Shown here: positions 1 to 64,000 of the stretch, one piece after another
Layout: each line of letters opens with the position of its first letter
Numbering within the stretch: the first letter of the stretch is position 1
Origin: a virus
Length of the DNA: 64,000 bases
IMG/VR virus record: IMGVR_UViG_3300014946_000127
Direction: 5' to 3' (one strand)
Notes under the pieces: generated by a model
What the model was told of the DNA's origin: nothing
What the model saw: only the letters and a program-made list of their open reading frames with translations
Databases searched by the model: none
Translations under genes and position numbers: made by a program

Positions 1-236
1 TTGCAGTCGGCTTTGAATCGGCGGATAAGGTCATATACTTTTCGCTCGCATACACCGTATTTCTCGGCCAGCGCAGCCACGATATAGGAGGGTTTCTCAC
101 CATCGGCCAGCAGCCGGTTGTAGTCGTTGAACAAGTCGATATATCGGATATCATCAAGACGAATGCCCGCATCGCAACAGAATTTCAATAGTTCCCGGTT
201 TAATTTCAGTATCTCAATTACTTTCATTCTCCAAAA
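1..236 (-). CDS. Partial CDS, N-terminal 78 aa visible, start codon at 236, gene runs past the window edge; HTH-like (Mor-type) small regulator
   Basis: Minus-strand ORF opens MKVIEILKLNRELLKFCCDAGIRLDDIRY...AALAEKYGVCERKVYDLIRRF. Local GC (~50%+) is higher than the rest of the window. Confidence 0.3.
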
Positions 237-418
237 AAATAGTACATTTGCAATATCTCACTTACATACACATACAAAACAGCCACAAGTGTAGTCTGGG
301 TATTTGCCCCCGGCTACGCACTTGTGGCGTGTATGTGTTAATATGTAGGTGAGATGACTATTGACAGGCCGGGGGCTTTCTTTTTTATCCCCCTCCTCTT
401 GGTTTTTTAGCAGATCTT

Positions 419-601
419 TTACATGCCTGTATCCTTTTTCTCGTTGAACTCCCGTTCCAGTTCTCTCGCCTCCACCTCGGGAAGTTCCTCCCAATCCGTT
501 AGGACGGTTCCGTCCGGAGCGGAAACAGCCGGAGTAACCGTGATATACTCATCTGTTTTATATACCAATAAATATCCTTCTTTCGCTTTTTTCCGTATCA
601 T
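419..601 (-). CDS. Hypothetical 60-aa protein
   Basis: ORF track; lies directly downstream (minus-strand sense) of the 476-aa tail gene. Confidence 0.25.
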   Translation of the reverse strand: MIRKKAKEGYLLVYKTDEYITVTPAVSAPDGTVLTDWEELPEVEARELEREFNEKKDTGM

Positions 602-623
602 TTTTCATACCTCCATATCATTT

Positions 624-2054
624 TCATACTCCTATCACCCTCCAATTTTTATCAGTGGCTATTTTCACCTCATCTTCTGTAATTTCTGTAACTCCAAGAC
701 AACCGGTTATATCTATTACTCTTTCGGATTCTCCATTAAAATCCGGTAATTGGTTAAAAATCTCCAATATAGCTTCATGAGAAAGAGCTGAATATCTGAC
801 ATATAAATTTGCTCCGTTATAAGTATAATCAAATTGTGATTCCGGTGAAAAGGTTAGCCCCGTAAGTCCGCATGATGGTTGTTGATAAGAACCGGACCAT
901 GACAAACATCTTATCTTTGTGTTTTTTAGATCCAATCTCATAGTCTTCGGTACACCATCCATATTAAGAATGAGCCCGTTTCCTTTTGAACCAAAATCGC
1001 TTGGCAGTTCAAAATCATATAGTTGATAATCACTTTGAAACAATCCTATTGCATCCTCTACATTCGGCATCGATTTGGGTAATACCAATTTTCTCAATGA
1101 GATGCAATTATAAAAACAGTTCCTAACATAAGTACCGGTAAATGGTTCTTGAGGCATGATTATTTCTTCAACCGATTGTGCCATGCCATAAAAGCAATGA
1201 CTCCATGTGTTAGTCGATGATACCTTCATTTTAGAAAGGTCTACTTTACCTCTGGTTTGATTTAGACAGCCCCATAAGTATTCTCCAATTTCTCCTCCTT
1301 CAATCTGAATGTCACTTAAATCATCACAGAATATATTTCTAAATTTATAACCTATTAAATAGGTTAATTTTAAAGTATCCCCGGTATGTAATATATATCT
1401 TAACCTATTTTTCGAATACGGAAAAGTTGGTATGCAGTCTATTGTATCAGATAGAAATTTTATGGCTTCCAATGGTAATGTTGACAACTCAAATGAACAG
1501 TATTTGAGTTTCCTAATATTTTTCCCAAATACAATATATTTATAAGGAGCTATATTATATATCTTTTGCGGGTAATTTACATACACATAACCGTTTGGAT
1601 AAATATAATGGTCGTAGTCAATTGAATATAATTCATATGAAACCTTCATTATCCAAAATTCCCTGCCATTAGTGTCTATTCTGCCAGTTCCTTTCAAATA
1701 TTTATGGTTTGTTATATTGGTAGTCGTTGGGGCGATAGCGGTATAAATTTCACTACCGTCTCCCCAATCTATCTTATAACTTTTTACATTAAAAGAGGAG
1801 TACTGCACAAAAATATAATCTTCAAATGTAGTCGGTTTATCGTCTGTCACCACAAACCAAATGTCATTGTCCGGGCATTCGTCAAGATTTCCCCATGACG
1901 GGTCGGGAATAAATTTAGGTTTTTGAACAATAGCCGGCACACTTACCGTCTCTTTCACCGCGACAGCCTCCGGCACGACGATCTGCTCTTTTACCGCAAC
2001 GGCATCCGGTACAATTATCCGCTCTTTCACCATCACGTAATTGCACTTCTCCAT
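624..2054 (-). CDS. Tail-associated / host-interaction protein with N-terminal tandem peptide repeats and a C-terminal BspA-type leucine-rich-repeat-like region
   Basis: 476 aa. N-term repeats IVPDAVAVKEQIVVPEAVAVKETVSVPAIV. C-terminal segments such as NCFYNCISLRKLVLPKSMPNVEDAIGLF resemble LRR_5/BspA repeats. Lies in the tail module. Confidence 0.5.
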   Translation of the reverse strand: MEKCNYVMVKERIIVPDAVAVKEQIVVPEAVAVKETVSVPAIVQKPKFIPDPSWGNLDECPDNDIWFVVTDDKPTTFEDYIFVQYSSFNVKSYKIDWGDGSEIYTAIAPTTTNITNHKYLKGTGRIDTNGREFWIMKVSYELYSIDYDHYIYPNGYVYVNYPQKIYNIAPYKYIVFGKNIRKLKYCSFELSTLPLEAIKFLSDTIDCIPTFPYSKNRLRYILHTGDTLKLTYLIGYKFRNIFCDDLSDIQIEGGEIGEYLWGCLNQTRGKVDLSKMKVSSTNTWSHCFYGMAQSVEEIIMPQEPFTGTYVRNCFYNCISLRKLVLPKSMPNVEDAIGLFQSDYQLYDFELPSDFGSKGNGLILNMDGVPKTMRLDLKNTKIRCLSWSGSYQQPSCGLTGLTFSPESQFDYTYNGANLYVRYSALSHEAILEIFNQLPDFNGESERVIDITGCLGVTEITEDEVKIATDKNWRVIGV

Positions 2055-2057
2055 ACC

Positions 2058-2432
2058 TCACACGATTTTAATGTTCGTCTCGTCCTCACCACCATACTCC
2101 CAGTATCCGCTCGCGAAATCGGAGTCGGTACGGCAATAATGCCTTTCTACGGTAAGGATTCCCTTGCGGAAAGTGTTCGGCTCGAATACGGCTATCAGCT
2201 CGCCGTCTCGAAGGACACAATTCACCCGCTTGTCACCCTCCTGCGAGACTTCACACGTCCGGCCGTATTGGTCCCGATAGATGAAGCGGAATTTCAGTCC
2301 CTCTACATCGATGGGGGAACCATTCATATCTGAAAACTCCAAACCGGCCTTAATACCTTCCCATGAGTATTTCTCTTCGTACTTTTTTTCACTCATCGCT
2401 GCCATCGGATAATGCGTTGAACATTTTTTCAA
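2058..2432 (-). CDS. Hypothetical protein (tail module)
   Basis: 124-aa ORF, co-directional and tightly packed with neighbouring structural genes. Confidence 0.5.
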   Translation of the reverse strand: MKKCSTHYPMAAMSEKKYEEKYSWEGIKAGLEFSDMNGSPIDVEGLKFRFIYRDQYGRTCEVSQEGDKRVNCVLRDGELIAVFEPNTFRKGILTVERHYCRTDSDFASGYWEYGGEDETNIKIV

Positions 2433-2628
2433 CCAGAGCTTTCGTCTCCTCGACCGTGGAGGTCATGGAATAGACATTCATGTTAAAACTGCCTTGCCCG
2501 ACAGTGACATGGCCTTTTTCCACACCGTTTTCCACAATTCGGTAATTGACCGCTTGCAGGGTTTCCACAGTCTCTTTTCCGTTGAACGAACGGCTGATGT
2601 TTTCGCTGATTTTTACTAACTCAATCAT
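2389..2628 (-). CDS. Hypothetical protein
   Basis: 79-aa ORF overlapping the end of the previous gene in another frame. Confidence 0.4.
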   Translation of the reverse strand: MIELVKISENISRSFNGKETVETLQAVNYRIVENGVEKGHVTVGQGSFNMNVYSMTSTVEETKALVEKMFNALSDGSDE

Positions 2629-2646
2629 AATGTTTTGTATTTATGG

Positions 2647-3930
2647 TTAACTGATAATCCCGCTGTCGGGAATGTCGAATGTCACGTTTTTGGATAGTGA
2701 GTCGAGTTGGACGCCGGCCTCGCCCGACGAGGAGACCCCATACACGGAACAGGTTAAGTAATAGGTATGGGTTCCCGGTGGAAGGTCCGGATGTATCGTC
2801 CCCAAAGGGATATTCAAAATGAGAATCCCAGTTCCCTTGTATTCGTAATCATAGATCGCGAGGAATCCGGACCCCGAAATACGGAAGGAGTATTTCTCAC
2901 CCACCGGAGGATTTCCGTTCGGAAAACTGATACGCACCTGAAAGTAGCTCGAAAGGAAAGTGAAATCCACGATTTTAATCGGGGTATATGTGCTGTTTAT
3001 CTCGGCTATCATAGCTATCGATGTGGGTATGGGGAAATAATCGCCCAAGATGAATTGCGTGCCCACTCCCGTCCAGTACTCGAACGATTTCTTATCGATA
3101 AGGAACAACGTCACCTTCAAACTCGCCCCCACCGAATCCTTACCGGGGAATGTGTCGCTCTGTCCGACAGGAGGACTCGGCGATACAGTCCCGTCGTTGA
3201 AAAACTTCACTCTGAAAGAAGAATACCAGACATCTCCCATTGACGTCCCCTTTACCCGCAGTGTCGTCACGGTGTTTGTCGAGGTATTCGTCAGCAGGCG
3301 GGCGTAACTTCCCCCGTTCTCGTCGGTGACGAGAATAGCCGGATAATAATCGCCGACACTCTTGTCGGAGGCCAGAGCCAGCCACGATTCGACGGGTACA
3401 CCGGTGGGGTTTACCGAATCATCGTAATAATTGATCTTGACAAAAAGATACGGCACGTCCGCACTGATTTCGTCGATCCGGCTTCCCGTTAAATTAGGTT
3501 CCGCATTGTGGTCGTATCCGTCGAAGTCACTGAGGCGGCAAAAATCCGTCCCCGGGTGCGGATAGGCCACATAATCGAAGGAGGTGTCATGGATAGCGAC
3601 AAGATTCCCGTGCGGTATCGTGGCTTTCAGCCCATAGCGTATGCCCTGATTTTTGTCGGTGTCGCTCCCTTCCCACTGGTCGATATATGTCGTGACCCCG
3701 CCGGCCTGTTGGGGATAGTTGTCGGAGAGAGGCGCAGCCTGCGGATAGCGCACGGGTTTATGACGGCTCCATTTATTGATACGTCCCGGACGGCCACCCT
3801 GCAACAGGGGGCGTTCGAGGGCAACGATGTCGGCCACGTCCCATACCCCGTTCTTCGGGTATATCCCCAGCAGGTTATAGGGGTCGGTTATCACCACCGG
3901 GGCGACAATCTGGTTGTTCTTGATAGACAT
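2647..3930 (-). CDS. Hypothetical tail/baseplate structural protein
   Basis: 427 aa, directly downstream of the tail-fibre gene, gap of 4 nt. Confidence 0.55.
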   Translation of the reverse strand: MSIKNNQIVAPVVITDPYNLLGIYPKNGVWDVADIVALERPLLQGGRPGRINKWSRHKPVRYPQAAPLSDNYPQQAGGVTTYIDQWEGSDTDKNQGIRYGLKATIPHGNLVAIHDTSFDYVAYPHPGTDFCRLSDFDGYDHNAEPNLTGSRIDEISADVPYLFVKINYYDDSVNPTGVPVESWLALASDKSVGDYYPAILVTDENGGSYARLLTNTSTNTVTTLRVKGTSMGDVWYSSFRVKFFNDGTVSPSPPVGQSDTFPGKDSVGASLKVTLFLIDKKSFEYWTGVGTQFILGDYFPIPTSIAMIAEINSTYTPIKIVDFTFLSSYFQVRISFPNGNPPVGEKYSFRISGSGFLAIYDYEYKGTGILILNIPLGTIHPDLPPGTHTYYLTCSVYGVSSSGEAGVQLDSLSKNVTFDIPDSGIIS

Positions 3931-3933
3931 ACG

Positions 3934-6900
3934 TTACTCTCCTCCTTTCTTTTGTAATTCGGCTATTTCTTGTTTCAGTTTCTCAATTTCATTTTTCATC
4001 GACTGGACCAGACGGGCTGTCTCCTGAGTCGCACCGGCGATGGTGTTGATATAGTCGGTCGACAGGTAGTTCAGAGCCCCGTAACCGTCCTCCGTTTTGT
4101 AGGCCATCGATGGCAATACCTCTTTCACCTTTTGGTATAACAGCCCCGTATGGGCTTCCCCGTCCACACCGCCCTTGTTACGCTTCCGTGCTTTTTCGGT
4201 GTATCGAAAATCGCACACCCTGCCCATCGCCAAGAGGCGGTCGGTATAACTTCGGGTATAGTCGAAATCTCGCTTCAAACGTCTGTCCGAAGTCGTTAGA
4301 GCGGTGACCGAGCCTTGTGCCGAAATATTGCCTTGCGACGATATATCCCCTCCGGCCGTGATGTTACCGTCCGATGTGACACTCTCCTTTGACCTTATGT
4401 TATTCGTCGCCACAATCCTTCCGGCGGAGATGGAGACAGACTTACTCCCGGTCGAAAGGTTTATACTCGTAGCCCTGATTACATTCGCTCCATCGATGTC
4501 TCCCTCCATCGTTATATCCCGGACTCCCGACAGACTTCCGGACACATCGTTCGATCCGTCAAACGGATTTCCCCAAATCGTCCGGATATTTTTAAGCCTG
4601 TCGGCGGCGATGGAATCGTTATCCGTCAAGGCGACAGACGGGGTCACCACGGTCAGCTTGCTCACGCCGACTGCCGGCATGGGAGACAACGATATACTAT
4701 CCACACAGTTCTCGCAAGTCCCGTTCAAAGCCCCGTATGTGTTATAGACGAATATGGAGCAGGTCTGGTAATCGGTCTTGGCCGAAACCCAAAAGCACAC
4801 GTGTCCCCCGTACAAGAACACCTTCACGTCACCCAAATCGTCACCGAAATGCGTACCGGCCGTAGCCGTAAACTCGACATCGTTCGGGGCATAATTATAC
4901 GCCTGTACGATCGTATTGATAATTCGTCGGCTATAATATCCATTTCCGATCAGATGCAACGTCAACATAGCCGCCTCGGCCTCTTCGACTTTCGTGCGAA
5001 TCAACCACCCGTTTCCGGTGGCTGTCTCATACATGCCGCCCCTCTTATACAGGAAAGCCCCGTTGTCAAGTCCGTTCAACTTTTTCGCATTGTCCGATTC
5101 GACCGCACGTCCGACTGTCAGCCCCGTATATGTACCGCTCACGTTGTTTATCTCGGCCAGCGAATAGGTAGGCTTGTTCGGCTGCTGCACCCAATCGTAC
5201 AGGGTTATGCCTTTGGTGACAACGATACCGAGGGCTGTCTTGCTGACCGCCGTCACCACATTGCCTGTACCTATCGTAGATGCGCCGGCGTTGGCGAGTT
5301 TCCAAATCTCGTTGATGGCGTAGGCGTTGAAAGTCTCCGTCATCGTGGTGTTGTCGAACACGCCGCCCAGATCGTCGAACCCATGAACGAGCTTGATGAG
5401 CCCTCCTTCGCCACCGCCACCCCCTTCTCCACGCCATACACCAAGAGCGGATATTCCACCCTGTGAATACACATTAAATTTCGAGTATATCGTATTTTCC
5501 AACTCTGTGTCGAATTTCCACATATCGTTAATACGGGCAAATCCTTCCTGCATTTGTTTTACAGTCCGTTGATACGATTGTTGCAGGGAAGCCGTCATAT
5601 CATTGATGGCAGAAATCAAGTCGATATTCTTATTGGCAGATGCAACCTCTTCTTTCAGTTCTTGCGTATTCCCTTTTATTAGGTTGTTCCCGATGGTAAT
5701 AGTCTGTTCGCAAGGATAGTCGAGTTTGGTTGTAAGGCTTATAACACGAGTAACATATGAATATCCTGCGTTTATGTATTCGACTTTTCTTCCTATGGAT
5801 AAATCAGGATTGTTTTCATCGAACACCACAGGATTAGATGAAAACTGGTAGTTGTTTTGGTCGGAAGAAAGCCGTTCTATTTCTTCGTTCATAGCTGTTT
5901 CCAGCCGTATGTACGCCGAATCTGTATATTCTTCCGGCATTTTGACGTTGAATAGGATAATATCGTCATTTTCCGACGGTATAAGTCCCGTAATAGCAGG
6001 GATAATATAGTTACCTTCTTCCTCTTTATATTTAATCTCGAAATCTCCTTTTTTGACTTCGAAGCTTATGCCATCATCACTCGTTATTGTTTTACTCTCA
6101 TCATGGTATATAAGCTCAAATTCCATACCTTGCAAAGCCCCCGATTGGAAATGTACCGAAGGTTCCTTATTTGGTATACGCATACCATTCGGATTTTTTT
6201 CTTCGTCATAAGGGGAATTGTCGAAGTTAAATTCCGGTATTTGAAAATACCATATCGCATATTGGTCGTATATAGGGTCTCCATTTTCATCTGTGCCTAT
6301 CTGTATTTTATCATTCGTTTCCGAGTCTATACGCCACATAAGGCGGAATCTGACATCTGATATGGAGAGTTCCGATGAAGGGTATATATCATCGAACAGG
6401 AGGATTTTGCTAAATATCTCTCCCTGTTGAAGGTTTGGCCTTATATCTTTATATCCGTTCGGATATTTTTTAGGGTCAAGAGTCAGCCGTTTGTTGACCA
6501 AATTGTTGACATTAGCACCTTTGTATTCCTGTACGATGTTTCGAGTTGACCCGAATGCGTAAAATCGGGTATAATACCCATCTTTTCCCTCCGTAACCGA
6601 AGGTGTATTGATGTTTTCACCAACTTCGAGAGAAACAACAGCTCCATGTTCGGATTTCGACAGATGAATAATCATGGAATCTTTCTCAACCCACCATTCT
6701 GTCTCAAACGCAGAGGCTATACTGTTCAAGGCAGACAATATGTCGATTGATTGGAAAGACAAAGAAGTGGAAGCGTTAAGAGAAGAATCGACGGCGTAAG
6801 TCCATGTATCCCCGGTTTCGTTCTCGATAGCCTTACAAATAACACTCATGAAATTGGCCGGGTTATCGGTAAGAGACCAATCCGGCTCCCGATTAGTTAT

Positions 6901-7227
6901 CTCGTTATTCTCATCGTAAGAATACATGAAAAAAGGCACTTTACCCCATGATATAAATTTCGAATGAAATTGTGGTTTGTATTGAAATTCGACCTCGTTC
7001 TTTTGTTTTGGATTATATGGCTCCAAAAGAGAATATTTCTCACCATCGAGTATAATATAAGCCCCTACCGGAATCTCTTCATTTTGGTCCGAGTTCCACG
7101 ACAATTCTACATAATCGGATTTCATCAATTCCTCTACATGAACACATTCTTCTGTTATAGGAACTGATAAAATAGTATCTCCTTGTATGTTTTTAATGTC
7201 TATCATGATGGTTTCGTATATCTTCAT
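3934..7227 (-). CDS. Tail fibre / tailspike protein with C-terminal intramolecular chaperone auto-processing domain (peptidase S74-like)
   Basis: 1097 aa. C-terminus SDRRLKRDFDYT...LNYLSTDYINTIAGATQE...EIEKLKQEIAELQKK matches the endosialidase-type chaperone signature (S-D-R-R-L-K) plus a coiled coil. Contains a Gly-run (GEGGGGGEGG). Confidence 0.7.
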   Translation of the reverse strand: MKIYETIMIDIKNIQGDTILSVPITEECVHVEELMKSDYVELSWNSDQNEEIPVGAYIILDGEKYSLLEPYNPKQKNEVEFQYKPQFHSKFISWGKVPFFMYSYDENNEITNREPDWSLTDNPANFMSVICKAIENETGDTWTYAVDSSLNASTSLSFQSIDILSALNSIASAFETEWWVEKDSMIIHLSKSEHGAVVSLEVGENINTPSVTEGKDGYYTRFYAFGSTRNIVQEYKGANVNNLVNKRLTLDPKKYPNGYKDIRPNLQQGEIFSKILLFDDIYPSSELSISDVRFRLMWRIDSETNDKIQIGTDENGDPIYDQYAIWYFQIPEFNFDNSPYDEEKNPNGMRIPNKEPSVHFQSGALQGMEFELIYHDESKTITSDDGISFEVKKGDFEIKYKEEEGNYIIPAITGLIPSENDDIILFNVKMPEEYTDSAYIRLETAMNEEIERLSSDQNNYQFSSNPVVFDENNPDLSIGRKVEYINAGYSYVTRVISLTTKLDYPCEQTITIGNNLIKGNTQELKEEVASANKNIDLISAINDMTASLQQSYQRTVKQMQEGFARINDMWKFDTELENTIYSKFNVYSQGGISALGVWRGEGGGGGEGGLIKLVHGFDDLGGVFDNTTMTETFNAYAINEIWKLANAGASTIGTGNVVTAVSKTALGIVVTKGITLYDWVQQPNKPTYSLAEINNVSGTYTGLTVGRAVESDNAKKLNGLDNGAFLYKRGGMYETATGNGWLIRTKVEEAEAAMLTLHLIGNGYYSRRIINTIVQAYNYAPNDVEFTATAGTHFGDDLGDVKVFLYGGHVCFWVSAKTDYQTCSIFVYNTYGALNGTCENCVDSISLSPMPAVGVSKLTVVTPSVALTDNDSIAADRLKNIRTIWGNPFDGSNDVSGSLSGVRDITMEGDIDGANVIRATSINLSTGSKSVSISAGRIVATNNIRSKESVTSDGNITAGGDISSQGNISAQGSVTALTTSDRRLKRDFDYTRSYTDRLLAMGRVCDFRYTEKARKRNKGGVDGEAHTGLLYQKVKEVLPSMAYKTEDGYGALNYLSTDYINTIAGATQETARLVQSMKNEIEKLKQEIAELQKKGGE

Positions 7228-7275
7228 ACGATTTCAGTCAAAGATAATAAAAGTGCATGAAAAACATGTACTTTT

Positions 7276-7695
7276 TTATGAATTTCTATCTGCTGGATTA
7301 TATTCGACAAGTTTTAGAGAAAATCGTGCTATTCCTCTCATGAATTGCGTAAATTGATTGCATGAAATATAGATTGTTTTGTAAGTAATATTTGGTTGAT
7401 ACTTTGTTTTTATATTTATTATGCCTGTTGCCAATTCTTCACAAAAGTTGTTGTATCTTGAAAAGAATTCTTCTTCCGTTTTTGCCGTCAGGTTAAAAGT
7501 TAAAGTGATATTTCGTTCATCGATTTTAGGATTAGAGGACAGGACTCGTTTGCCATGTTCTAATCGAGACTTGTTTTCGATGAACTCTTTTAAAGGTGAC
7601 GGTGTCATTAAGGAGGAAAGAGATGATGTATCCATACTTATACCCCAAGTTGTATAGCAGTCTTTCCCATTTATGTAAAACTCTCCCGATGCCAT
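7276..7695 (-). CDS. Hypothetical protein (between tape measure and fibre)
   Basis: 139-aa ORF. Confidence 0.5.
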   Translation of the reverse strand: MASGEFYINGKDCYTTWGISMDTSSLSSLMTPSPLKEFIENKSRLEHGKRVLSSNPKIDERNITLTFNLTAKTEEEFFSRYNNFCEELATGIINIKTKYQPNITYKTIYISCNQFTQFMRGIARFSLKLVEYNPADRNS

Positions 7696-7696
7696 T

Positions 7697-8122
7697 TTAT
7701 TTAAGTATAACTGAAGTTTTGTCTTTATTGATTTCTACAGGACAATTTCGTATGTTTATAAGTCTAATAACTGCGTAATTACGGGCAACTATTATAGCTC
7801 TGGCTCCATGCATGAGTATAACTTTGTGAACTCTAGTATTATCGTCAAATACTAGTTCCGCATTGGTATTGCCTATTAAAGCAATATTGGTATCATTACT
7901 TCTTTTTACATTTTTAGTGTCGACAAACACGCAATAATTAGCAATATCATTACTCATCTCACGGAACGTTTCAATAGGAGGGAAGTTGTTCTTCTCACAA
8001 AACTCTATGCCTTGTGGTGTAAAGAACAACCATACTAGAGTTTTCCAGTCACTAACACCATAAGACTTATTACAAGCTCCTTTTTGTAAAGCAGCCATCA
8101 TTATTTCTTTTACTGTATTCAT
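7697..8122 (-). CDS. Hypothetical protein (distal tail?)
   Basis: 141-aa ORF immediately downstream of the tape-measure gene. Confidence 0.5.
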   Translation of the reverse strand: MNTVKEIMMAALQKGACNKSYGVSDWKTLVWLFFTPQGIEFCEKNNFPPIETFREMSNDIANYCVFVDTKNVKRSNDTNIALIGNTNAELVFDDNTRVHKVILMHGARAIIVARNYAVIRLINIRNCPVEINKDKTSVILK

Positions 8123-8124
8123 AT

Positions 8125-11100
8125 CTATAAATCTTTAGTATTCCTATTGACTTGTGCTATATCGGATTTTATATCAATTAATAATTTCGTATATTTTGCA
8201 ATGTCTTCTAAGTAGCTATTCGTAATCACATGTTGATTAAGAATGTTATTTAGTATAGAATTGCTATTAGTTGATACAGATAAAAGAGAATTTAGAGAGA
8301 TTACGGCTGAAATCATTTGATTTTTGATTTCTTCACCAGAAAGCTGCAACGCTGTAAACCGGCCGTTTAATTCCGTTGCTGTATCTTGTGACATGGTTTC
8401 AAAACCTTCGGCTGTCGACTTTTGTTCGGTGGTAGAACTTTCTCCCATGAGACTATCAGCCCAACCGAATTGAGCATCTATTTCTTGTTGAAGCTGTTCA
8501 GCCATGTTGTTGATGTAATCTTGTTCCCATTGAGAAAGCACGTTGTCGGCATAAAATTGTTGCAACTTAGTGCGTATTTCCTCCATTTTATTTGAGGATT
8601 TAATTGCTGCCTTAATGCTCTCTGTTACCATTTGTTGCATCATCTGCTTTACAACATCTTTTGCAGATTTAGCCCTATTCTCGCCAGAAGCCCATGCATC
8701 TGCATAAGCTTCTGCAAAGTTGTCAATAGCACTTTTTAGGTCTTCACCAAATATGACATCGATAGCTTTTTCTTTGTTATCAGAAATGAGATTGTTTATT
8801 TCGTCAATTTGATTTTCCCATTCTTTTATTCTGTCGCTATCTGTATTCTTTTTATCTTGTTCTTCTTTAATTTGATTTTGAATAAGTACTTTTTGTTGTT
8901 CTAGCAATTTATTTTGGTCTTCAATCAAGCTGGAAGCACTCTTTCCGTAAGCAGTTTCAATGGACTTGCCTAACTTTTCATACGAACGGTCAAGTGTATC
9001 TACCTGATCTTGTAATTTCTGAATCCGTTTTTCATTTTTTGCGTCGTGGATTTTTGCGATAGAGGAAGCAAGAGAGGAGACAAGACCGATGGCAGCACCA
9101 GCAGCAGAACCTATCGGTCCAAATATAGCACCTGCCTCTGCTCCTTGCATAGCTGAATTGAGGCCGTCCATAGCCACATTGATACCTTCGGCAATGCCTG
9201 ACAGTGTATCAGATCCGAAAGCCTCTCCGAGATTTGAAAATGTGTCGGAAAGGAATTGGGCTACACTTAATACCTCACTTAATCCACTTCTTATTTCTTC
9301 AAGTCCATCTTGCAATTTTTTTGTATTTGAACCGGCATCGAATACTTTTTTAAGACCATTAGCTAGTTTGTTAAACCCCGTTTCAGATTGATCTGCGGAA
9401 TTACGGACATTATCTATACCTTTTCTAATTCGTTCTAATTCTTCGGGAGATTTACGCAATGTGTCGAAGGTCTCTTTTGTCATACCAAATTCAAGACCTT
9501 TGTTTTCGTCCCATTCGCCTGATTGCAAGAATTGGAATGCTCGTTCAGCTTCATTAGCAATGAGACGCATATCTGCAACTGTGTGTTGACGCATATCGTC
9601 AAACAATTTACTTATGGCAGACGTAGATTTATTCGCCTCTATATCCAAATCAGATAGTGCCCTTTTTGTTTCTTCGTCAATAGACTTCTGTTCCCATTCG
9701 TTTTTGCCTACCTTACGAGATTCGCCTTGCTCAATAATAGCATTACGCTTTTCATAATAGTTCCCGTAAGCGGCAAGATAATCGTTCATTGCGTTAATTT
9801 CATCATCGAGAATTTCTTTGGTCTGTTTATTCTTATTCTTTTCATTTAACCTATTTGCGGTATCAATATTTTCCTGTTGTTCAGTTGTTAGTCCATTCTC
9901 ATTAAGCTTGGAGGGTTCAATCTTAGCTACTTTGTTTAACTCGGCCAGCTCTTTCTCTTTCTTTTTAATTTCTTTTTTCTGTTCTTCATAATAGTATTTA
10001 ATTTGCTTCAATTTCTTATCTTTGCCTTCTTCCCAGAGGGAGATTTCTTTCTCTTGATTTTTTTTACGAAGCTCAAGAAGTTCATCAACAAGTTTCTGCT
10101 CGGCCTCTTTTTGCTCTTTTGCTTGCTTATCTTCAGCCGCTTTATCAGATTTGGTTTTAGGCAGCTTTGCACGGAGTGCGTCAATTCGTGATTGTAACGC
10201 ATTGTATTCCTTGCTTCCACTTACAGTTTCTCCTTGCTCTTTCTCTAATTTTGAGATTTGTGTTTTGACTTCATTGATTACTCTCAAATCTTTCTCACGT
10301 TCAAGTACAGTGTCTTGAAGCGACTTGATATAAGCTTCTTGTTGATCCACTGCTTCTTTTGTTCCGCTACCGTCTGCAAGAGCCTTTTTTAATGATGCAA
10401 GTGAGGTTTCAGCCTTCTTGATTTCTTCTTCAAGTTGGGAGATGGATTTACCTTCTGTTGTAAAAATATTTTCAGTAGGTGAATCAAATGAGGGTTCGGG
10501 AATGAAATATTTGTTTCTGTATTCTTCTAAATTTTTATTTCTTATTTCAGCTTGTCGCCTTATTTCAAATAGAAGTGTATTTGCAGATTCTCTCCACTCT
10601 CCCACATCCCACCACTCCCCAATAGATACATCATTAAAAATCCTTTGAATTTCTGTCGGTATATCTCGACCGCTATCCAGCCAGTTTAACCAATTTCGGT
10701 AGACTTTTAATCCAGACTCATCTCCATATTTTTTTGTAAATGCATCATATACTTTTGTTAAGTTTTTTTCTCTGACGCTATTGTATATATCTTCTTCTTG
10801 TTTGGCAAAATTGGTATAATTTTGTGCGGCCATAGATTTACGTATGGCTTTTTCTAATTTTTCATATTGTCCAGCAAGAGACCCTGTTTTATCAATTTCT
10901 TCATCAATGCCAGAAAGATACTTTGAATAGCCATTTACTATTTTTTCTTTTATAGCATACCATTCTTCAGACCATTTTTTAGCCTCCGTAAGTTGCCTAT
11001 TAAGTTCCCTTAATGTGGACATTTCATTTAATGCAGCCACTTCGGTTTTACCAAATTCATCGTTCAGCCTTTCCTGTGCCTTTTCTGCTTCTGTTTGATA

Positions 11101-12219
11101 AGTGACTAATTTATAAACACCTAAACCTAGTGCTGCTACTGCCGCTGCTACTGCGACATATGGGTTGGCAAGTAAAGTCTTGTTCAGTGCAGCTTGCGCA
11201 ACTTGCAATAATTTCGTGCGAGTAGCAGCCAAAGCTTCTGCATTTGATAATGTTATTCCTGAAGCTGCTGCAAGACTTTGATTTAATGCGGACTGAGCTA
11301 ATACGGCGGAATATACTTTTTGTAAAGCTGTTATAGTAATCAATGCAGCTTTATACGCTCCGTATGTACCGACCAATTCAATTAGTATTTTTCCTACTTT
11401 TTCATAGTTTTCTATCAAATAAGAGACGCTGGATAATGCATCATTGATAATACCTTCATTCGCTTTACCGATGTCGTTCAACATCATCGAGAAACTATCT
11501 CCTATGTTAGAAATCTGTCCGGTAATGGTTTTGCTTTGTTCTTGCATTAAGTTAAAGAACATACCACCCTCGTTGGTAAGGTTCTGTATGACTTTCTGAA
11601 CCTCTGGAAACCCTATCATACCAGCTTCTACCATTCCTTTGATTTCACTTTCAGCTACTCCAAATTCTTTGGCAAGTTCTTTTATCATTGGAATACCTCG
11701 TCCAGTGAATTGGTTTAGGTCCTGTGTATAAAGTCGACCTTGTGTCATAGTTGTACCATAGAGATATACTAAGTCTCCCAAAGGTTGTGAAAGTCCGGCT
11801 GCAATGTTCCCTAATCGTATAAGAGTCTCGTTAACATCTTCGGCAGAAGTACCGTAAGCCAGTAATTGACGAGCTCCATTGGCAACACCTTGTAGATCGA
11901 ATGGAGTTTTGGCGGCTGTTTCTGTGAGCTGAGCCATAAGGACGTTTGCCTTTTCACTACTTCCAAGCATAGTGGTAAAGGCGACCTCTAATTGTTGAAA
12001 TTCACCTCTTACTTGTATAATATTTTGGATAAGTTCTTTTGCTGTAAAGCCAGCCCCAAAAGCTGCAGCTGCTTTCGTCATTTTGTTGAACATATCTTCT
12101 ATGCCCAATCCATTTTTTTCTATTTCCTTAGAAGTATTGGTTACTCCGGTTTCTACTTCTCGTAGTTTACGAAGAAAATTAGAATTGTCGCCTGTTATAT
12201 CAAAATGAAGTCCGGCCAT
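8125..12219 (-). CDS. Tail tape measure protein
   Basis: 1364 aa. Long coiled-coil, K/E-rich central region; Gly/Ala-rich hydrophobic segments (AAAAFGAGF..., AVAAAVAALGLGVY). Sits between major-tail and fibre genes. Confidence 0.8.
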   Translation of the reverse strand: MAGLHFDITGDNSNFLRKLREVETGVTNTSKEIEKNGLGIEDMFNKMTKAAAAFGAGFTAKELIQNIIQVRGEFQQLEVAFTTMLGSSEKANVLMAQLTETAAKTPFDLQGVANGARQLLAYGTSAEDVNETLIRLGNIAAGLSQPLGDLVYLYGTTMTQGRLYTQDLNQFTGRGIPMIKELAKEFGVAESEIKGMVEAGMIGFPEVQKVIQNLTNEGGMFFNLMQEQSKTITGQISNIGDSFSMMLNDIGKANEGIINDALSSVSYLIENYEKVGKILIELVGTYGAYKAALITITALQKVYSAVLAQSALNQSLAAASGITLSNAEALAATRTKLLQVAQAALNKTLLANPYVAVAAAVAALGLGVYKLVTYQTEAEKAQERLNDEFGKTEVAALNEMSTLRELNRQLTEAKKWSEEWYAIKEKIVNGYSKYLSGIDEEIDKTGSLAGQYEKLEKAIRKSMAAQNYTNFAKQEEDIYNSVREKNLTKVYDAFTKKYGDESGLKVYRNWLNWLDSGRDIPTEIQRIFNDVSIGEWWDVGEWRESANTLLFEIRRQAEIRNKNLEEYRNKYFIPEPSFDSPTENIFTTEGKSISQLEEEIKKAETSLASLKKALADGSGTKEAVDQQEAYIKSLQDTVLEREKDLRVINEVKTQISKLEKEQGETVSGSKEYNALQSRIDALRAKLPKTKSDKAAEDKQAKEQKEAEQKLVDELLELRKKNQEKEISLWEEGKDKKLKQIKYYYEEQKKEIKKKEKELAELNKVAKIEPSKLNENGLTTEQQENIDTANRLNEKNKNKQTKEILDDEINAMNDYLAAYGNYYEKRNAIIEQGESRKVGKNEWEQKSIDEETKRALSDLDIEANKSTSAISKLFDDMRQHTVADMRLIANEAERAFQFLQSGEWDENKGLEFGMTKETFDTLRKSPEELERIRKGIDNVRNSADQSETGFNKLANGLKKVFDAGSNTKKLQDGLEEIRSGLSEVLSVAQFLSDTFSNLGEAFGSDTLSGIAEGINVAMDGLNSAMQGAEAGAIFGPIGSAAGAAIGLVSSLASSIAKIHDAKNEKRIQKLQDQVDTLDRSYEKLGKSIETAYGKSASSLIEDQNKLLEQQKVLIQNQIKEEQDKKNTDSDRIKEWENQIDEINNLISDNKEKAIDVIFGEDLKSAIDNFAEAYADAWASGENRAKSAKDVVKQMMQQMVTESIKAAIKSSNKMEEIRTKLQQFYADNVLSQWEQDYINNMAEQLQQEIDAQFGWADSLMGESSTTEQKSTAEGFETMSQDTATELNGRFTALQLSGEEIKNQMISAVISLNSLLSVSTNSNSILNNILNQHVITNSYLEDIAKYTKLLIDIKSDIAQVNRNTKDL

Positions 12220-12263
12220 GAGTCTTTTCGATTAAAAGGGGTAGATGTAACATCACATCATTT

Positions 12264-12290
12264 GCAAATATACAAAAGTATATGAAATTC
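12264..12290. promoter_or_regulatory. Palindromic motif copy 1 (AAAAGTATATGAAATTCATATACTTTT), divergent intergenic region between tape measure and the plus-strand moron
   Basis: Near-perfect inverted repeat. Each arm contains TACTTTTG, which fits the Bacteroidetes -7 consensus TAnnTTTG, pointing outward. One of five copies. Confidence 0.45.
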
Positions 12291-12409
12291 ATATACTTTT
12301 GATAAAATAGAATAGAGTTAATAAAGTTTAACTAATGTATGAGTATAAATATTTTAATAAATGATTATTGTATTATACTTTTGACGAAACAATCTTAACA
12401 GCATAAGAT

Positions 12410-13570
12410 ATGGATTTCAAAGATACAATTCAACAGATTGTAGAGAAAATTGCTAAACAGAAGGATAGCATAGCAACGGAAGAAGCGACAAAAACCTCTT
12501 TTGTAATGCCTGTGATAGCAGCATTGGGATATGATGTATTCAATCCCTTTGAGGTTGTACCGGAAATGGATTGTGACTTAGTTAAGAGGAAAGGCGAAAA
12601 AATAGACTATGCCATAATGAAGGACGAAAATCCTATACTACTTATAGAATGCAAGCATTGTAAACAAAACTTGAATTTACATGACACTCAGTTACAAAGA
12701 TATTTTGTCGCTTCAAAGGCTAGGTTTGGGGTCTTGACGAATGGAATAGAATATCGCTTTTATACAGATTTAGAAAAGGTGAACATAATGGACGAAAAGC
12801 CGTTCCTTGTGGTGAATATGCTCGATTTATCGGACAACGATATTGAGCAACTGAAAAAGTTTCATAAGTCTTATTATAATGAGCAAGATATATTGAGTAC
12901 GGCACAAGAGTTACAAATCACGATACAAGTAAAAGAAATGCTTAATCGTAATTTCCAAATGCCGGATGATGAATTTACACGTTATTTTGTCCGTAATCTT
13001 AATGATGGGAAATATACGGCAAAACTTGTGGACCAATATAGACCTATTGTTAAGAAATCCATTGCTTCGGTGATTAACGATATTATATCCGACCGTTTGA
13101 ATGTGGCTATGAAGAATGAGAATAAGGAGGAAAAGCAAATGCCACAGGGGGGTGAGAATGAAAATCAACAGCCGAACGAAATGAATGAAGAAAAACTTCC
13201 CGATGGTGTAGTATTTCAAGACCGAGAAAAAGGTATAGTTACTACACAAGAGGAGATAGATGCCTATAACATCGTGCGTAGTATATTGAGGCAGTATGTA
13301 GATGTATCTCGTATTCAATATAACGACTACAAGACTTATTTTTCCGTGAACATAGATGGTAGTACATGGTGGTGGATTTGCCGCATTTATATAGGGAAAC
13401 GGAGTAAAAAAATATGCTTGCCAAAGGATAACTACAAGACAAATGAATGGATTGACATTGAGACTATCGATGATATTTTTAATTATGCCGATGGTCTTAA
13501 AGAGGGTCTTGATTTGGCATTGAAAGAGGCGAATTATTGGCTTGCAAAGAAAAATGAATTAGAAAAATGA
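12410..13570 (+). CDS. HsdR-N-terminal-domain-like (PD-(D/E)xK, Mrr-cat-type) restriction-endonuclease-like protein
   Basis: 386 aa. N-terminus GYDVFNPFEVVPEMDCDLVKRKGEKIDYAIMKDENPILLIECK...GVLTNGIEYRFY matches the HSDR_N family (D...E-C-K catalytic arrangement). Plus-strand insert inside the minus-strand tail module. Confidence 0.6.
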   Translation: MDFKDTIQQIVEKIAKQKDSIATEEATKTSFVMPVIAALGYDVFNPFEVVPEMDCDLVKRKGEKIDYAIMKDENPILLIECKHCKQNLNLHDTQLQRYFVASKARFGVLTNGIEYRFYTDLEKVNIMDEKPFLVVNMLDLSDNDIEQLKKFHKSYYNEQDILSTAQELQITIQVKEMLNRNFQMPDDEFTRYFVRNLNDGKYTAKLVDQYRPIVKKSIASVINDIISDRLNVAMKNENKEEKQMPQGGENENQQPNEMNEEKLPDGVVFQDREKGIVTTQEEIDAYNIVRSILRQYVDVSRIQYNDYKTYFSVNIDGSTWWWICRIYIGKRSKKICLPKDNYKTNEWIDIETIDDIFNYADGLKEGLDLALKEANYWLAKKNELEK

Positions 13571-14061
13571 CAAACGTAACTAATACAAATTTTAGAATTA
13601 TGAGAAAGTTTTTGCTAATCATAGTTTGTGCTTTATCCATTACATCTTGCTCAGATAATGATCCTGAGATATTATCAGTAATGATTAATGTAAAATGTGA
13701 TAATAAAATTGCATCTCCTTCTTTGGTTCGCTTATATGAATATGAAACAGCAAGAGACTTTGATGACAGCTATATGTCTACAATGGAGTACGGCGATTCT
13801 CAAGTTTTAAGAGATAAGTTGGGTAATGAGTTGACTCCCGCATATACATCTGACACGTTTTCTGGAATAAATATTTTTGAGGACATAAAAACAGGGGTAT
13901 ATTTGGCTGTAATACTTTATAAACCTGACGGCTTTACATGGCCTATGTTTTATTTTTATGGATATAAAGTAATTAATGTTGACGAGGATAATAACGCACT
14001 TTTACATAATATATGTTTTTCTTATAGTGAATACGACCGAGGTAAATTCATTGAGTTTTAG
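13567..14061 (+). CDS. Lipoprotein (signal peptide + lipobox)
   Basis: 164 aa. MRKFLLIIVCALSITSC: hydrophobic h-region then lipobox Cys. Start overlaps the stop of the upstream gene. Confidence 0.6.
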   Translation: MTNVTNTNFRIMRKFLLIIVCALSITSCSDNDPEILSVMINVKCDNKIASPSLVRLYEYETARDFDDSYMSTMEYGDSQVLRDKLGNELTPAYTSDTFSGINIFEDIKTGVYLAVILYKPDGFTWPMFYFYGYKVINVDEDNNALLHNICFSYSEYDRGKFIEF

Positions 14062-14774
14062 TCCCACTTCATGCCTTTTATTTTATCCATATTTTTAGGA
14101 TCGTCCCCGTTTATAAATGTTCGGTCCGTAGATATATGATATTTTTTTATCTCGTCGTCAGTAAGGTATATAGATGTTATGTAATCATTAAGTAACATAT
14201 GCAGGTTGGCATAACTAATACCCCATACAACATAGTCCATAGTCCAGCCATAGCGTTCGCAGGCTATATCTATCAAAGTACCATAAATACTTTTACCTCC
14301 AAAGGTTATAGTGTTACACTTCTTTTTCTTGATTCTTGATATTTTTTCTTGTTCTTTTTTCTCAATATCAATCTTGAAGTGTTTAATAAACTGCTCAATG
14401 TTATCCTTTGATAACACTATTATGAATAGTTGAGCAAGTTCTTCATTCGATAGGTTGTCTTCAAATAGCTTTCGTCTTTCATTTATTAGGTGGCTATTGA
14501 ATAATTCTTCCTTTTTATCGAATGTATGGTAAGACAATATTTTGCATATAATATCTCTTTTGGAATCGCATAATCGTAATGCTTCCATATATGGATTTAG
14601 AGAAAGGAAGTCTTTATTTATTTCTAAATTTTCGGTAAGACGTGATAAAAGGTATATTTTACCTAATGTGGCAGGGTATAAGTAGAATTGCATTTCTCCT
14701 ATATGGAACTCATAAGGTCTTTCCATGATAGTATCTGCAATATCCATTTCTATTATTTTCCCTTCTTTGTCCAT
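14058..14774 (-). CDS. Hypothetical protein
   Basis: The ORF track runs 14058..14870, but its first 32 codons overlap the predicted tRNA. The internal start MDKEGKIIEMD... (about 14774) is more plausible. Confidence 0.45.
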   Translation of the reverse strand: MDKEGKIIEMDIADTIMERPYEFHIGEMQFYLYPATLGKIYLLSRLTENLEINKDFLSLNPYMEALRLCDSKRDIICKILSYHTFDKKEELFNSHLINERRKLFEDNLSNEELAQLFIIVLSKDNIEQFIKHFKIDIEKKEQEKISRIKKKKCNTITFGGKSIYGTLIDIACERYGWTMDYVVWGISYANLHMLLNDYITSIYLTDDEIKKYHISTDRTFINGDDPKNMDKIKGMKWD

Positions 14775-14782
14775 GCAAAATA

Positions 14783-14853
14783 AATTATACTGAGCGCAAC
14801 TGTGGGGTCGAACCACAACTTTATACATGGAGTGTATATGTGCTACCGTTACA
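14783..14853 (-). tRNA. Phage-encoded tRNA, 71 nt, anticodon loop ACTCCAT (TCC if 34-36, giving Gly; C at position 33 is atypical)
   Basis: Minus-strand cloverleaf: acceptor GCGTATC/GTTGCGC (one mismatch), D-arm GTGT-AACGGTA-GCAC, anticodon stem TATAC/GTATA, T-arm TGTGG-TTCGACC-CCACA, discriminator T. No encoded CCA. Confidence 0.5.
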
Positions 14854-14916
14854 CTAGATACGCAGAACACGTGGGTACGAAGCCCCCACGTTTGGCTCTA
14901 TCTACAACCTATTGAA

Positions 14917-15465
14917 TTATCCACCAACACTTGGATTAGGAGCTACTTCGAATTTATCACCGTCTCCAGACTCATCTTCAGGATCGCATTCAATTTTACT
15001 GATGTTTCCACCGGATTCCGTCACGATGATTTTACCCCACTGAATTTGTTTTTTATCGGCGGCTGCTTTCAAAGCATCAAAAGTGTATGCCCAAACACCA
15101 CCATCTGCCGCTGTAAATGAATCCTCAACAGAAACGGTAGTTTTCTCCATACAGAATCCCTGAACATCAGGATCTTCCGGCTGTAAAGCAACAGCATAAT
15201 TGTGTGCAACAACACCATCGCTATCACTTACAGGACGCTTACGTCCTTTTGCGGCACGAATGTTCAATGCCAAAGCATAGGTATTCTTTCCATACTTTAC
15301 ATCCTCATTTTCGCCTCCTTCGATTTTTGCTTCTTGTTTATCTCCTTTTGTTGTTGTCAACTGTGTAGAATCTTCCACAGGGGTAGGTAATTCCTCCCAT
15401 TTAGGAGCAGAAGCATCCAAATCTTTTATAAATACACGGGGCTTACCCCATCCTATTACTGCCAT
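14917..15465 (-). CDS. Major tail protein candidate
   Basis: 182 aa. Position immediately upstream (in transcription order) of the tape-measure region; size typical of siphovirus tail-tube proteins. Confidence 0.45.
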   Translation of the reverse strand: MAVIGWGKPRVFIKDLDASAPKWEELPTPVEDSTQLTTTKGDKQEAKIEGGENEDVKYGKNTYALALNIRAAKGRKRPVSDSDGVVAHNYAVALQPEDPDVQGFCMEKTTVSVEDSFTAADGGVWAYTFDALKAAADKKQIQWGKIIVTESGGNISKIECDPEDESGDGDKFEVAPNPSVGG

Positions 15466-15490
15466 GATATACCTAATTTATATTAAAAAT

Positions 15491-15913
15491 TTATTCGTTA
15501 TTTATCTCTATGTACAGTTTGTTATTAATGAAATGCTCTGTATGTCCGTCTTCAAATGAAACTCCTGTTGAATCAGTTTTTTGACTGCATTGTGATGGAA
15601 CCGTATGATATTCGTCTTTTCGTATAGCGAATAAAAACTTCGATAGTTCGCATAATTCACAAATTCGGATTGAATCTTTTTCCCATGTTTTGGTTTCAGA
15701 GTTCCATAAGTCTTTGACATATATATTGACATTCACATAGGCTCGTTGTATTTGCCCGCAACCTTCATTTGCAAGAACAGATATGACTATATCTTCTTTA
15801 TCAGATTTGTTGGGCCTTCCTCTGTCACTCAATTTACCGGAGACATTACGTTCGAGTTCTGTACCTTTAATTTTGTGATAAACGAACTTAGCTATTTCAA
15901 TATCGGATTTCAT
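15491..15913 (-). CDS. Head-tail joining / tail completion protein candidate
   Basis: 140 aa, position in the connector region between capsid and tail-tube genes. Confidence 0.4.
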   Translation of the reverse strand: MKSDIEIAKFVYHKIKGTELERNVSGKLSDRGRPNKSDKEDIVISVLANEGCGQIQRAYVNVNIYVKDLWNSETKTWEKDSIRICELCELSKFLFAIRKDEYHTVPSQCSQKTDSTGVSFEDGHTEHFINNKLYIEINNE

Positions 15914-16374
15914 TATTTCGCAATCTGTCTTTTAAGTTTTTCAAGCATCAATGGAACTTGTTCTCTTGCCCAAAGTTCGGTTGATGCAAGTACGTCTTTA
16001 TTATCCATCGCTTCTACAAATTCAGCATAGTTCATTCCGGCGACTACGATAAGTACATAGTTATTAGAATATCTTTTAGCAAGTTCTTTCGCTAAGTCTT
16101 TACCTGTTTTTACACCTTCTGAACCTTGCTTCACTTGGTTGAAAGTTGAGTATTGAATGATATTCTTATTATGAGCAATCACATATCCAACCGAACTACG
16201 CAAGTTGCCTGTTTGGTCGTACCAACTTTTATCACCTGCTCTATCACGAATTTTTGTAACGCATTGTTCGCCAAGTTTGGATAAAGCACGAATAGTAAGA
16301 CGCTCGACACGCTCTGCTTCTCTCATGAGCGTGTCATGCACTTCGCTTAGCTTGGTGGTCATTCTTATACCCAT
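15913..16374 (-). CDS. Head-tail connector protein candidate
   Basis: 153 aa, stop/start overlap with neighbours. Confidence 0.4.
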   Translation of the reverse strand: MGIRMTTKLSEVHDTLMREAERVERLTIRALSKLGEQCVTKIRDRAGDKSWYDQTGNLRSSVGYVIAHNKNIIQYSTFNQVKQGSEGVKTGKDLAKELAKRYSNNYVLIVVAGMNYAEFVEAMDNKDVLASTELWAREQVPLMLEKLKRQIAK

Positions 16375-16709
16375 AGTTTACATTGTTTCTGGTAGCGATG
16401 GAAACCTTTCACACTAAACTCCCTTTCAATTCCTTCAAGCAGATGTATCTTAATCCTGTCACCTATCATGAATGTTCGACAATTTGCACGTAGATAAACT
16501 GTATATGAATAGCTTCTTACAATACCATCGTCAAACTCTTTTTCAGAGGCTTTACCAGCAGGAACTGCGTCGCATTCAATGCAGCCTTCCCAGTTAGTTT
16601 CTCCTTCATGATAATCACCGTTGCTATCCTCGTAACCATCTTTTGATACGAGGTACTGCAATCTGTGTGGATATAGTCTTATTACTGACATATTACAAAA
16701 GGCAGTCAC
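16365..16709 (-). CDS. Head-tail connector protein candidate
   Basis: 114 aa. Confidence 0.4.
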   Translation of the reverse strand: MTAFCNMSVIRLYPHRLQYLVSKDGYEDSNGDYHEGETNWEGCIECDAVPAGKASEKEFDDGIVRSYSYTVYLRANCRTFMIGDRIKIHLLEGIEREFSVKGFHRYQKQCKLWV

Positions 16710-17031
16710 CTATATATACCATTGGCTTTGCCTCCAACTCTACCGAAGGTTCACCAATGGCATTATAGATTGAGTTAACACGTAACAGAATACGTTCTTT
16801 GTCTTTATCTGATAAAGAACCAAAAGACTTGTCTGCTTCAGAAAAATTGATAGCCTGAACTAAAGACCAAAGACAGTCAGCCAAAGCTCCCATATACTCC
16901 TTTGAGTTCATTGTATCTGAATCGCAATCACCAACTGGATTGAGTTTGCGTTTTATCATCACATTCTCTACAAAACCTTCTGGAATAGGGTAATGTATTT
17001 CGTCTATAAGAGCTTGCTGAATTGTCTTCAT
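16693..17031 (-). CDS. Head completion / adaptor candidate
   Basis: 112 aa, directly downstream of the putative capsid gene. Confidence 0.4.
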   Translation of the reverse strand: MKTIQQALIDEIHYPIPEGFVENVMIKRKLNPVGDCDSDTMNSKEYMGALADCLWSLVQAINFSEADKSFGSLSDKDKERILLRVNSIYNAIGEPSVELEAKPMVYIGDCLL

Positions 17032-17034
17032 GGC

Positions 17035-18345
17035 TTAACTATCTCCATTTGTTGTTTTATATGATTCAACAGCTTTTTTGAGCTTAGCTTCATCGGCATC
17101 ATTCAATTTGTTTACAGCAGCAATTAACTTATCGTCTGAAATAGTAGTCGATAAGTTTTTACCGGTTATTTTATTGAACTCTGCGACGAAGTTTGCTTTT
17201 ATGTAAGCTTGTCCCCAAATGGTGATGTTCTTATCGGTAGAATCTTTTCCCTCTTCGGTAGTGTCAATCGTTTGAGCCTCTGAGATGTCAAGAGAGTAGA
17301 TTTGGTCTACGTTTTCAATAACAGGGAGAACTAATGCTTGACCACTTGTAAATTCCTGCAAAGGATCATTTTTAGAATACTTGCTGATAAGTTTGTATTC
17401 ATCTACCGTGGAATAAATTACTCCTGCTACGGGATTAGTAACTTCTGCAAGTGTGCCCCAAACCAATGCGCCAACTTCTTGTGTAGTAAGGAATATTAGT
17501 TTGTTCGCATTCCACGGTTTGTACGGAATGCGTTTACCATTTTTCTCAGAAATTACTGTACGGTCAATCTTTAAGAATGTAATTCCGTTGTTGTCATCGG
17601 CAAATGCTTCGTCAAATAATGTAGCAGTAGGAACAGGTAACTTAGTGTTGCTGTCGAATGTCTGACCTCGATAGTTGGCAACCAATTCTTTTGCCCATTG
17701 TTCTTGTCTCATTTTATTGTAAGTCGATAACGAGATTGCTATCGTTGTAATTGAGTTTCCATCTGCGTCAGCTTTTGCAATAACACGCTTTATGTCATCA
17801 GAGGAAATAGTTCCAGCTGTTTCTACACCAAAGCTATTTTGCGGTAAATAGTTGAAATTTATGCGCAATCCAGTTCCTGTATTGTTTTCATCTTCAACGA
17901 TTACAACTCCATCAGATAAAGCAGTTAAAAAGTTTGCTTCGTTCTTTTCATCGATACCAACAGAGCAAGCTACCGCATCGTTGGTTAGCTTGTTAGCTAT
18001 ATTAGTGAACGCAGCTCCTTGAGCTTTCATGATGTTGATTGTGTTGATCTGAGTCTCACGAAGAATTTTTTTCATTCCGACCTTTGGCAATGTACCATTT
18101 GCGTGAGCAATGGAGTCTCTCATCTTAGGAGGGAGAGGTGAGTCCATTGCTACCATGTCGGCCGCAACATAAGTTGTGTTAACTGATGCACTTTCCCACT
18201 TTTGGTCTGCGGAATATTCTTTGCGAAGCATTGTCTTGTGAAGATATGTAAGCTGATTGCCTCGCTTACCATTGATTCTCTCGATGATGGTTTGAAGTTT
18301 CGGGAAAATCTTTCTGATGTATTCAATAAATAGTGATTCTTTCAT
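17035..18345 (-). CDS. Major capsid protein candidate
   Basis: 436 aa. Located after the scaffold-like gene and a small head gene. Confidence 0.5.
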   Translation of the reverse strand: MKESLFIEYIRKIFPKLQTIIERINGKRGNQLTYLHKTMLRKEYSADQKWESASVNTTYVAADMVAMDSPLPPKMRDSIAHANGTLPKVGMKKILRETQINTINIMKAQGAAFTNIANKLTNDAVACSVGIDEKNEANFLTALSDGVVIVEDENNTGTGLRINFNYLPQNSFGVETAGTISSDDIKRVIAKADADGNSITTIAISLSTYNKMRQEQWAKELVANYRGQTFDSNTKLPVPTATLFDEAFADDNNGITFLKIDRTVISEKNGKRIPYKPWNANKLIFLTTQEVGALVWGTLAEVTNPVAGVIYSTVDEYKLISKYSKNDPLQEFTSGQALVLPVIENVDQIYSLDISEAQTIDTTEEGKDSTDKNITIWGQAYIKANFVAEFNKITGKNLSTTISDDKLIAAVNKLNDADEAKLKKAVESYKTTNGDS

Positions 18346-18364
18346 TTTTTACCTCCTTTCTACA

Positions 18365-18766
18365 TTAATCGTGTAAGAATACAAGAGTTGGCAATGCCGT
18401 TTTCATAGCCGCTTTTATGTCGTCTATGGGGTATGGACTCGCCAAATCATTGACTTCGCCGCTATACATAATACCAACCAATGGTTCACTAGCTGGTTTT
18501 GTACATACAACTACTCCTACATATTCATGAGAACCGGGAAGTGAGTCGTATCCATCGCCAGATGATTTTACGGGCATAGGTTTGTACGTGTCTGTTGACG
18601 GATCACGAATAACAACGTGCCCGGCTTTAATAACCGGAAGGTTATAATTTGATACGTCAAGAGTACGACCTCCGATAATGCCAGCTACATAATGCCGGAT
18701 TACGACAGAATCCATTCCGGCATTGAGAACTTCCATTTCGCTTGATAAATTTGCTGTTGCACCCAT
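18365..18766 (-). CDS. Hypothetical head protein (decoration?)
   Basis: 133 aa between scaffold and capsid candidates. Confidence 0.35.
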   Translation of the reverse strand: MGATANLSSEMEVLNAGMDSVVIRHYVAGIIGGRTLDVSNYNLPVIKAGHVVIRDPSTDTYKPMPVKSSGDGYDSLPGSHEYVGVVVCTKPASEPLVGIMYSGEVNDLASPYPIDDIKAAMKTALPTLVFLHD

Positions 18767-18787
18767 TGTTACAATTTCTTTTTTGAC

Positions 18788-19561
18788 TTAGAAAGTGTTG
18801 ACTAAATCTTCAACTTCTTTGTCGGTTAATACTTCGTCTTGTTTACCCGAACCTTTACTTCCGGCAGCAGGAGGGGTTGCCAATGTTGCCAAACCTGCAT
18901 CTGCACGCTCTTGATTGTAATTCTTCAGGTCTTCCTCAACATCTGAATAGAACTCCTCGAAATCGTCGTCACTTTCAAAGTTCATCTTAGAGAAGCTTTT
19001 CAAGGTACGTGAACCGAATGTTCCAGTGTCTTTCAGCAGGGCTTCAAGTTTGGCTTTACGCAAGTTAGAAACTTTTTCACCTTCCAATGCTGCAAAACGG
19101 GCTTCCTGTTGCTCTCTGAAAGACTTAAACCATGCGGGTTCTTCGTCTTGTTCATTTCCTTTGTTGTTGGGATTTTTCTTGTTTGAACCAGCTGGACGAG
19201 AGCCGCCTTTTGACGTGTCATCGTCAACGTCGTCATCATCATCTTCTTCTGATTCGGGGTGTTTTTTCTTCCATTCGTCAAGCAAACGGTTGGCTTGCGA
19301 CTGGCCGAAAGTGAGGTAAGGGAGAACCGCTTCTATCTGCTCGTCGATTTCTGCGTTTACATCCTCTTCTGAGGCATCTTCTGCGGATTTCAGGTTATCG
19401 GCAATCTTGGCGGCGATACCCTTCAATTCCTTTGCGTTGAACCCTAACGCCTTCGCTTTAAGTTTCAACCTTACGAAAACTTGCTGTTGTCTGTTCATTT
19501 CATTTAGGTTTAAACAAAAAAAATAGTCTGCGTAGCAATGTAGCCAGCAGACTATTCGCAT
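18788..19561 (-). CDS. Scaffolding protein candidate
   Basis: 257 aa, highly charged, predicted coiled coil, poly-acidic tract EEDDDDDVDDD. Confidence 0.5.
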   Translation of the reverse strand: MRIVCWLHCYADYFFCLNLNEMNRQQQVFVRLKLKAKALGFNAKELKGIAAKIADNLKSAEDASEEDVNAEIDEQIEAVLPYLTFGQSQANRLLDEWKKKHPESEEDDDDDVDDDTSKGGSRPAGSNKKNPNNKGNEQDEEPAWFKSFREQQEARFAALEGEKVSNLRKAKLEALLKDTGTFGSRTLKSFSKMNFESDDDFEEFYSDVEEDLKNYNQERADAGLATLATPPAAGSKGSGKQDEVLTDKEVEDLVNTF

Positions 19562-19656
19562 CTTCTTTCAGATGTGCCTCCGCCTAAACGGACAAACAGG
19601 TGTTTACGACAAGTCGGGTGGCGTACATCTTCATACGCTTTTTGCAAATATACAGT

Positions 19657-19682
19657 AAAGTATATGAATTTCATACACTTTT
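19657..19682. promoter_or_regulatory. Palindromic motif copy 2 upstream of the scaffold/capsid operon
   Basis: ttgcaaatatacagtAAAGTATATGAATTTCATACACTTTT; shares the upstream TTGCAAATATACA with copies 1 and 5. Confidence 0.45.
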
Positions 19683-19907
19683 CAATAAAATATTGATCGA
19701 GTTTTATTTTTTTTTAAGAAAAGAGGTTAATAAAGAATAAGACAAAGCAAGACAAAAACAAGATGGCTGGGAATGAGAGATTTATCATCAAGTAACCAAC
19801 GGCAAGTGGAAGTGAATTTGCGTTATTATCCAGTTATTCTATTGAGAATGGCAAAGATTGTTTCATCAGTGAATCTGAAAATTGCGTGTGAGGTTGCAGC
19901 TGAGATA

Positions 19908-20345
19908 CTATATAAGGCATTCATCGTTCATTGAAAGATAATCATTTTCAGTTAGAATAATACTGTCTAATAATTTTATATCAAATATATCTAATAGATT
20001 TTTAAGGGAGTGAGTCATTTTTATATCCTCATTACTAGGGTTTTTGTTACCGCTTGGGTGATTATGAACGAATATGACATTAGTAGAGAGGGTATCAATA
20101 GCATATTTGGCAATCAATATTTTGTCAGCTAATGCGCTGCATATTCCTCCTTGAGAGATTTTAGCATACCCGGTTATATTGCAGGCTTTGTTCATCAATA
20201 TAATGAATGCACTTTCGTAAATAAGAATATCTTCATGATAGAACTTTCTTGCGAAATTAGCAGAGTCTATAGAAGAATAAACTTTGACAACTTCAAAATC
20301 TTGTTTTTTTGCTGTTATGCTGTATTCTACTGCTTTCTTTTTCAT
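19908..20345 (-). CDS. RadC-like JAB/MPN domain protein
   Basis: 145 aa. NVIFVHNHPSGNKNPSNEDIKMTHSL contains the HxHPSG...PS..D metalloprotease signature of the RadC (DUF2466) family. Confidence 0.75.
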   Translation of the reverse strand: MKKKAVEYSITAKKQDFEVVKVYSSIDSANFARKFYHEDILIYESAFIILMNKACNITGYAKISQGGICSALADKILIAKYAIDTLSTNVIFVHNHPSGNKNPSNEDIKMTHSLKNLLDIFDIKLLDSIILTENDYLSMNDECLI

Positions 20346-20415
20346 TGCTCTTATGTATTTAGTTATGCTATTTCGAATTTGTAGTTAGGATTGTTTGCTT
20401 TCATCGATTTTATGT

Positions 20416-20772
20416 TTAAAGATGAGTATATAAGCCTGTCACTTGTGTGAACACTTCTTGCAACTGTTCAGCATAAATATCACTCGAAAAGAAGACCTCT
20501 TTGGCCTCGGAAAAAGAAAAAGTCTTTTTGTTTAATTTCGGGGATTTGATGAATCTCATAGAATAAGTATCCTTACCTTCTTCATAAGTAATAATTAATT
20601 TATCTGCGCCAGATTTATTTTTGCTCAATTTAATAACCTGCTCTAGGTCACCAGATTCATTCTCCATGTAACCAGTAAATTTTGATCCTGTCATAACTAC
20701 AAATCTATGTCTGCCAAGTTGTTCGTATAAGGCTAACATTATTTCTTTTATTTGTTCTTCTGAATGTTTCAT
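20416..20772 (-). CDS. Hypothetical protein
   Basis: 118-aa ORF. Its 5' leader is part of the repeated promoter cassette. Confidence 0.45.
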   Translation of the reverse strand: MKHSEEQIKEIMLALYEQLGRHRFVVMTGSKFTGYMENESGDLEQVIKLSKNKSGADKLIITYEEGKDTYSMRFIKSPKLNKKTFSFSEAKEVFFSSDIYAEQLQEVFTQVTGLYTHL

Positions 20773-21135
20773 TACTCTTATGTGTTATATAGGGGCTTTC
20801 GCCCTATCGGTTAAACTTAGAATTTTTCAATATTTAGATTACTATTAATTATAAATATGCGTCCACATTCACATATCACATGTGTGTCGGTAATGCGTGT
20901 TATTTTTCGCACTACATCATCGTGCGTTACATAATTCCCATTTTGTAAATCACCCGAAATTCTGTATCTCAAACCTACCATTATTTCTGTTACTTTCATC
21001 GTTTTTATCTTTTAATTGTTAGTAATATTGATTTGTTTTAGTATTGTAAAGATACTCATTATCAGTGAGTTAATCAAATATTTACAGCCTTATTTTGCTC
21101 ATAATCAAGAGTTTAACTTTTGGTAACTTGGATAT
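20755..21135. repeat. Dispersed repeat copy A (~380 bp): promoter + 60-aa gene + hairpin + leader of the next gene
   Basis: Over 90% identical to 32705..33075. The promoter-proximal ~130 bp recurs a third time at 44640..44770. Confidence 0.7.
20817..20999 (-). CDS. Small duplicated protein (60 aa), copy 1
   Basis: MKVTEIMVGLRYRISGDLQNGNYVTHDDVVRKITRITDTHVICECGRIFIINSNLNIEKF. Copy 2 at 32766..32948 differs by one residue (I vs R). Confidence 0.5.
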   Translation of the reverse strand: MKVTEIMVGLRYRISGDLQNGNYVTHDDVVRKITRITDTHVICECGRIFIINSNLNIEKF

Positions 21136-21249
21136 TGTAATATCAAAAACGCCGACTTTCACAAGCCGGCGTACATAAGAGCAATGAAAACTGCAATTAT
21201 TAATAAATAATAAGACAGTCTTCGATGCAAAGATAGAGGTTTATAGCGA

Positions 21250-22761
21250 TCATAAAAAGTCTTTTAGTAATTCTTCGTCACTAATAAAATCATAGTCAAA
21301 TGGATAAAATGTATTAGCAAGTGCATCCATATAGTCTGGCGAACGTTTGATACGTTTCTTGATTTCTTCTTTCGGTTCAATTATAATCCGTCCATCGCTT
21401 TGGAACTTCCAGTGTGTTTCGGTTGCTTCCTCCATGAGTTTGTCACAAGGGGGAATAGCCGCCCCAAAACCGTTCTTAGGGTTAAGCCAATCACGTAAAG
21501 ACCAATAGCAGTAAGCTCGCATATTGGCAAATTCATATTGTCCGGTAAGGTCATGCAAGCCTTTTGCACTCTCGGAATACTTGCAAGAATAAACATTCCT
21601 ATATCCGAGTTCTTCCAGTCGGGAATATACTCCAGCTCCTTCACCTATTGTATCGATGTACGCTTTGGATTTTTTGTCAGAAAGATATATGATGTGCATT
21701 CCTGCGACATGCATGTGATCCGCTTTTCCAGCAGATTGGTGAACTTCAAATTTAGGGACATAGTTTCCGTATCGAGGGCAAAGTACACTTTCATCTCGTC
21801 CCATACCTGCTACGTCAGAACCGAGTTTGCAGGACTTGACCGGTTTGAACCCATCTTCTTGTAGGCGTTTCCAATTCTCGTTGGCAATCTCTATCCATTC
21901 GTAGGGTATAAGGACATCTTCCGACACCTTTGGGAACATGCCCAGCACCTTGACACGGAAAAGGTCATTAGGGCGGTATAAACCCCCTTCCCACTTAAAA
22001 TCACCTTCTCCTTCATTAAAATCTGCTTTCTGAATGGGAGAACACCAATTTATCACTTTATCTTTAACCCATTCATAATCGACTTGACCGGGAATGACTA
22101 ATTTCTTTTTGACTACATTCTCTGCATTGAGTGAGTTTAACCGGAATTTCGCAAATCGATTGGATTTCATGGCTCGTGCGGCATAACCCGTAGTTATGTT
22201 AGGATTAAACACGATGAGTAAACGGGAATTTCCCTGTAAGTTACCTTCAATAGCATTGTATGTTGCTTCTGAAATACCCGATGCTTCAGTAACGACGAAC
22301 ATTGTATTCACAGCGTGGAACCCAGACCATGCTTCAGTATTGTCATCACCGGCCTTAAACCCCGTCAGGAACCATTCTTCATAATCAGTCTTTATACCCG
22401 AAGACAACAATCTTCCCGGAAGAAAAACTGCATTTCTGTACAAGCGTGAGATTTCCGGGATCATAATATTCTGTACCTGCCTTGCTGTTGGTGCAGTCAT
22501 GGCAATTTTTGTATTCTTGGATAATTTGCCATCTTTCCAACGTGGAGTGAGGTACATAAAACACATAGCAGCACATGCTGCAACGAAGTCCTTACCACGA
22601 GCTGTACCTGATGCAACAGCTGTCATAGGATTGTGCTGGACAGAGGATATGATAGATTGCTGCTCGCTGTCTAAACGAACCTTCAAAACATCACGGCAAA
22701 ACCTATTCCAGTCTTCTATCCATGACTTTAAGTAGCGTATGTCCTTGCGTACATGGCTCAT
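21250..22761 (-). CDS. terL: Terminase large subunit
   Basis: 503 aa. Walker A-like VASGTARGKDF, Walker B-like MFVVTEASGI. C-terminal nuclease region carries the acidic motifs GSDVAGMGRDESV and IDTIGEGAGV typical of the TerL RNase-H-like domain. Confidence 0.8.
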   Translation of the reverse strand: MSHVRKDIRYLKSWIEDWNRFCRDVLKVRLDSEQQSIISSVQHNPMTAVASGTARGKDFVAACAAMCFMYLTPRWKDGKLSKNTKIAMTAPTARQVQNIMIPEISRLYRNAVFLPGRLLSSGIKTDYEEWFLTGFKAGDDNTEAWSGFHAVNTMFVVTEASGISEATYNAIEGNLQGNSRLLIVFNPNITTGYAARAMKSNRFAKFRLNSLNAENVVKKKLVIPGQVDYEWVKDKVINWCSPIQKADFNEGEGDFKWEGGLYRPNDLFRVKVLGMFPKVSEDVLIPYEWIEIANENWKRLQEDGFKPVKSCKLGSDVAGMGRDESVLCPRYGNYVPKFEVHQSAGKADHMHVAGMHIIYLSDKKSKAYIDTIGEGAGVYSRLEELGYRNVYSCKYSESAKGLHDLTGQYEFANMRAYCYWSLRDWLNPKNGFGAAIPPCDKLMEEATETHWKFQSDGRIIIEPKEEIKKRIKRSPDYMDALANTFYPFDYDFISDEELLKDFL

Positions 22762-23123
22762 TCCTCATCATCAGGCAATTCTTGCATCAGTTTCTCAAAT
22801 GGATTGACAGTAACCTCCTGTTCCAGCCTCTCAACATATCCTCTCTCTCGCATTTTGGTCTTACTAAGCCAAATGAGCATTGTGTTGTCTTGTTCTGTCA
22901 AAGCCTTTGAGAACATAACAGTTTCTAATTTATCTTTGAACGCTTCTTCTACTTCCTCCCATTGCTTCCTAAACTCTTCATCTTTCTCTTTCCACTTGTA
23001 TGCAATGGAACGAGATATTCCGGCTGCCTCACACGCTTTCGTAACGTTAAGCAGTCTTGCATCAAGTGCATTCAGAAAAATCTCTTTCTTTTTCTTTACA
23101 GGAATCCTAAACTTCTGTCCCAT
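22758..23123 (-). CDS. terS: Terminase small subunit candidate (HTH)
   Basis: 121 aa directly upstream of and overlapping TerL. N-terminal HTH-like KEIFLNALDARLLNVTKACEAAGISRSIAYKWKEKD. Confidence 0.55.
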   Translation of the reverse strand: MGQKFRIPVKKKKEIFLNALDARLLNVTKACEAAGISRSIAYKWKEKDEEFRKQWEEVEEAFKDKLETVMFSKALTEQDNTMLIWLSKTKMRERGYVERLEQEVTVNPFEKLMQELPDDEE

Positions 23124-23850
23124 CTTTATTTACCTCCAATACGTTATTTACTATTTCCAACATCTTACAAATGCTTAATGCCTGAGCCTTGATTTTATAT
23201 TTCGCTTGGACTTTTGCACTGATTTCATTTAAATGGTGCATGGTTTCCATATCTACAAGAGTAAGATTTCCCAACTCTTTTTCCGAATAACACTCTAGCG
23301 TTTCCATGAGTTTGTCGAATGATGCTTTCTGCGTGTCTATGAACATCAGCGTTACAGGAACAATTTCGTTATTCGGCATTTCTACTGTGTAATTAATATC
23401 CTTTACACTTTCCAATACTTCGTTACTGATGTGTGCGTATTCTTTTAAGGCAACATCAGTTATTTCATCAAGTAGCTGTTTTAATACCTCCGCATCGTCT
23501 TGACCAACAATACTGTTGTGACTGAGTTGTGTCGCTAATAGCCAATCGTTGGAAGTGTTATTCTCATCAATATACATTACGTGAATAGAAGTAAGACCTG
23601 CCATCTTTGCTGCCTGTGTTCTATGATTACCACTGACAACTGTATATGTACCATCATTATGCTTTACACAAAATGGAACAGATGAAAGCTGCCCATCTCT
23701 ACGGATATTATTAACAAGTGCATTAAATGTGTCATTGCTCATAAAATGAGCATTCTTCTTGACAAATTTAATGTCAGAGAGTTGAACTTCCTCAATTTTA
23801 AATTTTTTCATATTACTCCTTTCTAGGTTCGTTACCATATTTCTGTACAA
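23107..23850 (-). CDS. ParB-like nuclease domain protein
   Basis: 247 aa. ...DGQLSSVPFCVKHNDGTYTVVSGNHRTQAAKMAG has the ParB/Sulfiredoxin GxxR motif. Upstream of TerS, as is common in phages. Confidence 0.65.
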   Translation of the reverse strand: MYRNMVTNLERSNMKKFKIEEVQLSDIKFVKKNAHFMSNDTFNALVNNIRRDGQLSSVPFCVKHNDGTYTVVSGNHRTQAAKMAGLTSIHVMYIDENNTSNDWLLATQLSHNSIVGQDDAEVLKQLLDEITDVALKEYAHISNEVLESVKDINYTVEMPNNEIVPVTLMFIDTQKASFDKLMETLECYSEKELGNLTLVDMETMHHLNEISAKVQAKYKIKAQALSICKMLEIVNNVLEVNKDGTEV

Positions 23851-25900
23851 ATGCTTTTAAAATCTCATCTAAATTTCCACGAATACCTGAATCTTGAATA
23901 TAGTGAAGTTTACCAACGCATCTTTCATGTAACTTGAATACTCCCCGATACTTCATACTTACGGGCTTATCAGTAAACACAGAAGTGGCAATTATACCAC
24001 ATTCATGCTTGTATCTTATATTCAATTCCTCTTTAAATTCAGTTGAAAGCACACCTGTAATAAGTAATCTGCTTAGCTTTGGTATAGTATGGTCTATCAC
24101 AAAATCTGACTTCATCCAAACTGCATCCATGCCGTATTTGCTGACTTTTAAGAAATCAAACATACAAGCTCCAAATACGTAATTATCTAAGAACCATAAA
24201 TAGCAGAATGGAGCCGAGCCTAATACTATACCTTTCTTCAAATATATCATACGTAGATAATCTATCTCTGACATAGAAGCACGCATAAAACGAAATTTGC
24301 TATTTTCAGAAATGGAATAATCATCTGGTAAACGTTTGTACTTTAATGGAGTAATAGCACGTTTATTAAAACTGCTATCACCAGTACTACTTACATTGGA
24401 ATAAATATAAGTTCTCTGGTCTTTGAATACCTCTCTGCGTCCCATGAAACCATGTTGCGACAATGCCATGTAATTCACCTGCTCTTCATCTATCTCAGAA
24501 TATTTTGTACGGATTCTTTCTTGCCAACCGAAATCATTCAACAAGAAGCGTTGTAAAGCATTGCTTGTAGCTTTCATACCGGAATGAAACTCATTCTGAT
24601 AAATCAAAATATCATTTTCATTGCAATTAAGTATAGCATCCGAAATATCAGCACAATACAGAACTTCAATGTTCTTTGATTTCAGATTATCAACGAGTTT
24701 CTGATAACGTTCTGTGTATTTCTTCTTGTAGTAATCTAAACGGGACACGAAGTCATCATATAGTGACTTATGGTAAATATCCTGTGAGTTCTTATGCTTT
24801 TTTATGGCATTGAAAAGATGAATAACAGCTACCATTTCGGAAGGATTGTCCGACTGTAAATCCATGAAACTATACTCGTCGTTGAAACGTAGCTCTTTTA
24901 TCTCTCCCTTAATAGCTTTATACATAAGATAGATAAAATACTCTTTCGTATATACCTTTATCTCACGGTTAGTAAGCACTTGTTCTATATCCATGTAGTA
25001 TGAGTTTACCACATGGGCGACATCAAATCTTGAAGCCTCTTTTTTGATGAAAGAAAGCATCCGGTTTGACTTCTTGAACATAGAGCCTACTACCGTAACA
25101 TTATCCGAGTGTTCTGCCGCCCAAAGTAGCGGTTTATGTCTTTGGGGAACTTTGGAATAGTCAATATGAAACACCTCAAGACACTTATCAATTGTGGAGA
25201 GTTGCTTATACTCTTCTATATTTTCATGCAGGTAGGCATACTCTACAAATGAATACATGAATTTGATTGTCTCCAATACTTTATCAAAGTTCCATGAACT
25301 GTTGAAGATTCTGAACTCTGCCGTGCCAATCTTGGCAATGGAACATAAATTGAGCCAATACCTGATATGTCCCCTGTCTGAACCATTGTTGAATACTTTT
25401 AGTAGGTTGTCGATATTATCAGCTTCTAGCACACGTTTCACCACATCATATGGAGGGCTTGGCACGAGGTATTTTGTTTCCCACCACTCGGCTATATCGA
25501 ATATCCGCTTGATTGGATATGCTGTATAGTAGGAAAGGACAAACATACGCTTGATAACATTCAAATCCATATCTTTGATATACAGATGTGCGTCAAAGCC
25601 TTCATTCCACATGAGGTAACTTCCTGCATCTTTCATTGTTTTGATGAAGCCTTTCAACTCCTGTAAGTCTTCCACACAATAATGGTATGGACGAGTGTTT
25701 ATCTCGCCACCAAATTGACCGTGGTGTGTGACAGCCGAACCGTCCGAGTTATTCATCATGGTTAGCTTGTTGTCCGTCCATTTATAACCGACTGGAAGGG
25801 AAATGCATTGTTTGTCTCCATCGGCAAACTCCAATTCCATGCCAAACGTGCGGTTGGCAATGTAATCAATCCACGGCTTATCTATATTCATGTTCTGCAT
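23813..25900 (-). CDS. Amidoligase-family (glutamine-synthetase-like fold) enzyme with a long uncharacterised C-terminal extension
   Basis: 695 aa. N-terminus RTFGMELEFADGD matches the conserved R-x-F-G-x-E-x-E start of Amidoligase_2-type enzymes. Confidence 0.55.
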   Translation of the reverse strand: MQNMNIDKPWIDYIANRTFGMELEFADGDKQCISLPVGYKWTDNKLTMMNNSDGSAVTHHGQFGGEINTRPYHYCVEDLQELKGFIKTMKDAGSYLMWNEGFDAHLYIKDMDLNVIKRMFVLSYYTAYPIKRIFDIAEWWETKYLVPSPPYDVVKRVLEADNIDNLLKVFNNGSDRGHIRYWLNLCSIAKIGTAEFRIFNSSWNFDKVLETIKFMYSFVEYAYLHENIEEYKQLSTIDKCLEVFHIDYSKVPQRHKPLLWAAEHSDNVTVVGSMFKKSNRMLSFIKKEASRFDVAHVVNSYYMDIEQVLTNREIKVYTKEYFIYLMYKAIKGEIKELRFNDEYSFMDLQSDNPSEMVAVIHLFNAIKKHKNSQDIYHKSLYDDFVSRLDYYKKKYTERYQKLVDNLKSKNIEVLYCADISDAILNCNENDILIYQNEFHSGMKATSNALQRFLLNDFGWQERIRTKYSEIDEEQVNYMALSQHGFMGRREVFKDQRTYIYSNVSSTGDSSFNKRAITPLKYKRLPDDYSISENSKFRFMRASMSEIDYLRMIYLKKGIVLGSAPFCYLWFLDNYVFGACMFDFLKVSKYGMDAVWMKSDFVIDHTIPKLSRLLITGVLSTEFKEELNIRYKHECGIIATSVFTDKPVSMKYRGVFKLHERCVGKLHYIQDSGIRGNLDEILKAFVQKYGNEPRKE

Positions 25901-26753
25901 ACCTCAACTTAACTAAGGATTTATAATTGGGAATGAATGTAACAATGTCTCCGATACAATAATCAGAACTGTCACCGTATACTTTCATTATCGTGTATTC
26001 GCTTGAGCTGTTAGAAAAGTCCAAATGGTTATCAAGGCAACGACATTCCCCCATATCAGCCATTGAATAACCGCAATCAAGTAGTATTTGATTCCGCTCA
26101 GGGTAAATGCCGATAACTTCTGTATGCAACTCGATACCATTTAACCCTAACTTTTCATCATCGCTGTTATATGGGATTGTGCCAAATAGCATATATTCTC
26201 CAATGCGCACGTCGCTTATGAATTTAGGTAGATCTTCATTCTGTCCTAACCAAAAACTACCACCTAAACTGATAGATTCAATGTAACTATTCAGCTTAGA
26301 CCATATTTCACACAATCGTTGCATATTCGGCCTGTTTCCATTTAGGCAACCGGAAGTAATCATACCATAAGCGTGAGAATTATCATCGCATTTACGAACC
26401 GTATTAGCAATCTGTCTTGCTTCAAATAGGCTTACTCCCTCTCTGTTGTCGAAAGCATTGATGGGAATATATATTTTTTTAATACCCTTATTTACTACAC
26501 AATCCATTGCTTCATACGCAGTAACAGTTACTGTCCCTTTCTGATTATGAATTGCTTTTCCAATAGAGTAGCACACGCTATCTTCAAAGTGAAGCGAGAA
26601 AATGTCATTATCAACCCTATAATGGATATGTCTCCAAATATCCTCATAGAAGTCTTTGAACATGAGAGAGACAGGGACATTCACAAGCGTTTCCGCTTTC
26701 TTGATGTTCTTTATAACATTATCAGTATATATGATTACTTTCATAGCTCCCAT
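25878..26753 (-). CDS. Hypothetical enzyme (TIM-barrel or PLP-dependent-like?), part of the modification cluster
   Basis: 291 aa. Overlaps the amidoligase start by 23 nt (operon). No confident motif. Confidence 0.35.
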   Translation of the reverse strand: MGAMKVIIYTDNVIKNIKKAETLVNVPVSLMFKDFYEDIWRHIHYRVDNDIFSLHFEDSVCYSIGKAIHNQKGTVTVTAYEAMDCVVNKGIKKIYIPINAFDNREGVSLFEARQIANTVRKCDDNSHAYGMITSGCLNGNRPNMQRLCEIWSKLNSYIESISLGGSFWLGQNEDLPKFISDVRIGEYMLFGTIPYNSDDEKLGLNGIELHTEVIGIYPERNQILLDCGYSMADMGECRCLDNHLDFSNSSSEYTIMKVYGDSSDYCIGDIVTFIPNYKSLVKLRYAEHEYR

Positions 26754-27640
26754 TTTAAAATGATACGTTCAGCTCCTTTGTATTTCGTATCTCGTTTGAA
26801 TGAGAACCCGACATTGGTGAAACTTTTTATGCTTGCTTCATTTTTAGGAGAGGTCATTGCAAATATCTCTTGTGCACCATTAGAAACCAATTTTGCGATA
26901 TTCGCATTGAGAAGGAGGTACTGGAATCCATTTCCTCTGTAACCAGAACAGACAAAACATTTGTCGACGTATGCCGTACCGTATTCCGTAAAATAAGCAA
27001 GCGAGTAGGCTACAAGAGAACCGTCTAGCAATAAGCCATAACTGCAACCGGATTGCAAACATTTAGTTATATCCTGTGGTTCTGATGCAAAGCAGGTTTC
27101 AGGATTCGAGAGCATGGTTTGTTCCATTGCTTCAATTTCAGAAATGTCAGACATGGACAGCGTTTTGATTTCCATCTTACACTCAATGCTTCCTATATCA
27201 GTGGGAAACAAAGGATCATATCTGTCTATCCATGCTTTAGATAGGAATACATCAATATCTGTTTGAGGTAGTAATTTTCTTCTGTAATTTTCAAAAATAC
27301 CTAATACAAACTCTTTATGCTTAGTTAGTTGTTCATTCTTCAAAGGGCACTTACCACTACGAAAAACAAAGCCTTTATTCACTGATTTTATCCACAATGG
27401 ATAGGTACGACACATGATAGGTTTATAGCCGTTATCACATGATTTGCAGTTTTTAGCGATACATTTTACCTTTTTACCGCCAAAATAATCATTATCTATA
27501 ATTTGTAAATGGGATATTTCCTGTTCGTGTCCAGCAAATTCATGGGGTAGAATAACAATATGTCCGTCCGATCCGAACGAACAACATTTCCAACCGCAAC
27601 CGGAGTTTTCGCATGCTCTTATTAGTCCTTTATCGTACAT
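26741..27640 (-). CDS. Cys-rich N-terminal domain + C-terminal GNAT-fold acyl/aminoacyl-transferase-like protein
   Basis: 299 aa. N-term CENSGCGWKCC...CIAKNCKSCDNGYKPIMC. C-term ...VCSGYRGNGFQYLLLNANIAKL resembles the GNAT R/Q-x-x-G-x-G/A motif A. Overlaps the upstream gene by 13 nt. Confidence 0.5.
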   Translation of the reverse strand: MYDKGLIRACENSGCGWKCCSFGSDGHIVILPHEFAGHEQEISHLQIIDNDYFGGKKVKCIAKNCKSCDNGYKPIMCRTYPLWIKSVNKGFVFRSGKCPLKNEQLTKHKEFVLGIFENYRRKLLPQTDIDVFLSKAWIDRYDPLFPTDIGSIECKMEIKTLSMSDISEIEAMEQTMLSNPETCFASEPQDITKCLQSGCSYGLLLDGSLVAYSLAYFTEYGTAYVDKCFVCSGYRGNGFQYLLLNANIAKLVSNGAQEIFAMTSPKNEASIKSFTNVGFSFKRDTKYKGAERIILKWEL

Positions 27641-27862
27641 ATTCTTGGGTTGTATATAACTTCATATACATTTTGTGTTAAATCTGCCGAGCGTATTCCC
27701 GGCAGACTTAAACACAAATTCAATCATTCTTCAAGCTACTTACAAGAACACTTATGCAATTCTTCGGCTTCTTTCAGTCGTGTCAGATAGCAATTTCTAT
27801 CACCCCGTAAACTGCACAAGCTTTAATGTTCTTGCTTTTGCTTATCGCTACTATAAGGGTTG

Positions 27863-28018
27863 AGGTAGCAGCAGGACTCGAACCTGCAATGCTTGGCAAT
27901 CTTCTACATCTTCCGTGTAACACTGGATTGGTTCGTTTTACAATGATGCCCAGTTTTCATAACATCGTAACCAAGTCTACTAAGAGTTGTCAGCGTCTAC
28001 CAATTCCGCCATACTACC
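27863..28018 (-). tRNA. Aberrant class-II-like tRNA-like gene (156 nt) with tRNA-Leu-like 5' acceptor/D-arm and a ~66-nt insertion between D-arm and anticodon arm
   Basis: 5' GGTAGTA-TG-GCGGAATTGGTAGACGC (D-arm as in bacterial tRNA-Leu) ... anticodon-arm-like TTACA-CGGAAGA-TGTAG, 16-nt variable region, T-arm GCAGG-TTCGAGT-CCTGC, acceptor 3' TGCTACC pairing 7/7 with the 5' end (one G-U). Confidence 0.4.
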
Positions 28019-28137
28019 AAATTTGCGTGACTTTCCACGCTGTCAGATTGTTTGCAGTACCAACTAAATGCAAGGAATCTAACCTTGTCGCTTACTTTAC
28101 ACAACCTCAATCAACGAGCCGAGTTTAACGGCATTAG

Positions 28138-28207
28138 AGCGGAAACAGGGAATCGAACCCCACTCTTTGGCTGGAATGCCAACGCTCTACCGATGAGCTA
28201 TTTCCGC
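28138..28207 (-). tRNA. tRNA-like gene, 70 nt, with an apparent 6-nt anticodon loop ATTCCA (Trp/Gly-type; noncanonical)
   Basis: GCGGAAA-TA-GCTC-ATCGGTA-GAGC-G-TTGGC-ATTCCA-GCCAA-AGAG-TGGGG-TTCGATT-CCCTG-TTTCCGC-T. Perfect acceptor, D and T arms; the anticodon loop is one nt short. Confidence 0.55.
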
Positions 28208-28432
28208 AAATGCCTGTCTATTCCAAGCTGTCAACATTATGAACCGCCATGTAGTCACCGTCAACATTCACATGATTTTGTGAAGATCCACCTTGATAGA
28301 TACTCTCTGGGACTTATTTCGGATTTACCCTTCCCCTTTCTATCTACTACTCTATCGGCTTTCCTATCTTCAGACAGACCCGACACCCGTCTTTAATTCG
28401 GATAGAGTGGTGCGTTCATTGATACAAGACTG

Positions 28433-28505
28433 TGGGAACTCAAGGATTCGAACCTTGTTCTTCGGATTTTCAGTCCGACGCATAGACCAACTTTGCTAAA
28501 TTCCC
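28433..28505 (-). tRNA. tRNA-Phe (anticodon GAA)
   Basis: GGGAATT-TA-GCAA...TGC-G-TCGGA-CTGAAAA-TCCGA-AGAA-CAAGG-TTCGAAT-CCTTG-AGTTCCC-A; 73 nt. U33, GAA, A37. Confidence 0.75.
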
Positions 28506-28565
28506 TTTTACCTATGCTGTCAAACCACCGCTTGCTTGGCAAATTTGACAGCATTCCATCAAACA

Positions 28566-28988
28566 CTATTGATGGTTGGCTAATAATTCCGGATTATCGT
28601 AAATGTTTCCTAATATTTTAACATCACTTTCTGTATCTGTATGCAAATCACTAATTGCATAAAATCCAGCATCTTCAAAATCATTTTCTGTAACATTGAA
28701 AATAAACCCACCTTGATGCCATTCTACATAACCTTTCAAATAGTGCTCTTGTTCTCCATGACAGCCATAAGAAAAGAATAACCATTCTACAATATCCCCT
28801 TCGTAAATTTCTTTTCCGTTCTTATCTAACAAGCCGGTGAACTGACCTACGGTATCTATATCTACTTCTATCGAAGACAGATCAATTGAATCAATATCGT
28901 TGATGTAGTCTTCATCAGCAAGGAATCCATATACCCATTTTTTGTTATCAATTCGCTTTCCTCTAAATTTAATAGTTCTCATACTCAA
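28566..28988 (-). CDS. YopX-family phage protein
   Basis: 140 aa. IKFRGKRIDNKKWVYG...GQFTGLLDKNGKEIYEGDIV matches the YopX signature. Confidence 0.65.
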   Translation of the reverse strand: MSMRTIKFRGKRIDNKKWVYGFLADEDYINDIDSIDLSSIEVDIDTVGQFTGLLDKNGKEIYEGDIVEWLFFSYGCHGEQEHYLKGYVEWHQGGFIFNVTENDFEDAGFYAISDLHTDTESDVKILGNIYDNPELLANHQ

Positions 28989-29389
28989 AACAAACTTGCT
29001 TGTTCATATTTAGGTTCTTTCTTCTCAACTACTCCGAACTCTGTTATTTCAATACCAGTTTTTTCAGTAAGCCACTTTGCCAAAATATGACGATGGCAAA
29101 AATCACCCGGTTTTTCGTAACAACAGAGAGCGACATCTTTGCCTTCACTTAACATTTCAATTTGTTTCACGACTTGGTTCGCATCTTGGCTTGCCAATAT
29201 TCTGTCGTAAAGTTTTAGGTATTCATCGTGGGAACAAGGTCCACTTACCATATAACGAGTCGGGCAAACATTCAGCATTTGTGGAATACCAGCTATAAAT
29301 CTGGGTTTTCCGATTGCTACGCAAATCATATTAACTTCCGCCTCTTTCAGTTTTCGGATATTACCGAAATACGATGTAAAAATCTTCAT
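28985..29389 (-). CDS. DUF488-like protein
   Basis: Probable start MKIFTSYFGN. C-terminus ...VALCCYEKPGDFCHRHILAKWL resembles the conserved DUF488 end (LLC-E...CHR). Confidence 0.5.
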   Translation of the reverse strand: MKIFTSYFGNIRKLKEAEVNMICVAIGKPRFIAGIPQMLNVCPTRYMVSGPCSHDEYLKLYDRILASQDANQVVKQIEMLSEGKDVALCCYEKPGDFCHRHILAKWLTEKTGIEITEFGVVEKKEPKYEQASLF

Positions 29390-29420
29390 TTTTTTGTTCT
29401 TTTTACGGTGTAAATATATA

Positions 29421-29447
29421 AAAAGTATATGAAATTCATGCACTTTT
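29421..29447. promoter_or_regulatory. Palindromic motif copy 3
   Basis: AAAAGTATATGAAATTCATGCACTTTT immediately upstream of the DUF488-like gene start. Confidence 0.45.
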
Positions 29448-29466
29448 AGTGCTAAAATTGTCTAAA

Positions 29467-29718
29467 CTACCACGTTTTTATTATTTCTATGACTTTTTCA
29501 TATTCTCCAGCGTGTAACAATGACGCTTCGGTATGGAAATTTATATCAGTTAATCGATATTCTATAAGTAAACAGGTATATTCATCACCAATTTTGCGAT
29601 GGTTTTGATGTTTCTTGGCAAGTGATTCCAATTCTTTGCAAGATAGACAGTAGTGATTCTTGCGATTAAGATTCCGCATCTTATTAACATCTTCTTCTTT
29701 CAAATCTTCGTATGTCAT
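29467..29718 (-). CDS. Hypothetical small protein (Cys-containing)
   Basis: 83-aa ORF. Confidence 0.4.
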   Translation of the reverse strand: MTYEDLKEEDVNKMRNLNRKNHYCLSCKELESLAKKHQNHRKIGDEYTCLLIEYRLTDINFHTEASLLHAGEYEKVIEIIKTW

Positions 29719-29874
29719 GGCTTAATCCTCCTCAAATTCGTCTTCATATACAAAAATATGTTTACCACTTCCACAAATCTCGACTTCCCATTTATGTATG
29801 TTCGGCCAATATTCGATTAGAATTATGTTTCTATAGCCTTTATATGGCTCTTTCAATGTTGCTGTTCTCATTGC

Positions 29875-30300
29875 TCATGATTTATGTGATTTGATACTCG
29901 TTTCTTTTAGCTTAGCGAAATAATCAATCCGATCTTTGTCTTCATATCGCAATCGCTGGGAACATCTTTCTATGCTGTCTCTCTGTTTTTTACTAAGCAT
30001 ATCTGCATGTTTAGCCCATTCGATTGAACCGGCAGGAAGAAACTCAAACTTAGGGAAAAATTTTGTTTCATATGAAAACCTCACTATTCTAGCATATTCC
30101 CTCAAATCGTTTGTTTCTGGGTCTGTGGAATTAGGGGTCTCTATTGATTCACATACAATTACCATACAGGGCTGGTATAGAAACACAATTTTATTTGCTT
30201 TCATTGCTTTTAATGCTAAAAATGTGGATCTATATAGTGATTTTGATAATGCAACATAAGCAGAACTCCATCTTTGTAATGCTGCCCTTCTGCTACCCAA
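29875..30300 (-). CDS. Hypothetical protein
   Basis: 141-aa ORF. Confidence 0.4.
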   Translation of the reverse strand: MGSRRAALQRWSSAYVALSKSLYRSTFLALKAMKANKIVFLYQPCMVIVCESIETPNSTDPETNDLREYARIVRFSYETKFFPKFEFLPAGSIEWAKHADMLSKKQRDSIERCSQRLRYEDKDRIDYFAKLKETSIKSHKS

Positions 30301-30644
30301 TATCCATTCCTTCTTTTGGTGAACACTTTTGGTGCTCCTTCCAATTCTGGTAGGACTTCATATTCGCTGGCATAATAGTCTATACATTTGGTTTGATTGA
30401 AAGTAACTTCAATCTTGCATGGAGAAATAATTTTAGTAACTGTTGCCGCTCGTTTATCCGAGTAATAGCAGACCGTACAGCCAAGTCCAACTTCGGGTAC
30501 GAGATTTTTGATTGCGTCCAACTTCGCTTTTTCCTTTTGCTCTTGCCAATCTGAGAATTTTATACCGCCGGGATATTTGCGACTTTCTATTTCGTGTAGA
30601 ATAGCAAAACTCCCCTTGCTTGTTAATTTCTTTGATATTTCCAT
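30216..30644 (-). CDS. Hypothetical protein
   Basis: 142-aa ORF, overlaps the previous ORF in another frame. Confidence 0.4.
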   Translation of the reverse strand: MEISKKLTSKGSFAILHEIESRKYPGGIKFSDWQEQKEKAKLDAIKNLVPEVGLGCTVCYYSDKRAATVTKIISPCKIEVTFNQTKCIDYYASEYEVLPELEGAPKVFTKRRNGYWVAEGQHYKDGVLLMLHYQNHYIDPHF

Positions 30645-30655
30645 TGCTCTGTATT

Positions 30656-30940
30656 TTATCCGTTATACGTTGATGTTATTTCTTCTGCACGGAGTTCTTT
30701 TCTTAACTCACCGTTCCTATATATTCTCACGGCTACTATTCTAACTGTATCGGATAGGAAACGCCCGCAGTCATTAGCTAGCTTAACTTGTAATTGAATA
30801 GCTTTTGCTAAATTTTTAGTACGCTTTCTTATGGTTTTCTTGAATCCGAAAACATAATCTTCGGTATCGATTTCGAACTGGTAGGTGTCAGAGTGTAGTA
30901 TCTGACTCAATTCAGCTGTCATTTGTTGTATTCTATTCAT
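30656..30940 (-). CDS. Hypothetical protein
   Basis: 94-aa ORF. Confidence 0.4.
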   Translation of the reverse strand: MNRIQQMTAELSQILHSDTYQFEIDTEDYVFGFKKTIRKRTKNLAKAIQLQVKLANDCGRFLSDTVRIVAVRIYRNGELRKELRAEEITSTYNG

Positions 30941-31030
30941 TGCTCTTATTGTTTAAGTGGTTATTTTGGATATATAAAGATACAAATAATATATTGAATA
31001 TCAGTAGTTTGTGTTTAAAATATTGCTTAC

Positions 31031-31264
31031 TTAAACTTTGTTTAACTTTTTGTCTCTCAGCGACTTTTGGTCAAGTATCTGTGCAAACAAACCAGTTGCA
31101 AACACTATTTCACGTCCATACTTATCCTTGCATCGAATGTATATATCTGCATCTTTACCAGACATATAAAGCTCATACAGATTATTGTATGGACGAATGC
31201 AATCACGGAACATTTCCGATGCTGTCTTTGGCTTACGATAACCACCTCTGCCCATACTTTTCAA
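31031..31264 (-). CDS. Hypothetical small protein
   Basis: 77-aa ORF. Confidence 0.35.
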   Translation of the reverse strand: MKSMGRGGYRKPKTASEMFRDCIRPYNNLYELYMSGKDADIYIRCKDKYGREIVFATGLFAQILDQKSLRDKKLNKV

Positions 31265-31508
31265 ATAATAATGATTTACTTTTCTCTATCTCCTTGTCTG
31301 TGTCGATTCCGAGTTGTTGATAGAAAACAGAATTACCGGATAGGCATTCATGTGCTATCTTCAATGTTCTACGTTCTTCTTTGGAGAAACCAACTCGAAA
31401 AGTAGAGAATATAGCTAATGCTTCTTTCAAATAGCCGGAGTGGAGTAGGGATATAGCTTTACTTGTTTTGGTTTCCATAAGGGTAAATTTCGATGTCTTC
31501 AAAATCAT
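31233..31508 (-). CDS. Hypothetical small protein
   Basis: 91-aa ORF. Confidence 0.35.
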   Translation of the reverse strand: MILKTSKFTLMETKTSKAISLLHSGYLKEALAIFSTFRVGFSKEERRTLKIAHECLSGNSVFYQQLGIDTDKEIEKSKSLLFEKYGQRWLS

Positions 31509-31631
31509 CGTCAGTAAGGGCGATTTCTTCTGTGTTTATCATTTCTTCTACTTTCTCATGAGCGGAATCCATGTTTTCTGCTTCTACCACCACTACCTTC
31601 GAGTAGGTTTCGATTATTCTGAATTTGTATT

Positions 31632-31892
31632 TCATTCTATATCCCCTTTATTTAGTTTTGAATTTTGCAATCCTGCATGATACCCATCAATCCATATCAA
31701 CAATTCTGTGGGTTTCAGATACCCGCTTATCCTGTGACATGGAATGCTCCCTTCTATTACTCTATCCCCGGTAAATGATTCGTCGTGTATTACGAACGCA
31801 TAATACCCATAAGAGAATGACGAAGCGGTTAGATGCATTCGATTAGCATGACAGTACTTTTCTAATTGTTTTAATGCTTCTTTTTGTGTCAT
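31632..31892 (-). CDS. Hypothetical small protein
   Basis: 86-aa ORF. Confidence 0.35.
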   Translation of the reverse strand: MTQKEALKQLEKYCHANRMHLTASSFSYGYYAFVIHDESFTGDRVIEGSIPCHRISGYLKPTELLIWIDGYHAGLQNSKLNKGDIE

Positions 31893-32080
31893 AACTGATG
31901 ATTTATAGATTTTCGTTGATTTTCTTTTCTGTCCGTTTAATGAATCGTTTAATCATATCTTCTAACTCATTCCTTAAATCGTCCTTGTCAAGATATGAGC
32001 GGAAAGTTTTCGATTGTAAAATATCGATGATAGCATACGATTTTTATCCGTTAGATTTAACAATGATTATTCGTCACTTA

Positions 32081-32722
32081 TTACCCCCATAATTTTACTG
32101 CAAGATCATAATTCTTTTGAGCTTCATTTACTGCTTTTTTGGCATAAGTAAGAGTGTAGGCGTGTTCACGTGGATATTTGCCTGACTTTACACCTTCATG
32201 ATATTCTTTGGCTTCTTCCAGCTTGTGCGCATAAAAGTCAATACTTTCCGGCATAGATAGGTTGATGGTTGTAGCACGCTTGTCCCAGTATTCGGCTTCT
32301 CTTTCATGTTCTGTTGCTTTGTCGCTAAATTCAACGCTTTTACCCATGTTTCTCCAAGCATCCGCTATTGCTTTTCTGTGTCGTCTTTCGCTATGATGTC
32401 CTACTTTAATAGGTTCTCCAAGTGAAAGAAAATCTCTGTCCTTATTTGACTTTTCGAAATATCCATGACTTTTTTTATTTGCTGATACAGACCATTCACG
32501 TCTACGTTCGGCTCTACGTTTTGCCCATTCTTGTACGTTGAATCCGTCAGCCCTTACGATGGAGTAATAATAGAATCCGTCACGCTCAAATATCAGATTA
32601 AAAACGATACTTTCATTCTCTTTTCCATACTTGGTGGTGACTGTGATTTCTTCTCCTTTTTCGTGCTTCTCATCGCACTTTGCCAAAAATACGTTTGGCG
32701 CAAACTTGTAATATGTGTTCAT
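32081..32722 (-). CDS. Hypothetical protein (basic, His/Arg-rich central region)
   Basis: 213 aa. Its leader is part of repeat copy B. Confidence 0.45.
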   Translation of the reverse strand: MNTYYKFAPNVFLAKCDEKHEKGEEITVTTKYGKENESIVFNLIFERDGFYYYSIVRADGFNVQEWAKRRAERRREWSVSANKKSHGYFEKSNKDRDFLSLGEPIKVGHHSERRHRKAIADAWRNMGKSVEFSDKATEHEREAEYWDKRATTINLSMPESIDFYAHKLEEAKEYHEGVKSGKYPREHAYTLTYAKKAVNEAQKNYDLAVKLWG

Positions 32723-33075
32723 TGCTCTTATGTGTTATATAGGGCTTTCGCCCTGTCGGTTAAACTTAGAATTTTTCAATATTTAGATTACTATTAATTA
32801 TAAATCTGCGACCACATTCGCATATCACATGTGTATCGGTAATACGTGTTATTTTTCGCACTACATCATCGTGCGTTACATAATTCCCATTTTGTAAATC
32901 ACCCGAAATTCTGTATCTCAAACCTACCATTATTTCTGTTACTTTCATCGTTCTTGTCTTTTAATTGTTAGTAATGTTGTTTGTTTTAGTATTGTAAAGA
33001 TACTCATTATCAGAGAGTTATCCAAATATTTACAACCTTATTTTACTCATAATCAAGAGTTTAACTTTTGGTAAC
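32705..33075. repeat. Dispersed repeat copy B (~370 bp)
   Basis: See copy A. Includes the -33 TTTG / -7 TATCTTTA-like promoter on the minus strand and the hairpin TAGGGCTTTCGCCCTA. Confidence 0.7.
32766..32948 (-). CDS. Small duplicated protein (60 aa), copy 2
   Basis: 99% identical to the 20817..20999 product. Confidence 0.5.
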   Translation of the reverse strand: MKVTEIMVGLRYRISGDLQNGNYVTHDDVVRKITRITDTHVICECGRRFIINSNLNIEKF

Positions 33076-33222
33076 TTGAAATGAAATATGAATGAAATGG
33101 AGTATCACGGACAATAGGTTTAATCTATTGGTTTTTATTAAAGTGACCCGGCTTTTGTTTCCACAGTGATATAGCCGGGCCACCGCTCTTGTTGTTTTGG
33201 AAGAGCACGTGTATTTGGTGTA

Positions 33223-33510
33223 TTAATCTCCACAATAACGCCCGCTTTGGTTTCTGTAATACTCTATTATACCTCTTTCCATTGCTGAGTCGAATACAAC
33301 CGATTCGGGCTTTTGTGCGGATTCCAACTTTCTCATTAACCGGCGGGCTTCTTTTTCGGCTTTGCGGGCTTCCGCTTTCATCTTAAACCATGCGTTCCTC
33401 AAACAAGCACTGAATGACTGGCAGAACTCACGGCCGAGAACCGAGATAGAGCGTTTATACATTGACCATGCCATTTTGAAAAGTTGCGATTTGTCGATTT
33501 TCGTTTTCAT
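33223..33510 (-). CDS. Hypothetical basic protein
   Basis: 95-aa ORF. Confidence 0.4.
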   Translation of the reverse strand: MKTKIDKSQLFKMAWSMYKRSISVLGREFCQSFSACLRNAWFKMKAEARKAEKEARRLMRKLESAQKPESVVFDSAMERGIIEYYRNQSGRYCGD

Positions 33511-33685
33511 ATCTTTGTTTTAGTTTTATGATATAAAGATAATGTATTAGATTATGTTTTACAAATATTTCATCATATAAAACATTATGTTTATCATTAA
33601 TTAACAATGTAGTACATTATGATTTAGCCATATTCAAAATATTATTCATATCTTTGATGAAAATAATATTGTAATACCTTACATT

Positions 33686-33961
33686 ATGGAAATGAAGATT
33701 AAAGAGTTACTTTCAAAACAAGGTAAGACTGCGGTATGGTTGTCTAAACAAATAGGAGTTACTGACGTAAATACAAGAAATATTGTGAATGGAGTAATAA
33801 AACCCAAGTTAGATACACTTGAGAAGATCGCTAAGGCATTAAATGTACCCATGTGGGAGTTGTTTGTATCACCGGAAGAAGTACGCCCCAATATCGATAC
33901 TACTGTATTGACGTGTCCTAAATGTGGAGCGAAATTAAAGGTAATTGAGTCAAAAGATTAA
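33686..33961 (+). CDS. XRE-family HTH protein with C-terminal zinc ribbon
   Basis: 91 aa. HTH_3-like AVWLSKQIGVTDVNTRNIVNG...LEKIAKALNVPMWELF; CPKCGAKLKV. Confidence 0.6.
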   Translation: MEMKIKELLSKQGKTAVWLSKQIGVTDVNTRNIVNGVIKPKLDTLEKIAKALNVPMWELFVSPEEVRPNIDTTVLTCPKCGAKLKVIESKD

Positions 33962-33964
33962 GCC

Positions 33965-34726
33965 ATGAACGAGGAAATAACAAAGTTATTGCTTCAATGC
34001 GACACGTTGAAAGCCCGTTTGTTGGGGCTGCGCCCATTACCACCGGATGCCCTGCAAAAGATAGAGAATGCGTTTGCCATTGAATACACCTATGAAAGCA
34101 ACCGGATCGAGGGAAATACGCTCACACTGCAAGAAACGGAGTTAGTAGTGAACGAGGGAGTTACTATCGCCGGAAAGTCAATGCGGGAACACCTTGAAGC
34201 GATTAACCACGTTGAAGCGATAGACTACATAAAGGACTTTGCAAAGGGAGGTATGGAAATATCGGAGCGCACAATCAAGGAAATACACGCTATTGTGCTA
34301 CATGGCATAGATAGAGATAATGCCGGACGTTATCGGTGCGTGCCTGTTATGATTTCGGGAAGTACACATGTTCCTCCACAGCCGTATTTGATACAACCAC
34401 AAATGGAAGCTTTTATGACAAGGTTTGCCGAAATGGAGGAACAAGGCATTCACCCGGTGCTCATTGCGGCTTACCTTCATGATGAGTTGGTACGCATACA
34501 CCCGTTTATAGACGGGAACGGGCGCACATCTCGGCTTCTGATGAATCTATACTTACTCCGCAACGGTTATACGCTGGTAAATCTCAAAGGCAGCAACGAG
34601 GACAAAATAAGCTATTACAAGGCACTGGAAGCCTCTCATACGGAGAACAATCCGGCAGAGTTCCAAAAGGTCGTTATACGGGCTGAAATAGAATCTTTAA
34701 GCCGGTATCTCTCGATTGTAGGATAG
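33965..34726 (+). CDS. fic: Fic/Doc family protein (AMPylase-type)
   Basis: 253 aa. HPFIDGNGRTSRLLMNL is the canonical Fic motif HPFx(D/E)GNGRxxR. Confidence 0.8.
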   Translation: MNEEITKLLLQCDTLKARLLGLRPLPPDALQKIENAFAIEYTYESNRIEGNTLTLQETELVVNEGVTIAGKSMREHLEAINHVEAIDYIKDFAKGGMEISERTIKEIHAIVLHGIDRDNAGRYRCVPVMISGSTHVPPQPYLIQPQMEAFMTRFAEMEEQGIHPVLIAAYLHDELVRIHPFIDGNGRTSRLLMNLYLLRNGYTLVNLKGSNEDKISYYKALEASHTENNPAEFQKVVIRAEIESLSRYLSIVG

Positions 34727-34888
34727 TATTGTCTGGATTTGAATTAAAGATTATGAATGAAGCAATGATTTCATTTGTAACTCGTTTAAGTTTATTTATT
34801 ACCTAATCACGACCTAAATTTAAAGTATAAGGCGACAAAAAAGGAGGGCGTTTTGCGTCCTCCTCGTTATGGATCCTGCTTTATATGA

Positions 34889-35221
34889 TTACCACAAAGC
34901 AACCTTTCCGCCTATTCCCAAATCAAGGGTGGCCGTTGTAATTCCCAAAGCCTTAAAAACTTTGCTCATAGTAGGAAGTGTTATTATACACTTACCGCTC
35001 TCCAACTTACAAATTTGAGAGCGTTTCACGCCTACTTTTTTGCCTAATTCCTCCTGTGTGAGGTTCTGTTTGAGCCTTTCTGCCTTGATAGCCTCTCCAA
35101 TGTAATAAGCCTGCAAATCATCTTTGAGTTGAGCTTCCATAGCGTCCCTTTCGGGAGTGCCCACCTTTCCCCATACATCATCTATCAATTTGTCTGCTGG
35201 TGTGAAATTCATCTTTGCCAT
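34889..35221 (-). CDS. HigA-like antitoxin (XRE HTH)
   Basis: 110 aa. HTH LKQNLTQEELGKKVGVKRSQICKLESGK. Directly downstream of the Gp49/HigB-like gene. Confidence 0.6.
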   Translation of the reverse strand: MAKMNFTPADKLIDDVWGKVGTPERDAMEAQLKDDLQAYYIGEAIKAERLKQNLTQEELGKKVGVKRSQICKLESGKCIITLPTMSKVFKALGITTATLDLGIGGKVALW

Positions 35222-35226
35222 ATCTG

Positions 35227-35619
35227 TTACTTTTTATCATTAAAATATTCTTTCCTTATTCTCTCTGCCTTTTCTATCTCCTTTTTAGGGGTTTTCTGCG
35301 TCTTTTTCACTATCCCGTGAGTAACCACTACCAAAGCCCCTTTCTTGGTGTCCCAGAAAGCAAACAGACGGTAACAAATTCCGTTGAAAAGCGTCCGTAA
35401 CTCCCATATATCAGAGTTTTCCAATTTCTTGAAAACGTCCTTTTCTATTAGACCACTCTGCACTCTACGAATATTATACGCTATCTTCTGCTGTGCCTTG
35501 AATGGCTGCTGCCTTACAAAACTGTTCGCCTCATCGCTTAGTATTATGGTTATCGTATGCCCGTCCATATCGTTTCTTGTTATATTTACAAAGATAATAA
35601 TTTGTTTCCAAATTAGCAA
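35227..35619 (-). CDS. HigB/Gp49-like (RelE/ParE superfamily) toxin
   Basis: 130 aa. ...IWELRTLFNGICYRLFAFWDTKKGALVVVTHGIVKKTQKTPKKEIEKAERIRKEY matches the phage Gp49-like / HigB family. Confidence 0.6.
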   Translation of the reverse strand: MLIWKQIIIFVNITRNDMDGHTITIILSDEANSFVRQQPFKAQQKIAYNIRRVQSGLIEKDVFKKLENSDIWELRTLFNGICYRLFAFWDTKKGALVVVTHGIVKKTQKTPKKEIEKAERIRKEYFNDKK

Positions 35620-35784
35620 ACAATCGTATCTGTTTTTATTCTATTTTAGAAAAATTTCTCTCTCGGCTTGCCGTTCGTCTTACTCCACCCGGCATGTAAG
35701 CTCGGAGGGGAGATGTTCAGGAAATTGGGATCCGATATATTATAAACATCGGTATCTTTATATTAATGCTTAAAATATTACGTT

Positions 35785-36084
35785 TCATATCGCCTTAAAA
35801 TCCAATCGGCCTAAATTGTCATTTATAGACTTAATGATACTTTCCTGTATCAAGGTTCCGCATTGGGTTGTTAGTTGTATAAAGTGATCTGTATCATTAT
35901 CTGATACAATTCCGTACTTGTTCTTCCAGTTGCAAAAAGAGTTCTCTATATCCCGCAATCCTGCCAACATGATTAATAACTCCCTTGTCTGTCCACTGAT
36001 GACTGCGTTACGCATGGTATCGACGCTACGATGTTCGATTACTTCTACTGTCTGCTCATCTTGTTTTAATTCGGTTGTTTCCAT
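35785..36084 (-). CDS. Hypothetical protein
   Basis: 99-aa ORF. Confidence 0.4.
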   Translation of the reverse strand: METTELKQDEQTVEVIEHRSVDTMRNAVISGQTRELLIMLAGLRDIENSFCNWKNKYGIVSDNDTDHFIQLTTQCGTLIQESIIKSINDNLGRLDFKAI

Positions 36085-36291
36085 ATAAAAAAAGTTTATT
36101 GTTTAACGATGTTCGGAATAGCGGGAATCCTCCCGGACACGTCCGCTACCGGTGGGATAGCTTACTTTCACAAGCGGCTGCCCCGTCTATAATTTAACAA
36201 ACATATAAAAGCACCCTATTAGGGTAGGGTAACCCCGGAGCGGATAAACCGCCCCTTTGGATTTATAATAACTTTATGGTTATAGCTGATA

Positions 36292-37122
36292 TTATGCCGA
36301 GAGTTTGGTATTGAACAATTCAATGACAAACTTTCTGCCTGATTCGGTCCAATACATGTGTTCTCTTGATTTCTGTACTCCGTTATCCATATAAGGATAG
36401 GGGACATGTTTGGTAAATCCTTTACTGCGGTATTTGGCTGTGAGGAAGTAAACAGAAGATTGTCTGTATTGAACTCCCCATTCACATAGTAGTTTGTTCA
36501 GCTTTATAGCCGATACACCTAAGAATGCCGCTATCATGTTTGTCGTCACAAGTCCTTCACTCGACATGATTTCATCGTAACATTTACCTTTGGGGGCGAG
36601 GACCTTTATAGTATCGTCCTTTATGGATATTTCCTCGTCTTTTCTCTCGATGATAATTTGTTTCTGGGCATTTTCAACTTCGAGCTGCTTTAATCGTTCT
36701 TCTCTTTTGGCAAGAGTGGCTTGTGCAATGGTTAGCGCACGTGCCATGATTTCTTCTGGTGTGTCTTCTTGCTTGGTGGAGATGTAGCCGCCTGTGGTGC
36801 GGATAGCAGGTAAAACTTCGGAAGTCACCCAACGTTTGAATGCTTTTGCAGTGGGTAATTTGCTACCAAATACAAGAGAATATACTCCACTTTCATTGAT
36901 AATTGTTGTACTTTGTTTAAATCCTTGATTGTCAGGGATAGCGTGTTTTGCGCTATCCTCATTATCAACGTGTTGTGAGATTGCAGAAACAGGATTTGAA
37001 TATCCTAATGCAATTGCGACATCTCTGCCAACGAAATAGGGTTGATTGTTGACTTCAAGGGCACGGATTTTTCCGAATTCAGATGATTGGAATAGCTTTA
37101 ATTCATTCATATCTGTAACCAT
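36292..37122 (-). CDS. Antirepressor (Bro-N domain + KilA-C domain)
   Basis: 276 aa. N-term ELKLFQSSEFGKIRALEVNNQPYFVGRDVAIALGY...AKAFKRWVTSEVLPAIRTTGGY is Bro-N. The C-terminal region resembles phage antirepressor KilAC. Confidence 0.7.
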   Translation of the reverse strand: MVTDMNELKLFQSSEFGKIRALEVNNQPYFVGRDVAIALGYSNPVSAISQHVDNEDSAKHAIPDNQGFKQSTTIINESGVYSLVFGSKLPTAKAFKRWVTSEVLPAIRTTGGYISTKQEDTPEEIMARALTIAQATLAKREERLKQLEVENAQKQIIIERKDEEISIKDDTIKVLAPKGKCYDEIMSSEGLVTTNMIAAFLGVSAIKLNKLLCEWGVQYRQSSVYFLTAKYRSKGFTKHVPYPYMDNGVQKSREHMYWTESGRKFVIELFNTKLSA

Positions 37123-37391
37123 TTAAAGATATGTTTGTGGCAAACGAAAAGCGGCTGCCATATACGCTGGTTACAGATGGTGAAATACCCTCGAAGAGCA
37201 TACACAATATCTACGTATAGGCAACCGCCAATATGTAAAAGTATAGGCATAAAAAAAGCCCAACTTCTATTGAGCAAATTAACCGCTTGCTCTGCGAGGT
37301 AAATGCAATTACCATCTGTAACCATTACAAAAGTATTGAATTTTACGAGGTAATGCTAATTATTGGTCACAAAATTAGAGCATGGAATCTT

Positions 37392-37414
37392 GAAAGTGTA
37401 TGAATTTCATACAT
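37392..37414. promoter_or_regulatory. Palindromic motif copy 4
   Basis: GAAAGTGTATGAATTTCATACAT upstream of the antirepressor gene. Confidence 0.4.
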
Positions 37415-37655
37415 AATTCAATATTATTAACCTTTGAGGGCTATTATACGATTTCCTAAGGCAGTGAATCCTAAGGCGAAATTCCGTTTAATGCAAAATT
37501 ACAATATTCACAAATAATGAAGTGCACCACCAGAAAACGTAAAAAGAAAGCGATGAAAAATTAATCTCACCGCTTTTTATATGCCTCAAAATAGACGTGT
37601 GTAAACAAATGCCAAATTAGAGTTGTACAAACATCAATTCTTTAAATCAAAGGAA

Positions 37656-37985
37656 TTATCCGTATTTTATCGAGCAAGCCACAAACAAGGCCATAGCGCC
37701 GAATATGGCACTTGCTACTGCGATGATGGTAGTTATAATCCATTTCCAGTCTATGGGATTGCGTAAGTTAGGATTGGTGGCAAAATAAATTTTTCCATAT
37801 TTCGTTATGCGGACATCTTCAAGTTCATGCCCCTCGTTCCATAGACCTTTGACAAGACCTAATCTTTCCAGCGAGTCTACGCACGAAATGAATATATGGT
37901 GCGGATAAGTGTTTGGGCAGACAATCCCGCTGCTGATTAAACGCAACACTTGCTTCTCCTGTTTTGATAGCTTGATTTGCTTCAT
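37656..37985 (-). CDS. Small tail-anchored membrane protein
   Basis: 109 aa, C-terminal TM helix WIITTIIAVASAIFGAMALFVACSI. Confidence 0.45.
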   Translation of the reverse strand: MKQIKLSKQEKQVLRLISSGIVCPNTYPHHIFISCVDSLERLGLVKGLWNEGHELEDVRITKYGKIYFATNPNLRNPIDWKWIITTIIAVASAIFGAMALFVACSIKYG

Positions 37986-37995
37986 GACCGTTTCT

Positions 37996-38433
37996 CTACA
38001 ATGACAGCAAAAACTTATACGCTTTAAGATACTTGTTCAATCTCGGTAAGTCTTCCTCTATTATTTGAGGTAAACGGGTTACGTCCAAATTGTCCTCCAA
38101 GTCGTGCAGCTTTACTTGTCTTCCAATAGGATTCAATCTACACCGTTTTATGAAATCGTCATAGATCTCATCATCGTTACGAGTGACAGAAAGTATAGCA
38201 TCCACAATATTATGAGGAAAGCCTTCCATTAGTAAATATTCAGCAGTAACTTCGGTATCTTCTATCGTGTCATGCAATAAAGCTACTATGCGCTCCTCAT
38301 CTGTTTTGCATCGGTTTGCCACACGGATAGGGTGGAAGATGTAGGATGCTCCAGCTTTATCGGTTTGTCCGCTATGGGCTTTGACGGCGATTTGAAGGGC
38401 TTTTTCTAATAGTGAATTTTTAGTACATGTCAT
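37996..38433 (-). CDS. Small alarmone hydrolase (RelA/SpoT/Mesh1-type HD domain)
   Basis: 145 aa. KAHSGQTDKAGASYIFHPIRVA ... ALLHDTIEDTEV ... KLHDLEDNL reproduce the HD-domain (p)ppGpp-hydrolase signature motifs. Confidence 0.75.
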   Translation of the reverse strand: MTCTKNSLLEKALQIAVKAHSGQTDKAGASYIFHPIRVANRCKTDEERIVALLHDTIEDTEVTAEYLLMEGFPHNIVDAILSVTRNDDEIYDDFIKRCRLNPIGRQVKLHDLEDNLDVTRLPQIIEEDLPRLNKYLKAYKFLLSL

Positions 38434-38650
38434 ATTCTGATTTGGGTATTTCTATACCTCCTAATATTATCTCGCAAACGGTTTCATTTGACTGTGATAT
38501 TTCCTTTTCATTGCGTCTTCCTTTGTGCTTAATGAAAGCATTTGTCTTTCCATTTTCAAGAACAAGACGTATTGCAGATTCTTCAAAATCGTCTAAAATA
38601 TAGACTTCTTCACCCGCTTGTAATTTTTTTTGTAGGATATTTGGGTTCAT
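38420..38650 (-). CDS. Hypothetical small protein
   Basis: 76-aa ORF between the MuF fusion and the hydrolase. Confidence 0.4.
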   Translation of the reverse strand: MNPNILQKKLQAGEEVYILDDFEESAIRLVLENGKTNAFIKHKGRRNEKEISQSNETVCEIILGGIEIPKSEYDMY

Positions 38651-38674
38651 ATTTATATGTAAAGATAATTATTT

Positions 38675-41311
38675 TTATCGGAAATGACTATAATATTCAA
38701 TAGATTTTTCTACTATTTTTAGTGCTTCATTACTTGATTTATCGAGTATGCGCCATTGCTCATAATATTTATGTCCGAGACCACCTTCCATTCCTGTCTC
38801 ATTATGTATTTCTTCCCAACGTTTTTTTCCAAGAATACGTTTCGCATCTTCCGGCCTTTCTTTTGCAAAAATCATACGTTCCGTATTAACCTGTATTTCC
38901 GCAGTAAGACCATTTGTGGTTCTTATGTTTACGATGTTTCCACTATATCCCATGAATGATTCTGGTTTTTGCCTTTTAAGGCGTAAGAAGCCTTCCGTTT
39001 TGTACAGTTCTTCTAACACATCTTCTATTCGGGACTTCGGAACGATTATGGTTGTTCTTACAGAATCTTTAATATCGTATGGAGTTATACCTTCTGTGAT
39101 GACTTTTCTTGTGATAGAAGTTGTACTCTTGAAATTAATAGGCGTAACATAACCACCATTTTTTATTGCGATCCGTTCTGCTATGGACTGTACTTCATCT
39201 CCCACTGATGATGCTCGTTTTACAATTTCCGAAATGGAACTTTCAACTGTTATTTTCTGATAAACGGATTTATTATCACGCAAAAAGTATGGTAAAGTAT
39301 TACGTTTTTTTGCTGTGCTGATGCGCTCTTGATTATCTAATACCCACTTTTTGAAAGCGTCCGGTACGTCTTTAACTTCGTTCACGCTTGCTGTCGTGGC
39401 TTCACTCCGACCGTCCCATTCCCAAAATTCTTCTTCGGTTTTTAGAATGGGTATCTTGTAACATCGACAATTGCTACCCCAAAAGCATTTTCCGTTCCTG
39501 CGGATATACATGATATGGTTGCGTTCCAGTGTCAAATCATAGACAAGACCATCATAATGCTGTATCTCTTTATTAAATACCGAAGACGTGACAGAATAGC
39601 ATTCACGTATAGAGTAACAATCATAGTTTGACTTTATAATTGGACCATTCGCTTTGTGTGATACTCCTGCTTTATTTATAGAAAAAGAAGGCCTATGTCC
39701 TGATTTCAGTATTAGTTCGGATAAGTCTCCTGCCATGCGTTCAGATGTGGTGAAGTATATGATTTCATCTTTATCTGACTTGAATTCATTACCGTGATTC
39801 CCTATGAATGATCTGCAAGGACGCTTATAACCGTCGCAAAGGACAAAGGCATCAAGAAAAATCCTTATCTGCCTCTTTGAAGCATTCTTTATAACATACG
39901 GGACAAATTTGTTTATACACCGTCCAAAAATCTTCAAATAGTTGCGTATGGTAGTGTTATAAAATACGACCTTTTGTTTTTCAAGATGTGGTTCAAATCC
40001 CATACGCTTGATGCAATCAACTATTTTATCTCTTGCCGTTTCTCCCTCTTGCTGGGATATTACGACGCCTGAATTGCTCATTGTACTACCGTCAGAAAGC
40101 CAATACCCCATAAATTCGCAGAACAAATCAAATGGGATTATCAAATCATCAATTTGGTAAAATTCGACATCGCCTGATTCATACTCGCAACCTCTATAAA
40201 ATCTGCCTTTACCTTTCGTGTATTCTTTCGCTTGGCAATTCTTAATTTTTCCGTCATTCTTATTCAAATACACCATATTGTGTTCTGGGGTTACGAGACA
40301 ATCAAGAGAGCGATTGTAGAAGTGTACCATTTCTCCATAATATGAGAAACATTGTCTATCGATAAATTCAACCCATTCTATATTACGTGTATTTGGATTT
40401 AACGATAATATCAAATCATCATCTAAAACGTCTTTGAATAACTTCCAACCTCTATTCGTCAGAACTTCGCTATCATCTGAATAACAAAGGGGATGCCAAC
40501 CGGTCCATTGGAAGTCTTTCGGGTATTTTCCAGCTAGTATATCGCAAATGTCTTGGAAAGGCTTTCCGTTGCAAGTATGGTTGTTGCTTAATTTGATTTC
40601 ATATCCCACCACGAAGTCCATCTGTTGCCAGCGTAGGTTTTCTGCTTGGCGGTATGCCATATTGATTTCGGAAGCAGCCAAACGGATAGAACGATACTCG
40701 CAATCCATTGCCCGTGATGCTTTTCCGAACCTTTCCTTGTAATCTTTTTGTAGTTGCGGGAAATCGAGCAGATATTTGGAGATTTGCTTGCTTAATGTAA
40801 TTGCACTCGTACCTTTTTGAATGGCACATGATATAGCTTCTTCAAGTTCCTGTTTATACAGAGTCGATTGATTCCACAACTTATCTGATATGGTAAATCC
40901 TTTATCCTTACGTTGCTGAAACGCTTTCAATGCATCATTATTGGGCTGGTATAGGATTTCGTATTTCTCCTTTCCTATGGTTGCGCCATAAGTTTGCAAT
41001 ACTTTGTTGGCAAGAAGATCTTGAACTTCGTTGCTGTTTTTCCATTCTTCAGAAGTGCCACTATATATTACAGCTCCGATGTCCTCAACGAACCTTTCTT
41101 GTAAGTCTCTTATCCGTTTTCTTGTTTGGGGATAATCCGACCACATAAACGGCCTATCACTATCAATGGTAAAATCGGTAATTCCGACTATTTTAGCCGC
41201 CTCTAAATTCAAATCCTCGTATATGGATTCCACAAGCATGACGTATTTGGCGAGCCGTTTATTCAGCTCGCCGTACTTGCGTTTCTGATTTGGAGTTTTC
41301 GGCTTTGCCAT
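38675..41311 (-). CDS. Head morphogenesis protein (SPP1 gp7 / Mu F-like) interrupted by an intein and carrying a C-terminal RelA/SpoT-like nucleotidyltransferase (toxSAS-like) domain
   Basis: 878 aa. The extein junction reconstitutes ...GWHPL|CRCYKIP (the MuF HPxCRC motif). The C-terminal 180 aa carry DSVRTTIIV, GYSGNIVNI, EIQVNTERM and HKYYE, which resemble the RelA_SpoT synthetase motifs DxxGxRVV, GYRSLH, EIQIRTxxM and HKxxYK. Confidence 0.7.
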   Translation of the reverse strand: MAKPKTPNQKRKYGELNKRLAKYVMLVESIYEDLNLEAAKIVGITDFTIDSDRPFMWSDYPQTRKRIRDLQERFVEDIGAVIYSGTSEEWKNSNEVQDLLANKVLQTYGATIGKEKYEILYQPNNDALKAFQQRKDKGFTISDKLWNQSTLYKQELEEAISCAIQKGTSAITLSKQISKYLLDFPQLQKDYKERFGKASRAMDCEYRSIRLAASEINMAYRQAENLRWQQMDFVVGYEIKLSNNHTCNGKPFQDICDILAGKYPKDFQWTGWHPLCYSDDSEVLTNRGWKLFKDVLDDDLILSLNPNTRNIEWVEFIDRQCFSYYGEMVHFYNRSLDCLVTPEHNMVYLNKNDGKIKNCQAKEYTKGKGRFYRGCEYESGDVEFYQIDDLIIPFDLFCEFMGYWLSDGSTMSNSGVVISQQEGETARDKIVDCIKRMGFEPHLEKQKVVFYNTTIRNYLKIFGRCINKFVPYVIKNASKRQIRIFLDAFVLCDGYKRPCRSFIGNHGNEFKSDKDEIIYFTTSERMAGDLSELILKSGHRPSFSINKAGVSHKANGPIIKSNYDCYSIRECYSVTSSVFNKEIQHYDGLVYDLTLERNHIMYIRRNGKCFWGSNCRCYKIPILKTEEEFWEWDGRSEATTASVNEVKDVPDAFKKWVLDNQERISTAKKRNTLPYFLRDNKSVYQKITVESSISEIVKRASSVGDEVQSIAERIAIKNGGYVTPINFKSTTSITRKVITEGITPYDIKDSVRTTIIVPKSRIEDVLEELYKTEGFLRLKRQKPESFMGYSGNIVNIRTTNGLTAEIQVNTERMIFAKERPEDAKRILGKKRWEEIHNETGMEGGLGHKYYEQWRILDKSSNEALKIVEKSIEYYSHFR
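39470..40486 (-). other. Intein (339 aa) with LAGLIDADG homing-endonuclease domain inside the MuF gene
   Basis: Begins CYSDDSEVLT (block A Cys) and ends ...KCFWGSN followed by Cys. LAGLIDADG-like motifs FMGYWLSDGS and FLDAFVLCDGYK; block F-like VYDLTLERNH. Confidence 0.65.
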
Positions 41312-41414
41312 ACATGCCGTTTTATAGCTTTAAGATATATTTTAAGCCAGCGGCATAAGCAATATACCCACGCCACCTTTATCTTGAAAACTGATATTTC
41401 CCATAATTATCTAA

Positions 41415-42827
41415 TTAAATTGCTGACTCTCCAAATATATTGTCGACCCTGCTTTGTGAAGTGATAGTCTCCTCTTGCCGTATCTGTTCCAATGTAGCCT
41501 GCGCGTCATTGCTATAACCTGCCTGTTGGATAGATTCAAGCTGAGACATGACTGGTTTTCCGCCATTAAGTTTCAATAAGCGATCTGCTGTGGCATCTTC
41601 ATCTTGTTGTATGAAGGGGGTAATGATATGTTCAATCTCTATATTATCAATTTCGCTTGACCATGATGTATTCATGTGCTTTAAAAATTCTTTGATGACA
41701 CTTGCCTCACGTTCGAAAAGCTCAATCCATGAGCCGCTTTCGTCTCCAACCTTTAAGTGTGCGTCGGTCAAAAGCATTTGTCTGGCATCGTAACCTATGT
41801 TCCCCAAAGACTTCATGTTGTCAAAAGAAACGTCCGGCATCTGCGATTGCATCCAATAGAGTTTAAGCAGGGTTTCCACATGATACTTCAATGCTTCGAT
41901 AGATTGTGACCATGATACATACGATACGTCTCCATTATATTCCACACGGTAAACTCTACGGCTTTCTCCTTTATCTTCTCCACCTTTTATACCTCCGGCT
42001 ATTTTCAAAATTGGTGCTGAATTATAGGCAATCACGTCGGAGTTGCGAGAAAGTGTATATTCCAATTCTTTGCGAATACGAGTTAATCCGTGGTATATAG
42101 GTACAGGTCTAAATGCGTATGCACCGGGTATTTTCATTAATCGTATTTGTTCAACAGTACCGACAGGTTCCCAACCTTTACCATTTTGTTTCCATTTATA
42201 ATGTTTGTCCGATGTGTATGTCTCAAAATAAGTAATTACTTCGTCCTTTACCTTTTTGGTGTATTCAAAGGACATTGCAAGCATATCGTCAAGCTCGTCG
42301 ATCAATGGATATAGTTTTACTCCCTCCATTGGCGAGTATGTCTTGCATTTTAGCTTATACTTACTATTAAAACCATATAATGTATTGGTCTTTTCTACTA
42401 CGTACCAAATTGTGAAAATTTCGCATGAGGCGAAATACGCATTTGCACGTTTAATATTTTCTGTATCGATTCGGGCATACTTGTAAATTGCCTCTATAGC
42501 CTTTGCTATCTGTTGGCGGACTTCAAATCCTTCTGTGTTGTGGTAGATACGTTTTACAGGAATGGCAAACATGAACTCAGTCATACGCTTTGTAAGCAGC
42601 TTTTCAAGGCCAATGTAAATGCGTGATGCTTCTTCTTTTGTCCCGTCTTTGCGTATTTTATCTTTTCGTGTTATAGTATCTTTGGCTATTTCATGGAATG
42701 ATGGTTCATACGCTTTAATAAGAAATTCCCATGAAGGAACACAAACGGATTTTCTTTTTAAGTCATTGATAATATTATCAACGGGTCGGGCACTGTTTAA
42801 TATAGCGGTTATTTCGTCCATAGGCAT
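41415..42827 (-). CDS. Portal protein candidate (SPP1-type)
   Basis: 470 aa, immediately upstream (in transcription order) of the MuF-like gene, the canonical portal-MuF arrangement. Confidence 0.5.
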   Translation of the reverse strand: MPMDEITAILNSARPVDNIINDLKRKSVCVPSWEFLIKAYEPSFHEIAKDTITRKDKIRKDGTKEEASRIYIGLEKLLTKRMTEFMFAIPVKRIYHNTEGFEVRQQIAKAIEAIYKYARIDTENIKRANAYFASCEIFTIWYVVEKTNTLYGFNSKYKLKCKTYSPMEGVKLYPLIDELDDMLAMSFEYTKKVKDEVITYFETYTSDKHYKWKQNGKGWEPVGTVEQIRLMKIPGAYAFRPVPIYHGLTRIRKELEYTLSRNSDVIAYNSAPILKIAGGIKGGEDKGESRRVYRVEYNGDVSYVSWSQSIEALKYHVETLLKLYWMQSQMPDVSFDNMKSLGNIGYDARQMLLTDAHLKVGDESGSWIELFEREASVIKEFLKHMNTSWSSEIDNIEIEHIITPFIQQDEDATADRLLKLNGGKPVMSQLESIQQAGYSNDAQATLEQIRQEETITSQSRVDNIFGESAI

Positions 42828-42856
42828 GTTTCGTATTACTTCATACGATTTTTTTT

Positions 42857-42883
42857 CAAAAATAGCAAAAGTGTATGAATTTC
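42857..42883. promoter_or_regulatory. Palindromic motif copy 5 upstream of the portal gene
   Basis: ttttcaaaaatagcAAAAGTGTATGAATTTCATATACTTTT. Confidence 0.45.
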
Positions 42884-43082
42884 ATATACTTTTAAGACTA
42901 AATTTGTTTAATTTACTATATTCGCCTGTTTTAGTGTTTTCCAGCATTCTCCGTTGAGCGGCAAATTTGATACAGATACAGTAATATCGCTGACACTCCT
43001 TTCAGGTAGCAAGATTTAAGAAATGAAATATATTTCTTAAACTCTACTGTGAGAGAATCAGCGATATTTACTGCCTTTATTG

Positions 43083-43844
43083 CTATTTTGAATATACATT
43101 AAATCTCACCTTATTCCTACTTCTGAAATTCACTATATCTTCGATCATTCTGATATAATCATCGGAATTTACACATGGAGTGAAAGCACGGGGATTGAGT
43201 TTTATTTTCTTTAATACGAGCTCATTGTCAAAGTCTTCACATCGATATAGCTTTATAATAGCTGCTACAAACTCCCTTCTCCTGTATATTGGTGAACTCT
43301 GGTTTTCACAAAAGGGTTTATAAGCCATTACCATATCTGCTAGTTTGCATGAGGTTTCAAAATCTTTTATAACAAAAAGACCTCTTCGTATGGCACTATG
43401 GTTTAGGTGTCTCTTTTTATCATAATCACAAGTCAAAGACATTCGCAAGAAAAATTCGCATATAGAGATTGGGAAATCTGGATACCTTTTTTGAAACTCC
43501 ATTATCTTCACATACTCTTTTTTACCTTCATCTGCATAGGATTTAACAAAGTCTTTTTTTTGCCAATTCCGAGCTTCCATATTATACATACGCACCTGCT
43601 CAACGCCGTATCCTTCTACTATGATGTATCTTATAGGTTTATGTAGTTCCTTTGATGCAAGAAAACGGTTTTGCCCATCTATTATTTCAAATTTTTCATT
43701 CACAATAATAACTGTAAATAGGAATTGCTCATTCATTTGAGTTGCAATCTTCTTGTAATGGTCAATTTCCCTATTCCCTTTTTCCATGATATGAAACTTA
43801 TCGTAGTCGTATGTTTCATAAACAGATGCTATTTGTTTGTCCAT
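43083..43844 (-). CDS. ParB-like nuclease domain protein (second copy, divergent)
   Basis: 253 aa. ...VIIVNEKFEIIDGQNRFLASKEL has the ParB N-terminal GxxR-type motif. Confidence 0.55.
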   Translation of the reverse strand: MDKQIASVYETYDYDKFHIMEKGNREIDHYKKIATQMNEQFLFTVIIVNEKFEIIDGQNRFLASKELHKPIRYIIVEGYGVEQVRMYNMEARNWQKKDFVKSYADEGKKEYVKIMEFQKRYPDFPISICEFFLRMSLTCDYDKKRHLNHSAIRRGLFVIKDFETSCKLADMVMAYKPFCENQSSPIYRRREFVAAIIKLYRCEDFDNELVLKKIKLNPRAFTPCVNSDDYIRMIEDIVNFRSRNKVRFNVYSK

Positions 43845-43889
43845 TGTATGATAATTTAATTTGTAAATAAACTTTTTATGATAATAAGA

Positions 43890-44186
43890 TTAGAAATCGC
43901 AAGCGTGAGTATATTGCTTTTTCAGGCTTTCTAAGGCTTTTTCTGTAACAAGGTATGCGTAACTGTTTTTGCTGCTTATGCGCTTGATAGAGCGTGTCTC
44001 TTTGAGAACAACAGGCTTATTGAAGATGATTTCATACCTGTTACCACAGTTCGTTATCCGAAAATCAACACTACGCTTGTATCTGTCCAATTCTGTTTCT
44101 TTGTATTCACCTTTGGGGACAAAATTAGGATTGGACACCAAGTAGCCTTCTGCTACCAATATACCATTTGAGTTATATACTTTCAT
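43890..44186 (-). CDS. Hypothetical protein
   Basis: 98-aa ORF. Confidence 0.4.
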   Translation of the reverse strand: MKVYNSNGILVAEGYLVSNPNFVPKGEYKETELDRYKRSVDFRITNCGNRYEIIFNKPVVLKETRSIKRISSKNSYAYLVTEKALESLKKQYTHACDF

Positions 44187-44473
44187 AATCGTGTTTTCAT
44201 GACATTATTAGTAATTTTGTTACCTGTACTATCAAATACTTCTATAGTTGGTCTACCTCCGTTATCAATAGGAGAAATAGCCTCTGATGTTTCATATAAA
44301 GTTTCTCCGTCTGTAACCATTATCTGCTTGTCATCTTCAAAACAAAGTACATCTTCACCTTCCCATGATTTTATTATTTCTAACGCTTCTTTATAACTTT
44401 CTGCTTCGATAGAAAACTGGGTACGCTCCCAACATGTTACTTTGCGGTCCTGATAAAAATCAAATGTTTTCAT
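44183..44473 (-). CDS. Hypothetical protein
   Basis: 96-aa ORF; leader resembles the repeated cassette leader. Confidence 0.4.
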   Translation of the reverse strand: MKTFDFYQDRKVTCWERTQFSIEAESYKEALEIIKSWEGEDVLCFEDDKQIMVTDGETLYETSEAISPIDNGGRPTIEVFDSTGNKITNNVMKTRL

Positions 44474-44639
44474 TGCTCTTATGTAATATATCTTATTTTA
44501 TTTCACTTATTGTAAGTTCTGGATATTCTGCGCCTCTTGCATTTTCCAAAAAAATCATTGTGTTGCAAAAATCAACTGCTTCTTCGTATGTTTCAAACTT
44601 AAATGTTACACTTGAACCTTTCTTTGATACTTGGTATTT

Positions 44640-44770
44640 CATCGTTCTTGTCTTTTAATTGTTAGTAATGTTGTTTGTTTTAGTATTGTAAAGATACTCA
44701 TTATCAGTGAGTTAACCAAATATTTACAACGTTATTTTGCTCATAATTAATAGTTTAACTTTTGGTAACT
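44640..44770. repeat. Third copy of the promoter part of the dispersed repeat
   Basis: catcgttcttgtcttttaattgttagtaatgttgtttgttttagtattgtaaagatactcattatcagtgagttaaccaaatatttacaac... Drives a 49-aa ORF (about 44497..44643, minus strand). Confidence 0.6.
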
Positions 44771-44999
44771 TTGCAGTTCCCATTTATATCCTGCTTCGTC
44801 CCATTATAAAATCTCATCATGTTTATTCTTGTATTAATTTTTTGCTTAATATTTTTCTTTTTGAGTTGTTCACCCCACTGATAGGCTTCCTCAATGACAC
44901 TCTTGCAATGTTTCTTCTCCCAATTCTCGCAGAAAGGATATGACTTGTATATACTCTCAATCATGTTTCAAATAATTTTTTATAACTCATATTTTACTC

Positions 45000-45434
45000 C
45001 TAATTTTCATCAAATATGCTTTCGATTTTTTCGTTCACCCTGTCACATGTATCTCCAAAGGAAATGGCAAAAGATTCGTCGCCTACACGGTCTATGATGG
45101 ATCGCAGGTCACGGGCAATGTGGTTGAACGCTCTCAGTTCTTCCAGCATAGGAAGGGTAACAGTTCCGTCATATTTTTTCAGTAGTGAAAGTAAATCGAC
45201 GGCGGAGGATTCTGCAATGTCCGCCAACACTGGGATTTTTCTCAGGAGGCGATTACATTTATCTTTGTCCTCTTTGCTCATGGTGTCGGTGATTGTTTTT
45301 GCCGTGACTTGCTCACGGGTTTGTAGTAGCCGGTCGTATTGCCTTCGTAAGTTGTCAAACAGAGCGAAGTCACCCCTTCTCAGAGCTTTCTCCATCTTCC
45401 GGCTGTACTCCTCTTTCAATATTTCAATGTCCAT
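45000..45434 (-). CDS. Hypothetical protein
   Basis: 144-aa ORF. Confidence 0.4.
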   Translation of the reverse strand: MDIEILKEEYSRKMEKALRRGDFALFDNLRRQYDRLLQTREQVTAKTITDTMSKEDKDKCNRLLRKIPVLADIAESSAVDLLSLLKKYDGTVTLPMLEELRAFNHIARDLRSIIDRVGDESFAISFGDTCDRVNEKIESIFDEN

Positions 45435-45637
45435 GATTTACTTGTCTTACACAATTATTTCAATATCAACTCTCTTGGTTCTTTATCTTCCCATTTTACT
45501 TCTGGGAATAAACTGTCACTTAATACAACAACAATAGTATTTTTGCCTTTAAATCCCCATGTACACTCACGTTTAAATGGTTTAGTTGAGTACATAAACA
45601 ATTTTCCACTTTCGTCCCTTGCTATCCACATAACTTA

Positions 45638-45934
45638 CTACTTCTTAATAATTTTATCATTTATAATAAACTGACCTCTAATTTCTGTCGGCAAAATATT
45701 CGTGATATTCGCTCTATGTTCTTCACCGTGCATAGATTTGAGCAACGGGTGTATTTCTTTGGGCATAGGAGCGGGACAATCTTTGCAATGTACTACCATT
45801 TCAAAATGTTGTTTTTGTCCATTCTTGTCCTTACTACCACAGCATTCACAATGAATAGGATAATAGAAATAAGTCCTTTCTAATGGTGCTTCTTTGCCAC
45901 AGATTTCACATTTACCAAATTCAATTTCTCCCAT
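45638..45934 (-). CDS. Zinc-ribbon (Cys-rich) small protein
   Basis: CEICGKE...CECCGSKDKNG...CKDCPAP. Confidence 0.45.
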   Translation of the reverse strand: MGEIEFGKCEICGKEAPLERTYFYYPIHCECCGSKDKNGQKQHFEMVVHCKDCPAPMPKEIHPLLKSMHGEEHRANITNILPTEIRGQFIINDKIIKK

Positions 45935-46178
45935 GATTATTCCAAAGTTTAACTAATTGTTTTTCTGTATATGGTTCTTTTACACCCATATTTGCATTCA
46001 CATACCATATTCCTATGGAATCAATAAGTATGAATATATTTACATCTACCCGGTATATCTCATTATCGGGGTATGCTTCCTTTACAGCAGTTGTACAGTC
46101 TCCATTTGTATAGCAGCTTGTTAGTATAAGCGATACTAATAAAAGCAATAAAAATTTCTTCATAGTTACTCCTCCCAC
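45921..46178 (-). CDS. Small lipoprotein
   Basis: MKKFLLLLLVSLILTSC signal peptide / lipobox. Confidence 0.45.
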   Translation of the reverse strand: MGGVTMKKFLLLLLVSLILTSCYTNGDCTTAVKEAYPDNEIYRVDVNIFILIDSIGIWYVNANMGVKEPYTEKQLVKLWNNHGRN

Positions 46179-46891
46179 TCGATTTTAACGGTATCAACAT
46201 AATACTTACCTTTATCTTTCATTGCTTCTTCTTTTGTGTCATAAGGATTGTGAGAAAATGTTATTACTCCAAGACTATTATACACATTCACCCACCCCTC
46301 TTTCTTCTGGGGGAGCATCATGAGGTCGTATTTATCAATCTGGTCGACAAAAAATCTACCACTTTCAAGATATTGCAAAACAGTTTCTTTATTACAATCG
46401 TATATTAAAGCAACAATTGGCTTATCATATTTTGCGTCAAAGCAAATAATCCTCGCCTTTCTTCCATCTCTTGTGCAGACTGGCTTGCCAGCTTTGGCTG
46501 CTTCAAGGTCAAAGGGTCTTAGATTCAATTTCTTTTCTTCCATATTTTCTTTGTTTTGTTTGACTTCTATATCAATGATTTTTGTTTCTTGATGTAGCAA
46601 CATAAAAAATTCGTAGTCCCATTTGGGAACAGGAATTATATAGGCTTGATAGGGTTGAAATATCTTTCCTTCACCTTTGTAAGGCTCTCCGACCTTTTCA
46701 AGTTTCTTGAAGATTACAGATTTACCATCACTTCTACCTTCCATTGCACATTCTATTACATGAATAGGGCATTTCCCGCCAAAATTCATAGAACAAATAG
46801 AACAGGACTGTCCCTCTGTTCCTTTTGGCTGCACTATGCACTGATACCACTCACCGTTGTACTCAAATATTTCTCCTACTTTTCTTTCCAT
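46166..46891 (-). CDS. Hypothetical protein
   Basis: 241-aa ORF. Confidence 0.45.
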   Translation of the reverse strand: MERKVGEIFEYNGEWYQCIVQPKGTEGQSCSICSMNFGGKCPIHVIECAMEGRSDGKSVIFKKLEKVGEPYKGEGKIFQPYQAYIIPVPKWDYEFFMLLHQETKIIDIEVKQNKENMEEKKLNLRPFDLEAAKAGKPVCTRDGRKARIICFDAKYDKPIVALIYDCNKETVLQYLESGRFFVDQIDKYDLMMLPQKKEGWVNVYNSLGVITFSHNPYDTKEEAMKDKGKYYVDTVKIEWEE

Positions 46892-47214
46892 ATCTTACTG
46901 CATTTTAATCGTTCAAATTCTATTATCTCCTTATCCCATAGTTGGGCCACGAAATGTTCTAACTGGCAGCCTTTGGATTTTTCCCAACCGGGGCAAAGGC
47001 ATACCTCATCGCATTCCATAAGAGCCTTTATATCGTTTCCCAGAAGTTCATGATAGGGTTTGTCCAAATCGGGGTTTACATCGAAGTCTATCGGTGTGAC
47101 GACACGGTATCCTTTCATTTCGAGGACTCCCGAAACGTATAGTATTTCACTTTCCACTTCATCGAAGTCCCTGCCAGTAATGGGTAGGGAGATGTAGATT
47201 TTCTTTTTACTCAT
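46876..47214 (-). CDS. DUF4406 / nucleoside 2-deoxyribosyltransferase-like protein
   Basis: 112 aa. MSKKKIYISLPITGRDFDEVESE...EVCLCPGWEKSKGCQLE resembles the DUF4406 family. Confidence 0.45.
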   Translation of the reverse strand: MSKKKIYISLPITGRDFDEVESEILYVSGVLEMKGYRVVTPIDFDVNPDLDKPYHELLGNDIKALMECDEVCLCPGWEKSKGCQLEHFVAQLWDKEIIEFERLKCSKIWKEK

Positions 47215-47251
47215 AATACAACAATGTTAACTAAACTATTAAAAGAGTTAA

Positions 47252-47500
47252 TTTGATATTTGATAACTAAATATCGAAGTATATTTGCATCGAACTTGAT
47301 TCGGAACATTAACACCTCCGATCCGGCGAACTGTCATTCGCCATCATCTTGTCCATTCTCGTGTGAGAAAGACATTAAGCCCAATGTCCTGTAACTTTGG
47401 GCTTTTTTTAGTTGCACTTGACAGGGTGCAACTTATAGCTTGTCGATACAGGTCGGCAGGCAAAACGGAAAGGAGGTGTTAATGTGAAAGATCAAGTTCA
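47252..47500. other. ~250-bp structured insertion with ~14-bp terminal inverted repeats, splitting a promoter-leader module
   Basis: Left arm aacattaacacctcc (47303-47317) and right arm ggaggtgttaatgt (47470-47483). Three internal hairpins, including an intrinsic terminator. The flanks are contiguous in the paralogous copy at 49151..49224. Confidence 0.45.
47375..47407 (+). terminator. Rho-independent terminator-like hairpin inside the insertion
   Basis: AAGCCCAAtgtcctgtaacTTTGGGCTTTTTTT. Confidence 0.5.
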
Positions 47501-47693
47501 AAATGAAAGTGGGAAAATCCGCATATTCTGCCGTTATATCATCAAGAACGGTAAAAAGATTTACCCTAAAAGGTCTAAATACTTTTCGTTCTTGGTGAGC
47601 GATAAGAAAAGTGCGTGATTTCGCTTTCTATGGGAATGTACAGGCATTCCCTTTCATCTCTACTCCTACTTCTTTTCTTTCCATGATTATATT

Positions 47694-48230
47694 TCATTTT
47701 AAATCGAATATCTTGCTTGAATCCCTAATAGAATCAATAGACATCTTGGCACTCAATTGCTTCATAAATTCAGCAAAATCCATCGCCCGATTCCAACTAG
47801 ACCATCTATGAGTAATCTCTACTAGTTCAAAAGCATTTAGTAATACCAATTTTTCGTTTTTCTCTCTCAGGTCATTTACAGCATTTCTTACTCTGTGATA
47901 AAGCTTGCAATTATATCTTTTTGCGTTATACGGTTCCGCACCTTCTCTTGGTTCAATACTACGATATTTAACCGAAAACGAAGGAAGTTTATCTTTGCAC
48001 ATTGCATTATATACATCACTCTCCACCGGGCCATATGGCATAGCATAGAAATTATCGAATATATCCAAAAGGTCATCGCCTCTATCTTTCTTAGGAGCAG
48101 CAGCCAAAAACAGCAGTTTCATGGCTGTAAGTTTAGGAAACGGCTTGCCCTTAATCGTTTCATGATTATCCCGCCACTCCTCAAAAAGGTGGAGCATATA
48201 ATCAAATGCCTTTATTTTATCTACTTCCAT
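47694..48230 (-). CDS. Panacea-domain (DUF4065, SocA/PanA antitoxin-like) protein
   Basis: 178 aa. KLTAMKLLFLAAAP...FDNFYAMPYGPVESDVY fits the DUF4065 K-L-x-K-L-L-Y ... G-P-V signature. Confidence 0.55.
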   Translation of the reverse strand: MEVDKIKAFDYMLHLFEEWRDNHETIKGKPFPKLTAMKLLFLAAAPKKDRGDDLLDIFDNFYAMPYGPVESDVYNAMCKDKLPSFSVKYRSIEPREGAEPYNAKRYNCKLYHRVRNAVNDLREKNEKLVLLNAFELVEITHRWSSWNRAMDFAEFMKQLSAKMSIDSIRDSSKIFDLK

Positions 48231-48234
48231 AATT

Positions 48235-48852
48235 TCACTTTACCAGTTCGAAATCATACACAAATACATAGGGGTTTCTCTCCCATGTGCCTTTACCGCT
48301 TATCTTGTCGATTAAGTATGAATAAGCCCCTTGTGGCGTGCAAAAAGGATCTTTTTTTAATGTCGGAATATAATATGCGTCCATAAAATGGGTATCTTCA
48401 CTGCCGACTTTGCCTTTTATTATTCCCTCTTTCAAACAATCTTCATCTGAAATATCTTGTAACTGTTCAGCACGTACATTGGTTATGCGGATTTGGTGTG
48501 GCATTAGCTCTGGCTTCACATACATTTTATTTGTCCAGCCTGCACCGTTTGGAAATAAATTGGGATTGCACTCATCATTGTAAAAGGAATTGTAGCTTTG
48601 AGCGACGGCTACGATTTCACCTACTTTGTATTTTGGTAATATCTGCCCTCCGTCAATGGAGATTTCATCTTCATCATACATACATATCTCTGTAATAGCT
48701 CCATCTACTTTCCATCTATACACCCAAAGTCCACATACATTCTTTCCTTTGAATGTCTTAGGATAGGTTATAATCCTTCTCGTCTGAGTTTTTCTACCTT
48801 CAAGTACGGCTTGGGTGAGTCCGTATTTATCATTGAACATTATTTTCTTCAT
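48235..48852 (-). CDS. ASCH-domain (PUA-like) protein
   Basis: 205 aa. N-terminus MFNDKYGLTQAVLEGRKTQTRR matches the ASCH start (L-x-G-x-K-T-x-E/T-x-R-R). Confidence 0.55.
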   Translation of the reverse strand: MKKIMFNDKYGLTQAVLEGRKTQTRRIITYPKTFKGKNVCGLWVYRWKVDGAITEICMYDEDEISIDGGQILPKYKVGEIVAVAQSYNSFYNDECNPNLFPNGAGWTNKMYVKPELMPHQIRITNVRAEQLQDISDEDCLKEGIIKGKVGSEDTHFMDAYYIPTLKKDPFCTPQGAYSYLIDKISGKGTWERNPYVFVYDFELVK

Positions 48853-49150
48853 ATTTCAATCGCCATTAATTAGATAAACTTCTGTAACCTCGTCGTCTCC
48901 ATATATCTTACCCATAGAATAGACTTCTAAATTATTAAAGAAATCGCCACTATCTGAAAGATAAAACACTTCGGCTGACTTATCTGGAACTTTCATAAGT
49001 TCGTCAATCAATTCTTGTACTGTCATACTATTTTACTTTTTAGTTTTCTACATTTCTTACATGTAAGCAGGATAACATCGCAATTCGGATAATGGGTAGT
49101 ATGTAATATTATCCACTCGTGTGAACATTGGAATTTTATCAAACATTCTT

Positions 49151-49224
49151 TCATAATACAACACTGTTAATTAAACTATTGAATGAAAGCGGGAAAATCC
49201 ACATACTCTGTCGTTATATTGTCA
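49151..49224. repeat. Intact copy of the promoter-leader module that is split by the insertion at 47252-47500
   Basis: cataatacaacactgttaattaaactatt + gaatgaaagcgggaaaatccacatactctgtcgttatattgtcag, about 85% identical to 47222-47251 plus 47501-47545. Confidence 0.55.
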
Positions 49225-49496
49225 GATCATTTAATCATTGATATTCTGCTACACCAAATGATTCGTCCCATTCATGATCCATAGAATCAATATCATTATA
49301 GTAAATATCATATTTATGTCTATCTGGATTATGTCTATTCCAAAATTTATCTTTACAATTTGTACAACAAAAAGCTTGTGAATATTGACGCTTTACAAAT
49401 TTTTTATGACAAACTGGACATTCTATTATTTCCCCTGTTTTGGCTTCTTTATTTAATTTATATAAACCTTTTTTCTTTCATGGCTTATCTCCTTTC

Positions 49497-49814
49497 TCAT
49501 ATCTTTTTTATATTTCCGACGAAAAATAAATCTACATTTACCCAATCGTAAGCATATAACCAATCCTTATTCCGCGATTCTTCATGAATCCCTATTATTA
49601 CATAAGTAGCTATAACTTTCTTTTTTGAGAAAAAAACATTAACAGTAACTCCTCTTTTGGGGACGATATATTTTCCATTGTCATCGTATATCTGTATATG
49701 ATCTGTTGTTTTCGCTTCACTTTCTGTCATCATCGCCCTATAATTATACCATTTGTCTTTAATATATAATGGTATACCGTTTTTCTTTGCTTTTATCCAT
49801 TTTAAAATAAACAT
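49497..49814 (-). CDS. Hypothetical protein
   Basis: 105-aa ORF. Confidence 0.35.
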   Translation of the reverse strand: MFILKWIKAKKNGIPLYIKDKWYNYRAMMTESEAKTTDHIQIYDDNGKYIVPKRGVTVNVFFSKKKVIATYVIIGIHEESRNKDWLYAYDWVNVDLFFVGNIKKI

Positions 49815-49817
49815 CTC

Positions 49818-50351
49818 TTATTCCTCCTTTATAATTTCTTTCATGAAACAAATCCAGTGCGTATTAGAACGTTTTCCGGATATATGCCCGAATATTGGTT
49901 TTTCAGGTGTGAGTTTGAGAACTTCCGACACTTTGATGTCGGTCTCGTTCCATTTGAAAATCAAAAATCCTCCGGGTTTCAGGACTCGAAAACATTCTTT
50001 AAATCCCTTTGCCAGCATATCACGCCAATCTGAATACAGAGCTCCGTATTTAATTTGTTGGTAGCCTGTTGGCGATGCTTTTTCGTTCAAACTTCCGTAC
50101 ATATCTGCCATCTTTGACTTTCCAGCATTCCTTAATAAGTGAGGCGGATCGAAAACTACCATCGAAAAAGATTTATCCTCGTAGGGCATATTTGTAAAGT
50201 CGGCTTGTATGTCGGGATTTACTTCAAATGATCTACCATCGCATAAATGAGTAGATACCTTTCGAATGTCTTGAAAAAGAACTCTTTCGTCATGTTTGTC
50301 GAAGTAGAACATCTTTCCCCCACAACAGGCATCTAATATCGTTTTTCTCAT
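49818..50351 (-). CDS. DNA methyltransferase (small N6-adenine/N4-cytosine type, orphan)
   Basis: 177 aa. Motif I-like ILDACCGGKMF and motif IV VVFDPPHL (the (D/N/S)PP(Y/F/H) catalytic motif). No adjacent restriction enzyme. Confidence 0.6.
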   Translation of the reverse strand: MRKTILDACCGGKMFYFDKHDERVLFQDIRKVSTHLCDGRSFEVNPDIQADFTNMPYEDKSFSMVVFDPPHLLRNAGKSKMADMYGSLNEKASPTGYQQIKYGALYSDWRDMLAKGFKECFRVLKPGGFLIFKWNETDIKVSEVLKLTPEKPIFGHISGKRSNTHWICFMKEIIKEE

Positions 50352-50353
50352 TG

Positions 50354-50659
50354 CTATTCCTCCTGTTTATTTGGTAACAAGTCTTCTACATATGCCCAAC
50401 GTTGCATGTTAACTCCACGTGAAAATTTTACCCAATTTCCAGAGTCATAAAAGGTATCAAAGGCACTGTCTCCAAGTTGAGCAAGATATATTCTATTCCT
50501 TTCGGGTTCTTCACTTACCTCATGCCACACTGAATCAATACGCCATTTCGTACCACGCTTGAAACCATCTATATATGCAGGCTGCAATTCGGGATTATAG
50601 TAATAATCTTCGAATAGGGCACAATCTAATGCTCCATCTTCAATATCTTCTATTTTCAT
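50354..50659 (-). CDS. Hypothetical protein
   Basis: 101-aa ORF. Confidence 0.4.
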   Translation of the reverse strand: MKIEDIEDGALDCALFEDYYYNPELQPAYIDGFKRGTKWRIDSVWHEVSEEPERNRIYLAQLGDSAFDTFYDSGNWVKFSRGVNMQRWAYVEDLLPNKQEE

Positions 50660-50665
50660 TGTTTA

Positions 50666-50905
50666 TCAATTTTTCTCATTAACTTCAACTAGATGACTGT
50701 CTATTTCCTCTATAACCTCAATAGCCGCTTGTAAGAATGCTTTATTAGTTGTACGGATATATCCTGATCCGAACTTACCTATCTTGTATTTGTCTGCCGT
50801 AAAAACGATATATTGCTTTGCAAACAGAATGTTGATACAGCATTTTAATCGTTCAATCATTGCTCTCCTCCTTTCTTCAATTCTGCTATGAGCGCATCGG
50901 CACAT
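50666..50905 (-). CDS. Hypothetical protein
   Basis: 79-aa ORF. Confidence 0.35.
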   Translation of the reverse strand: MCRCAHSRIEERRRAMIERLKCCINILFAKQYIVFTADKYKIGKFGSGYIRTTNKAFLQAAIEVIEEIDSHLVEVNEKN

Positions 50906-51219
50906 TCTATTGCATATTGCGCTTGTGCCATTGTATTTTTGAATCCTGTTGTATCATTGTTATGTTGTTCAGCAGCAGTCATCATATCTTTGGCTATCTC
51001 ATACCTGCGTTGCTCCCAATCAATGTTCTTGTGTGGTTCTTCTTTAATAAATTCAAGCTCTGATTGCACGTATGTACACCAACTACGCTTGTTATCAACA
51101 TATTGACGCTCCACTCCTCTTTTGGTGATAATATTTTCTATCCGTGATACCTCTATGACTTCGCCAGTCGATTTAATTTTTGCTTTCATTGCTCTCCTCC
51201 TTTCTCCAATAAGTTCCAA
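50857..51219 (-). CDS. Hypothetical protein
   Basis: 120-aa ORF. Confidence 0.4.
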   Translation of the reverse strand: MELIGERRRAMKAKIKSTGEVIEVSRIENIITKRGVERQYVDNKRSWCTYVQSELEFIKEEPHKNIDWEQRRYEIAKDMMTAAEQHNNDTTGFKNTMAQAQYAIECADALIAELKKGGEQ

Positions 51220-51680
51220 TATCTTAACTGTCCTAATCGAGCTATTATTAATTGTTCTTCCAAGAATAATTTACGACGTTTCCCTCTTGAATAAGGGTTA
51301 CCAAAACCAGTTCGTACTATATTGCCACTCTCTGTGTAGTAAATTACAGCAGGTAAATTAATATTGATATTATCGGAACTTTTCAATTGAAAAAATGATA
51401 TTACCTTGTCATATATTTTTTCTGGCACACAGTAGTAGAAATAGTAAACTTGATCGGCATCATGTTTATGTTTTTTATTGAAATCTGCTTTAAAATCTTC
51501 CCACGAACGCTTTATTTCCACTTCTGTAAGATAGCCACTTTTAGATAGCACAACAAAATCAGCTTCATAATCAAGTAATCCCCATGATAGATTGGGAATC
51601 ATAATATCCGAACGTTTATTCCATATCCCACTGTTACGTAATGCCAAATGTATTTGTGATATAGATAAGTTTGTATCCAT
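51186..51680 (-). CDS. Hypothetical protein with a possible PD-(D/E)xK nuclease-like core
   Basis: 164 aa. EADFVVLSKSGYLTEVEIKRS gives a D...E-x-K arrangement. Weak. Confidence 0.3.
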   Translation of the reverse strand: MDTNLSISQIHLALRNSGIWNKRSDIMIPNLSWGLLDYEADFVVLSKSGYLTEVEIKRSWEDFKADFNKKHKHDADQVYYFYYCVPEKIYDKVISFFQLKSSDNININLPAVIYYTESGNIVRTGFGNPYSRGKRRKLFLEEQLIIARLGQLRYWNLLEKGGEQ

Positions 51681-51694
51681 TTATTCTCCTCCTT

Positions 51695-51940
51695 TCATAA
51701 GTTCGGTTTCTCCCATATCCGTATACTTTTTACTCTTATTTCCATTAACTCTAATAATGCCTTTCTCAAATCTCTATCCATGCCTACGCCGGAAACATTT
51801 TCGAAATAACATTGCCATACTTTCTTATGGCTGTCGAAAATGATTAACAGGTCGTGTAACCCGATCGCAGGCTTATGAGACAGTATCTCCGATACGATGT
51901 CTTCTAGGGGGTCTGTTGGTGATTCTTTTGTCGTGTTCAT
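51695..51940 (-). CDS. Hypothetical protein
   Basis: 81-aa ORF. Confidence 0.35.
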   Translation of the reverse strand: MNTTKESPTDPLEDIVSEILSHKPAIGLHDLLIIFDSHKKVWQCYFENVSGVGMDRDLRKALLELMEIRVKSIRIWEKPNL

Positions 51941-51949
51941 AATTCTAAT

Positions 51950-52591
51950 TCATTGCTCAACGTCTTTTCGTTCATATCCCATGTTAAACAGCCATTTGAG
52001 CTCTTCCCATTCCTCGAAGGTGAGGCTGGTGGTTCTGCTTCGTTCCCATTCCCGTTCCTTTTCCTCCTGCCTTTTCTTGTCCTCATAGAACCGCAATAGT
52101 TTCTCTCTGTCGGCTCTGAACTCTCGAAGCGACCTTGTTATCACCATAGGATCGAAAACTCCGTAGAACGTTCCGTAAAGCCCTTGTTTGAACCGCTGGA
52201 AGAATACCATGAACTCGGTGAGCTTGAAATCGCCATAGCCGGAGATGATGATACGGGCTATCTCCTCGTATTCCTTTTCCGTCATTCCGTCCTTGCGGAC
52301 TCCCGAAAATTCGGCTAGGTCGAGAAGCTGTATTTCCAGCCACGACTCTGCGATGTGGCCCCCGAACGTCCTCGATACACGGGCTATGCTCGGAGCTTTG
52401 CCGATAAAGCATCGTTCGAGGCTCTGGCAATAGCGGCCTTGATTGTCGGGGCTAAAAAGGCAGAGCAGATTCTCCCCCGTCTTGTAGGTTGCCAGTATCT
52501 CCCGTTGCCAGCTTGGTGGCGATGGCTTTCGCAAACTCTGCAACTCGCTCCTGTTTGGTCTTTCCGGTAGCAGCTCTTCTATTTTTTTCAT
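51950..52591 (-). CDS. Hypothetical protein (replication module)
   Basis: 213-aa ORF downstream of the replisome organizer. Confidence 0.4.
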   Translation of the reverse strand: MKKIEELLPERPNRSELQSLRKPSPPSWQREILATYKTGENLLCLFSPDNQGRYCQSLERCFIGKAPSIARVSRTFGGHIAESWLEIQLLDLAEFSGVRKDGMTEKEYEEIARIIISGYGDFKLTEFMVFFQRFKQGLYGTFYGVFDPMVITRSLREFRADREKLLRFYEDKKRQEEKEREWERSRTTSLTFEEWEELKWLFNMGYERKDVEQ

Positions 52592-53321
52592 ACTTTTTCT
52601 CGTTGTTTGCCCATGTGGCGAGCCGCTTGGAGAGCTCCCATGTGGGCTGTTTCTCGAATCTCATTTTCGTTTGGGAGGCGTTCATCTCCGACCAATAGTC
52701 GAAGAATGCCCGAAGCATTTCTTTCCCGTACTTGTCGGCATAAGGGATAAGGGAATGATAAAAGGCTTCTTTCCTTTCGTGCGTGGCGGCGGACGCCGCT
52801 TTTTTCTTTATACTCTCGTTAGAGAGTATTTCTTTTTTTTCTTTTTCTTTTATTTTCTTTTGTGGTATTTTCTCAGAGTTTATTGGCATTTCTTCGGAAG
52901 AAATAGGCATTTCCTCGGAGGAAATATGTTTTTCCTCGGAAGAAATAAGGGAATATTCGACAAAATCGCATTTCCGATTGATCTGTTTGCAAATGTCCCT
53001 GTATCGTTCCTGTATTCCTTTCGATGACAATACATGTTCCATTTCAAATAATTCTTTGGAAAATAACCCCAGTGCCAGACAGCTCTTAATCACTTCTGAT
53101 ATATATGCCTCTTCAAACCCGGTCTGTTCCGAAATAATGAAGGGCAACTCTTCGTCCCACATCATGTAGTACCCACCCTTGTAGATAAGACATAGCAGGA
53201 GAGCATATACCGTCATAGCTTTACCGCCTTGATACTTGATTAACTTTCGTATTCTTATATCTTGAAATGTGTCTATGTCAAAAGGAAAATAGTCCAATCC
53301 CATTTTTCTATTTCGTCCCAT
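52452..53321 (-). CDS. Phage replisome organizer / replication initiator (DnaD-like N-terminal domain)
   Basis: 289 aa. N-terminus GLDYFPFDIDTFQDIRIRKLIKYQGGKAMTVYALLLCLIY fits the phage replisome-organizer N-terminal family. Internal SSEEMPISSEEMPINSEK repeats. Confidence 0.6.
   Translation of the reverse strand: MGRNRKMGLDYFPFDIDTFQDIRIRKLIKYQGGKAMTVYALLLCLIYKGGYYMMWDEELPFIISEQTGFEEAYISEVIKSCLALGLFSKELFEMEHVLSSKGIQERYRDICKQINRKCDFVEYSLISSEEKHISSEEMPISSEEMPINSEKIPQKKIKEKEKKEILSNESIKKKAASAATHERKEAFYHSLIPYADKYGKEMLRAFFDYWSEMNASQTKMRFEKQPTWELSKRLATWANNEKKYEKNRRAATGKTKQERVAEFAKAIATKLATGDTGNLQDGGESALPF
52886..52950. repeat. Three tandem ~22-bp iteron-like repeats inside the replisome-organizer gene, next to a T-rich tract (52828-52861)
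   Basis: ggcatttcttcggaagaaatag / gcatttcctcggaggaaatatg / tttttcctcggaagaaataagg. Each unit is itself near-palindromic (TTCYTCGGARGAA). Confidence 0.5.
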
Positions 53322-53517
53322 GTATATTTAGTTCCTATTTTCTTTTTATAAACTCATGAATTTTACTCATAATATGACAATTTCCACTGACGTGAAACGG
53401 TTGGGAAACTGTAAGATTGTGCTCATAATTGTTCTTATTTATTACATGGTAAATTTAATATATTATTTACTTTTTGACAAATATAAACATCTGTAAATCA
53501 AATGATTAAACTTTTTT

Positions 53518-53727
53518 TTAATTTGTAGTTTCAGTAATTGAAAATGCCCACCCGTTCAGGGTCTTGTGCTTGTCAATCTCACCGGTTTTGCATAACTCGT
53601 TTATCTCGGATTTGAGTGACCGGATAACCACCGACTGTATTTCGGTAAAGCTCGCTATGGAGGGCTCCTTGTTATTCTTTTTCTTTTCCTCGACTATCGA
53701 GGCGATGATGTGCTTGATGTCTATCAT
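53518..53727 (-). CDS. Hypothetical protein
   Basis: 69-aa ORF. Confidence 0.35.
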   Translation of the reverse strand: MIDIKHIIASIVEEKKKNNKEPSIASFTEIQSVVIRSLKSEINELCKTGEIDKHKTLNGWAFSITETTN

Positions 53728-54515
53728 ACGGCTTGTTTCTGTTGTTTTTCACGCAAAAATTTGTTGATGAAGTAGATTTGACCTTTACCGGTTACCTTCG
53801 TAGTGGTCGTTACCAGTATTGTGCCGTCGGGCTTGTTGATGATCGTTTTCTTTATCTCGAAGAGATTCATCTCCATAGCCCGTTGGGTAGGTAGGTTGTA
53901 ATTCTCGCCGGTCTTACAGAGGTAGCCCTCATCTCTCAATAATTGGAACAATCTGTTTTGCCCTATCTTGATTCCGTTTTGATTGAGGATTTTTGCCAGC
54001 TCTCCAATGAGGCAGGAGCGTTGCGATGTCTCCACCGCCTCGGCAAACAGGACTTTGGGGCGGTTGGCTTCTATCATCTTCTGCTGTTCTTCTATTCGGG
54101 CTTGTTGTTCGGCGGCCAACAGGAGGGCTTCACGGAAAGAGCCGGGGACGTGGTGTCCTCCGCTTTTTATTGTTTCCTCCATTTGGTTAAAAGCGTTGAT
54201 GTAATCGAGTTTGAATTTGAGAGCCTTTTCGCCGGTGAAGCCCATAGCCAGCAAAGTGAAGCCGTCACGATTCATAACATACATAGGGGCTTTGCGTACT
54301 GCACCTGTACCGTTGTTTAAAGGCACATCGTACTCAACCAATGCGAACATTTTTGTAAGTTGTTGATTATTAGTTTGAGCCGAATTTTCGGCCGAAACAA
54401 ATAGATTATAAATTGCATCCAATACATGCCTATGTTCTTTCCCGAACTTTTCAGCGACCAACAAACTGTTTGTCAGTGCTTGGTTGTTCTGACCTTTGAA
54501 TACAAGATTATTCAT
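53724..54515 (-). CDS. Antirepressor (Rha N-terminal domain + KilA-C-like C-terminus)
   Basis: 263 aa. TNSLLVAEKFGKEHRHVLDAI matches the Rha family start. C-terminal ...ILNQNGIKIGQNRLFQLLRDEGYL is KilAC-like. Confidence 0.6.
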   Translation of the reverse strand: MNNLVFKGQNNQALTNSLLVAEKFGKEHRHVLDAIYNLFVSAENSAQTNNQQLTKMFALVEYDVPLNNGTGAVRKAPMYVMNRDGFTLLAMGFTGEKALKFKLDYINAFNQMEETIKSGGHHVPGSFREALLLAAEQQARIEEQQKMIEANRPKVLFAEAVETSQRSCLIGELAKILNQNGIKIGQNRLFQLLRDEGYLCKTGENYNLPTQRAMEMNLFEIKKTIINKPDGTILVTTTTKVTGKGQIYFINKFLREKQQKQAV

Positions 54516-54556
54516 AACTGATTAAGATTTGATTTTTCAAGATTATTCCCTGAAAT

Positions 54557-54805
54557 TCAACCTATGCAAGAAGGTGAATTTATGATGTTTTCGTTGTGGC
54601 AATATGTGCACATAGATGTCATTGGCGAATAAACCCTACCGCACTTAGGACATATCCAGCCCTGCATACCGACAAATGTCTGCGCTTTTTCGCGTCTCGT
54701 CATCTCAATAGCTTTTAAGGCATTATCTTCTGAAACTCTACGGTATATATGCCCGCCTGCGCAATCTTCTACGCTTACCGATTTTATAAATTCTTCTGCT
54801 GTCAT
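54557..54805 (-). CDS. Zinc-ribbon small protein
   Basis: CPKCGRVYSPMTSMCTYCH. Confidence 0.4.
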   Translation of the reverse strand: MTAEEFIKSVSVEDCAGGHIYRRVSEDNALKAIEMTRREKAQTFVGMQGWICPKCGRVYSPMTSMCTYCHNENIINSPSCIG

Positions 54806-54832
54806 ATCATTTGTTTATTTTAGATTCTCATT

Positions 54833-55792
54833 TCAATCGAAAAGTGTTTTTGGCTTTTCATCGGGGAGAAACAGCCCATTTACAGCTAATACCTTTCTCA
54901 TCGCTTCTCGATAAGTAACGCCGTTGTTCGTATAGTTCATGAAGTGATTGTACATCTTGGGGTACAACTCATAGCAAAGTTGAAGCCGGTTGTCGTCTTT
55001 GAATTGGCAACCATATCCGCAGAACATACAGCCTGTTCGTTTTGCCCCTTTATGGTATATATCTGCAATTTTCAATCCCCTCTCTCTTATGTATGCCCAA
55101 ATGTCATCTTCAAGCCAAATTGATAGAGGCTTTGAATTGGTTGTATCGTCAAATTGATTACAACCACCAGCTTGTAAGTATTTCATCTGACGCTGAATGC
55201 TTTCAGATGCCATTTCTCCGCTTATTGGAAACAACCCGCTTGTTATATGATATTCATGAAATGGCTTTTTCTTTAATTGATTACAGCATTTTTCGCTTAC
55301 ATCAAACTTTTCGTCAATCAAAAACATCCATTTCTTCGCCAACTTAAATATACTATGACGTTTTACTACAAAATTTTCAAAAACTTTGCCGTCTGGTTTT
55401 TTTCTCACCTTACCTATTATAGCAGATGTTGATTTACTGATAAGTGGGAATCCGTATTTTTCAAATACCTGTGCTGGCTTTAATGTTGGATATATAATTT
55501 CAATGTCATATCCTTCTGTGTTTTTAAGCTCTCGGACGAACCTTACTATATCGGGATATTCATTGCCCGTATTGCAGAAAACAGCCTTTATATCGGGTTT
55601 GACGATACGGCATAAATCAAGTAACACGGTACTGTCCTTTCCGCCACTGAACCCAACGTAAACCTGACCGTTTAGACGTGATACGAATTGGTCTATCACA
55701 CCGAGGCTGTGGTCTATCTTTTGGCGCAGGGTCCAGCTTTGTCGCTCTCTTAATTCTTTCAAGTCCATATCACTTATTAAAGTTTGATTCAA
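54833..55792 (-). CDS. PAPS-reductase-family (PP-loop ATP pyrophosphatase, DndC-like) protein
   Basis: 319 aa. VYVGFSGGKDSTVLLDL contains the SGGKDS PP-loop. C-terminal CMFCGYGC cysteine pair. Confidence 0.7.
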   Translation of the reverse strand: MNQTLISDMDLKELRERQSWTLRQKIDHSLGVIDQFVSRLNGQVYVGFSGGKDSTVLLDLCRIVKPDIKAVFCNTGNEYPDIVRFVRELKNTEGYDIEIIYPTLKPAQVFEKYGFPLISKSTSAIIGKVRKKPDGKVFENFVVKRHSIFKLAKKWMFLIDEKFDVSEKCCNQLKKKPFHEYHITSGLFPISGEMASESIQRQMKYLQAGGCNQFDDTTNSKPLSIWLEDDIWAYIRERGLKIADIYHKGAKRTGCMFCGYGCQFKDDNRLQLCYELYPKMYNHFMNYTNNGVTYREAMRKVLAVNGLFLPDEKPKTLFD

Positions 55793-56333
55793 CGACTTTG
55801 TATTTAATGGGCAATCCGGAGCAGGTGATAGCGAGCAGGGCAGAGTCCCTTTCTTCTTGGTTACTGCGGGGTATGTTAAACTCTATCCCGCTCATCTGGC
55901 ACAACCGCTTCAATTCTTCATGGGTGATCTTGCCGTCTTTCCCTTGCCAGCACTTGCGCAATGGGGATTGCTCCATGACTTGTATTCCGTAATGCCTCAG
56001 CATTTCGACTATCTTGCGACCGGTCTCTTGGTTGCGACCTACATGCTCGCCTTTCTTGGCTGCGCTCGCCCGTGTGTCTTTCGGTGACAAATGCCAGTTT
56101 GATTTGTTCTTCCAACCTGCCTCGACATATACCGCCACTCGTTCATCGTTTTTCTTGCAGTGCTCATGAAGTTTTTTTATGCCCTCTACCAACAAGGGGA
56201 ATGGGCAAACACTCATCTCCATTTTCATTTTCCTTGTGTCCAATACGGAGTAGCCGCTGCGCTCAACGTCGGGGTCTATCCCTATCACTACATCGTATTT
56301 TATTTTTCTGTTGTATGTGGCCTGTTCTTCCAT
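55770..56333 (-). CDS. RuvC-like Holliday junction resolvase
   Basis: 187 aa. YDVVIGIDPDVERSGYSVL matches the RuvC N-terminal catalytic Asp motif (IGIDPG..GY). Confidence 0.6.
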   Translation of the reverse strand: MEEQATYNRKIKYDVVIGIDPDVERSGYSVLDTRKMKMEMSVCPFPLLVEGIKKLHEHCKKNDERVAVYVEAGWKNKSNWHLSPKDTRASAAKKGEHVGRNQETGRKIVEMLRHYGIQVMEQSPLRKCWQGKDGKITHEELKRLCQMSGIEFNIPRSNQEERDSALLAITCSGLPIKYKVVESNFNK

Positions 56334-56356
56334 TATATTGTATCTTTCTCTTTTTG

Positions 56357-56586
56357 TTCGGCAGGCGGGACTCGAACCCGCATGATAGGAGTTTTTCTAA
56401 GACTTTCACTTAGTAGTTTTAATTTGTGAGGTTGCGCTCACCGTGCGATACTTTCGTATGCCTAAACTCGGAGGAGAATTGTCAAGCGGTAATTTTTATT
56501 TTACGGCTACGCCTCTACAAGCTGTGCCATTGCCAACCTATCTATAAGAGCTACACTTTATCGTATACCAATTCCGACACTGCCGA
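56357..56586 (-). ncRNA. Long tRNA-like RNA (230 nt): Leu-type acceptor and D-arm at the 5' end; anticodon-arm-like hairpin, long variable region, T-arm and acceptor at the 3' end; ~145-nt insertion in between
   Basis: 5' TCGGCAG-TG-TCGGAATTGGTATACGA ... CTAAG-TGAAAGT-CTTAG-AAAAACTCCTATCAT-GCGGG-TTCGAGT-CCCGC-CTGCCGA-A. The acceptor strands pair 7/7. The insert contains a GNRA-capped hairpin and GTGAG/CTCAC hairpin. Confidence 0.4.
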
Positions 56587-56692
56587 TACCACCTAAAACA
56601 CTTATGGCTAATTTCTCCCCGCAGTTCCTTTCTCCGTATGGTGCTCGACCACGTACCCGGCTCGGCTTGCGGGGAATGTCTCACATTATGTC

Positions 56693-57523
56693 TTATTTTA
56701 TGAATTTATTCATGTCGAATATCATTGAACCACCACCGGTAACTGTCGGTAGATTCCCGTTCCACTTCTCTATCATATTCTGCTGTATTATCAGAGTGGA
56801 TAAAGAGGCTGATATTTTTCGGTTATATTCAGCCTCGGCATCTCCTTTTATTTTCAATGCGTCTGCCTGTCCTTTCGCTTCGGCAACCTTTTTCTTTGCC
56901 GCTGCTTCTACTGCTTTTACTTCATTTTCTATTTTCAAAGCATCTTGTACAGCCTTGTTTTTGGCATCTATGGCGGCAACCAAACTCGGTGGATATTGTA
57001 AGCCGGATGTCATTTGTTCGAGCTGGAAATTCTCTGCGAGCAACTCTTTGGACAGTCTGTCTTCTATGGCCTTCTCAAACTCTTCCCGTTTGCTGACCAG
57101 CTCGTCGGTAGTATAGGCATTTAACTGTATTCGAAATGCGTTCTTTACATAGTTATATAGGGTCGTATTGATTATGTCGTCTAAATTGTCTTTTCTATAT
57201 TTCACGAATACTTGTGCGGCTTTTCCGTCTACTATCTTCAAGGAAATGGTCGGATCGACAGAAAATGATGAACCGTCTTTGGCATTGATAGTGAACGGTT
57301 CATAATCTACTGTCTGGACAAATGTAGGATATTCATAAACAGCTGTGGTTATCGGATTATACCATACTGCACCGGTAACCAATGCTACATTGTCAACGCC
57401 TTTGGAATCTCCATAAAGATTGACTTTAATGCCTTCGTATCCGGCATCTACTCGCTCGTAACAAGAGGTCATCGACATCGATGTGAAAACGGCTATCAAG
57501 CCGATAATGAATTTACTTTTCAT
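56693..57523 (-). CDS. SPFH/Band-7 (prohibitin/HflKC-like) domain lipoprotein
   Basis: 276 aa. Signal peptide + lipobox MKSKFIIGLIAVFTSMSMTSC. SPFH-like core followed by an Ala/Lys-rich coiled coil (AVEAAAKKKVAEAKGQADALKIKGDAEAEY). Confidence 0.65.
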   Translation of the reverse strand: MKSKFIIGLIAVFTSMSMTSCYERVDAGYEGIKVNLYGDSKGVDNVALVTGAVWYNPITTAVYEYPTFVQTVDYEPFTINAKDGSSFSVDPTISLKIVDGKAAQVFVKYRKDNLDDIINTTLYNYVKNAFRIQLNAYTTDELVSKREEFEKAIEDRLSKELLAENFQLEQMTSGLQYPPSLVAAIDAKNKAVQDALKIENEVKAVEAAAKKKVAEAKGQADALKIKGDAEAEYNRKISASLSTLIIQQNMIEKWNGNLPTVTGGGSMIFDMNKFIK

Positions 57524-57707
57524 GTTTCTTTTTTAATTTGATTGATGTTAAACAATTGGTCTTTATTGAAATGGATAGTATGAAGCAAAAGAGGATACAA
57601 CCTAATATGTTTTCTACTGTGCTAGGAGTAGAAATCATTGTCAATGACGCTGTGATACCGGCCATGAATAGTATGAACCAAATAAATATAGTTATGATCG
57701 TTCTCAT
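57513..57707 (-). CDS. Small membrane protein (two TM segments; NfeD-like partner?)
   Basis: 64 aa. IITIFIWFILFMAGITASLTMI and ILGCILFCFILSI. Overlaps the SPFH gene start. Confidence 0.4.
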   Translation of the reverse strand: MRTIITIFIWFILFMAGITASLTMISTPSTVENILGCILFCFILSISIKTNCLTSIKLKKKHEK

Positions 57708-58105
57708 TATATCAGGTCTATGATTTTGGTTTTCACAATTCCGTCCAGCCGCATGTCGTTAAGACCTTGTCTCATGTGTTCTTGCATAAGGCGGTTGGCT
57801 TCGGTGATGTCTTTGGCGCAAACGAGGTTGTAGTACTTCGTTTCCTTTTCATTGCCGTTGTCATCGATGAATATGTCTATCAACGTGGCTTTGTAGAAGG
57901 GCTTGTCTTCTTCCTTCTCGTTGACTATCTCGACAACTTTCGAGCGGGTGATAGAGATTACATCGCAATTTCCGTTGTACTGTTCAAGTCCTTTTTTCTC
58001 GGCCTCGGCGAACAGTACTACATCGGTGATGAAGTGTTCGATGACTTCTTTCATCTCTCCTTTGCTGTTCTCTTTTTCTACTTTCAGTTTGATTTCGTAA
58101 AACAT
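57707..58105 (-). CDS. Hypothetical protein
   Basis: 132-aa ORF. Confidence 0.4.
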   Translation of the reverse strand: MFYEIKLKVEKENSKGEMKEVIEHFITDVVLFAEAEKKGLEQYNGNCDVISITRSKVVEIVNEKEEDKPFYKATLIDIFIDDNGNEKETKYYNLVCAKDITEANRLMQEHMRQGLNDMRLDGIVKTKIIDLI

Positions 58106-58122
58106 AATGATTCGTATTTAAT

Positions 58123-58665
58123 CTATATTGATTTTAGCATAATGATTCCGATACTATCGCTGTCTTTGCTTTTAACGAGCAAAGATTTATTGCCTTCCGA
58201 AAGCTGCATATATGCGTACTCAAAATTGAATAGAGCTTTTTCGATCTTGGAGAAGAACGAAGGATCTATCCGTAACTTTGTGATTCCTTCTGTGCTCTCT
58301 TTTAGATGTTCTGAAATTACATTCTCCATTTCAGGGTATTTATAGACTTCGGAGAATGGGTATATAACTTTTTGATTGTCATACAATATACATTCAAACC
58401 CCATGTCCGTAACTTGTACCATATCGTAAGAGAGGATAGACTTGTAGGCTTTTGAGCCTATAAACTTGCCATCGAGCTTTTCTATTTCTTCATCGGTGAA
58501 TGTGGAACATTCGGATAGCTTGTTTTTTACCAAGATATGTGTATCGCATGCATAAGCGCAACCATCTTTAAAATGGATATATGAAAATACAGGCCTGAAT
58601 GAATCATTATCGCATGCCAAGTCCATTCTTAGTCCTCTGTTGAAATTATGTCTGCGTTTCATCAT
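58123..58665 (-). CDS. Hypothetical protein
   Basis: 180-aa ORF. Confidence 0.4.
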   Translation of the reverse strand: MMKRRHNFNRGLRMDLACDNDSFRPVFSYIHFKDGCAYACDTHILVKNKLSECSTFTDEEIEKLDGKFIGSKAYKSILSYDMVQVTDMGFECILYDNQKVIYPFSEVYKYPEMENVISEHLKESTEGITKLRIDPSFFSKIEKALFNFEYAYMQLSEGNKSLLVKSKDSDSIGIIMLKSI

Positions 58666-58672
58666 TTAATTT

Positions 58673-59074
58673 TTATCGGTTAAAAACTTCTTTGAACTTG
58701 GGATTCCCTGCCGCAGAAAGGCGGACATCACAGTCGCTATCCTTTGCTAGTTCTGTGAGTGCCTCGACGGGCGTGTTGGGGTTTTCTGCCGCAGAAAGGC
58801 GGACATCACAGTCGCTGTCCTTTGCTAGCTCCGTAAGCACATCGGCGGGAGTACTGGGGTTTTCTGCCGCATTCCTGCGGACATACCAGTCGCTATCCTT
58901 TGCCAATTCAATCAATACTTCTAAGGGCATGTTGGGATTCCCTGCCGCATAACGGCGGACAATACAGTCGCTGTCCTTTGCCAGTTCTGTGAGTGCCTCG
59001 ACGGGCGTGTTGGGATTACATGCCACGCTACGGCGGACATCACAGTCGCTATTTAAGATCTCATTTTTGTCCAT
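58673..59074 (-). CDS. HEAT/LRV-type repeat protein
   Basis: 133 aa made of about 4.5 copies of a 30-aa unit (VRRxAAxNPNTPxEALTELAKDSDCD). The underlying ~90-bp DNA tandem repeats span 58690-59050. Confidence 0.55.
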   Translation of the reverse strand: MDKNEILNSDCDVRRSVACNPNTPVEALTELAKDSDCIVRRYAAGNPNMPLEVLIELAKDSDWYVRRNAAENPSTPADVLTELAKDSDCDVRLSAAENPNTPVEALTELAKDSDCDVRLSAAGNPKFKEVFNR

Positions 59075-59209
59075 TGTATTCCTTATTTAATTGTTTGACT
59101 TTATTTCTCATCAATCTTGCCAGCTCTTTATGCCGGTAGTCGTCGGACTTTTCCAACGCTTTTGCCGATCTTTCCAGCAGGCTAATGATTGACTGTATTT
59201 CATAGTCTT

Positions 59210-59932
59210 TCATGAATTGATTATTTCATTGACTAATTCATCGGCTTCGCATATCCTTTCGGCTATCTTCTTGAAGGTGTTATCATCGGGATATATCCGT
59301 CTGATAAACATGGAGGGTTTCTCGAACGGGTTATATACGATGAAATCGCACCAATCGGCTTCAACGCACATGAGTTCGGACATGATTTGGTAATAGTACT
59401 TAGGCTCCGTGGACAGGAGGGTATCGTTATCCTTTATCTTGTGGAAGTATTTGGCGTATGTGGCCGTTCCCACGCTTTTTATCTCGATTACCCCTTTTTC
59501 CCGCTTATTCTCATCGTAATAATATCCGTCGGGGCTGGCTGCGAAATGGGCAATGGTGGGGTGTTTGCATAGTCCTACCTCGACGACACGGCGGCCTGTT
59601 TTAAGTTCGTATATGCGCCGGGCATCGGGCTCGTTCTCCGTTCCCCATCGCATTTGCTTGGTCGATATGTCTGTCTGGGTGATATAGTCGGAGAAAAACC
59701 CATCGTCGTTTATCATAGCCGGGTTGAGCATGCGCTCTCCCGCTACTTGGTAAATATAGTTCATGGCGCATTCTCCGACCCCGTTGCCGCTCCGGTTCGT
59801 TTTCATCAGGTCGCCTATGCGGCTTCCCGTGAAACAACCGAGGCGTTTCCTGTACCATTCAAGAGTCCTTTGCGCTTCCATCGTCGAACAGTGTCTGTTT
59901 AGTTCCTTCCTGATTGATTCCCTCTTTGACAC
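59210..59932 (-). CDS. YqaJ-type viral recombination exonuclease (lambda-Exo-like)
   Basis: 240 aa. TLEWYRKRLGCFTGSRIGDLM matches the YqaJ N-terminal signature. Confidence 0.6.
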   Translation of the reverse strand: MSKRESIRKELNRHCSTMEAQRTLEWYRKRLGCFTGSRIGDLMKTNRSGNGVGECAMNYIYQVAGERMLNPAMINDDGFFSDYITQTDISTKQMRWGTENEPDARRIYELKTGRRVVEVGLCKHPTIAHFAASPDGYYYDENKREKGVIEIKSVGTATYAKYFHKIKDNDTLLSTEPKYYYQIMSELMCVEADWCDFIVYNPFEKPSMFIRRIYPDDNTFKKIAERICEADELVNEIINS

Positions 59933-60728
59933 CGGCTGCTTCTCCGGCTATTTCTTTGAATTTGCTGCTTTTCGTACCTCGGTATGGCTTCATAATCTCA
60001 TCTACCGTCGTATCTCCATCTTTGAGGGATTGATGAATACCGGAAAGAAGGGCAATCTCATTGCTTCGTATCTGGGTGATAGTCTGCTTGCCGCACAGTT
60101 TTATAATCTCCTCCTCGGTGATGTTGTACTCGTTCTTGAAGAATTCAATCCATTCTGCTTTTGCTTTTTTGAGTTTGTCTTCGTTTGACAGGTCGCCTGT
60201 TATAAAATTCTGCGCTGACCGATAGACTTTATCCGTTATGCTCTTGGGTATGACCGAAAAAACAGCATTTCGGTAGGCTATTGCGTTGGCCGCATTGCCG
60301 GTTACGGTTATCATGTCGTCGGAATACCGTTTGCCGTACTTGTCGATTATGGACCGTCGAACCTCGAATGCGCTTGCCACATTCGTTTCCAAATCCCACG
60401 CCGTACCCCGACTTATAATTTGACGATCGGTAATTTGTACGACTTTGGCCTCTGTACGCATGTTTCCCCAATTCGATACGATTATCTTGGCAAGATGGAC
60501 AGAAGGGCCGGTAATGGGTTTATTTCCCCGTGGAAGGGCATAACCGCAGGATTGAGCCGTCTCCTTGTCCATTGTCGCCATGACGATGGAGTTATCTATA
60601 CTCCGCCTAATGTCTCTCGGATATTGCTTGGCCGTGGCTACTTGCGAATCTACATTTGCCCGTTCGAGGGCGTCTATTTGCATGACTTGTGGCTGTGCTT
60701 GAACCTGTAATACTTCGTACTCTGACAT
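59859..60728 (-). CDS. Single-strand annealing protein candidate (RecT/Redbeta-like partner of YqaJ)
   Basis: 289 aa, directly upstream of and overlapping the exonuclease gene. Assignment by context only. Confidence 0.4.
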   Translation of the reverse strand: MSEYEVLQVQAQPQVMQIDALERANVDSQVATAKQYPRDIRRSIDNSIVMATMDKETAQSCGYALPRGNKPITGPSVHLAKIIVSNWGNMRTEAKVVQITDRQIISRGTAWDLETNVASAFEVRRSIIDKYGKRYSDDMITVTGNAANAIAYRNAVFSVIPKSITDKVYRSAQNFITGDLSNEDKLKKAKAEWIEFFKNEYNITEEEIIKLCGKQTITQIRSNEIALLSGIHQSLKDGDTTVDEIMKPYRGTKSSKFKEIAGEAAGVKEGINQEGTKQTLFDDGSAKDS

Positions 60729-60998
60729 ATTTTTTTGTTTAAAGGGTTATGTTTCTTTTATACACCGCATATCCTCCCGGACGGGCGGTGAATATGCTTG
60801 ATTTATATGGAACTATAATTTATTTCTTATCGGTTTGTTGTTGCCCTGCAAGAGCCATCGACGACAGTGCGAACAGGGATATGCTTATCACCAGTTGCCA
60901 AAGGTTGGCGTTGATGAGCGAAGCGACTACCCCGAATATCGAGGAAAGCATAAGCAGTATGGCGAGCAGGGTAAATAACTTGTAGAATATCATGACTG

Positions 60999-61601
60999 TT
61001 ATATTTGGAAATTACCGTTAAACTCAAATTCTTCATTTCCACATTCGTCGAATACGGTTACCGTGTATTCCGTATCGATGTAGCCACTGTCGGAACGTGG
61101 CGTTAAATAGTCGCCGTTGTCCCACTCCTTGTGATTGTATGCGTCGTAATGAATGCGGACGTCGGCGTTTTTGTCGATCAAATCTACTTCATAGTTTATA
61201 TCTCCGTCGAGATAATGACCGTCCATGTTTTCTCCTATATGGTCGTCAAGAAAACTTTCTACCTCGTCCTGTATGTTTTTTAGTTTCTGAATATCGGCTT
61301 TTACCATAGCGATAGCCGTTTTGTAGATGTCCGTGGCATCGCACATGAGGTCTTCCCGGTATCGACGAATGCTCTGCCAGTCTTTCGGGTCACAATCTTC
61401 GAGGTAGGATTTGGCTATTTCTTCCTCGTTCATCAATAGTATCTTGTTGGCGACCTCGTAATTTTCTACCCCGCCTCCCAGATAAAATTCCTTACATTTC
61501 AATTTGTAAGGGGAGTTGTCGTATTGGTCGTTGAAATCTTCCCTTACCTTGTCATATCGTTTCTCGATTGTTGACCGTGGGATAATACAGGTTGTGTTCA
61601 T
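60999..61601 (-). CDS. Hypothetical acidic protein
   Basis: 200-aa ORF. Confidence 0.4.
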   Translation of the reverse strand: MNTTCIIPRSTIEKRYDKVREDFNDQYDNSPYKLKCKEFYLGGGVENYEVANKILLMNEEEIAKSYLEDCDPKDWQSIRRYREDLMCDATDIYKTAIAMVKADIQKLKNIQDEVESFLDDHIGENMDGHYLDGDINYEVDLIDKNADVRIHYDAYNHKEWDNGDYLTPRSDSGYIDTEYTVTVFDECGNEEFEFNGNFQI

Positions 61602-61614
61602 GCTATTAAGGGGC

Positions 61615-61821
61615 TTATTTTATACAGGCGAATTTGATTACATCGTAAGCATTACAATACCATCTTCCGTTTTGTCTATCTGACGGTTTCTTCTCTGCAC
61701 GGATAGACCCATTCCCAACTAGTTCAAATAGTCGGTTTCGGCTTCCTACTATTTTTTCAGCTTCTCGTTGACTAAATGTTTTGTCGTTTAGTACAATCTT
61801 TAAAATGGCTTCATTTAACAT
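61615..61821 (-). CDS. Hypothetical small protein
   Basis: 68-aa ORF. Confidence 0.35.
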   Translation of the reverse strand: MLNEAILKIVLNDKTFSQREAEKIVGSRNRLFELVGNGSIRAEKKPSDRQNGRWYCNAYDVIKFACIK

Positions 61822-61823
61822 AG

Positions 61824-62444
61824 TTAATCATTAAAAAGGTTGTTATTGTGTGCATACTGGATAAATTCCGATTTCTCGTGAATACAAAGTTTTCTGTAAA
61901 CAGATTTGATATGATTTTTCACAGTATGAGGAGATAGGTATAAAGAATCAGCAATATCATCATTGCTCTTTCCATCATAGACAAGTTTCATAACTCTCAT
62001 TTCAGCATCGGATAAGCTGCTATTAAATTGAGGATTACAAATAATGTCTTCATATTTACATTCTCCTCTTAAAGGACATTGAACATGTTCAAAGTTTACT
62101 TTACCATTGTTATTTATGTCTTCGACAGTGCTATCAAGATTACCAAAATTGCATTTAGCAAAACGTCTAGCCATTAGATATTGATAATAAGGGACGTTTT
62201 TAGAGCTTTTTATATAACATTCTGATAGGGCATTATAAGCATTTGGATATTGTTCTCTGACAATAGAAAGAATTTCATTTATAATCTCTGTATCGTTTTC
62301 AGAAATTCTTTTATTTTTTTTGTCAGATGAAATACACCAAAGTTCATTTTCAAATATGTAAAACTCTAAATCTTTCATTGTTATGAATTTAATCCCAAAG
62401 GCGTTCTGGCGAAATACCAGTAATTTCTGATAATATTTGTACAT
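61824..62444 (-). CDS. LuxR/GerE-type HTH transcriptional regulator
   Basis: 206 aa. C-terminal AEMRVMKLVYDGKSNDDIADSLYLSPHTVKNHIKSVYRKL is a canonical LuxR-family HTH. Confidence 0.6.
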   Translation of the reverse strand: MYKYYQKLLVFRQNAFGIKFITMKDLEFYIFENELWCISSDKKNKRISENDTEIINEILSIVREQYPNAYNALSECYIKSSKNVPYYQYLMARRFAKCNFGNLDSTVEDINNNGKVNFEHVQCPLRGECKYEDIICNPQFNSSLSDAEMRVMKLVYDGKSNDDIADSLYLSPHTVKNHIKSVYRKLCIHEKSEFIQYAHNNNLFND

Positions 62445-62640
62445 GCTCTGGATTATTAGGCTTTATGCCATATTTAATCCAGTTATTGGCTGTGGTAAGA
62501 GTTACATTACATCTTTCGGCGATGGTGTTAATGAAATCTTTTTTGGGGTATGTCGGATCAGGTAAACTTTTGTAATAGCCTTTCAGTGTCATTATTTTAC
62601 TTTTAGGCTTTAATGTGTTTGTCTTATTGTCACTTTCCAT
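62389..62640 (-). CDS. Cro-like small HTH protein candidate
   Basis: 83 aa, divergent from the CI-like repressor gene. ...FINTIAERCNVTLTTANNWIKYG. Confidence 0.4.
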   Translation of the reverse strand: MESDNKTNTLKPKSKIMTLKGYYKSLPDPTYPKKDFINTIAERCNVTLTTANNWIKYGIKPNNPEHVQILSEITGISPERLWD

Positions 62641-62738
62641 TATATTTGTAATGTTTAATTGGTTTGGTATTGCAAATATAATAATATTATAGTAAAACTA
62701 TACTACTATTATAGTTAATAATTATAAAATGATATACT

Positions 62739-63497
62739 ATGATTATAGGAGAGCGGCTGAAGGGTTTTTTAAAATACCATAATATTTCTGCTAAATCATT
62801 TGCAGAAATGATAGGTGTAACAGAAGGAATGGTGTATAAATATTATAAAATGGATAATGTTGATAGCCAAACCATCGAAAAGTGGGCTAATATATTGCGT
62901 ATTCCTATTATGACATTTTTAGATGATAATACATACGAAAGGGCTACTCATAAAGCGACATCAGAAGATTTGGCAATGGGAAATGATAAAGATTATATTC
63001 ATTTTCAAAATAGAAGATTATTTGGCGATTTATCTGGAAAATCAAGAGAATTGATTGAAGACGAATTTGAAAAAATAAAACCTAAAATAAGTTACACTAT
63101 TGGTGTACCTTATTATAATGTGGACTTTATCGGAGGTTTTGATTTAGTTATGAATGACCAAACTATAAATCCAGAATATCTTATTAATTTCAAGAAATAC
63201 AACGAAGCTACATGTTGGTGCAATGTCACTGGACATTCAATGGAGCCCGAAATAACACATGGCGATATAATAGCTCTAAAGGAAATAGAGGATGCTTCTT
63301 TTCTACCTTATGGTGAGGTTTACGCTATTGTCACAACCAACAACATGAGAACTATAAAAAGGATAGGTCCTGCATCCAACCCAGATAGTTATTCTTTAAT
63401 TCCAACAAACAGATCTCCTGAATACGGAATACAAGAACTACCGAAAAATATGATAAGACATGTATTCCATGTACTCGGATGTATGAAGCGATTATAA
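62739..63497 (+). CDS. CI-like repressor (XRE HTH + LexA-like S24 peptidase domain)
   Basis: 252 aa. N-terminal HTH ERLKGFLKYHNISAKSFAEMIGVTEGMVYKYYKMD. C-terminal S24 motifs NVTGHSMEPEI (Ser) and MRTIKRI (Lys). Confidence 0.75.
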   Translation: MIIGERLKGFLKYHNISAKSFAEMIGVTEGMVYKYYKMDNVDSQTIEKWANILRIPIMTFLDDNTYERATHKATSEDLAMGNDKDYIHFQNRRLFGDLSGKSRELIEDEFEKIKPKISYTIGVPYYNVDFIGGFDLVMNDQTINPEYLINFKKYNEATCWCNVTGHSMEPEITHGDIIALKEIEDASFLPYGEVYAIVTTNNMRTIKRIGPASNPDSYSLIPTNRSPEYGIQELPKNMIRHVFHVLGCMKRL

Positions 63498-63545
63498 AAA
63501 CAAATATGTAATCATCTATGGATTTCAAAGACTAAAATTTGAGTC

Positions 63546-63800
63546 ATGAAAATTTCTAAAGAAGGAATCGCTATAACTAAACGTTTCTTTGAAGCTATTG
63601 ATATGCTCAAAGCACAGAAACGCATTCGTGGGCTTAAAACATTCACGAGGAAGCACAATATAACTCGTACCAATATAGCAAATGTGAGAAAAAATCCAGA
63701 CCGTAGTGTTTTGAAGCCCGAATGGATATATTATCTTGTTTATGATTATGGGGTTTCATTGGAATGGATAATATTCGGAGAGGGGTCTATGTTTGAATAA
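63546..63800 (+). CDS. Hypothetical small protein (possible DNA-binding)
   Basis: 84-aa ORF downstream of the repressor. Confidence 0.4.
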   Translation: MKISKEGIAITKRFFEAIDMLKAQKRIRGLKTFTRKHNITRTNIANVRKNPDRSVLKPEWIYYLVYDYGVSLEWIIFGEGSMFE

Positions 63801-63880
63801 ATATTCTAAAACTTGTCTTTTGATGGTGCGTAATCCTTTGCTTTTATCTGAAAATCAAATATTTATATATGTTTCTGAAA

Positions 63881-63927
63881 TCAGCTTCCCAAGCTGAGGG
63901 TCGCGAGTTCGAGTCTCGTTTGCCGCT
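63881..63927 (+). tRNA. 3' fragment (positions ~27-73) of a tRNA-Gly(CCC): candidate attachment-site core at the element's right end
   Basis: TCAGC-TTCCCAA-GCTGA-GGGTC-GCGAG-TTCGAGT-CTCGT-TTGCCGC-T. There is no matching 5' acceptor strand (GCGGCAA) or D-arm upstream. Confidence 0.55.
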
Positions 63928-63932
63928 CGATG

Positions 63933-63969
63933 AAAACGGTCTCTTGAACATTCAAGAGACCGTTTTTCG
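63933..63969 (+). terminator. Rho-independent terminator following the tRNA fragment
   Basis: AAAACGGTCTCTTGAAcatTTCAAGAGACCGTTTTTCG. Confidence 0.6.
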
Positions 63970-64000
63970 TTTCTGTTATTTCTTCATTCTCACTTCATAG

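Follow-up and report, generated by a model that had tools for sequence, protein, structure and literature searches.

A 27-bp palindrome (dyad) occurs in five full copies in the window, the whole 64,000-nucleotide stretch of DNA analysed here. The copies lie at non-random positions at the heads of operons, each is followed at a near-fixed spacing by a Bacteroidetes -7 box, this frame of palindrome and box is conserved in diverged relatives, and the mismatches between the arms show no strand-specific pairing. That a protein binds the dyad, which protein this is and whether it activates or represses are our inferences; in our preferred reading, to which we give about an even chance, the dyad is a protein-bound promoter operator that acts positively at late promoters.

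The dyad recurs at the heads of late operons

The window covers most of a temperate siphovirus-like prophage, with nearly all genes on the minus strand. The gene for the CI-like repressor faces the early operon, in which a cro-like gene is followed by the gene for a LuxR/GerE-type regulator (Table 1). Past the early operon, the order is replication and accessory genes; portal and MuF; a cargo block (Bro-N/ANT, Fic, DUF488, YopX and two tRNAs); a terS-like gene and TerL (21250-22761); scaffold-like, major head and head-tail genes; a plus-strand HSDR_N island; the tape measure gene (8125-12219); tail genes; and the gene for a 1090-aa tail-fibre-like protein.

Several other features of the gene map are of note. 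The plus-strand island (12410-14061), consisting of a gene for an HSDR_N-domain endonuclease-like protein and a 164-aa gene, interrupts the late genes beside the dyad at 12274 and is possibly a lysogeny-expressed moron or defence gene. The terS-like and TerL genes (21250-23123) are flanked here by the MuF block and the scaffold operon; in the 75% lineage (L218, 1-4000) the order is ParB-like, terS, TerL, small genes, dyad promoter and portal, i.e. terS/TerL are directly upstream of the portal gene. A cassette of approximately 340 nt is present three times (20760-21130, 32710-33080 and 44460-44760; 79-96% identical, the third partial); it contains a 60-aa ORF and a short GC hairpin, and lies directly 5' of small minus-strand genes (118-aa, DUF3560 and 96-aa). 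Finally, four tandem copies of a 78-nt unit (58699-59088; 70-76% identical) in the early/replication region could be iterons or encode a repetitive protein.

We scanned the window for the dyad consensus AAAAGTRYATG-AAWTT-CATRYACTTTT (27 nt), allowing up to three mismatches. Five full copies were recovered, all on the sense side of minus-strand operons; by contrast, the degenerate 27-mer had no match in 100 dinucleotide-preserving shuffles. Thus, the palindrome, which had been described from the sequence alone, is real and far beyond chance. On the sense (minus) strand the full copies have the form AAAAGTRYATG-(AAATT, AATTT or TTTTT)-CATRYACTTTT. A looser frame scan of the 64 kb gave no full copy beyond the five, and weak look-alikes at 44935 and 63455 were rejected as dyad sites. 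The core AGTRYATG-N5-CATRYACT additionally recovered 37395-37415 with two mismatches; this decayed copy, upstream of a 72-aa gene and the gene for the Bro-N/ANT antirepressor, is probably the relic of a mosaic junction.

The sequence-only reading had also listed five copies. Two of these, 12264 and 42857, were shifted by 10 nt and included the flanking -7 box, the real starts being 12274 and 42867; the copies at 19656 and 29421 stand, the one at 37392 is the degenerate copy, and the good copy at 7249 had been missed. Its assignments of the sites to the tape measure, scaffold/major head, DUF488, Bro-N/ANT and portal/MuF operons are correct.

Table 1. Positions of the dyads, -7 boxes, leader hairpins and regulatory genes in the window
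Feature	Positions	Strand	Sequence	Remarks
-7 box	7239-7246	minus	TATCTTTG	2 nt past dyad
Dyad	7249-7275		AAAAGTACATG-TTTTT-CATGCACTTTT (sense; loop AAAAA on listed strand)	Heads tail-fibre-like gene (1090-aa); abuts stop codon of tail gene 7276-7695
-7 box	12265-12272	minus	TATATTTG	1 nt past dyad
Dyad	12274-12300		perfect palindrome	Heads tape-measure operon (8125-12219); in divergent intergenic region adjoining plus-strand HSDR_N endonuclease island
-7 box	19645-19652	minus	TATATTTG	3 nt past dyad
Dyad	19656-19682			Heads scaffold-like/major head operon (18788-19561, 17035-18345 and onward)
-7-like box	29411-29418	minus	TATATTTA	One mismatch; 2 nt past dyad
Dyad	29421-29447			Heads DUF488 gene (true start ~29389), YopX gene and two tRNA genes
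Decayed dyad	37392-37418		GAAAGTGTATGAATTTCATACATAATT	One outer arm missing; no adjacent -7 box
-7 box	42857-42864	minus	TATTTTTG	2 nt past dyad
Dyad	42867-42893			Heads portal (41415-42827) and MuF-like (38675-41311) operon
AAG-loop hairpin	7214-7231	minus	TCGTATGAAGATATACGA	7 nt past -7 box
AAG-loop hairpin	19621-19638	minus	GCGTATGAAGATGTACGC
AAG-loop hairpin	27651-27670	minus
AAG-loop hairpin	42831-42848	minus	TCGTATGAAGTAATACGA	3 nt before portal ATG
LuxR-type gene (candidate binder)	61824-62378	minus		184 aa; C-terminal LuxR/NarL/GerE-type HTH, N-terminal domain with four invariant Cys
cro-like gene	62389-62640			First in early operon
CI-like repressor gene	62739-63497	plus		HTH and S24 peptidase

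A -7 box follows each full copy at a near-fixed distance

The canonical Bacteroides sigma-A promoter consists of a -33 TTTG element and the Bacteroidetes -7 element TAnnTTTG. An exact TAnnTTTG is present 1-3 nt after four of the five full dyads, and a box with one mismatch after the fifth, on the gene side only. Because TAnnTTTG is rare on the minus strand (40 occurrences, 12 of them intergenic), four exact boxes in a 3-nt window at five dyads are far from chance. Measured to the first T of the box, the dyad is centred 15-17 nt upstream, i.e. at approximately -28, and it spans approximately -41 to -15. A -33 TTTG 19-21 nt upstream of the -7 box is absent at all five sites. Thus, every full copy has the same near-consensus -7 box as the canonical promoter, but the left arm of the dyad, which at best supplies TATG/CATG at an 18-nt spacing, stands where the -33 TTTG would.

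These observations bear on two proposals of the sequence-only reading, i.e. that an upstream flank, TTGCAAATATACA, is shared by three copies and that each arm embeds a -7 element, making the site a symmetric promoter. The flank is the reverse complement of the -7 box TATATTTGCAA and is exact at 12274 and 19656, whereas at 42867 the equivalent is TATTTTTG. The embedded TACTTTTG matches the -7 element at 12274 only, and the functional-looking box lies outside the palindrome and on the gene side only, which argues against a symmetric promoter.

On the plus strand, a perfect dyad of a different sequence, GATATTT-N7-AAATATC (47250-47287), lies directly upstream of a plus-strand TATATTTG box in a 479-nt intergenic gap.

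Mismatches between the arms argue for recognition of duplex DNA

Positions 7/8 and 20/21 of the dyad vary between R and Y independently in the two arms; as a result, the sense strand of the copies at 7249, 29421 and 42867 has A.C mismatches. In 65 distinct frames from the window and its relatives, arm positions 5-11 were Watson-Crick in 84% of cases, and the arm mismatches comprised 25 G.T and 18 A.C on the sense strand, i.e. there was no strand bias. The asymmetric loop occurs in both orientations, AAATT and AATTT, and recognition is therefore expected to be symmetric. RNA folding of the dyad copies gave energies between -6.7 and -13.9 kcal/mol; two sites, whose z-scores were -1.1 and -1.5, were no better than shuffles, and the minimum free energy fold of the 29421 copy did not contain the hairpin. 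Because the mismatches lack strand bias, the loop is present in both orientations and folding is weak or absent, these data argue for a dyad that is recognised symmetrically as duplex DNA rather than for an RNA structure.

The same data bear on whether the dyad is a terminator or insulator, or a 3' stabilising hairpin of the preceding unit that overlaps the next promoter through compactness. Such a function would fit the succession of A-tract, stem and T-tract, the two copies that abut the stop codon of the preceding gene, and the 12274 copy, which passes a terminator scan. However, 12274 was the only one of six copies to be flagged, folding energetics are poor, A.C mismatches are as common as G.U on the sense strand, and in GTGAAGT-AAAAA-GAATCAC, the most frequent variant among relatives, no more than 8 A/T-rich bp are paired. 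Moreover, the phage has GC-rich terminators elsewhere, one after TerL detected in the same scan (21149-21172) and a second GC hairpin at approximately 27686-27709. We consider a terminator function very unlikely, and the weak bidirectional terminator that had been suggested from the sequence is not supported.

The frame of dyad and -7 box is kept in diverged relatives

A near-identity search with 50 kb of the window against INPHARED identified no related genome, and an exact-motif scan of GTDB species genomes gave lone chance-like matches (Acinetobacter, Clostridia) and no Bacteroidales prophage. In IMG/VR, the exact motif is present in at least 114 stretches, mostly close relatives from human-gut metagenomes. 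In this lineage, the entire 27-mer including the inner bases is kept at all sites and in more than 100 related contigs. All 50 loci taken via the portal protein (at least 95% identity) carry the dyad upstream of the portal gene, even where the flanks differ; in some of them an inserted gene separates dyad and portal.

In IMG/VR phages with 74-82% portal identity, the frame is AAAAGTG-N13-CACTTTT followed after 2 nt by TATATTTG or TACCTTTG. It recurs at orthologous operon heads (portal, scaffold and tail fibre) with different inner bases, as in AAAAGTGGCAT-AGTGA-ATGTCACTTTT gt TATATTTG, TAAAGTGAAGT-AAAAA-GAATCACTTTT cg TATATTTG and TAAAGTGATTG-TTTCA-ATGTCACTTTT gt TATATTTG. Among the 65 distinct frames, the offset between dyad and box is 2 nt in 43, 3 nt in 12, 1 nt in 8 and 4 nt in 2. 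Several of the relatives' loci were chosen by the portal protein or the downstream leader, independently of the motif, and conservation of the outer AAAGTG/CACTTT arms is therefore not just a selection effect. The conserved features are a dyad, its spacing relative to the -7 box and, for most lineages, the outer arms. The search in related phages that had been proposed for the motif thus found the 27-nt frame and its -7 spacing kept at orthologous operon heads.

Two lineages have another dyad, (A/C)(T/G)GATTG-N5-CAATC(A/G), at the equivalent position. In other lineages, the inner 13 nt vary among the sites of one genome and, therefore, only the outer arms would be readable by one protein. MT836221, a portal relative at 57% identity, has an ordinary promoter without the dyad. 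Bacteroides phage Versailles (ON453897) has its own seven-copy dyad, RTGTGTT-N5-AACRCAT, at 4629, 10765, 17836, 20385, 28489, 33340 and 33455, located just 5' of start codons and with a first spacer base that is always T on the sense strand; one copy is in an equivalent frame before TATATTTG. Separate GGATATAT repeats in Versailles (4545-4575 and 33150-33320) have the look of immunity operators.

Conserved outer A4/T4 tracts with GTG/CAC and drifting inner bases would also be found if the dyad were intrinsic to the promoter and needed no dedicated binding protein. In that case, the arms would serve host RNA polymerase as UP-like and extended -7 elements, or as DNA in a bent or cruciform state, and template-switch mutation between them would maintain the palindromy. 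There are precedents for such elements: the rRNA P1 promoter of B. thetaiotaomicron has AAAGTT...AACTTT upstream of TATATTTG (PMC13634575), and strong constitutive promoters of Bacteroides phages combine UP elements with a -7 box (bioRxiv 10.1101/2025.03.18.644028). However, five strong constitutive virion promoters could not stay silent in a prophage, and an intrinsic element does not fit the retention of the inner bases throughout this lineage. Moreover, the published class of phage promoters has GTTAA repeats upstream, and the pattern GTTAA-N-GTTAA had no match in the window. An intrinsic element is, in our judgement, distinctly unlikely.

When related contigs are compared, as with L163 versus L164, homology often ends precisely at the upstream border of the palindrome, and in the related contig L003 the scaffold copy is joined to the flank that in the window adjoins the 37392 relic. 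Judged from these alignments, the dyad also marks mosaic joints. Together with the scar-like 37392 copy, such breaks might suggest that the dyad is primarily a recombination or module-boundary sequence, in which shared 27-mers promote the exchange of cassettes between phages and sites and any regulation is secondary. This idea leaves unexplained the fixed -7 spacing and a frame that is kept with a different inner sequence; furthermore, no recombinase is linked to the dyad, and break points at promoters are expected of any conserved regulatory sequence. We regard it as the least probable of the explanations considered here.

A covarying hairpin is present in the leaders of late genes

A second, independent leader element is a hairpin with the loop (G)AAGN(Y) and a stem of 7-9 bp upstream of late-gene start codons on the minus strand. 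Three of these hairpins start 6-8 nt past a -7 box, and they end a few nt before the portal, tail-fibre and GNAT-domain start codons. In relatives, the hairpin is retained, with differing stems, in all 15 distinct versions upstream of the portal. Across 19 sequences, 96% of cells pair, with 21 G.U pairs and no A.C, and double changes are present in six of seven pairs; the covariation of 0.83 compares with 0.33 in shuffles (0/500 reached 0.83) and at most 0.24 in slid controls. By this pattern of covariation, the hairpin is a sense-strand RNA structure. The dyad, with its 25 G.U versus 18 A.C in 65 frames, does not show this behaviour, and we rejected it as a structured RNA element.

An Rfam scan of the window returned two tRNAs only and no family for the AAG-loop hairpin, which is a candidate new RNA motif. 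The AAG-type loop recalls lambda nutL boxB. The ORF-derived start of the 1097-aa tail-fibre-like gene, ATG 7227, falls inside the leader hairpin and, therefore, the real start is probably ATG 7206, with a conserved MI(D/S)IK.

Candidate binders and the sign of regulation

Among the three options of the sequence-only reading, i.e. symmetric promoter, operator for a dimeric phage regulator and terminator, the operator fits best. Of the proteins then proposed to bind it, the LuxR-type protein is the best, putative, candidate and the CI-like repressor is unlikely. The latter was rejected as binder in that 62445-62738 contains no dyad (up to three mismatches) and carries TATAGT-N3-ACTATA and ACTATAAT repeats instead, which in the CI/cro intergenic region (62641-62738) are likely immunity operators. 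A ParB-like binder, with parS/KorB-type sites, was also rejected: its gene (43083-43844) is present in approximately 19 of 50 close relatives versus 50 of 50 for the dyad upstream of the portal.

The LuxR-type gene is the second after cro in the early operon, and its probable start is M23 of an ORF that runs to 62444. The protein has nothing sigma-factor-like beyond the region-4-like HTH. The gene order CI, divergent from cro, LuxR-type and a 68-aa gene, is shared by Bacteroides phage Versailles, Flavobacterium phage 6H and metagenomic contigs. Alleles that are 60-70% identical share an unchanged recognition helix, SPHTVKNHIKSVY, and their source contigs carry AAAGTG/CACTTT frames; in Versailles the helix is changed to SLNTVNNHRKNSF, and the dyad is also different. 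This link between protein and dyad is correlative.

Several observations cast doubt on it. In contig 2836880742_000002, the recognition helix is identical, yet the dyad upstream of the portal is another one, AAAAACGATTG-TTATT-CAATCGAAATT, and in Flavobacterium phage 6H, which has a LuxR homologue, a recurrent dyad was not found. The second position of an early operon is an odd place for a late activator, and there is no dyad copy in the vicinity of the gene. Moreover, 16-18 bp separate the centres of the outer arms, a larger distance than NarL-type dimers usually span. We propose the LuxR/NarL-type protein as the binder tentatively and consider this assignment less likely than not.

Based on these data, we suggest a composite late promoter in which the host sigma-A-type -7 box TAnnTTTG would be the core and the dyad the operator half, with the 27-bp dyad at approximately -28 occupying the place of the -33 element. 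A dimeric phage-encoded regulator, most likely the conserved HTH protein of LuxR/NarL type whose gene directly follows cro, would bind the dyad as double-stranded DNA and activate transcription by making up for the absent -33 contact. The portal/MuF, scaffold/capsid, tape measure and distal tail operons and the DUF488-tRNA unit would form one regulon. Given the tight spacing between dyad and box, a factor working together with RNA polymerase is expected. Positive control is favoured because a prophage must silence five virion promoters, its sole lysogeny repressor evidently does not bind them, and they have no -33 element; moreover, the late genes of well-studied phages are positively controlled (PMC10695390).

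The main rival to an activator is a repressor. A protein covering -41 to -15 could occlude otherwise constitutive late promoters in the lysogen or in early infection, comparable to the dispersed C1 operators of P1 or the stoperators of mycobacteriophages. The dyad overlaps the core promoter, a centre at approximately -28 is an equally classic position for a repressor, and the -7 boxes are near consensus (TATATTTGCA). In addition, one dyad of the CI/cro region in this phage is centred at the late-dyad distance from the PR -7 box TATATTTG (62673-62680). However, the control region of the sole recognisable lysogeny repressor lacks the late dyad and contains other repeats. For most lineages the distance between dyad and -7 box is constant to within 1 nt, which would be more usual for a factor contacting RNA polymerase, and positive control is the precedent for phage late genes. 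We consider a repressor operator unlikely, if less so than the other alternatives; as rivals to the activator operator, it is followed by an intrinsic UP-like or bent-DNA element and then by a terminator or insulator.

Going further, the Cys4-LuxR protein and the dyad might constitute a dedicated late switch to which the AAG-loop hairpin adds an RNA layer. In such two-key control, an early-made LuxR-type dimer, possibly redox-, metal- or ligand-sensing, would replace the -33 contact at every virion promoter, and the covarying hairpin, located at the start codon or 5' end of these same transcripts, would gate their stability, antitermination or translation. This combination is speculative, and we think it improbable as a whole.

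Discussion

Almost nothing is known about the timing of virion production in temperate Bacteroidales phages. The dyad, which hundreds of viral contigs from the human gut retain, represents a defined cis element whose regulon is clear and for which there are few candidate regulators. With its help, late operons and module boundaries of such phages could be annotated, and it could serve as a source of phage-inducible promoters for Bacteroides engineering. If two-key control were true, it would be undescribed for any Bacteroidetes phage and would operate in a very abundant family of temperate Bacteroidales phages of the human gut. Searching the literature for the motif or its sequence strings, and for late promoters of Bacteroides phages that are palindromic, gave nothing relevant.

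In P2/186 (Ogr/B), Mu (C/Mor), T4 (MotA) and lambda (cII), activators act at repeated or dyad elements that replace or flank a poor -35 element at dispersed promoters. Ogr binds at -55, Mor/C at -43.5 and MotA as a monomer at -30, while cII recognises direct repeats; cII is encoded right after cro, but its targets are lysogeny promoters rather than virion genes. The positions of these elements differ from that of the dyad, and the protein families are unrelated.

The operators of LuxR/NarL/GerE-type proteins (lux box, tra box, NarL 7-2-7) are palindromes of approximately 18-20 bp that are read by HTH dimers and often overlap the -35 element of activated promoters; similarly, the inner 7-5-7 core of the dyad, GTRYATG-N5-CATRYAC, is of comparable size, and a member of the family is encoded by the phage. 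By contrast, the part of the dyad that is conserved across lineages is the outer arms, 16-18 bp centre to centre, and the phage protein has a Cys4 N-terminal domain instead of a receiver or autoinducer domain; here, the link between site and protein is correlative.

The dyad promoters are analogous to those of late control in phage P1, which head morphogenesis or lysis operons. The Lpa repeat lies at approximately -22 and replaces the -35 element; likewise, the repeat described here has a fixed position in the core promoter, with its centre 15-17 nt before the box, in place of the upstream hexamer. P1 has 11 late promoters, each with an inverted repeat for Lpa, and its late control is positive (PMC10695390). 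The dyad differs from the Lpa repeat in sequence and length (11-bp arms and a 5-bp spacer), the promoter grammar here is that of the Bacteroidetes -7 element TAnnTTTG, and both binding and activation are putative. In both phages, the same inverted repeat is present at dispersed late promoters that head operons, in the case of the dyad as five copies at four virion operons and the DUF488 unit.

What the first reader, a model, noticed from the sequence alone, without database searches (positions are those of the whole stretch)
12410..14061. Opposite-strand moron inside the tail module: HsdR-N-like PD-(D/E)xK nuclease plus lipoprotein
Two plus-strand genes interrupt an otherwise uniformly minus-strand structural operon, between the tail-tube side and the tape measure, where tail-assembly chaperones would normally be. 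The first has the type I restriction HsdR N-terminal nuclease-like domain as a stand-alone protein. The second is a secreted lipoprotein. Morons at this position are classically lysogenic-conversion or superinfection-exclusion genes. The pairing of a nuclease-fold protein with a surface lipoprotein suggests a defence or exclusion function expressed from the prophage. The expected gpG/gpGT chaperone pair with a programmed frameshift was not found.
Basis: partly seen in the sequence, partly recalled or inferred. Interest (0 to 1): 0.55.

Follow-up and report, generated by a model that had tools for sequence, protein, structure and literature searches.

The report
Prophage nuclease plus swappable lipoprotein cassette
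A gut Bacteroidales prophage carries, inserted backwards between two tail genes, a small operon with an intact but unstudied restriction-type nuclease and a surface lipoprotein that is swapped for unrelated lipoproteins in sister phages; it is most likely prophage cargo that protects the host cell from other phages, though this is untested.

Summary
Two + strand genes, 12410-13570 and 13600(13567)-14061, sit between the tape-measure gene and the ORF that normally precedes it.

- **Gene 1:** a 386-aa protein with an HsdR-N-type PD-(D/E)xK domain. D66, E80, K82, Q94 and Y98 are invariant. It also has a helical region and a C-terminal alpha/beta domain.
- **Gene 2:** a Bacteroidota-type lipoprotein (lipobox Cys followed by SDNDPE).
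- **True insertion:** diverged relatives have the tape-measure gene directly after the phrog_11996 ORF.
- **Lysogeny link:** in at least 20 other prophages from four phyla the nuclease lies just downstream of the cI-type repressor, on its strand. The window keeps a 5-codon remnant of the nuclease gene after its own cI.
- **Swappable partner:** the lipoprotein gene is replaced by unrelated lipoproteins in 98-99% identical phages. Lipoproteins are enriched after this nuclease (10/25 versus 17/398 families).
- **Not an obligate pair:** natural variants lack most of the nuclease gene but keep the lipoprotein.

Best reading: lysogen-expressed accessory cargo, an MTase-less nuclease plus a surface-modifying lipoprotein acting independently. 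Function is inferred; no defence model matches. The gpG/gpGT frameshift pair is indeed absent, but a chaperone-slot ORF exists. Moderately interesting.

The parts
12410..13570 (+). Solitary nuclease gene (386 aa). It has an N-terminal HsdR-N-type PD-(D/E)xK domain (about residues 1-136; D66, E80, K82, Q94, Y98), a helical region (137-230), a disordered linker (231-265) and a C-terminal alpha/beta domain (266-386).
13600..14061 (+). Lipoprotein gene, allele A (153 aa from M12; the longest ORF starts at 13567 and overlaps the nuclease stop). Signal peptide, lipobox ITS|C, then SDNDPE, a near-match to the Bacteroides lipoprotein export signal CS(D/E)2.
13519..14055 (.). Exchangeable block: the last 17 codons of the nuclease gene plus the whole lipoprotein gene. 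It is replaced by two unrelated lipoprotein genes (231 aa, 273 aa) in phages whose flanks are 98-99.5% identical.
   Evidence: blastn break points; ORFs of L019 and L033.
12220..12409 (.). Divergent intergenic region. It holds four TAnnTTTG motifs (the Bacteroidota -7 promoter box): 12376-12383 (+), 27 nt before the nuclease ATG; 12294-12301 (+); 12265-12272 and 12273-12280 (-), upstream of the tape-measure ATG.
   Evidence: A TAnnTTTG is present on each side in the diverged relatives L050 and L052, read by eye from the alignment.
12273..12301 (.). 29-nt palindrome CAAAAGTATATGAA-A-TTCATATACTTTTG, copy 1. It lies immediately upstream (minus strand) of the -7 box of the tape-measure gene.
   Evidence: Not conserved in L050 or L052.
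42866..42894 (.). Palindrome copy 2. It lies immediately upstream (minus strand) of a TAnnTTTG box (42857-42864) and 39 nt upstream of the portal gene start (42827).
14058..14774 (-). 238-aa ORF of family phrog_11996 (function unknown). In cassette-less relatives it directly precedes the tape-measure gene, so it occupies the tail-assembly-chaperone slot. Its stop overlaps the lipoprotein stop (convergent).
   Evidence: No PDB or annotated phage relative.
8125..12219 (-). Tape-measure protein gene (1364 aa), divergent from the nuclease gene.
   Evidence: PF20155 TMP_3 on the identical gene in L260.
14793..14863 (-). tRNA-Gly(TCC) between the 182-aa tail protein gene and the phrog_11996 ORF.
   Evidence: ARAGORN. 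Rfam tRNA 44.7 bits against a gathering score of 29.
63518..63535 (+). Remnant of a nuclease gene: ATGGATTTCAAAGAC TAA ('MDFKD*'), 21 nt after the stop of the cI-like repressor gene (62739-63497) and just before an excisionase-like ORF (63546-63800). This is the position the intact nuclease gene holds in related prophages.
   Evidence: L258 has cI, a 25-nt spacer, then the intact nuclease. The 14-mer occurs only twice in the window against 0.01 expected. The exact remnant is found in 18 viral contigs, including ones that carry the tail-module cassette.

Best explanation
The region is a two-gene accessory operon (a moron) inserted in reverse orientation between the chaperone-slot ORF and the tape-measure gene of a temperate siphovirus-type prophage of a gut Bacteroidales bacterium. 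It probably has its own Bacteroidota-type promoter. It lies on the strand of the cI repressor, so it is most likely transcribed in the lysogen, independently of the late tail genes.

Gene 1 encodes a catalytically intact PD-(D/E)xK nuclease with no methyltransferase. It has an HsdR-N-type domain and a less conserved C-terminal alpha/beta domain that I take to be the substrate-recognition part. I infer that it cuts incoming foreign (phage) DNA. It would do so in the manner of a solitary Type IV-like or otherwise conditionally active restriction nuclease, because a constitutive non-specific nuclease in a cI operon would kill the lysogen.

Gene 2 encodes a small beta-sandwich lipoprotein that is probably flipped to the cell surface. 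I infer that it changes or masks a surface structure used by competing phages. This would explain why the gene is exchanged among unrelated alleles in near-identical phages.

The two products act in different compartments and independently of each other. They travel together because the slot after the nuclease gene is a preferred landing site for envelope cargo.

Shown: gene structure, catalytic residues, insertion status, the link to lysogeny modules, allele swapping, enrichment. Inferred: expression in the lysogen, nuclease target, surface exposure, any anti-phage effect. The confidence of 0.5 is for the whole statement, anti-phage function included; for 'accessory lysogeny-type cargo' alone I would give about 0.85.
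For: **Insertion**
- Relatives with 51-58% identical phrog_11996 ORFs have the tape-measure gene 69-144 nt downstream with nothing between.
- The window lineage, L050 and L052 carry nuclease plus a lipoprotein at that site.

**Intact nuclease**
- HSDR_N scores 52.1 bits.
- D66, E80, K82, Q94 and Y98 are invariant at 33-99% identity.

**Lysogeny link**
- The order is cI/HTH-S24, then nuclease, then (variable gene), then xis-like gene, then integrase, on one strand in Bacteroidales genomes. The gene order comes; one search shows that 9 of 10 upstream proteins tested hit Cro/C1 HTH and/or Peptidase_S24.
- The same holds in Fusobacterium FNU_1P, Acetoanaerobium ANDSL2_ph1, S. pneumoniae IPP25 and Enterococcus EG-TP1 and in L243 and L258.
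- A 5-codon remnant of the nuclease gene follows the window's own cI.
- The other + strand genes in the window are cI and a Fic/Doc pair.

**Promoter motifs**
- TAnnTTTG lies 27 nt before the ATG, and an equivalent motif is present in L050 and L052, read from the alignment.

**No methyltransferase**
- None is in the cassette or among the recurrent neighbours.

**Lipoprotein**
- Lipobox plus acidic post-Cys residues.
- At least 10 unrelated lipoprotein families occupy the slot after the nuclease, against 17 of 398 background families (Fisher p = 3e-7).
- Three alleles are exchanged between 98-99.5% identical flanks.
- Allele C also follows the nuclease in a cI-module context.

**Background**
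- Surface lipoproteins alter phage susceptibility in B. thetaiotaomicron (10.1101/521070; PMC12548429).
- Solitary MTase-less nuclease-plus-sensor proteins can be defence systems (END nucleases, PMC12191111).
Against: - No experiment exists on any member. The literature search found only a correlative mention in a phage-resistant C. jejuni strain.
- PADLOC gave no hit at E <= 0.1, and NCBIfam gave nothing significant.
- The family is also a near-ubiquitous chromosomal gene in Pedobacter, Chryseobacterium and Elizabethkingia. There it lies in a conserved island with a TPR-histidine kinase, a response regulator, DUF1508, DUF6804, a TerB-like protein and an SNase lipoprotein. This hints at a cellular role that need not be anti-phage.
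- Lipoprotein alleles do not co-vary with the tail-fibre tip or tape-measure alleles. There is thus no sign of a 'block my own receptor' pairing as in T5 Llp.
- The window's post-Cys motif CSDND is only a near match to CS(D/E)2.
- Promoter evidence is motif-level only.
- Base composition of the cassette (GC 0.33-0.35) is not clearly different from its neighbours.
Confidence: 0.5

Rival explanations
1. Both genes are independent prophage cargo, but the lipoprotein is a lysogenic-conversion factor for host fitness rather than a phage-exclusion factor. It could serve surface variation towards the immune system, adhesion, nutrient capture or outer-membrane-vesicle cargo. Only the nuclease, if anything, is anti-phage.
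For: The lipoprotein is kept in variants with a truncated nuclease. Alleles do not co-vary with tail-fibre or tape-measure alleles. The fold is a generic surface beta-sandwich seen in adhesins, pilins and Bacteroides DUF3823/DUF4876 lipoproteins. LES-bearing lipoproteins are packed into vesicles (PMC6222051).
Against: At least 10 unrelated families in one slot, with rapid allele exchange among near-identical phages, fits an arms race better than a metabolic role. No enzymatic or binding domain was detected.
Confidence: 0.22
2. The nuclease is not a defence gene. It is a DNA-metabolism or regulatory protein, for example in repair, recombination or prophage maintenance and induction, that temperate phages borrow. 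Its place next to cI/int reflects a role in lysogeny itself.
For: Its position between repressor and integrase is very constant in many phyla. It is a core-like chromosomal gene in Sphingobacteriia and Flavobacteriia, next to a two-component system. No defence model matches.
Against: It is dispensable. It is deleted after cI in the window and truncated in L270, L273 and L307 while the phages persist in metagenomes. It works from a quite different genome position in the window lineage. Prophage immunity regions are classical sites for exclusion genes (established knowledge: lambda rexAB, P22 sieB, lactococcal sie2009).
Confidence: 0.15
3. The nuclease is a selfish free-standing homing endonuclease that spread into the tail module by cutting nuclease-less relatives. 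The lipoprotein is a passenger.
For: It is a free-standing nuclease gene inserted between two conserved essential genes. The adjacent tape-measure 5' segment is mosaic (86-100% identity) among otherwise 97-100% identical phages, as co-conversion tracts would be.
Against: PD-(D/E)xK HsdR-N-type proteins of this family are overwhelmingly found in cI operons and bacterial chromosomes, not scattered between phage core genes. The same insertion is stable in lineages only 61-63% identical. It is oriented against the operon with its own promoter motif and a co-transcribed envelope gene. Tape-measure mosaicism also affects distant parts of the gene.
Confidence: 0.05
4. The cassette serves the phage's lytic cycle, for example host DNA degradation by the nuclease and a lysis or release function for the lipoprotein (spanin-like).
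For: Nucleases and outer-membrane lipoproteins (o-spanins) are ordinary lytic-cycle genes. Porphyromonas phages carry the nuclease among head and tail genes on the structural strand.
Against: It is on the opposite strand to all late genes and the same strand as cI. It is absent from related phages and truncated in viable variants. The lipoprotein has no partner i-spanin, is 109-273 aa and is unrelated between alleles. The nuclease lies in repressor operons elsewhere.
Confidence: 0.05

Closest known systems
Nuclease domain at the N-terminus of Type I restriction HsdR subunits (Pfam HSDR_N / HSDR_N_2; e.g. EcoR124I HsdR)
   Same: Same domain family above Pfam cut-offs. The D...ExK triad is intact and is followed by the QxxxY motif (motif names from established knowledge of HsdR).
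   Different: There is no SF2 translocase or helicase part and no HsdM/HsdS partners. The protein has only 386 aa, and its own helical and C-terminal alpha/beta domains follow the nuclease domain. It is therefore not a Type I R subunit, despite database names such as 'type I restriction endonuclease'.
Solitary, methyltransferase-less restriction nucleases with a fused sensor domain (Type IV enzymes such as Mrr and MspJI; END nucleases, PMC12191111)
   Same: A single polypeptide with a conserved PD-(D/E)xK cleavage domain plus a more variable second domain (56% versus 35% mean pairwise identity). No methyltransferase is nearby. It is carried on mobile elements.
Prophage exclusion genes in immunity regions (lambda rexAB, P22 sieA/sieB, BTP1 bstA, lactococcal sie2009)
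   Same: In most relatives the nuclease gene sits directly downstream of the repressor and is read in the same direction. This is the classical place for genes expressed in the lysogen that exclude other phages.
   Different: There is no sequence relationship. The biochemistry is different (a nuclease). In the window itself the gene has left the immunity region, where a remnant remains, and sits in the tail module.
Phage-encoded exclusion lipoproteins (T5 Llp, phi80/N15/HK022 Cor, S. thermophilus TP-J34 Ltp)
   Same: A small phage-encoded lipoprotein, expressed apart from the structural genes, in a position to act at the cell envelope.
   Different: No homology was found. It belongs to a Bacteroidota host with surface export of lipoproteins. 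It is not next to a receptor-binding protein gene and is not linked to its alleles. The slot holds at least 10 unrelated families.
Morons in tail gene clusters of temperate siphoviruses (e.g. lambda lom and bor, HK97 and mycobacteriophage tail-region morons)
   Same: An extra transcription unit is inserted between conserved late genes. It is absent from relatives and carries envelope or defence-type cargo.
   Different: It splits the chaperone-slot ORF from the tape-measure gene, which now has its own conserved promoter motif. The cargo appears to have moved from the cI region within the same phage group.

Membership tests
PD-(D/E)xK nuclease, HSDR_N family | Profile match above the curated threshold | tested here: met
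   HSDR_N 52.1 bits (cut-off 25.1); HSDR_N_2 37.4 bits (cut-off 25).
PD-(D/E)xK nuclease, HSDR_N family | Catalytic D ... (D/E)xK triad, plus QxxxY | tested here: met
   D66, E80, K82, Q94 and Y98 are invariant in 25 sequences at 68-99% identity and in 13 at 33-64% identity.
PD-(D/E)xK nuclease, HSDR_N family | Alpha-beta-beta-beta-alpha-beta core fold | tested here: inconclusive
Type I restriction enzyme R subunit (HsdR) | SF2 ATP-dependent translocase domains | tested here: not met
   Only 386 aa; no ResIII or Helicase_C hit at E <= 0.1.
Type I restriction enzyme R subunit (HsdR) | Adjacent hsdM and hsdS genes | tested here: not met
   The neighbours are the tape-measure gene and a lipoprotein gene. 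No methyltransferase is among the recurrent neighbours in 80 genome loci.
Type IV / modification-dependent restriction enzyme | Solitary nuclease without a cognate methyltransferase | tested here: met
Type IV / modification-dependent restriction enzyme | Recognisable modified-base-binding domain | tested here: not met
Type IV / modification-dependent restriction enzyme | Cleavage depends on DNA modification | not testable with these tools
   Needs biochemistry.
END nucleases (PMC12191111) | Inactive Endonuclease III sensor domain fused to the nuclease | tested here: not met
   No EndoIII/HhH-GPD hit.
Known anti-phage defence systems (PADLOC-DB v2.0.0) | Match to any system model | tested here: not met
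   No family at E <= 0.1 for the nuclease, the lipoprotein or the phrog_11996 ORF.
Moron (accessory transcription unit in a phage late region) | Present in some related phages and absent at the same site in others | tested here: met
   Absent in L317-L319, L321-L323 and L325. Present in the window lineage, L050 and L052.
Moron (accessory transcription unit in a phage late region) | Own promoter and terminator | tested here: inconclusive
   A TAnnTTTG motif lies 27 nt before the ATG and an equivalent motif is present in diverged relatives. No terminator is present, because the gene ends overlap convergently.
Moron (accessory transcription unit in a phage late region) | Expressed from the repressed prophage | not testable with these tools
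   Inferred from the strand and from the cI-operon position of homologues.
Bacteroidota surface-exposed lipoprotein | Signal peptide II with a lipobox cysteine | tested here: met
   MRKFLLIIVCALSITS|C; the Cys lies in an equivalent N-terminal position in the seven aligned homologues (it is not an invariant alignment column). Rule-based reading; no dedicated predictor was available.
Bacteroidota surface-exposed lipoprotein | Lipoprotein export signal CS(D/E)2 or K-(D/E)2 after the Cys | tested here: inconclusive
   The window has CSDND (one of two acidic positions). Homologues have CSKDDD, CSKDED, CSDED and CTDD. Motif from PMC6222051.
Exclusion lipoproteins Llp / Cor / Ltp | Sequence or profile relationship | tested here: not met
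   No Pfam, NCBIfam or PADLOC hit. The only PHROG hit is phrog_2291 (unknown function) at 0.0026.
Exclusion lipoproteins Llp / Cor / Ltp | Genetic linkage to the phage's receptor-binding protein | tested here: not met
   Alleles A, B and C each occur with several tail-fibre C-terminal alleles.
gpG/gpGT tail assembly chaperone pair | Two overlapping ORFs between the tail tube and tape-measure genes, joined by a programmed frameshift | tested here: not met
   A single 238-aa ORF. The A-AAA-AAA site near its end leads to a stop after about 16 codons in the -1 frame. Cassette-less relatives also have one ORF of about 236 aa followed by the tape-measure gene.

The most novel reading that the evidence does not exclude
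The roughly 350-390-aa HsdR-N-type protein defines a large, uncharacterised single-gene immunity family: about 1040 clusters at 50% identity with E <= 1e-30. Temperate phages of at least four phyla place it in their repressor operons. In Bacteroidales it forms a two-layer protection cassette with a rapidly exchangeable surface lipoprotein or membrane protein, giving an intracellular DNA cut plus a change of the cell surface. The C-terminal YjbR-like domain would be a new kind of sensor for foreign DNA.
Probability: 0.3. Interest if true: 0.7.

Novelty: new member of a known kind. Interest (0 to 1): 0.5.

Why it matters
Gut Bacteroidales prophages are abundant. This exact nuclease protein is indexed in 325 blocks of the public assembly collection, on contigs up to 1.56 Mb. 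Their accessory genes are almost unstudied.

The analysis yields two directly testable candidates:
- a widespread solitary nuclease that sits in repressor operons across phyla and is absent from current defence catalogues;
- a hot spot where surface lipoproteins are swapped between otherwise identical phages. This could be a way in which prophages reshape phage susceptibility, or the surface properties, of gut commensals.

It also gives a clear example of cargo that moved from the immunity region into the tail module and split the chaperone-slot ORF from the tape-measure gene.

Tried and rejected
- Megablast of 8-20 kb against 50,697 phage records found no match, so there is no close cultured relative.
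- phmmer of the nuclease against PDB found nothing meaningful.
- PADLOC and NCBIfam gave no family.
- I tested whether the lipoprotein allele is matched to the phage's own receptor-binding apparatus, as for T5 Llp. There is no linkage to tail-fibre or tape-measure alleles, so I dropped the 'blocks its own receptor' version.
- I considered the palindrome as the moron's operator. Its second copy lies before the portal gene. In both copies a minus-strand -7 box follows it. It is absent from L050 and L052, which still carry the cassette. I therefore assign it to late-gene promoters.
- I looked for a gpG/gpGT frameshift in and after the phrog_11996 ORF and found none that is productive.
- The phrog_11996 ORF has no annotated or solved relative, so its chaperone role rests on position only.
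- Literature searches for the stand-alone family in prophages found one incidental mention.
- I considered homing-endonuclease and lytic-cycle readings and ranked them low (see rivals).
Full report
**1. What is there**

The window is almost entirely coded on the minus strand. At 12410-13570 and 13567-14061 two ORFs run on the + strand, and GC skew changes sign only there. To the left, on the minus strand, is the 1364-aa tape-measure gene (8125-12219). It carries PF20155 TMP_3 on the identical gene in another assembly.

To the right, also on the minus strand, are three features:
- a 238-aa ORF (14058-14774, family phrog_11996, unknown function);
- a tRNA-Gly(TCC) (14793-14863; ARAGORN; Rfam 44.7 bits);
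- a 182-aa tail-region protein (14917-15465, phrog_17745), followed by an HK97-gp10-like gene.

Elsewhere the window has a portal gene (41415-42827), a Rha/antirepressor gene and a tail-fibre-like gene. On the + strand it has a cI-like repressor (HTH plus Peptidase_S24, 62739-63497) and a Fic/Doc gene (33965-34726). It is thus a temperate siphovirus-type phage. The exact nuclease protein is found on contigs up to 1.56 Mb, so the phage exists as an integrated prophage. A sister allele is named from Barnesiella intestinihominis.

**2. The nuclease**

The 386-aa protein matches Pfam HSDR_N (52.1 bits, cut-off 25.1) and HSDR_N_2 (37.4 bits). It matches PHROG 4225 ('endonuclease') over its full length at E = 9e-123.

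D66, E80 and K82 (the PD-(D/E)xK triad), Q94 and Y98 (the QxxxY motif known from HsdR nuclease domains) and an N-terminal E24-E25-x-T27-K28 motif are invariant. This holds in 25 homologues of 68-99% identity. It also holds in 13 members of 33-64% identity from Bacteroidota, Firmicutes and Fusobacteria.

The protein is more than the domain. The AF2 model (mean pLDDT 64.8) shows four parts:
- a nuclease domain, about residues 1-136;
- a helical region, 137-230;
- a disordered acidic linker, 231-265;
- a confident C-terminal alpha/beta domain, with pLDDT 85-91 over residues 320-380.

The nuclease domain is the most conserved part, at 56% mean pairwise identity against 35% for the C-terminal domain. 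There is no helicase part, no HsdM/HsdS and no methyltransferase nearby. PADLOC and NCBIfam give nothing. The family is large and uniform in length: 1040 clusters at 50% identity with E <= 1e-30, nearly all 340-390 aa.

**3. The lipoprotein**

Homologues begin at the MRKF/MKK position. The likely start is therefore 13600, 30 nt after the nuclease stop. The signal is MRKFLLIIVCALSITS|C followed by SDNDPE.

In B. thetaiotaomicron the export signal for surface exposure is CS(D/E)2, and in Capnocytophaga it is K-(D/E)2 (PMC6222051). The window has a near match. Its homologues have CSKDDD, CSKDED, CSDED and CTDD.

**4. It is a true insertion, and the chaperone slot is not empty**

I searched viral contigs with the phrog_11996 ORF. 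Relatives with 51-58% identity in that ORF and 63-75% in the tape-measure N-terminus (L317-L319, L321-L323, L325) have the tape-measure gene 69-144 nt after that ORF. It is on the same strand with nothing between.

The phrog_11996 ORF is therefore the gene that normally precedes the tape-measure gene, and the cassette was inserted between the two. The window lineage (about 50 contigs) and two lineages only 61-63% identical in the nuclease (L050, L052) carry the insertion at this site.

I found no second overlapping ORF and no productive slippery site. The A-AAA-AAA near the 3' end gives a stop after about 16 codons in the -1 frame. The phrog_11996 ORF has no solved or annotated relative, so its chaperone role rests on position alone.

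**5. Link to lysogeny**

The nuclease gene lies directly downstream of a Cro/C1-type repressor and is read in the same direction. It is usually followed by an excisionase-like gene and an integrase. This holds in several groups:
- Bacteroidales genomes: the gene order comes, and 9 of 10 upstream proteins tested hit HTH and/or Peptidase_S24;
- viral contigs L243 and L258;
- Fusobacterium phage FNU_1P, Acetoanaerobium phage ANDSL2_ph1, pneumococcal phage IPP25 and Enterococcus phage EG-TP1, where an ImmA-like metalloprotease may intervene.

In Porphyromonas phages it sits next to HicAB.

L258 comes from the same contig as L322, whose phrog_11996/tape-measure junction is uninterrupted. The same phage group therefore has the nuclease either after cI or in the tail module.

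In the window itself, 21 nt after the cI stop, the sequence reads ATGGATTTCAAAGAC TAA. These are the first 14 nt of the nuclease gene, followed at once by the excisionase-like ORF. The 14-mer occurs only twice in the window, against 0.01 expected. The exact remnant is present in 18 viral contigs, including ones that carry tail-module cassettes with alleles A, B or C.

The simplest history is that the cI-adjacent copy was deleted in a lineage that holds the gene in the tail module. This is inference, but the remnant is hard to explain otherwise.

**6. The lipoprotein slot**

Among phages with 98-99.5% identical flanks, homology breaks at 13518 and resumes at 14056. The exchanged block is the last 17 codons of the nuclease gene plus the whole lipoprotein gene. 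Three unrelated alleles exist: A (164/153 aa), B (231 aa) and C (273 aa). All have a lipobox.

L050 and L052 carry two further lipoproteins. Allele C has a 51% identical homologue after a 78% identical nuclease in a cI-nuclease-lipoprotein-xis-int context in an uncultured Bacteroides genome.

I used a simple rule-based classifier and crude gene calls. With these, 10 of 25 families found directly after the nuclease in Bacteroidota loci are lipoproteins, and 4-5 more have a signal peptide or membrane helix. In the rest of the same loci, 17 of 398 families are lipoproteins (Fisher p = 3e-7).

A small membrane protein (motif ILQIILFFKxW) is another recurrent neighbour, before or after the nuclease.

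Three findings argue against an obligate partnership:
- Three contigs (L270, L273, L307) have the nuclease ORF truncated to 66 aa, ending just before D66, while lipoprotein B or C is intact.
- The lipoprotein allele is not linked to the tail-fibre C-terminal or tape-measure alleles.
- Phages of other phyla carry the nuclease without a lipoprotein.

**7. Transcription signals (motif level only)**

The 190-nt divergent region holds four TAnnTTTG motifs, the Bacteroidota -7 box by established knowledge. One lies 27 nt before the nuclease ATG. Two lie on the minus strand before the tape-measure ATG. A TAnnTTTG on each side is also present in the diverged L050 and L052; I read this by eye from the alignment. 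This suggests that both the nuclease and the now-separated tape-measure gene have their own promoters.

The 29-nt palindrome (12273-12301) has a second copy (42866-42894), 39 nt before the portal gene. In both copies a minus-strand TAnnTTTG follows directly, and L050 and L052 lack the palindrome. I therefore assign it to regulation of late promoters and not to the moron. The cassette has no terminator. Its end overlaps the end of the phrog_11996 ORF convergently.

**8. How it most likely works**

Shown:
- an inserted, dispensable two-gene unit on the repressor strand;
- an intact nuclease active site;
- a strong, cross-phylum tie of the nuclease to repressor operons;
- an envelope-protein hot spot after it.

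Inferred:
- The unit is expressed in the lysogen.
- The nuclease attacks incoming DNA. It has no methyltransferase, so it must be restrained, for example by dependence on modification or structure. This is conceptually like Type IV enzymes or the recently described END nucleases (PMC12191111), of which it is not a member.
- The lipoprotein is displayed on the surface and alters phage adsorption. This is plausible because surface lipoproteins modify phage susceptibility in B. thetaiotaomicron (10.1101/521070; PMC12548429).

I put about 0.85 on 'accessory, lysogeny-type cargo' and about 0.45-0.5 on 'anti-phage function'.

The main caveat concerns Pedobacter, Chryseobacterium, Elizabethkingia and relatives. 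There the family is a near-universal chromosomal gene in a conserved island with a TPR-histidine kinase, a response regulator, DUF1508, DUF6804, a TerB-like protein and an SNase lipoprotein. That could mean a cellular role unrelated to phages.

**9. Comparison and novelty**

The protein is a member of the HSDR_N nuclease family. It is not a Type I R subunit and not a member of any catalogued defence system. The cassette resembles classical immunity-region exclusion genes (rexAB, sieA/B, bstA, sie2009) and phage exclusion lipoproteins (Llp, Cor, Ltp) in logic only.

No functional study of the stand-alone family was found. One paper notes such a gene in a phage-resistant C. jejuni strain without assigning a role (PMC8713573).

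I rate it a new member of a known kind (a prophage moron with defence or conversion cargo). It has two features worth following up: the breadth of the nuclease family in repressor operons, and the swappable lipoprotein slot.

Noticed in passing
window 63518-63535 (with cI 62739-63497 and xis-like ORF 63546-63800): A five-codon remnant 'MDFKD*' of the nuclease gene lies 21 nt after the cI stop, where related prophages have the intact gene. It looks like a deletion scar, and 18 viral contigs share it exactly.
   Followed up: yes
window 14793-14863 (-); also 28432-28505 (-) and 28137-28207 (-): A tRNA-Gly(TCC) lies inside the tail module, between the 182-aa tail protein gene and the phrog_11996 ORF. 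Further on there is a tRNA-Phe(GAA) and an odd tRNA-like call with a 2-base anticodon.
   Followed up: partly
window 12273-12301 and 42866-42894: Two copies of a 29-nt palindrome, each directly followed on the minus strand by a TAnnTTTG box. They lie upstream of the tape-measure and portal genes and are a candidate binding site for a late-gene regulator.
   Followed up: partly
window 33686-34726 (+): A second opposite-strand cassette: a small ORF (91 aa) followed by a Fic/Doc-family protein (253 aa, Pfam Fic 2.9e-22). It is probably a toxin-antitoxin-type moron on the cI strand.
   Followed up: no
window 47694-48852 (-): A SocA/Panacea antitoxin-domain protein (178 aa) lies next to a 205-aa ORF with no family. 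This is a possible toxin-antitoxin pair in the early region.
   Followed up: no
L270 6538-6738, L273, L307 6607-6807: Natural variants in which the nuclease ORF is cut down to 66 aa (ending ...KRKGEKMC*, just before catalytic D66) while lipoprotein allele B or C downstream is intact. The same end point occurs with two different lipoprotein alleles.
   Followed up: yes
L137-L186 (e.g. L173 5235-13300, L175 11110-13294): In Pedobacter, Chryseobacterium, Elizabethkingia and relatives a roughly 40% identical homologue lies in a conserved chromosomal island. The island has a TPR-histidine kinase, a response regulator, DUF1508, the nuclease, variable small secreted or membrane proteins, DUF6804, a TerB-like protein, a coiled-coil membrane protein and an SNase lipoprotein. 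Its function is unknown.
   Followed up: partly
L051, L079/L258 11061-11255, L115, L116, L243 9553-9993, L120: A small membrane protein with the motif ILQIILFFK(V/L/I)W recurs immediately before or after the nuclease gene in several Bacteroidales prophage lineages. It is a second recurrent envelope partner besides lipoproteins.
   Followed up: partly
window 8125-12219 compared with L191-L257: The tape-measure gene is strongly mosaic among otherwise 97-100% identical phages: N-terminal 400 aa 85-100%, middle 41-99%, C-terminal 47-100% identity. The tail-fibre C-terminus also has several alleles (66-96%).
   Followed up: partly
window 2000-6000: GC content rises to 0.47-0.53 over the tail-fibre-like genes (2647-3930 and 3934-7227), against about 0.33-0.40 elsewhere in the phage.
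   Followed up: no
window 23813-25900 (-): A 695-aa protein combines an amidoligase domain with a phage GNAT-like domain in the head/packaging region. Porphyromonas phages that carry the nuclease homologue also have an 'amidoligase enzyme' nearby.
   Followed up: no

What the first reader, a model, noticed from the sequence alone, without database searches (positions are those of the whole stretch)
23107..27640. ParB-like + amidoligase + GNAT-fold gene cluster abutting the phage tRNA cluster: candidate DNA/protein hypermodification system
Four co-oriented, overlapping genes: a ParB-like nuclease-fold protein; a 695-aa protein whose N-terminus (RTFGMELEF) matches the amidoligase family (GS-like fold enzymes that ligate amino acids/amines); a 291-aa unknown enzyme; and a 299-aa protein with a Cys-rich N-terminus and a GNAT-fold C-terminus. 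They sit between terminase and the tRNA cluster. Amidoligase/GNAT neighbourhoods have been proposed (Iyer-Aravind-type comparative analyses) to build peptide or amine tags on proteins or bases, and phage thymidine hypermodification pathways use amidoligase-like and ParB-like/kinase components. GNAT/Fem-like transferases can use aminoacyl-tRNA as donor, and noncanonical tRNA-like genes lie immediately downstream. No thymidylate-synthase-like hydroxymethylase is visible in the window, so the substrate (DNA base versus protein) is open. This is a candidate for an undescribed modification pathway.
Basis: partly seen in the sequence, partly recalled or inferred. Interest (0 to 1): 0.7.

Follow-up and report, generated by a model that had tools for sequence, protein, structure and literature searches.

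The report
Phage tRNA-Gly-linked DNA modification module
A gut-phage gene cluster next to the DNA-packaging genes combines a relative of the phage Mu Mom enzyme with its own unusual glycine tRNA, which suggests it attaches glycine from charged tRNA to the phage DNA and then tailors it, a chemistry so far shown for only one enzyme.

Summary
Two things were missed.

1. The 695-aa protein has three domains: a glutamine-synthetase-like amidoligase, a Dam-like adenine-methylase fold that has lost both methylase motifs, and a C-terminal "GNAT-phage-like" domain (PF22559). The closest solved structure to that last domain is Mom, the only enzyme known to move glycine from Gly-tRNA onto DNA adenine.
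2. The conserved module extends upstream, to a DUF488 gene and a tRNA slot.

In 200 related loci from viral contigs and from prophages of many phyla:
- The same ParB subfamily lies directly downstream in 171 of 186 loci where it could be assessed.
- 42 loci carry a tRNA just upstream, and 41 of these include a tRNA-Gly or a Gly-like tRNA.
- Several of these tRNAs have 6-nt anticodon loops or lack U33, yet keep the GlyRS identity set. The window's "odd" tRNA (28137-28207) is one of them.

Best explanation (about 0.5): a ParB-assisted, Gly-tRNA-dependent modification of DNA, probably at adenine. In this lineage the amidoligase domain, an alanine-racemase-like PLP enzyme and a CoA-type GNAT tailor the product. 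No chemistry has been shown.

The protein families already exist in Pfam. The tRNA link was not found in the papers I could search. I rate it a new variant of a known kind, with high interest.

The parts
28985..29443 (-). DUF488 (DUF488-N3a subclade) gene. It is the first gene of the conserved module.
   Evidence: Pfam PF22751 E 3.9e-10 and PF04343 E 3.9e-6. Present upstream of the GNAT-phage-like gene in 75 of 80 close loci, in 46 of 60 diverse viral loci and in 35 of 80 prophage loci. One family member is fused to it.
28566..28988 (-). YopX-family gene. It is a variable insertion and probably not part of the module.
   Evidence: Pfam YopX E 7e-18. Found somewhere in 49 of 80 close loci (in some of them far from the module) and absent from the 71%-identity lineages.
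28432..28505 (-). Canonical tRNA-Phe(GAA), a variable passenger of the tRNA slot.
   Evidence: ARAGORN. Rfam tRNA 69.7 bits. Replaced by Cys or Ser, or absent, in sister loci.
28137..28207 (-). Conserved 'odd' tRNA, derived from tRNA-Gly, with the 6-nt anticodon loop AUUCCA. It is the proposed dedicated glycyl donor.
   Evidence: ARAGORN 'tRNA-??? (tc)'. Rfam 53 bits with one loop position missing. It carries G1-C72, C2-G71, G3-C70, U73, C35 and C36. It is present directly upstream of the small GNAT gene in 62 of the 66 sampled loci at 78% gC identity or more, including L073 where stems changed in a compensatory way but the loop did not. The other four lack the upstream region or had no call.
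27863..28018 (-). Third tRNA-like element with an insertion of about 85 nt. It is variable and of unknown role.
   Evidence: Rfam tRNA 31.7 bits, E 2e-4. Most sister loci have only about 200 nt between the odd tRNA and gA, which is too short to hold it.
26741..27640 (-). gA: a Cys-rich N-terminal domain (residues 1-160) fused to a CoA-type GNAT (residues 161-299).
   Evidence: Acetyltransf_1 E 3.6e-8 on the C-terminal half, which has a 'YRGNGF' CoA loop; no family for the N-terminal half. The small GNAT is present in 77 of 80 close loci. The Cys-rich domain is found only at 88% gC identity or more. Elsewhere it occurs as a free-standing protein of about 140 aa.
25878..26753 (-). gB: a compact fold-type III PLP enzyme of the alanine-racemase, D-Ser-dehydratase and D-Thr-aldolase family.
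25091..25900 (-). gC residues 1-270: amidoligase domain with a glutamine-synthetase-like fold.
24401..25063 (-). gC residues about 280-500: Dam-like adenine-methylase fold with degenerate motifs.
23816..24358 (-). gC residues 515-695: GNAT-phage-like domain, the proposed aminoacyl-tRNA:DNA transferase.
23107..23850 (-). gD: ParB/Srx-like protein, the obligate partner of the GNAT-phage-like gene.
   Evidence: The same subfamily lies directly downstream in actinophages and in FP_Brigit, in 100 of 106 viral loci and in 71 of 80 prophage loci.
21250..23123 (-). TerS and TerL (context). The module abuts the packaging genes.
   Evidence: phrog_4044 E 1e-12 and phrog_2 E 2e-25. The same order is seen.
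14792..14863 (-). Second phage tRNA-Gly(UCC), with C33 in place of the near-universal U33. It may be related to the module.
   Evidence: ARAGORN. Sequence and cloverleaf read. An identical copy occurs in L183.

Best explanation
The cluster is the tailoring-rich version of a widespread phage module: DUF488, a tRNA slot, a [Dam-like + GNAT-phage-like] protein and ParB, placed just before the terminase genes. I propose that it modifies phage DNA after replication, using glycine carried on tRNA.

Proposed steps (all inferred, none shown):
1. Host GlyRS charges the phage's own Gly-type tRNA. That tRNA keeps the GlyRS identity set but has a 6-nt anticodon loop, so it is probably a poor decoder and a dedicated donor.
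2. The Dam-like domain of gC, which has lost both methylase motifs, binds DNA and flips a base, most likely adenine.
3. The Mom-like GNAT domain transfers the glycyl group from the tRNA 3' end to that base.
4. gD (ParB) acts as the activator or loader on double-stranded DNA.
5. In this lineage the adduct is then tailored. The amidoligase domain makes an ATP-dependent amide bond to it, or deamidates it as Dop does. gB supplies or reshapes an amino acid: racemase, aldolase or dehydratase chemistry on a free alpha-amine. The CoA-type GNAT of gA caps a free amine.
6. The DUF488 role is unknown. It may act on the tRNA or on a nucleic-acid end.

The likely benefit is protection of packaged DNA from host nucleases.
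For: - Architecture: all 104 long members of the family have PF22559. Of these, 98 matched a Dam-like Pfam domain, 15 an amidoligase and one DUF488.
- tRNA link in viral loci: 31 of 60 loci with at least 1.5 kb of upstream sequence have an upstream tRNA on the same strand, and 30 of those 31 include a Gly or Gly-like tRNA. These fall in at least 6 separate clusters at 60% identity.
- tRNA link in prophages, sampled one genome per species: 11 loci have an upstream tRNA, all Gly-type, and no other tRNA occurs anywhere in the 80 loci.
- Mycobacteriophage GodPhather has tRNA-Gly directly upstream of its Dam-like-GNAT gene. In FP_Brigit the slot holds tRNA-Lys, 3 nt after DUF488.
- The Gly-assigned and odd slot tRNAs nearly all start GCG and end CGC-U (the rest start TGCG or were cut by the locus edge). 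Several lineages independently show 6-nt loops (AUUCCA, ACACCA, AAACCA, GUUCCA), A33 or C33, ACC anticodons, or atypical D and T loops, while C35, C36 and A37 are kept.
- ParB precedent: a phage ParB is required for a thymine dioxygenase to act on dsDNA (PMC13229309).
- Tailoring precedents on DNA: a PLP decarboxylase and a GNAT acting on DNA-borne amino acids (PMC8989533), and the ATP-dependent amide ligase CmoY (PMC12783734).
- gB is alanine-racemase-like and keeps its PLP lysine.
Against: - No chemistry has been measured for any family member.
- Mom's essential R111 has no clear counterpart in gC, and gC lacks Mom's HTH-like insertion.
- Many family members, mostly the short class, have no adjacent tRNA (29 of 60 viral loci and 69 of 80 prophage loci). 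A phage tRNA is therefore not obligatory, and host tRNA would have to serve.
- The DNA target and the adenine target are inferred only from the Dam-like fold, the ParB partner and the position next to the terminase.
- The roles of the amidoligase, PLP, small GNAT, Cys-rich and DUF488 parts are guesses. An N6-glycyl or rearranged carbamoylmethyl adduct offers no carboxylate for a GS-type ligase to activate.
Confidence: 0.5

Rival explanations
1. The tRNA is the substrate, not the donor. The module would modify or inactivate tRNA-Gly, or its aminoacyl end. For example, the Dam-like domain would grip an adenosine (A37 or A76) and the GNAT would acylate it, as TacT-type toxins acetylate Gly-tRNA(Gly). 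DUF488 would act on the RNA end. The phage tRNA would then be a resistant replacement or a decoy.
For: - There is tight DUF488-tRNA-GNAT adjacency.
- GNATs that act on tRNA exist: TacT, AtaT and TmcA are cited in PMC13219725.
- From memory, the DUF488 clade has been linked to chemistry at RNA termini (unverified).
- The altered anticodon loops could reflect escape from, or targeting by, an enzyme.
Against: - The obligate ParB partner and the DNA-methylase fold point to DNA.
- The position at the head of the packaging genes matches late, DNA-directed enzymes.
- The GNAT lacks a CoA loop, so it would need another acyl donor.
- Most family members have no tRNA gene to act on.
Confidence: 0.15
2. 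The module is a DNA-end or packaging-linked processing system. ParB would nick or bind near pac or cos. DUF488 would process a terminal phosphate or sugar. The GNAT and amidoligase would cap the genome ends with an amino acid or peptide, rather than modifying bases throughout the genome.
For: - The module always abuts TerS and TerL where these are seen.
- From memory, the 2023 Rhodanese-phosphatase superfamily paper predicted 'DNA-end processing' for DUF488-clade systems. That paper is not held, so this is unverified.
- GS-like ligases such as PafA tag macromolecules.
Against: - A Dam-like base-flipping fold is not needed for end chemistry.
- In GodPhather and Sting the pair lies far from the terminase: no terminase is annotated in the regions fetched, and in Sting the portal gene is about 3.6 kb downstream.
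- tRNA-dependent transfer would fit this model equally well, so it is partly a sub-case of the main model.
Confidence: 0.12
3. It is an ordinary methylase plus acetyltransferase. gC would methylate adenine with SAM and/or acylate from acyl-CoA. The neighbouring tRNAs would only serve phage codon usage.
For: - Sting gp28 and Jollymon gp29 are annotated as methyltransferases.
- FP_Brigit keeps near-canonical motifs (EPCAGAF, NPPTY) and encodes a SAM synthetase nearby.
- D53, the ribose-binding position of motif II, is nearly invariant in the short class.
Against: - Motif IV is FPPTY in most members and QNEF in gC. Motif I is CSGxF or NSYYM.
- The GNAT domain has no CoA loop.
- A codon-usage role cannot explain why 41 of 42 loci with a slot tRNA include a Gly type, or why several have non-decoding loops.
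Confidence: 0.08
4. It is a protein-tagging, peptide-tagging or small-metabolite pathway, as proposed for amidoligase and GNAT neighbourhoods in earlier comparative work. An example would be modification of a capsid or host protein, or synthesis of a peptide-like compound.
For: - Amidoligase_2, GNAT and racemase-type PLP enzymes are typical of peptide and metabolite pathways.
- Prophage amidoligases are elsewhere linked with gamma-glutamyl cyclotransferase.
Against: - The amidoligase, PLP and small GNAT parts occur in only a minority of the family. The invariant core is Dam-like, GNAT and ParB.
- No carrier protein, peptidase or target gene is conserved alongside.
Confidence: 0.07

Closest known systems
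Phage Mu Mom (Pfam PF25680): Gly-tRNA(Gly)-dependent N6-adenine modification of dsDNA (PMC13219725)
   Same: - It has a GNAT fold and is the best structural match to the gC C-terminal domain.
- Read from the two sequences, neither has a CoA Gly-loop.
- It has a Ser at the N-terminus of helix 3.
- It is a phage-encoded enzyme.
- The glycine tRNA link is shown for Mom and inferred here from gene adjacency.
   Different: - It belongs to a different sequence family.
- Mom is a stand-alone dimer with an HTH-like insertion for DNA binding. Here that insertion is absent, and the GNAT is fused to a Dam-like domain and paired with ParB and DUF488.
- Mom uses host tRNA. This module often brings its own, sometimes non-decoding, tRNA.
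- This lineage adds amidoligase, PLP and CoA-GNAT tailoring.
Non-proteinogenic tRNA-Gly and FemXAB in Staphylococcus peptidoglycan synthesis (from my own knowledge)
   Same: Dedicated Gly-tRNA isoacceptors with atypical D and T loops feed a GNAT-fold aminoacyl transferase outside translation. Some slot tRNAs here lack G18G19 and the T-loop consensus.
   Different: The acceptor there is a lipid-linked peptide, not a nucleic acid. No Fem-family Pfam match was returned for any cluster protein. Here the anticodon loop itself is altered.
Thymidine hypermodification pathways (5-HMUDK, AADT/aGPT-Pplase, PLP decarboxylase, GNAT; PMC8989533)
   Same: An amino acid is appended to a DNA base after replication and then sculpted by PLP enzymes and an acetyltransferase. 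Amidoligase-type genes of unknown role are seen in such clusters.
   Different: Neither a kinase nor an AADT matched in the cluster proteins, and the larger window ORFs scanned showed no hydroxymethylase or TET/JBP. The donor there is a free amino acid and the handle is 5-hmdU. The PLP enzyme here is fold-type III and racemase-like.
ParB-dependent phage DNA modifiers (5mYOX/ParB, PMC13229309) and the CmoX/CmoY/ParBc system (PMC12783734)
   Same: [quoted passage not shown]
- An ATP-dependent amide ligase acts on a DNA-borne group.
- A methylase-fold protein is used for non-methyl chemistry.
   Different: The catalytic partners differ (a dioxygenase, a C5-carboxymethyltransferase and an Asn-synthetase-type ligase). 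Those systems do not involve tRNA.
Pfam GNAT-phage-like, DAM-like-phage1/2 and DUF488-N3a families (probably from Burroughs and Aravind 2023, NAR Genom Bioinform lqad029; from memory, paper not held)
   Same: gC and the DUF488 gene are members by Pfam score.
   Different: I could not read what was predicted. My recollection is 'DNA-end processing'. No paper on these families turned up in my searches, so I saw no report of a tRNA-Gly link or a structural tie to Mom.

Membership tests
Amidoligase_2 (PF12224; GS-like amidoligases) | Profile match above the curated cut-off | tested here: met
   29.8 bits against a cut-off of 22, E 7e-7, residues 64-218. 15 of 104 family members also match, best E 2.4e-19.
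Amidoligase_2 (PF12224; GS-like amidoligases) | Glutamine-synthetase-like fold with conserved acidic, Arg and His active-site residues | tested here: met
Mom family (PF25680) | Sequence membership in the Mom profile | tested here: not met
   gC matches PF22559, not PF25680. Mom matches only PF25680. hhalign of the family profile against Mom gave E 0.26.
Mom family (PF25680) | GNAT core closest to Mom in structure | tested here: met
Mom family (PF25680) | HTH-like insertion (Mom residues about 175-209), essential for activity | tested here: not met
   In the model, strands 655-661 and 664-670 are joined directly and no insertion of about 35 residues is present. DNA binding presumably falls to the Dam-like domain.
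Mom family (PF25680) | Use of Gly-tRNA(Gly) as donor and dsDNA adenine as acceptor | not testable with these tools
   The only support is indirect: tRNA-Gly gene adjacency and the Dam-like fusion.
Canonical acyl-CoA GNATs | Q/R-x-x-G-x-G/A pyrophosphate-binding loop between strand 4 and helix 3 | tested here: not met
   The gC loop is 'IDHTIPKLSRL', and no Gly is conserved there in the family. gA does have 'YRGNGF' and matches Acetyltransf_1.
Dam / alpha-class N6-adenine DNA methyltransferases | Methylase fold | tested here: met
Dam / alpha-class N6-adenine DNA methyltransferases | Motif I FxGxG (SAM loop) and motif IV (D/N/S)PP(Y/F/W) | tested here: not met
   gC has 'VVNSYYM' and 'YQNEF' at the aligned positions. 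The short class has CSGxF and FPPTY. The alignment to Dam is weak in sequence terms.
ParB/Srx superfamily | ParB N-terminal domain with the GxxR-type arginine motif | tested here: met
   PF02195 E 1.2e-5 (0.6 bits under the cut-off), phrog_7405 E 1e-54 and several ParB PHROGs, TIGR00180 E 3e-8, and 'SGNHRTQAA' is present. NTP binding was not tested.
Fold-type III PLP enzymes (alanine-racemase family) | TIM-barrel plus beta-domain fold with a PLP-binding lysine | tested here: met
Thymidine hypermodification clusters | 5-hmdU DNA kinase, aGPT-Pplase/AADT, and a dUMP hydroxymethylase or TET/JBP | tested here: not met
   No such Pfam match in the four proteins or in 20 larger ORFs between 32 and 63 kb. 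Small ORFs were not all scanned.
FemXAB aminoacyl transferases | Fem-family profile match | tested here: not met
   No Fem-family match was returned for gA or gC at E up to 1.
Bacterial tRNA-Gly (for the odd tRNA 28137-28207) | GlyRS identity set: G1:C72, C2:G71, G3:C70, U73, C35, C36 (from my own knowledge) | tested here: met
   Read directly from the sequence. The same set is seen in the slot tRNAs of other lineages. Charging was not tested.
Bacterial tRNA-Gly (for the odd tRNA 28137-28207) | Canonical 7-nt anticodon loop with U33 | tested here: not met
   A 5-bp stem UUGGC/GCCAA closes the 6-nt loop AUUCCA. The loop is conserved across 26 sequence variants.

The most novel reading that the evidence does not exclude
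Phages of many bacterial phyla carry a second, Mom-independent family of aminoacyl-tRNA:DNA transferases, built from a Dam-like base-flipping scaffold fused to a GNAT and assisted by ParB. Some encode dedicated, non-decoding tRNA-Gly (occasionally tRNA-Lys) as private amino-acid carriers. In abundant human-gut Bacteroidales phages the glycyl adduct would then be extended by an amidoligase, a racemase-like PLP enzyme and an acetyltransferase into a peptide-like base hypermodification that has not been described.
Probability: 0.35. Interest if true: 0.92.

Novelty: new variant of a known kind. Interest (0 to 1): 0.82.

Why it matters
tRNA-dependent modification of DNA has been shown for one enzyme only, Mom, in 2026. 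If this module works as proposed, several things follow.

- That chemistry is widespread. The family has 421 clusters at 50% identity. It occurs in prophages of Bacteroidota, Bacillota, Pseudomonadota, Planctomycetota, Nitrospirota, Actinomycetota and others, and in at least 191 IMG/VR stretches for this lineage alone.
- It comes with its own tRNA. That would be a viral case of non-proteinogenic tRNA, and it would explain some 'broken' phage tRNAs.
- An unknown base would be present in common human-gut phages. This bears on restriction and CRISPR evasion, on nanopore and SMRT base-calling of viromes, and on phage engineering.
- It would supply modular enzymes for sequence-directed attachment of amino acids to DNA: a base-flipping scaffold, a transferase, an amide ligase and a ParB activator.
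- It is directly testable, because cultured carriers exist: mycobacteriophages Jeon, GodPhather and D12, Gordonia phages Sting and Clawz, and Faecalibacterium phage FP_Brigit.

Tried and rejected
Searches that found nothing:
- Megablast of the region against GenBank phages gave only a 166-bp match, so there is no close isolate.
- Sequence searches of gC against the PDB found nothing, with either the single sequence or the profile.
- gB has no tblastn match in isolated phages.
- The Cys-rich domain of gA has no Pfam or PDB relative, only phage homologues. I suspected a YkgJ-like CxxCxxCC domain, but no profile hit supports that.
- A literature search for the Pfam names found nothing.

Failed or wasted calls:
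- hhalign of the GNAT profile against Mom, and of the Dam-like profile against E. coli Dam, gave non-significant scores. I used them only to locate motif positions.
- One search was wasted. I queried with a Mom sequence recalled from memory, which was wrong. I then fetched the real one.
- One search failed because the alignment was too diverse for pattern design. I replaced it with a degenerate DNA pattern for PVSMKYRG.
- The two Aravind-lab papers most likely to describe these families (PMC3268129 and lqad029/PMC10034599) are not held. What they claim is cited from memory only.

Readings considered and rejected:
- tRNA as a prophage attachment site. The tRNAs are full-length, internal, on the same strand and sit between DUF488 and the GNAT gene.
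- tRNA clustering at an early/late boundary. That cannot explain the Gly specificity.
- A thymidine pathway. No component of one is present.

Full report
**1. The observation**

The window carries four overlapping minus-strand genes at the stated coordinates, immediately upstream of TerS (22758-23123) and TerL (21250-22761). I call them gA (26741-27640, 299 aa), gB (25878-26753, 291 aa), gC (23813-25900, 695 aa) and gD (23107-23850, 247 aa).

- gD is ParB-like: PF02195 E 1.2e-5, phrog_7405 E 1e-54, TIGR00180 E 3e-8.
- The gC N-terminus is Amidoligase_2, at 29.8 bits against a cut-off of 22.
- The gA C-terminal half is a GNAT: Acetyltransf_1, with a 'YRGNGF' CoA-type loop. Its N-terminal half is Cys-rich and has no family match.

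The 'unknown' gB is a compact fold-type III PLP enzyme:
- NCBIfam ornithine racemase E 8.7e-9.
- K33, R183 and Y253 are invariant in 26 homologues.
- The model has pLDDT 91.5.

**2.

Pfam also finds a C-terminal 'GNAT-phage-like' domain (PF22559, E 1.5e-24) and a weak 'DAM-like-phage1' match in the middle. A model built on 27 homologues (pLDDT 87.7) has three domains.

Mom was shown in 2026 to transfer glycine from Gly-tRNA(Gly) to N6 of adenine in dsDNA (PMC13219725). However, gC is not a sequence member of the Mom family (PF25680), and it lacks Mom's HTH-like insertion.

**3. The family and its fixed partners**

- The GNAT-phage-like domain defines 421 clusters at 50% identity.
- All 104 long members scanned carry PF22559. 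Of these, 86 also match DAM-like-phage1, 12 match DAM-like-phage2, 15 match Amidoligase_2, and one is fused to DUF488-N3a.
- In isolated phages the short form (Dam-like plus GNAT, about 430-480 aa) is followed at once by the same ParB subfamily as gD. Examples are Gordonia phage Sting gp28/gp29, Mycobacterium phage GodPhather gp72/gp73 and Faecalibacterium phage FP_Brigit gp21/gp22. In FP_Brigit, TerS and TerL come next.
- In 80 close IMG/VR loci the order DUF488, small GNAT, PLP, gC, ParB, TerS is kept wherever the contig reaches.
- In the lineages at 71-78% gC identity, DUF488 directly abuts the small GNAT, except for the odd tRNA in L073. So YopX, the variable tRNAs and the Cys-rich domain are later additions in the window's lineage.
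- In 120 diverse viral loci found with a DNA pattern for PVSMKYRG, ParB lies downstream in 100 of 106 assessable loci and DUF488 upstream in 46 of 60.
- In 80 prophage loci drawn from one genome per species, spanning many phyla, ParB is downstream in 71 and DUF488 upstream in 35.

**4. The tRNA slot**

This is the main new result. The window's 'odd' tRNA (28137-28207) scores 53 bits as a tRNA with one anticodon-loop position missing. It has the stem UUGGC/GCCAA around a 6-nt loop AUUCCA.

It is present directly upstream of the small GNAT gene in 62 of the 66 sampled loci at 78% gC identity or more. The other four lack the upstream region or had no call. Its neighbour varies between Phe, Cys, Ser and nothing. 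In the most divergent copy (L073) the acceptor, D and T stems changed in a compensatory way, yet 'C-AUUCCA-G' is unchanged.

It carries G1:C72, C2:G71, G3:C70, U73, C35 and C36. From my own knowledge, this is the bacterial GlyRS identity set.

Beyond this lineage:
- 31 of 60 viral loci with at least 1.5 kb of upstream sequence have a same-strand tRNA within 3 kb upstream. Of those 31, 30 include a tRNA-Gly (UCC, CCC or ACC) or such a Gly-like tRNA. The tRNA counts are Gly 20, odd 17, Cys 4, Phe 3, Arg 2, Asn 2, Met 2, Lys 1 and Ile 1.
- These loci fall in at least six separate clusters at 60% identity. Only L165 has tRNAs without a Gly type.
- In the independent prophage set, 11 loci have an upstream tRNA. 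All are Gly-type, and no other tRNA occurs anywhere in the 80 loci. Ten of the 14 amidoligase-variant loci have one.
- GodPhather has tRNA-Gly(UCC) directly upstream of gp72.
- In FP_Brigit the slot holds tRNA-Lys(CUU), which starts 3 nt after the DUF488 stop codon.

Many slot tRNAs look unfit for decoding but fit for charging:
- Independent 6-nt loops: AUUCCA, ACACCA, AAACCA and GUUCCA.
- A33 in one lineage, and C33 in the window's second tRNA-Gly at 14792-14863.
- ACC anticodons combined with a D loop lacking GG and a T loop reading UGCGGCU.
- In nearly all of these, G1C2G3 and U73 are kept, and C35, C36 and A37 stay in the loop.

If Gly made up 10% of phage tRNAs, seven or more of eight independent lineages having a Gly type would have a probability of about 7e-7. 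This is my own rough binomial estimate, not a calibrated test.

**5. Mechanism proposed**

All steps below are inferred.
- Host GlyRS charges the private tRNA.
- The Dam-like domain of gC binds DNA and flips a base, probably adenine.
- The Mom-like GNAT domain moves the glycyl group onto it.
- gD acts as an activator on dsDNA. The precedent is a phage ParB that is required for a thymine dioxygenase to act on dsDNA (PMC13229309).
- In the window lineage the adduct is tailored. Precedents are a PLP decarboxylase and a GNAT that act on amino acids already attached to DNA (PMC8989533), and the ATP-dependent amide ligase CmoY, which acts on a DNA-borne carboxyl group in clusters that also encode ParBc proteins (PMC12783734).
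- A plausible order is this: gB makes or reshapes an amino acid, or acts on the free alpha-amine of the glycyl adduct. The amidoligase joins an activated carboxylate to that amine, or works as a Dop-like deamidase on a rearranged carbamoylmethyl group. The CoA-type GNAT of gA caps the terminal amine.
- The roles of DUF488 and of the Cys-rich domain are open.

**6. Weak points**

- No chemistry is known for any member of the family.
- Mom's structural lead over other GNATs is small, and Foldseek ranked Mom 49th.
- Mom's essential R111 has no clear counterpart in gC.
- Most short-class members have no adjacent tRNA.
- DNA, and adenine in particular, is inferred only from the fold, the partner and the gene position.
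- Rival readings are kept in the report: tRNA as the substrate, DNA-end processing, a plain methylase plus acetyltransferase, and protein or metabolite tagging.

**7. Comparison with what is known, and novelty**

The cluster is a member of Amidoligase_2, GNAT-phage-like, ParB_N, DUF488-N3a and the alanine-racemase fold family. It is not a member of the Mom family, the Fem family, canonical Dam, or the thymidine hypermodification pathways. For the last, there is no kinase or AADT among the cluster proteins, and no hydroxymethylase or TET/JBP among the 20 larger ORFs scanned.

The Pfam names imply an earlier comparative-genomic description. I believe this is Burroughs and Aravind 2023, but I could not read it. 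The Mom paper does not discuss this family. My literature searches found no report of a link between these families and tRNA-Gly. I therefore rate it a new variant of a known kind, amino-acid hypermodification of phage DNA, with Mom as the closest working analogue. Interest is high, because the prediction is specific, the module is widespread, and cultured phages exist to test it.

Noticed in passing
window 27863-28018 (-): A third tRNA-like element with a normal acceptor, D arm and T arm, but about 85 extra nucleotides where the anticodon and variable region should be (Rfam tRNA 31.7 bits). By spacing, it seems to be absent from most sister loci.
   Followed up: partly
window 14792-14863 (-): A second phage tRNA-Gly(UCC), with anticodon loop ACUCCAU, so C33 replaces the near-universal U33. 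It lies among the structural genes, and an identical copy is in L183. Both Gly-type tRNAs of this phage therefore have non-canonical anticodon loops.
   Followed up: partly
window 41415-42827 (-) and 38675-41311 (-): An SPP1-type portal gene, followed by an 878-aa ORF with no family match, lies about 19 kb upstream of the terminase genes. In relatives such as L007 the portal follows TerL directly. This may be a rearranged genome, or a second element in the window.
   Followed up: no
window 54833-55792 (-): A PAPS-reductase-like gene (PF01507, E 6e-21). The same family recurs near the module in L004, L005, L006 and L007. It may be another nucleic-acid-modifying function of these phages.
   Followed up: no
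window 33965-34726 (+), 47694-48230 (-), 49818-50351 (-), 62739-63497 (+): A Fic/DOC gene on the opposite strand, a SocA/Panacea antitoxin-like gene, a short 177-aa methyltransferase-like ORF, and a CI-type S24 repressor. The phage is temperate and carries several conflict-type accessory genes.
   Followed up: no
L022, L024, L026, L070, L073, L080-L088, between gC and ParB: In several sister loci, 0.6-1.7 kb of extra sequence is inserted between gC and the ParB gene. In the window those two genes overlap. The content of the insert was not examined.
   Followed up: no
L010 (Faecalibacterium phage FP_Brigit) 1515-2693 and 4284-4360: FP_Brigit encodes a SAM synthetase a few genes upstream. Its Dam-like domain keeps near-canonical motifs (EPCAGAF, NPPTY), and its slot tRNA is Lys(CUU) rather than Gly. 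This member may use a different amino acid, or may still methylate.
   Followed up: partly
L108, L111, L131, L132, L173, L208 (IMG/VR loci): Pairs of tandem tRNA-Gly genes lie between DUF488 and the amidoligase-type gC. One copy often has an ACC anticodon (rare in bacteria, from my own knowledge), a D loop without GG and a T loop reading UGCGGCU.
   Followed up: partly
window 19908-20345 (-): Read by eye, this looks like a RadC/JAB-like ORF (HNHPSG motif) just downstream of TerL. Pfam finds RadC at a similar position in L007 and L008.
   Followed up: no
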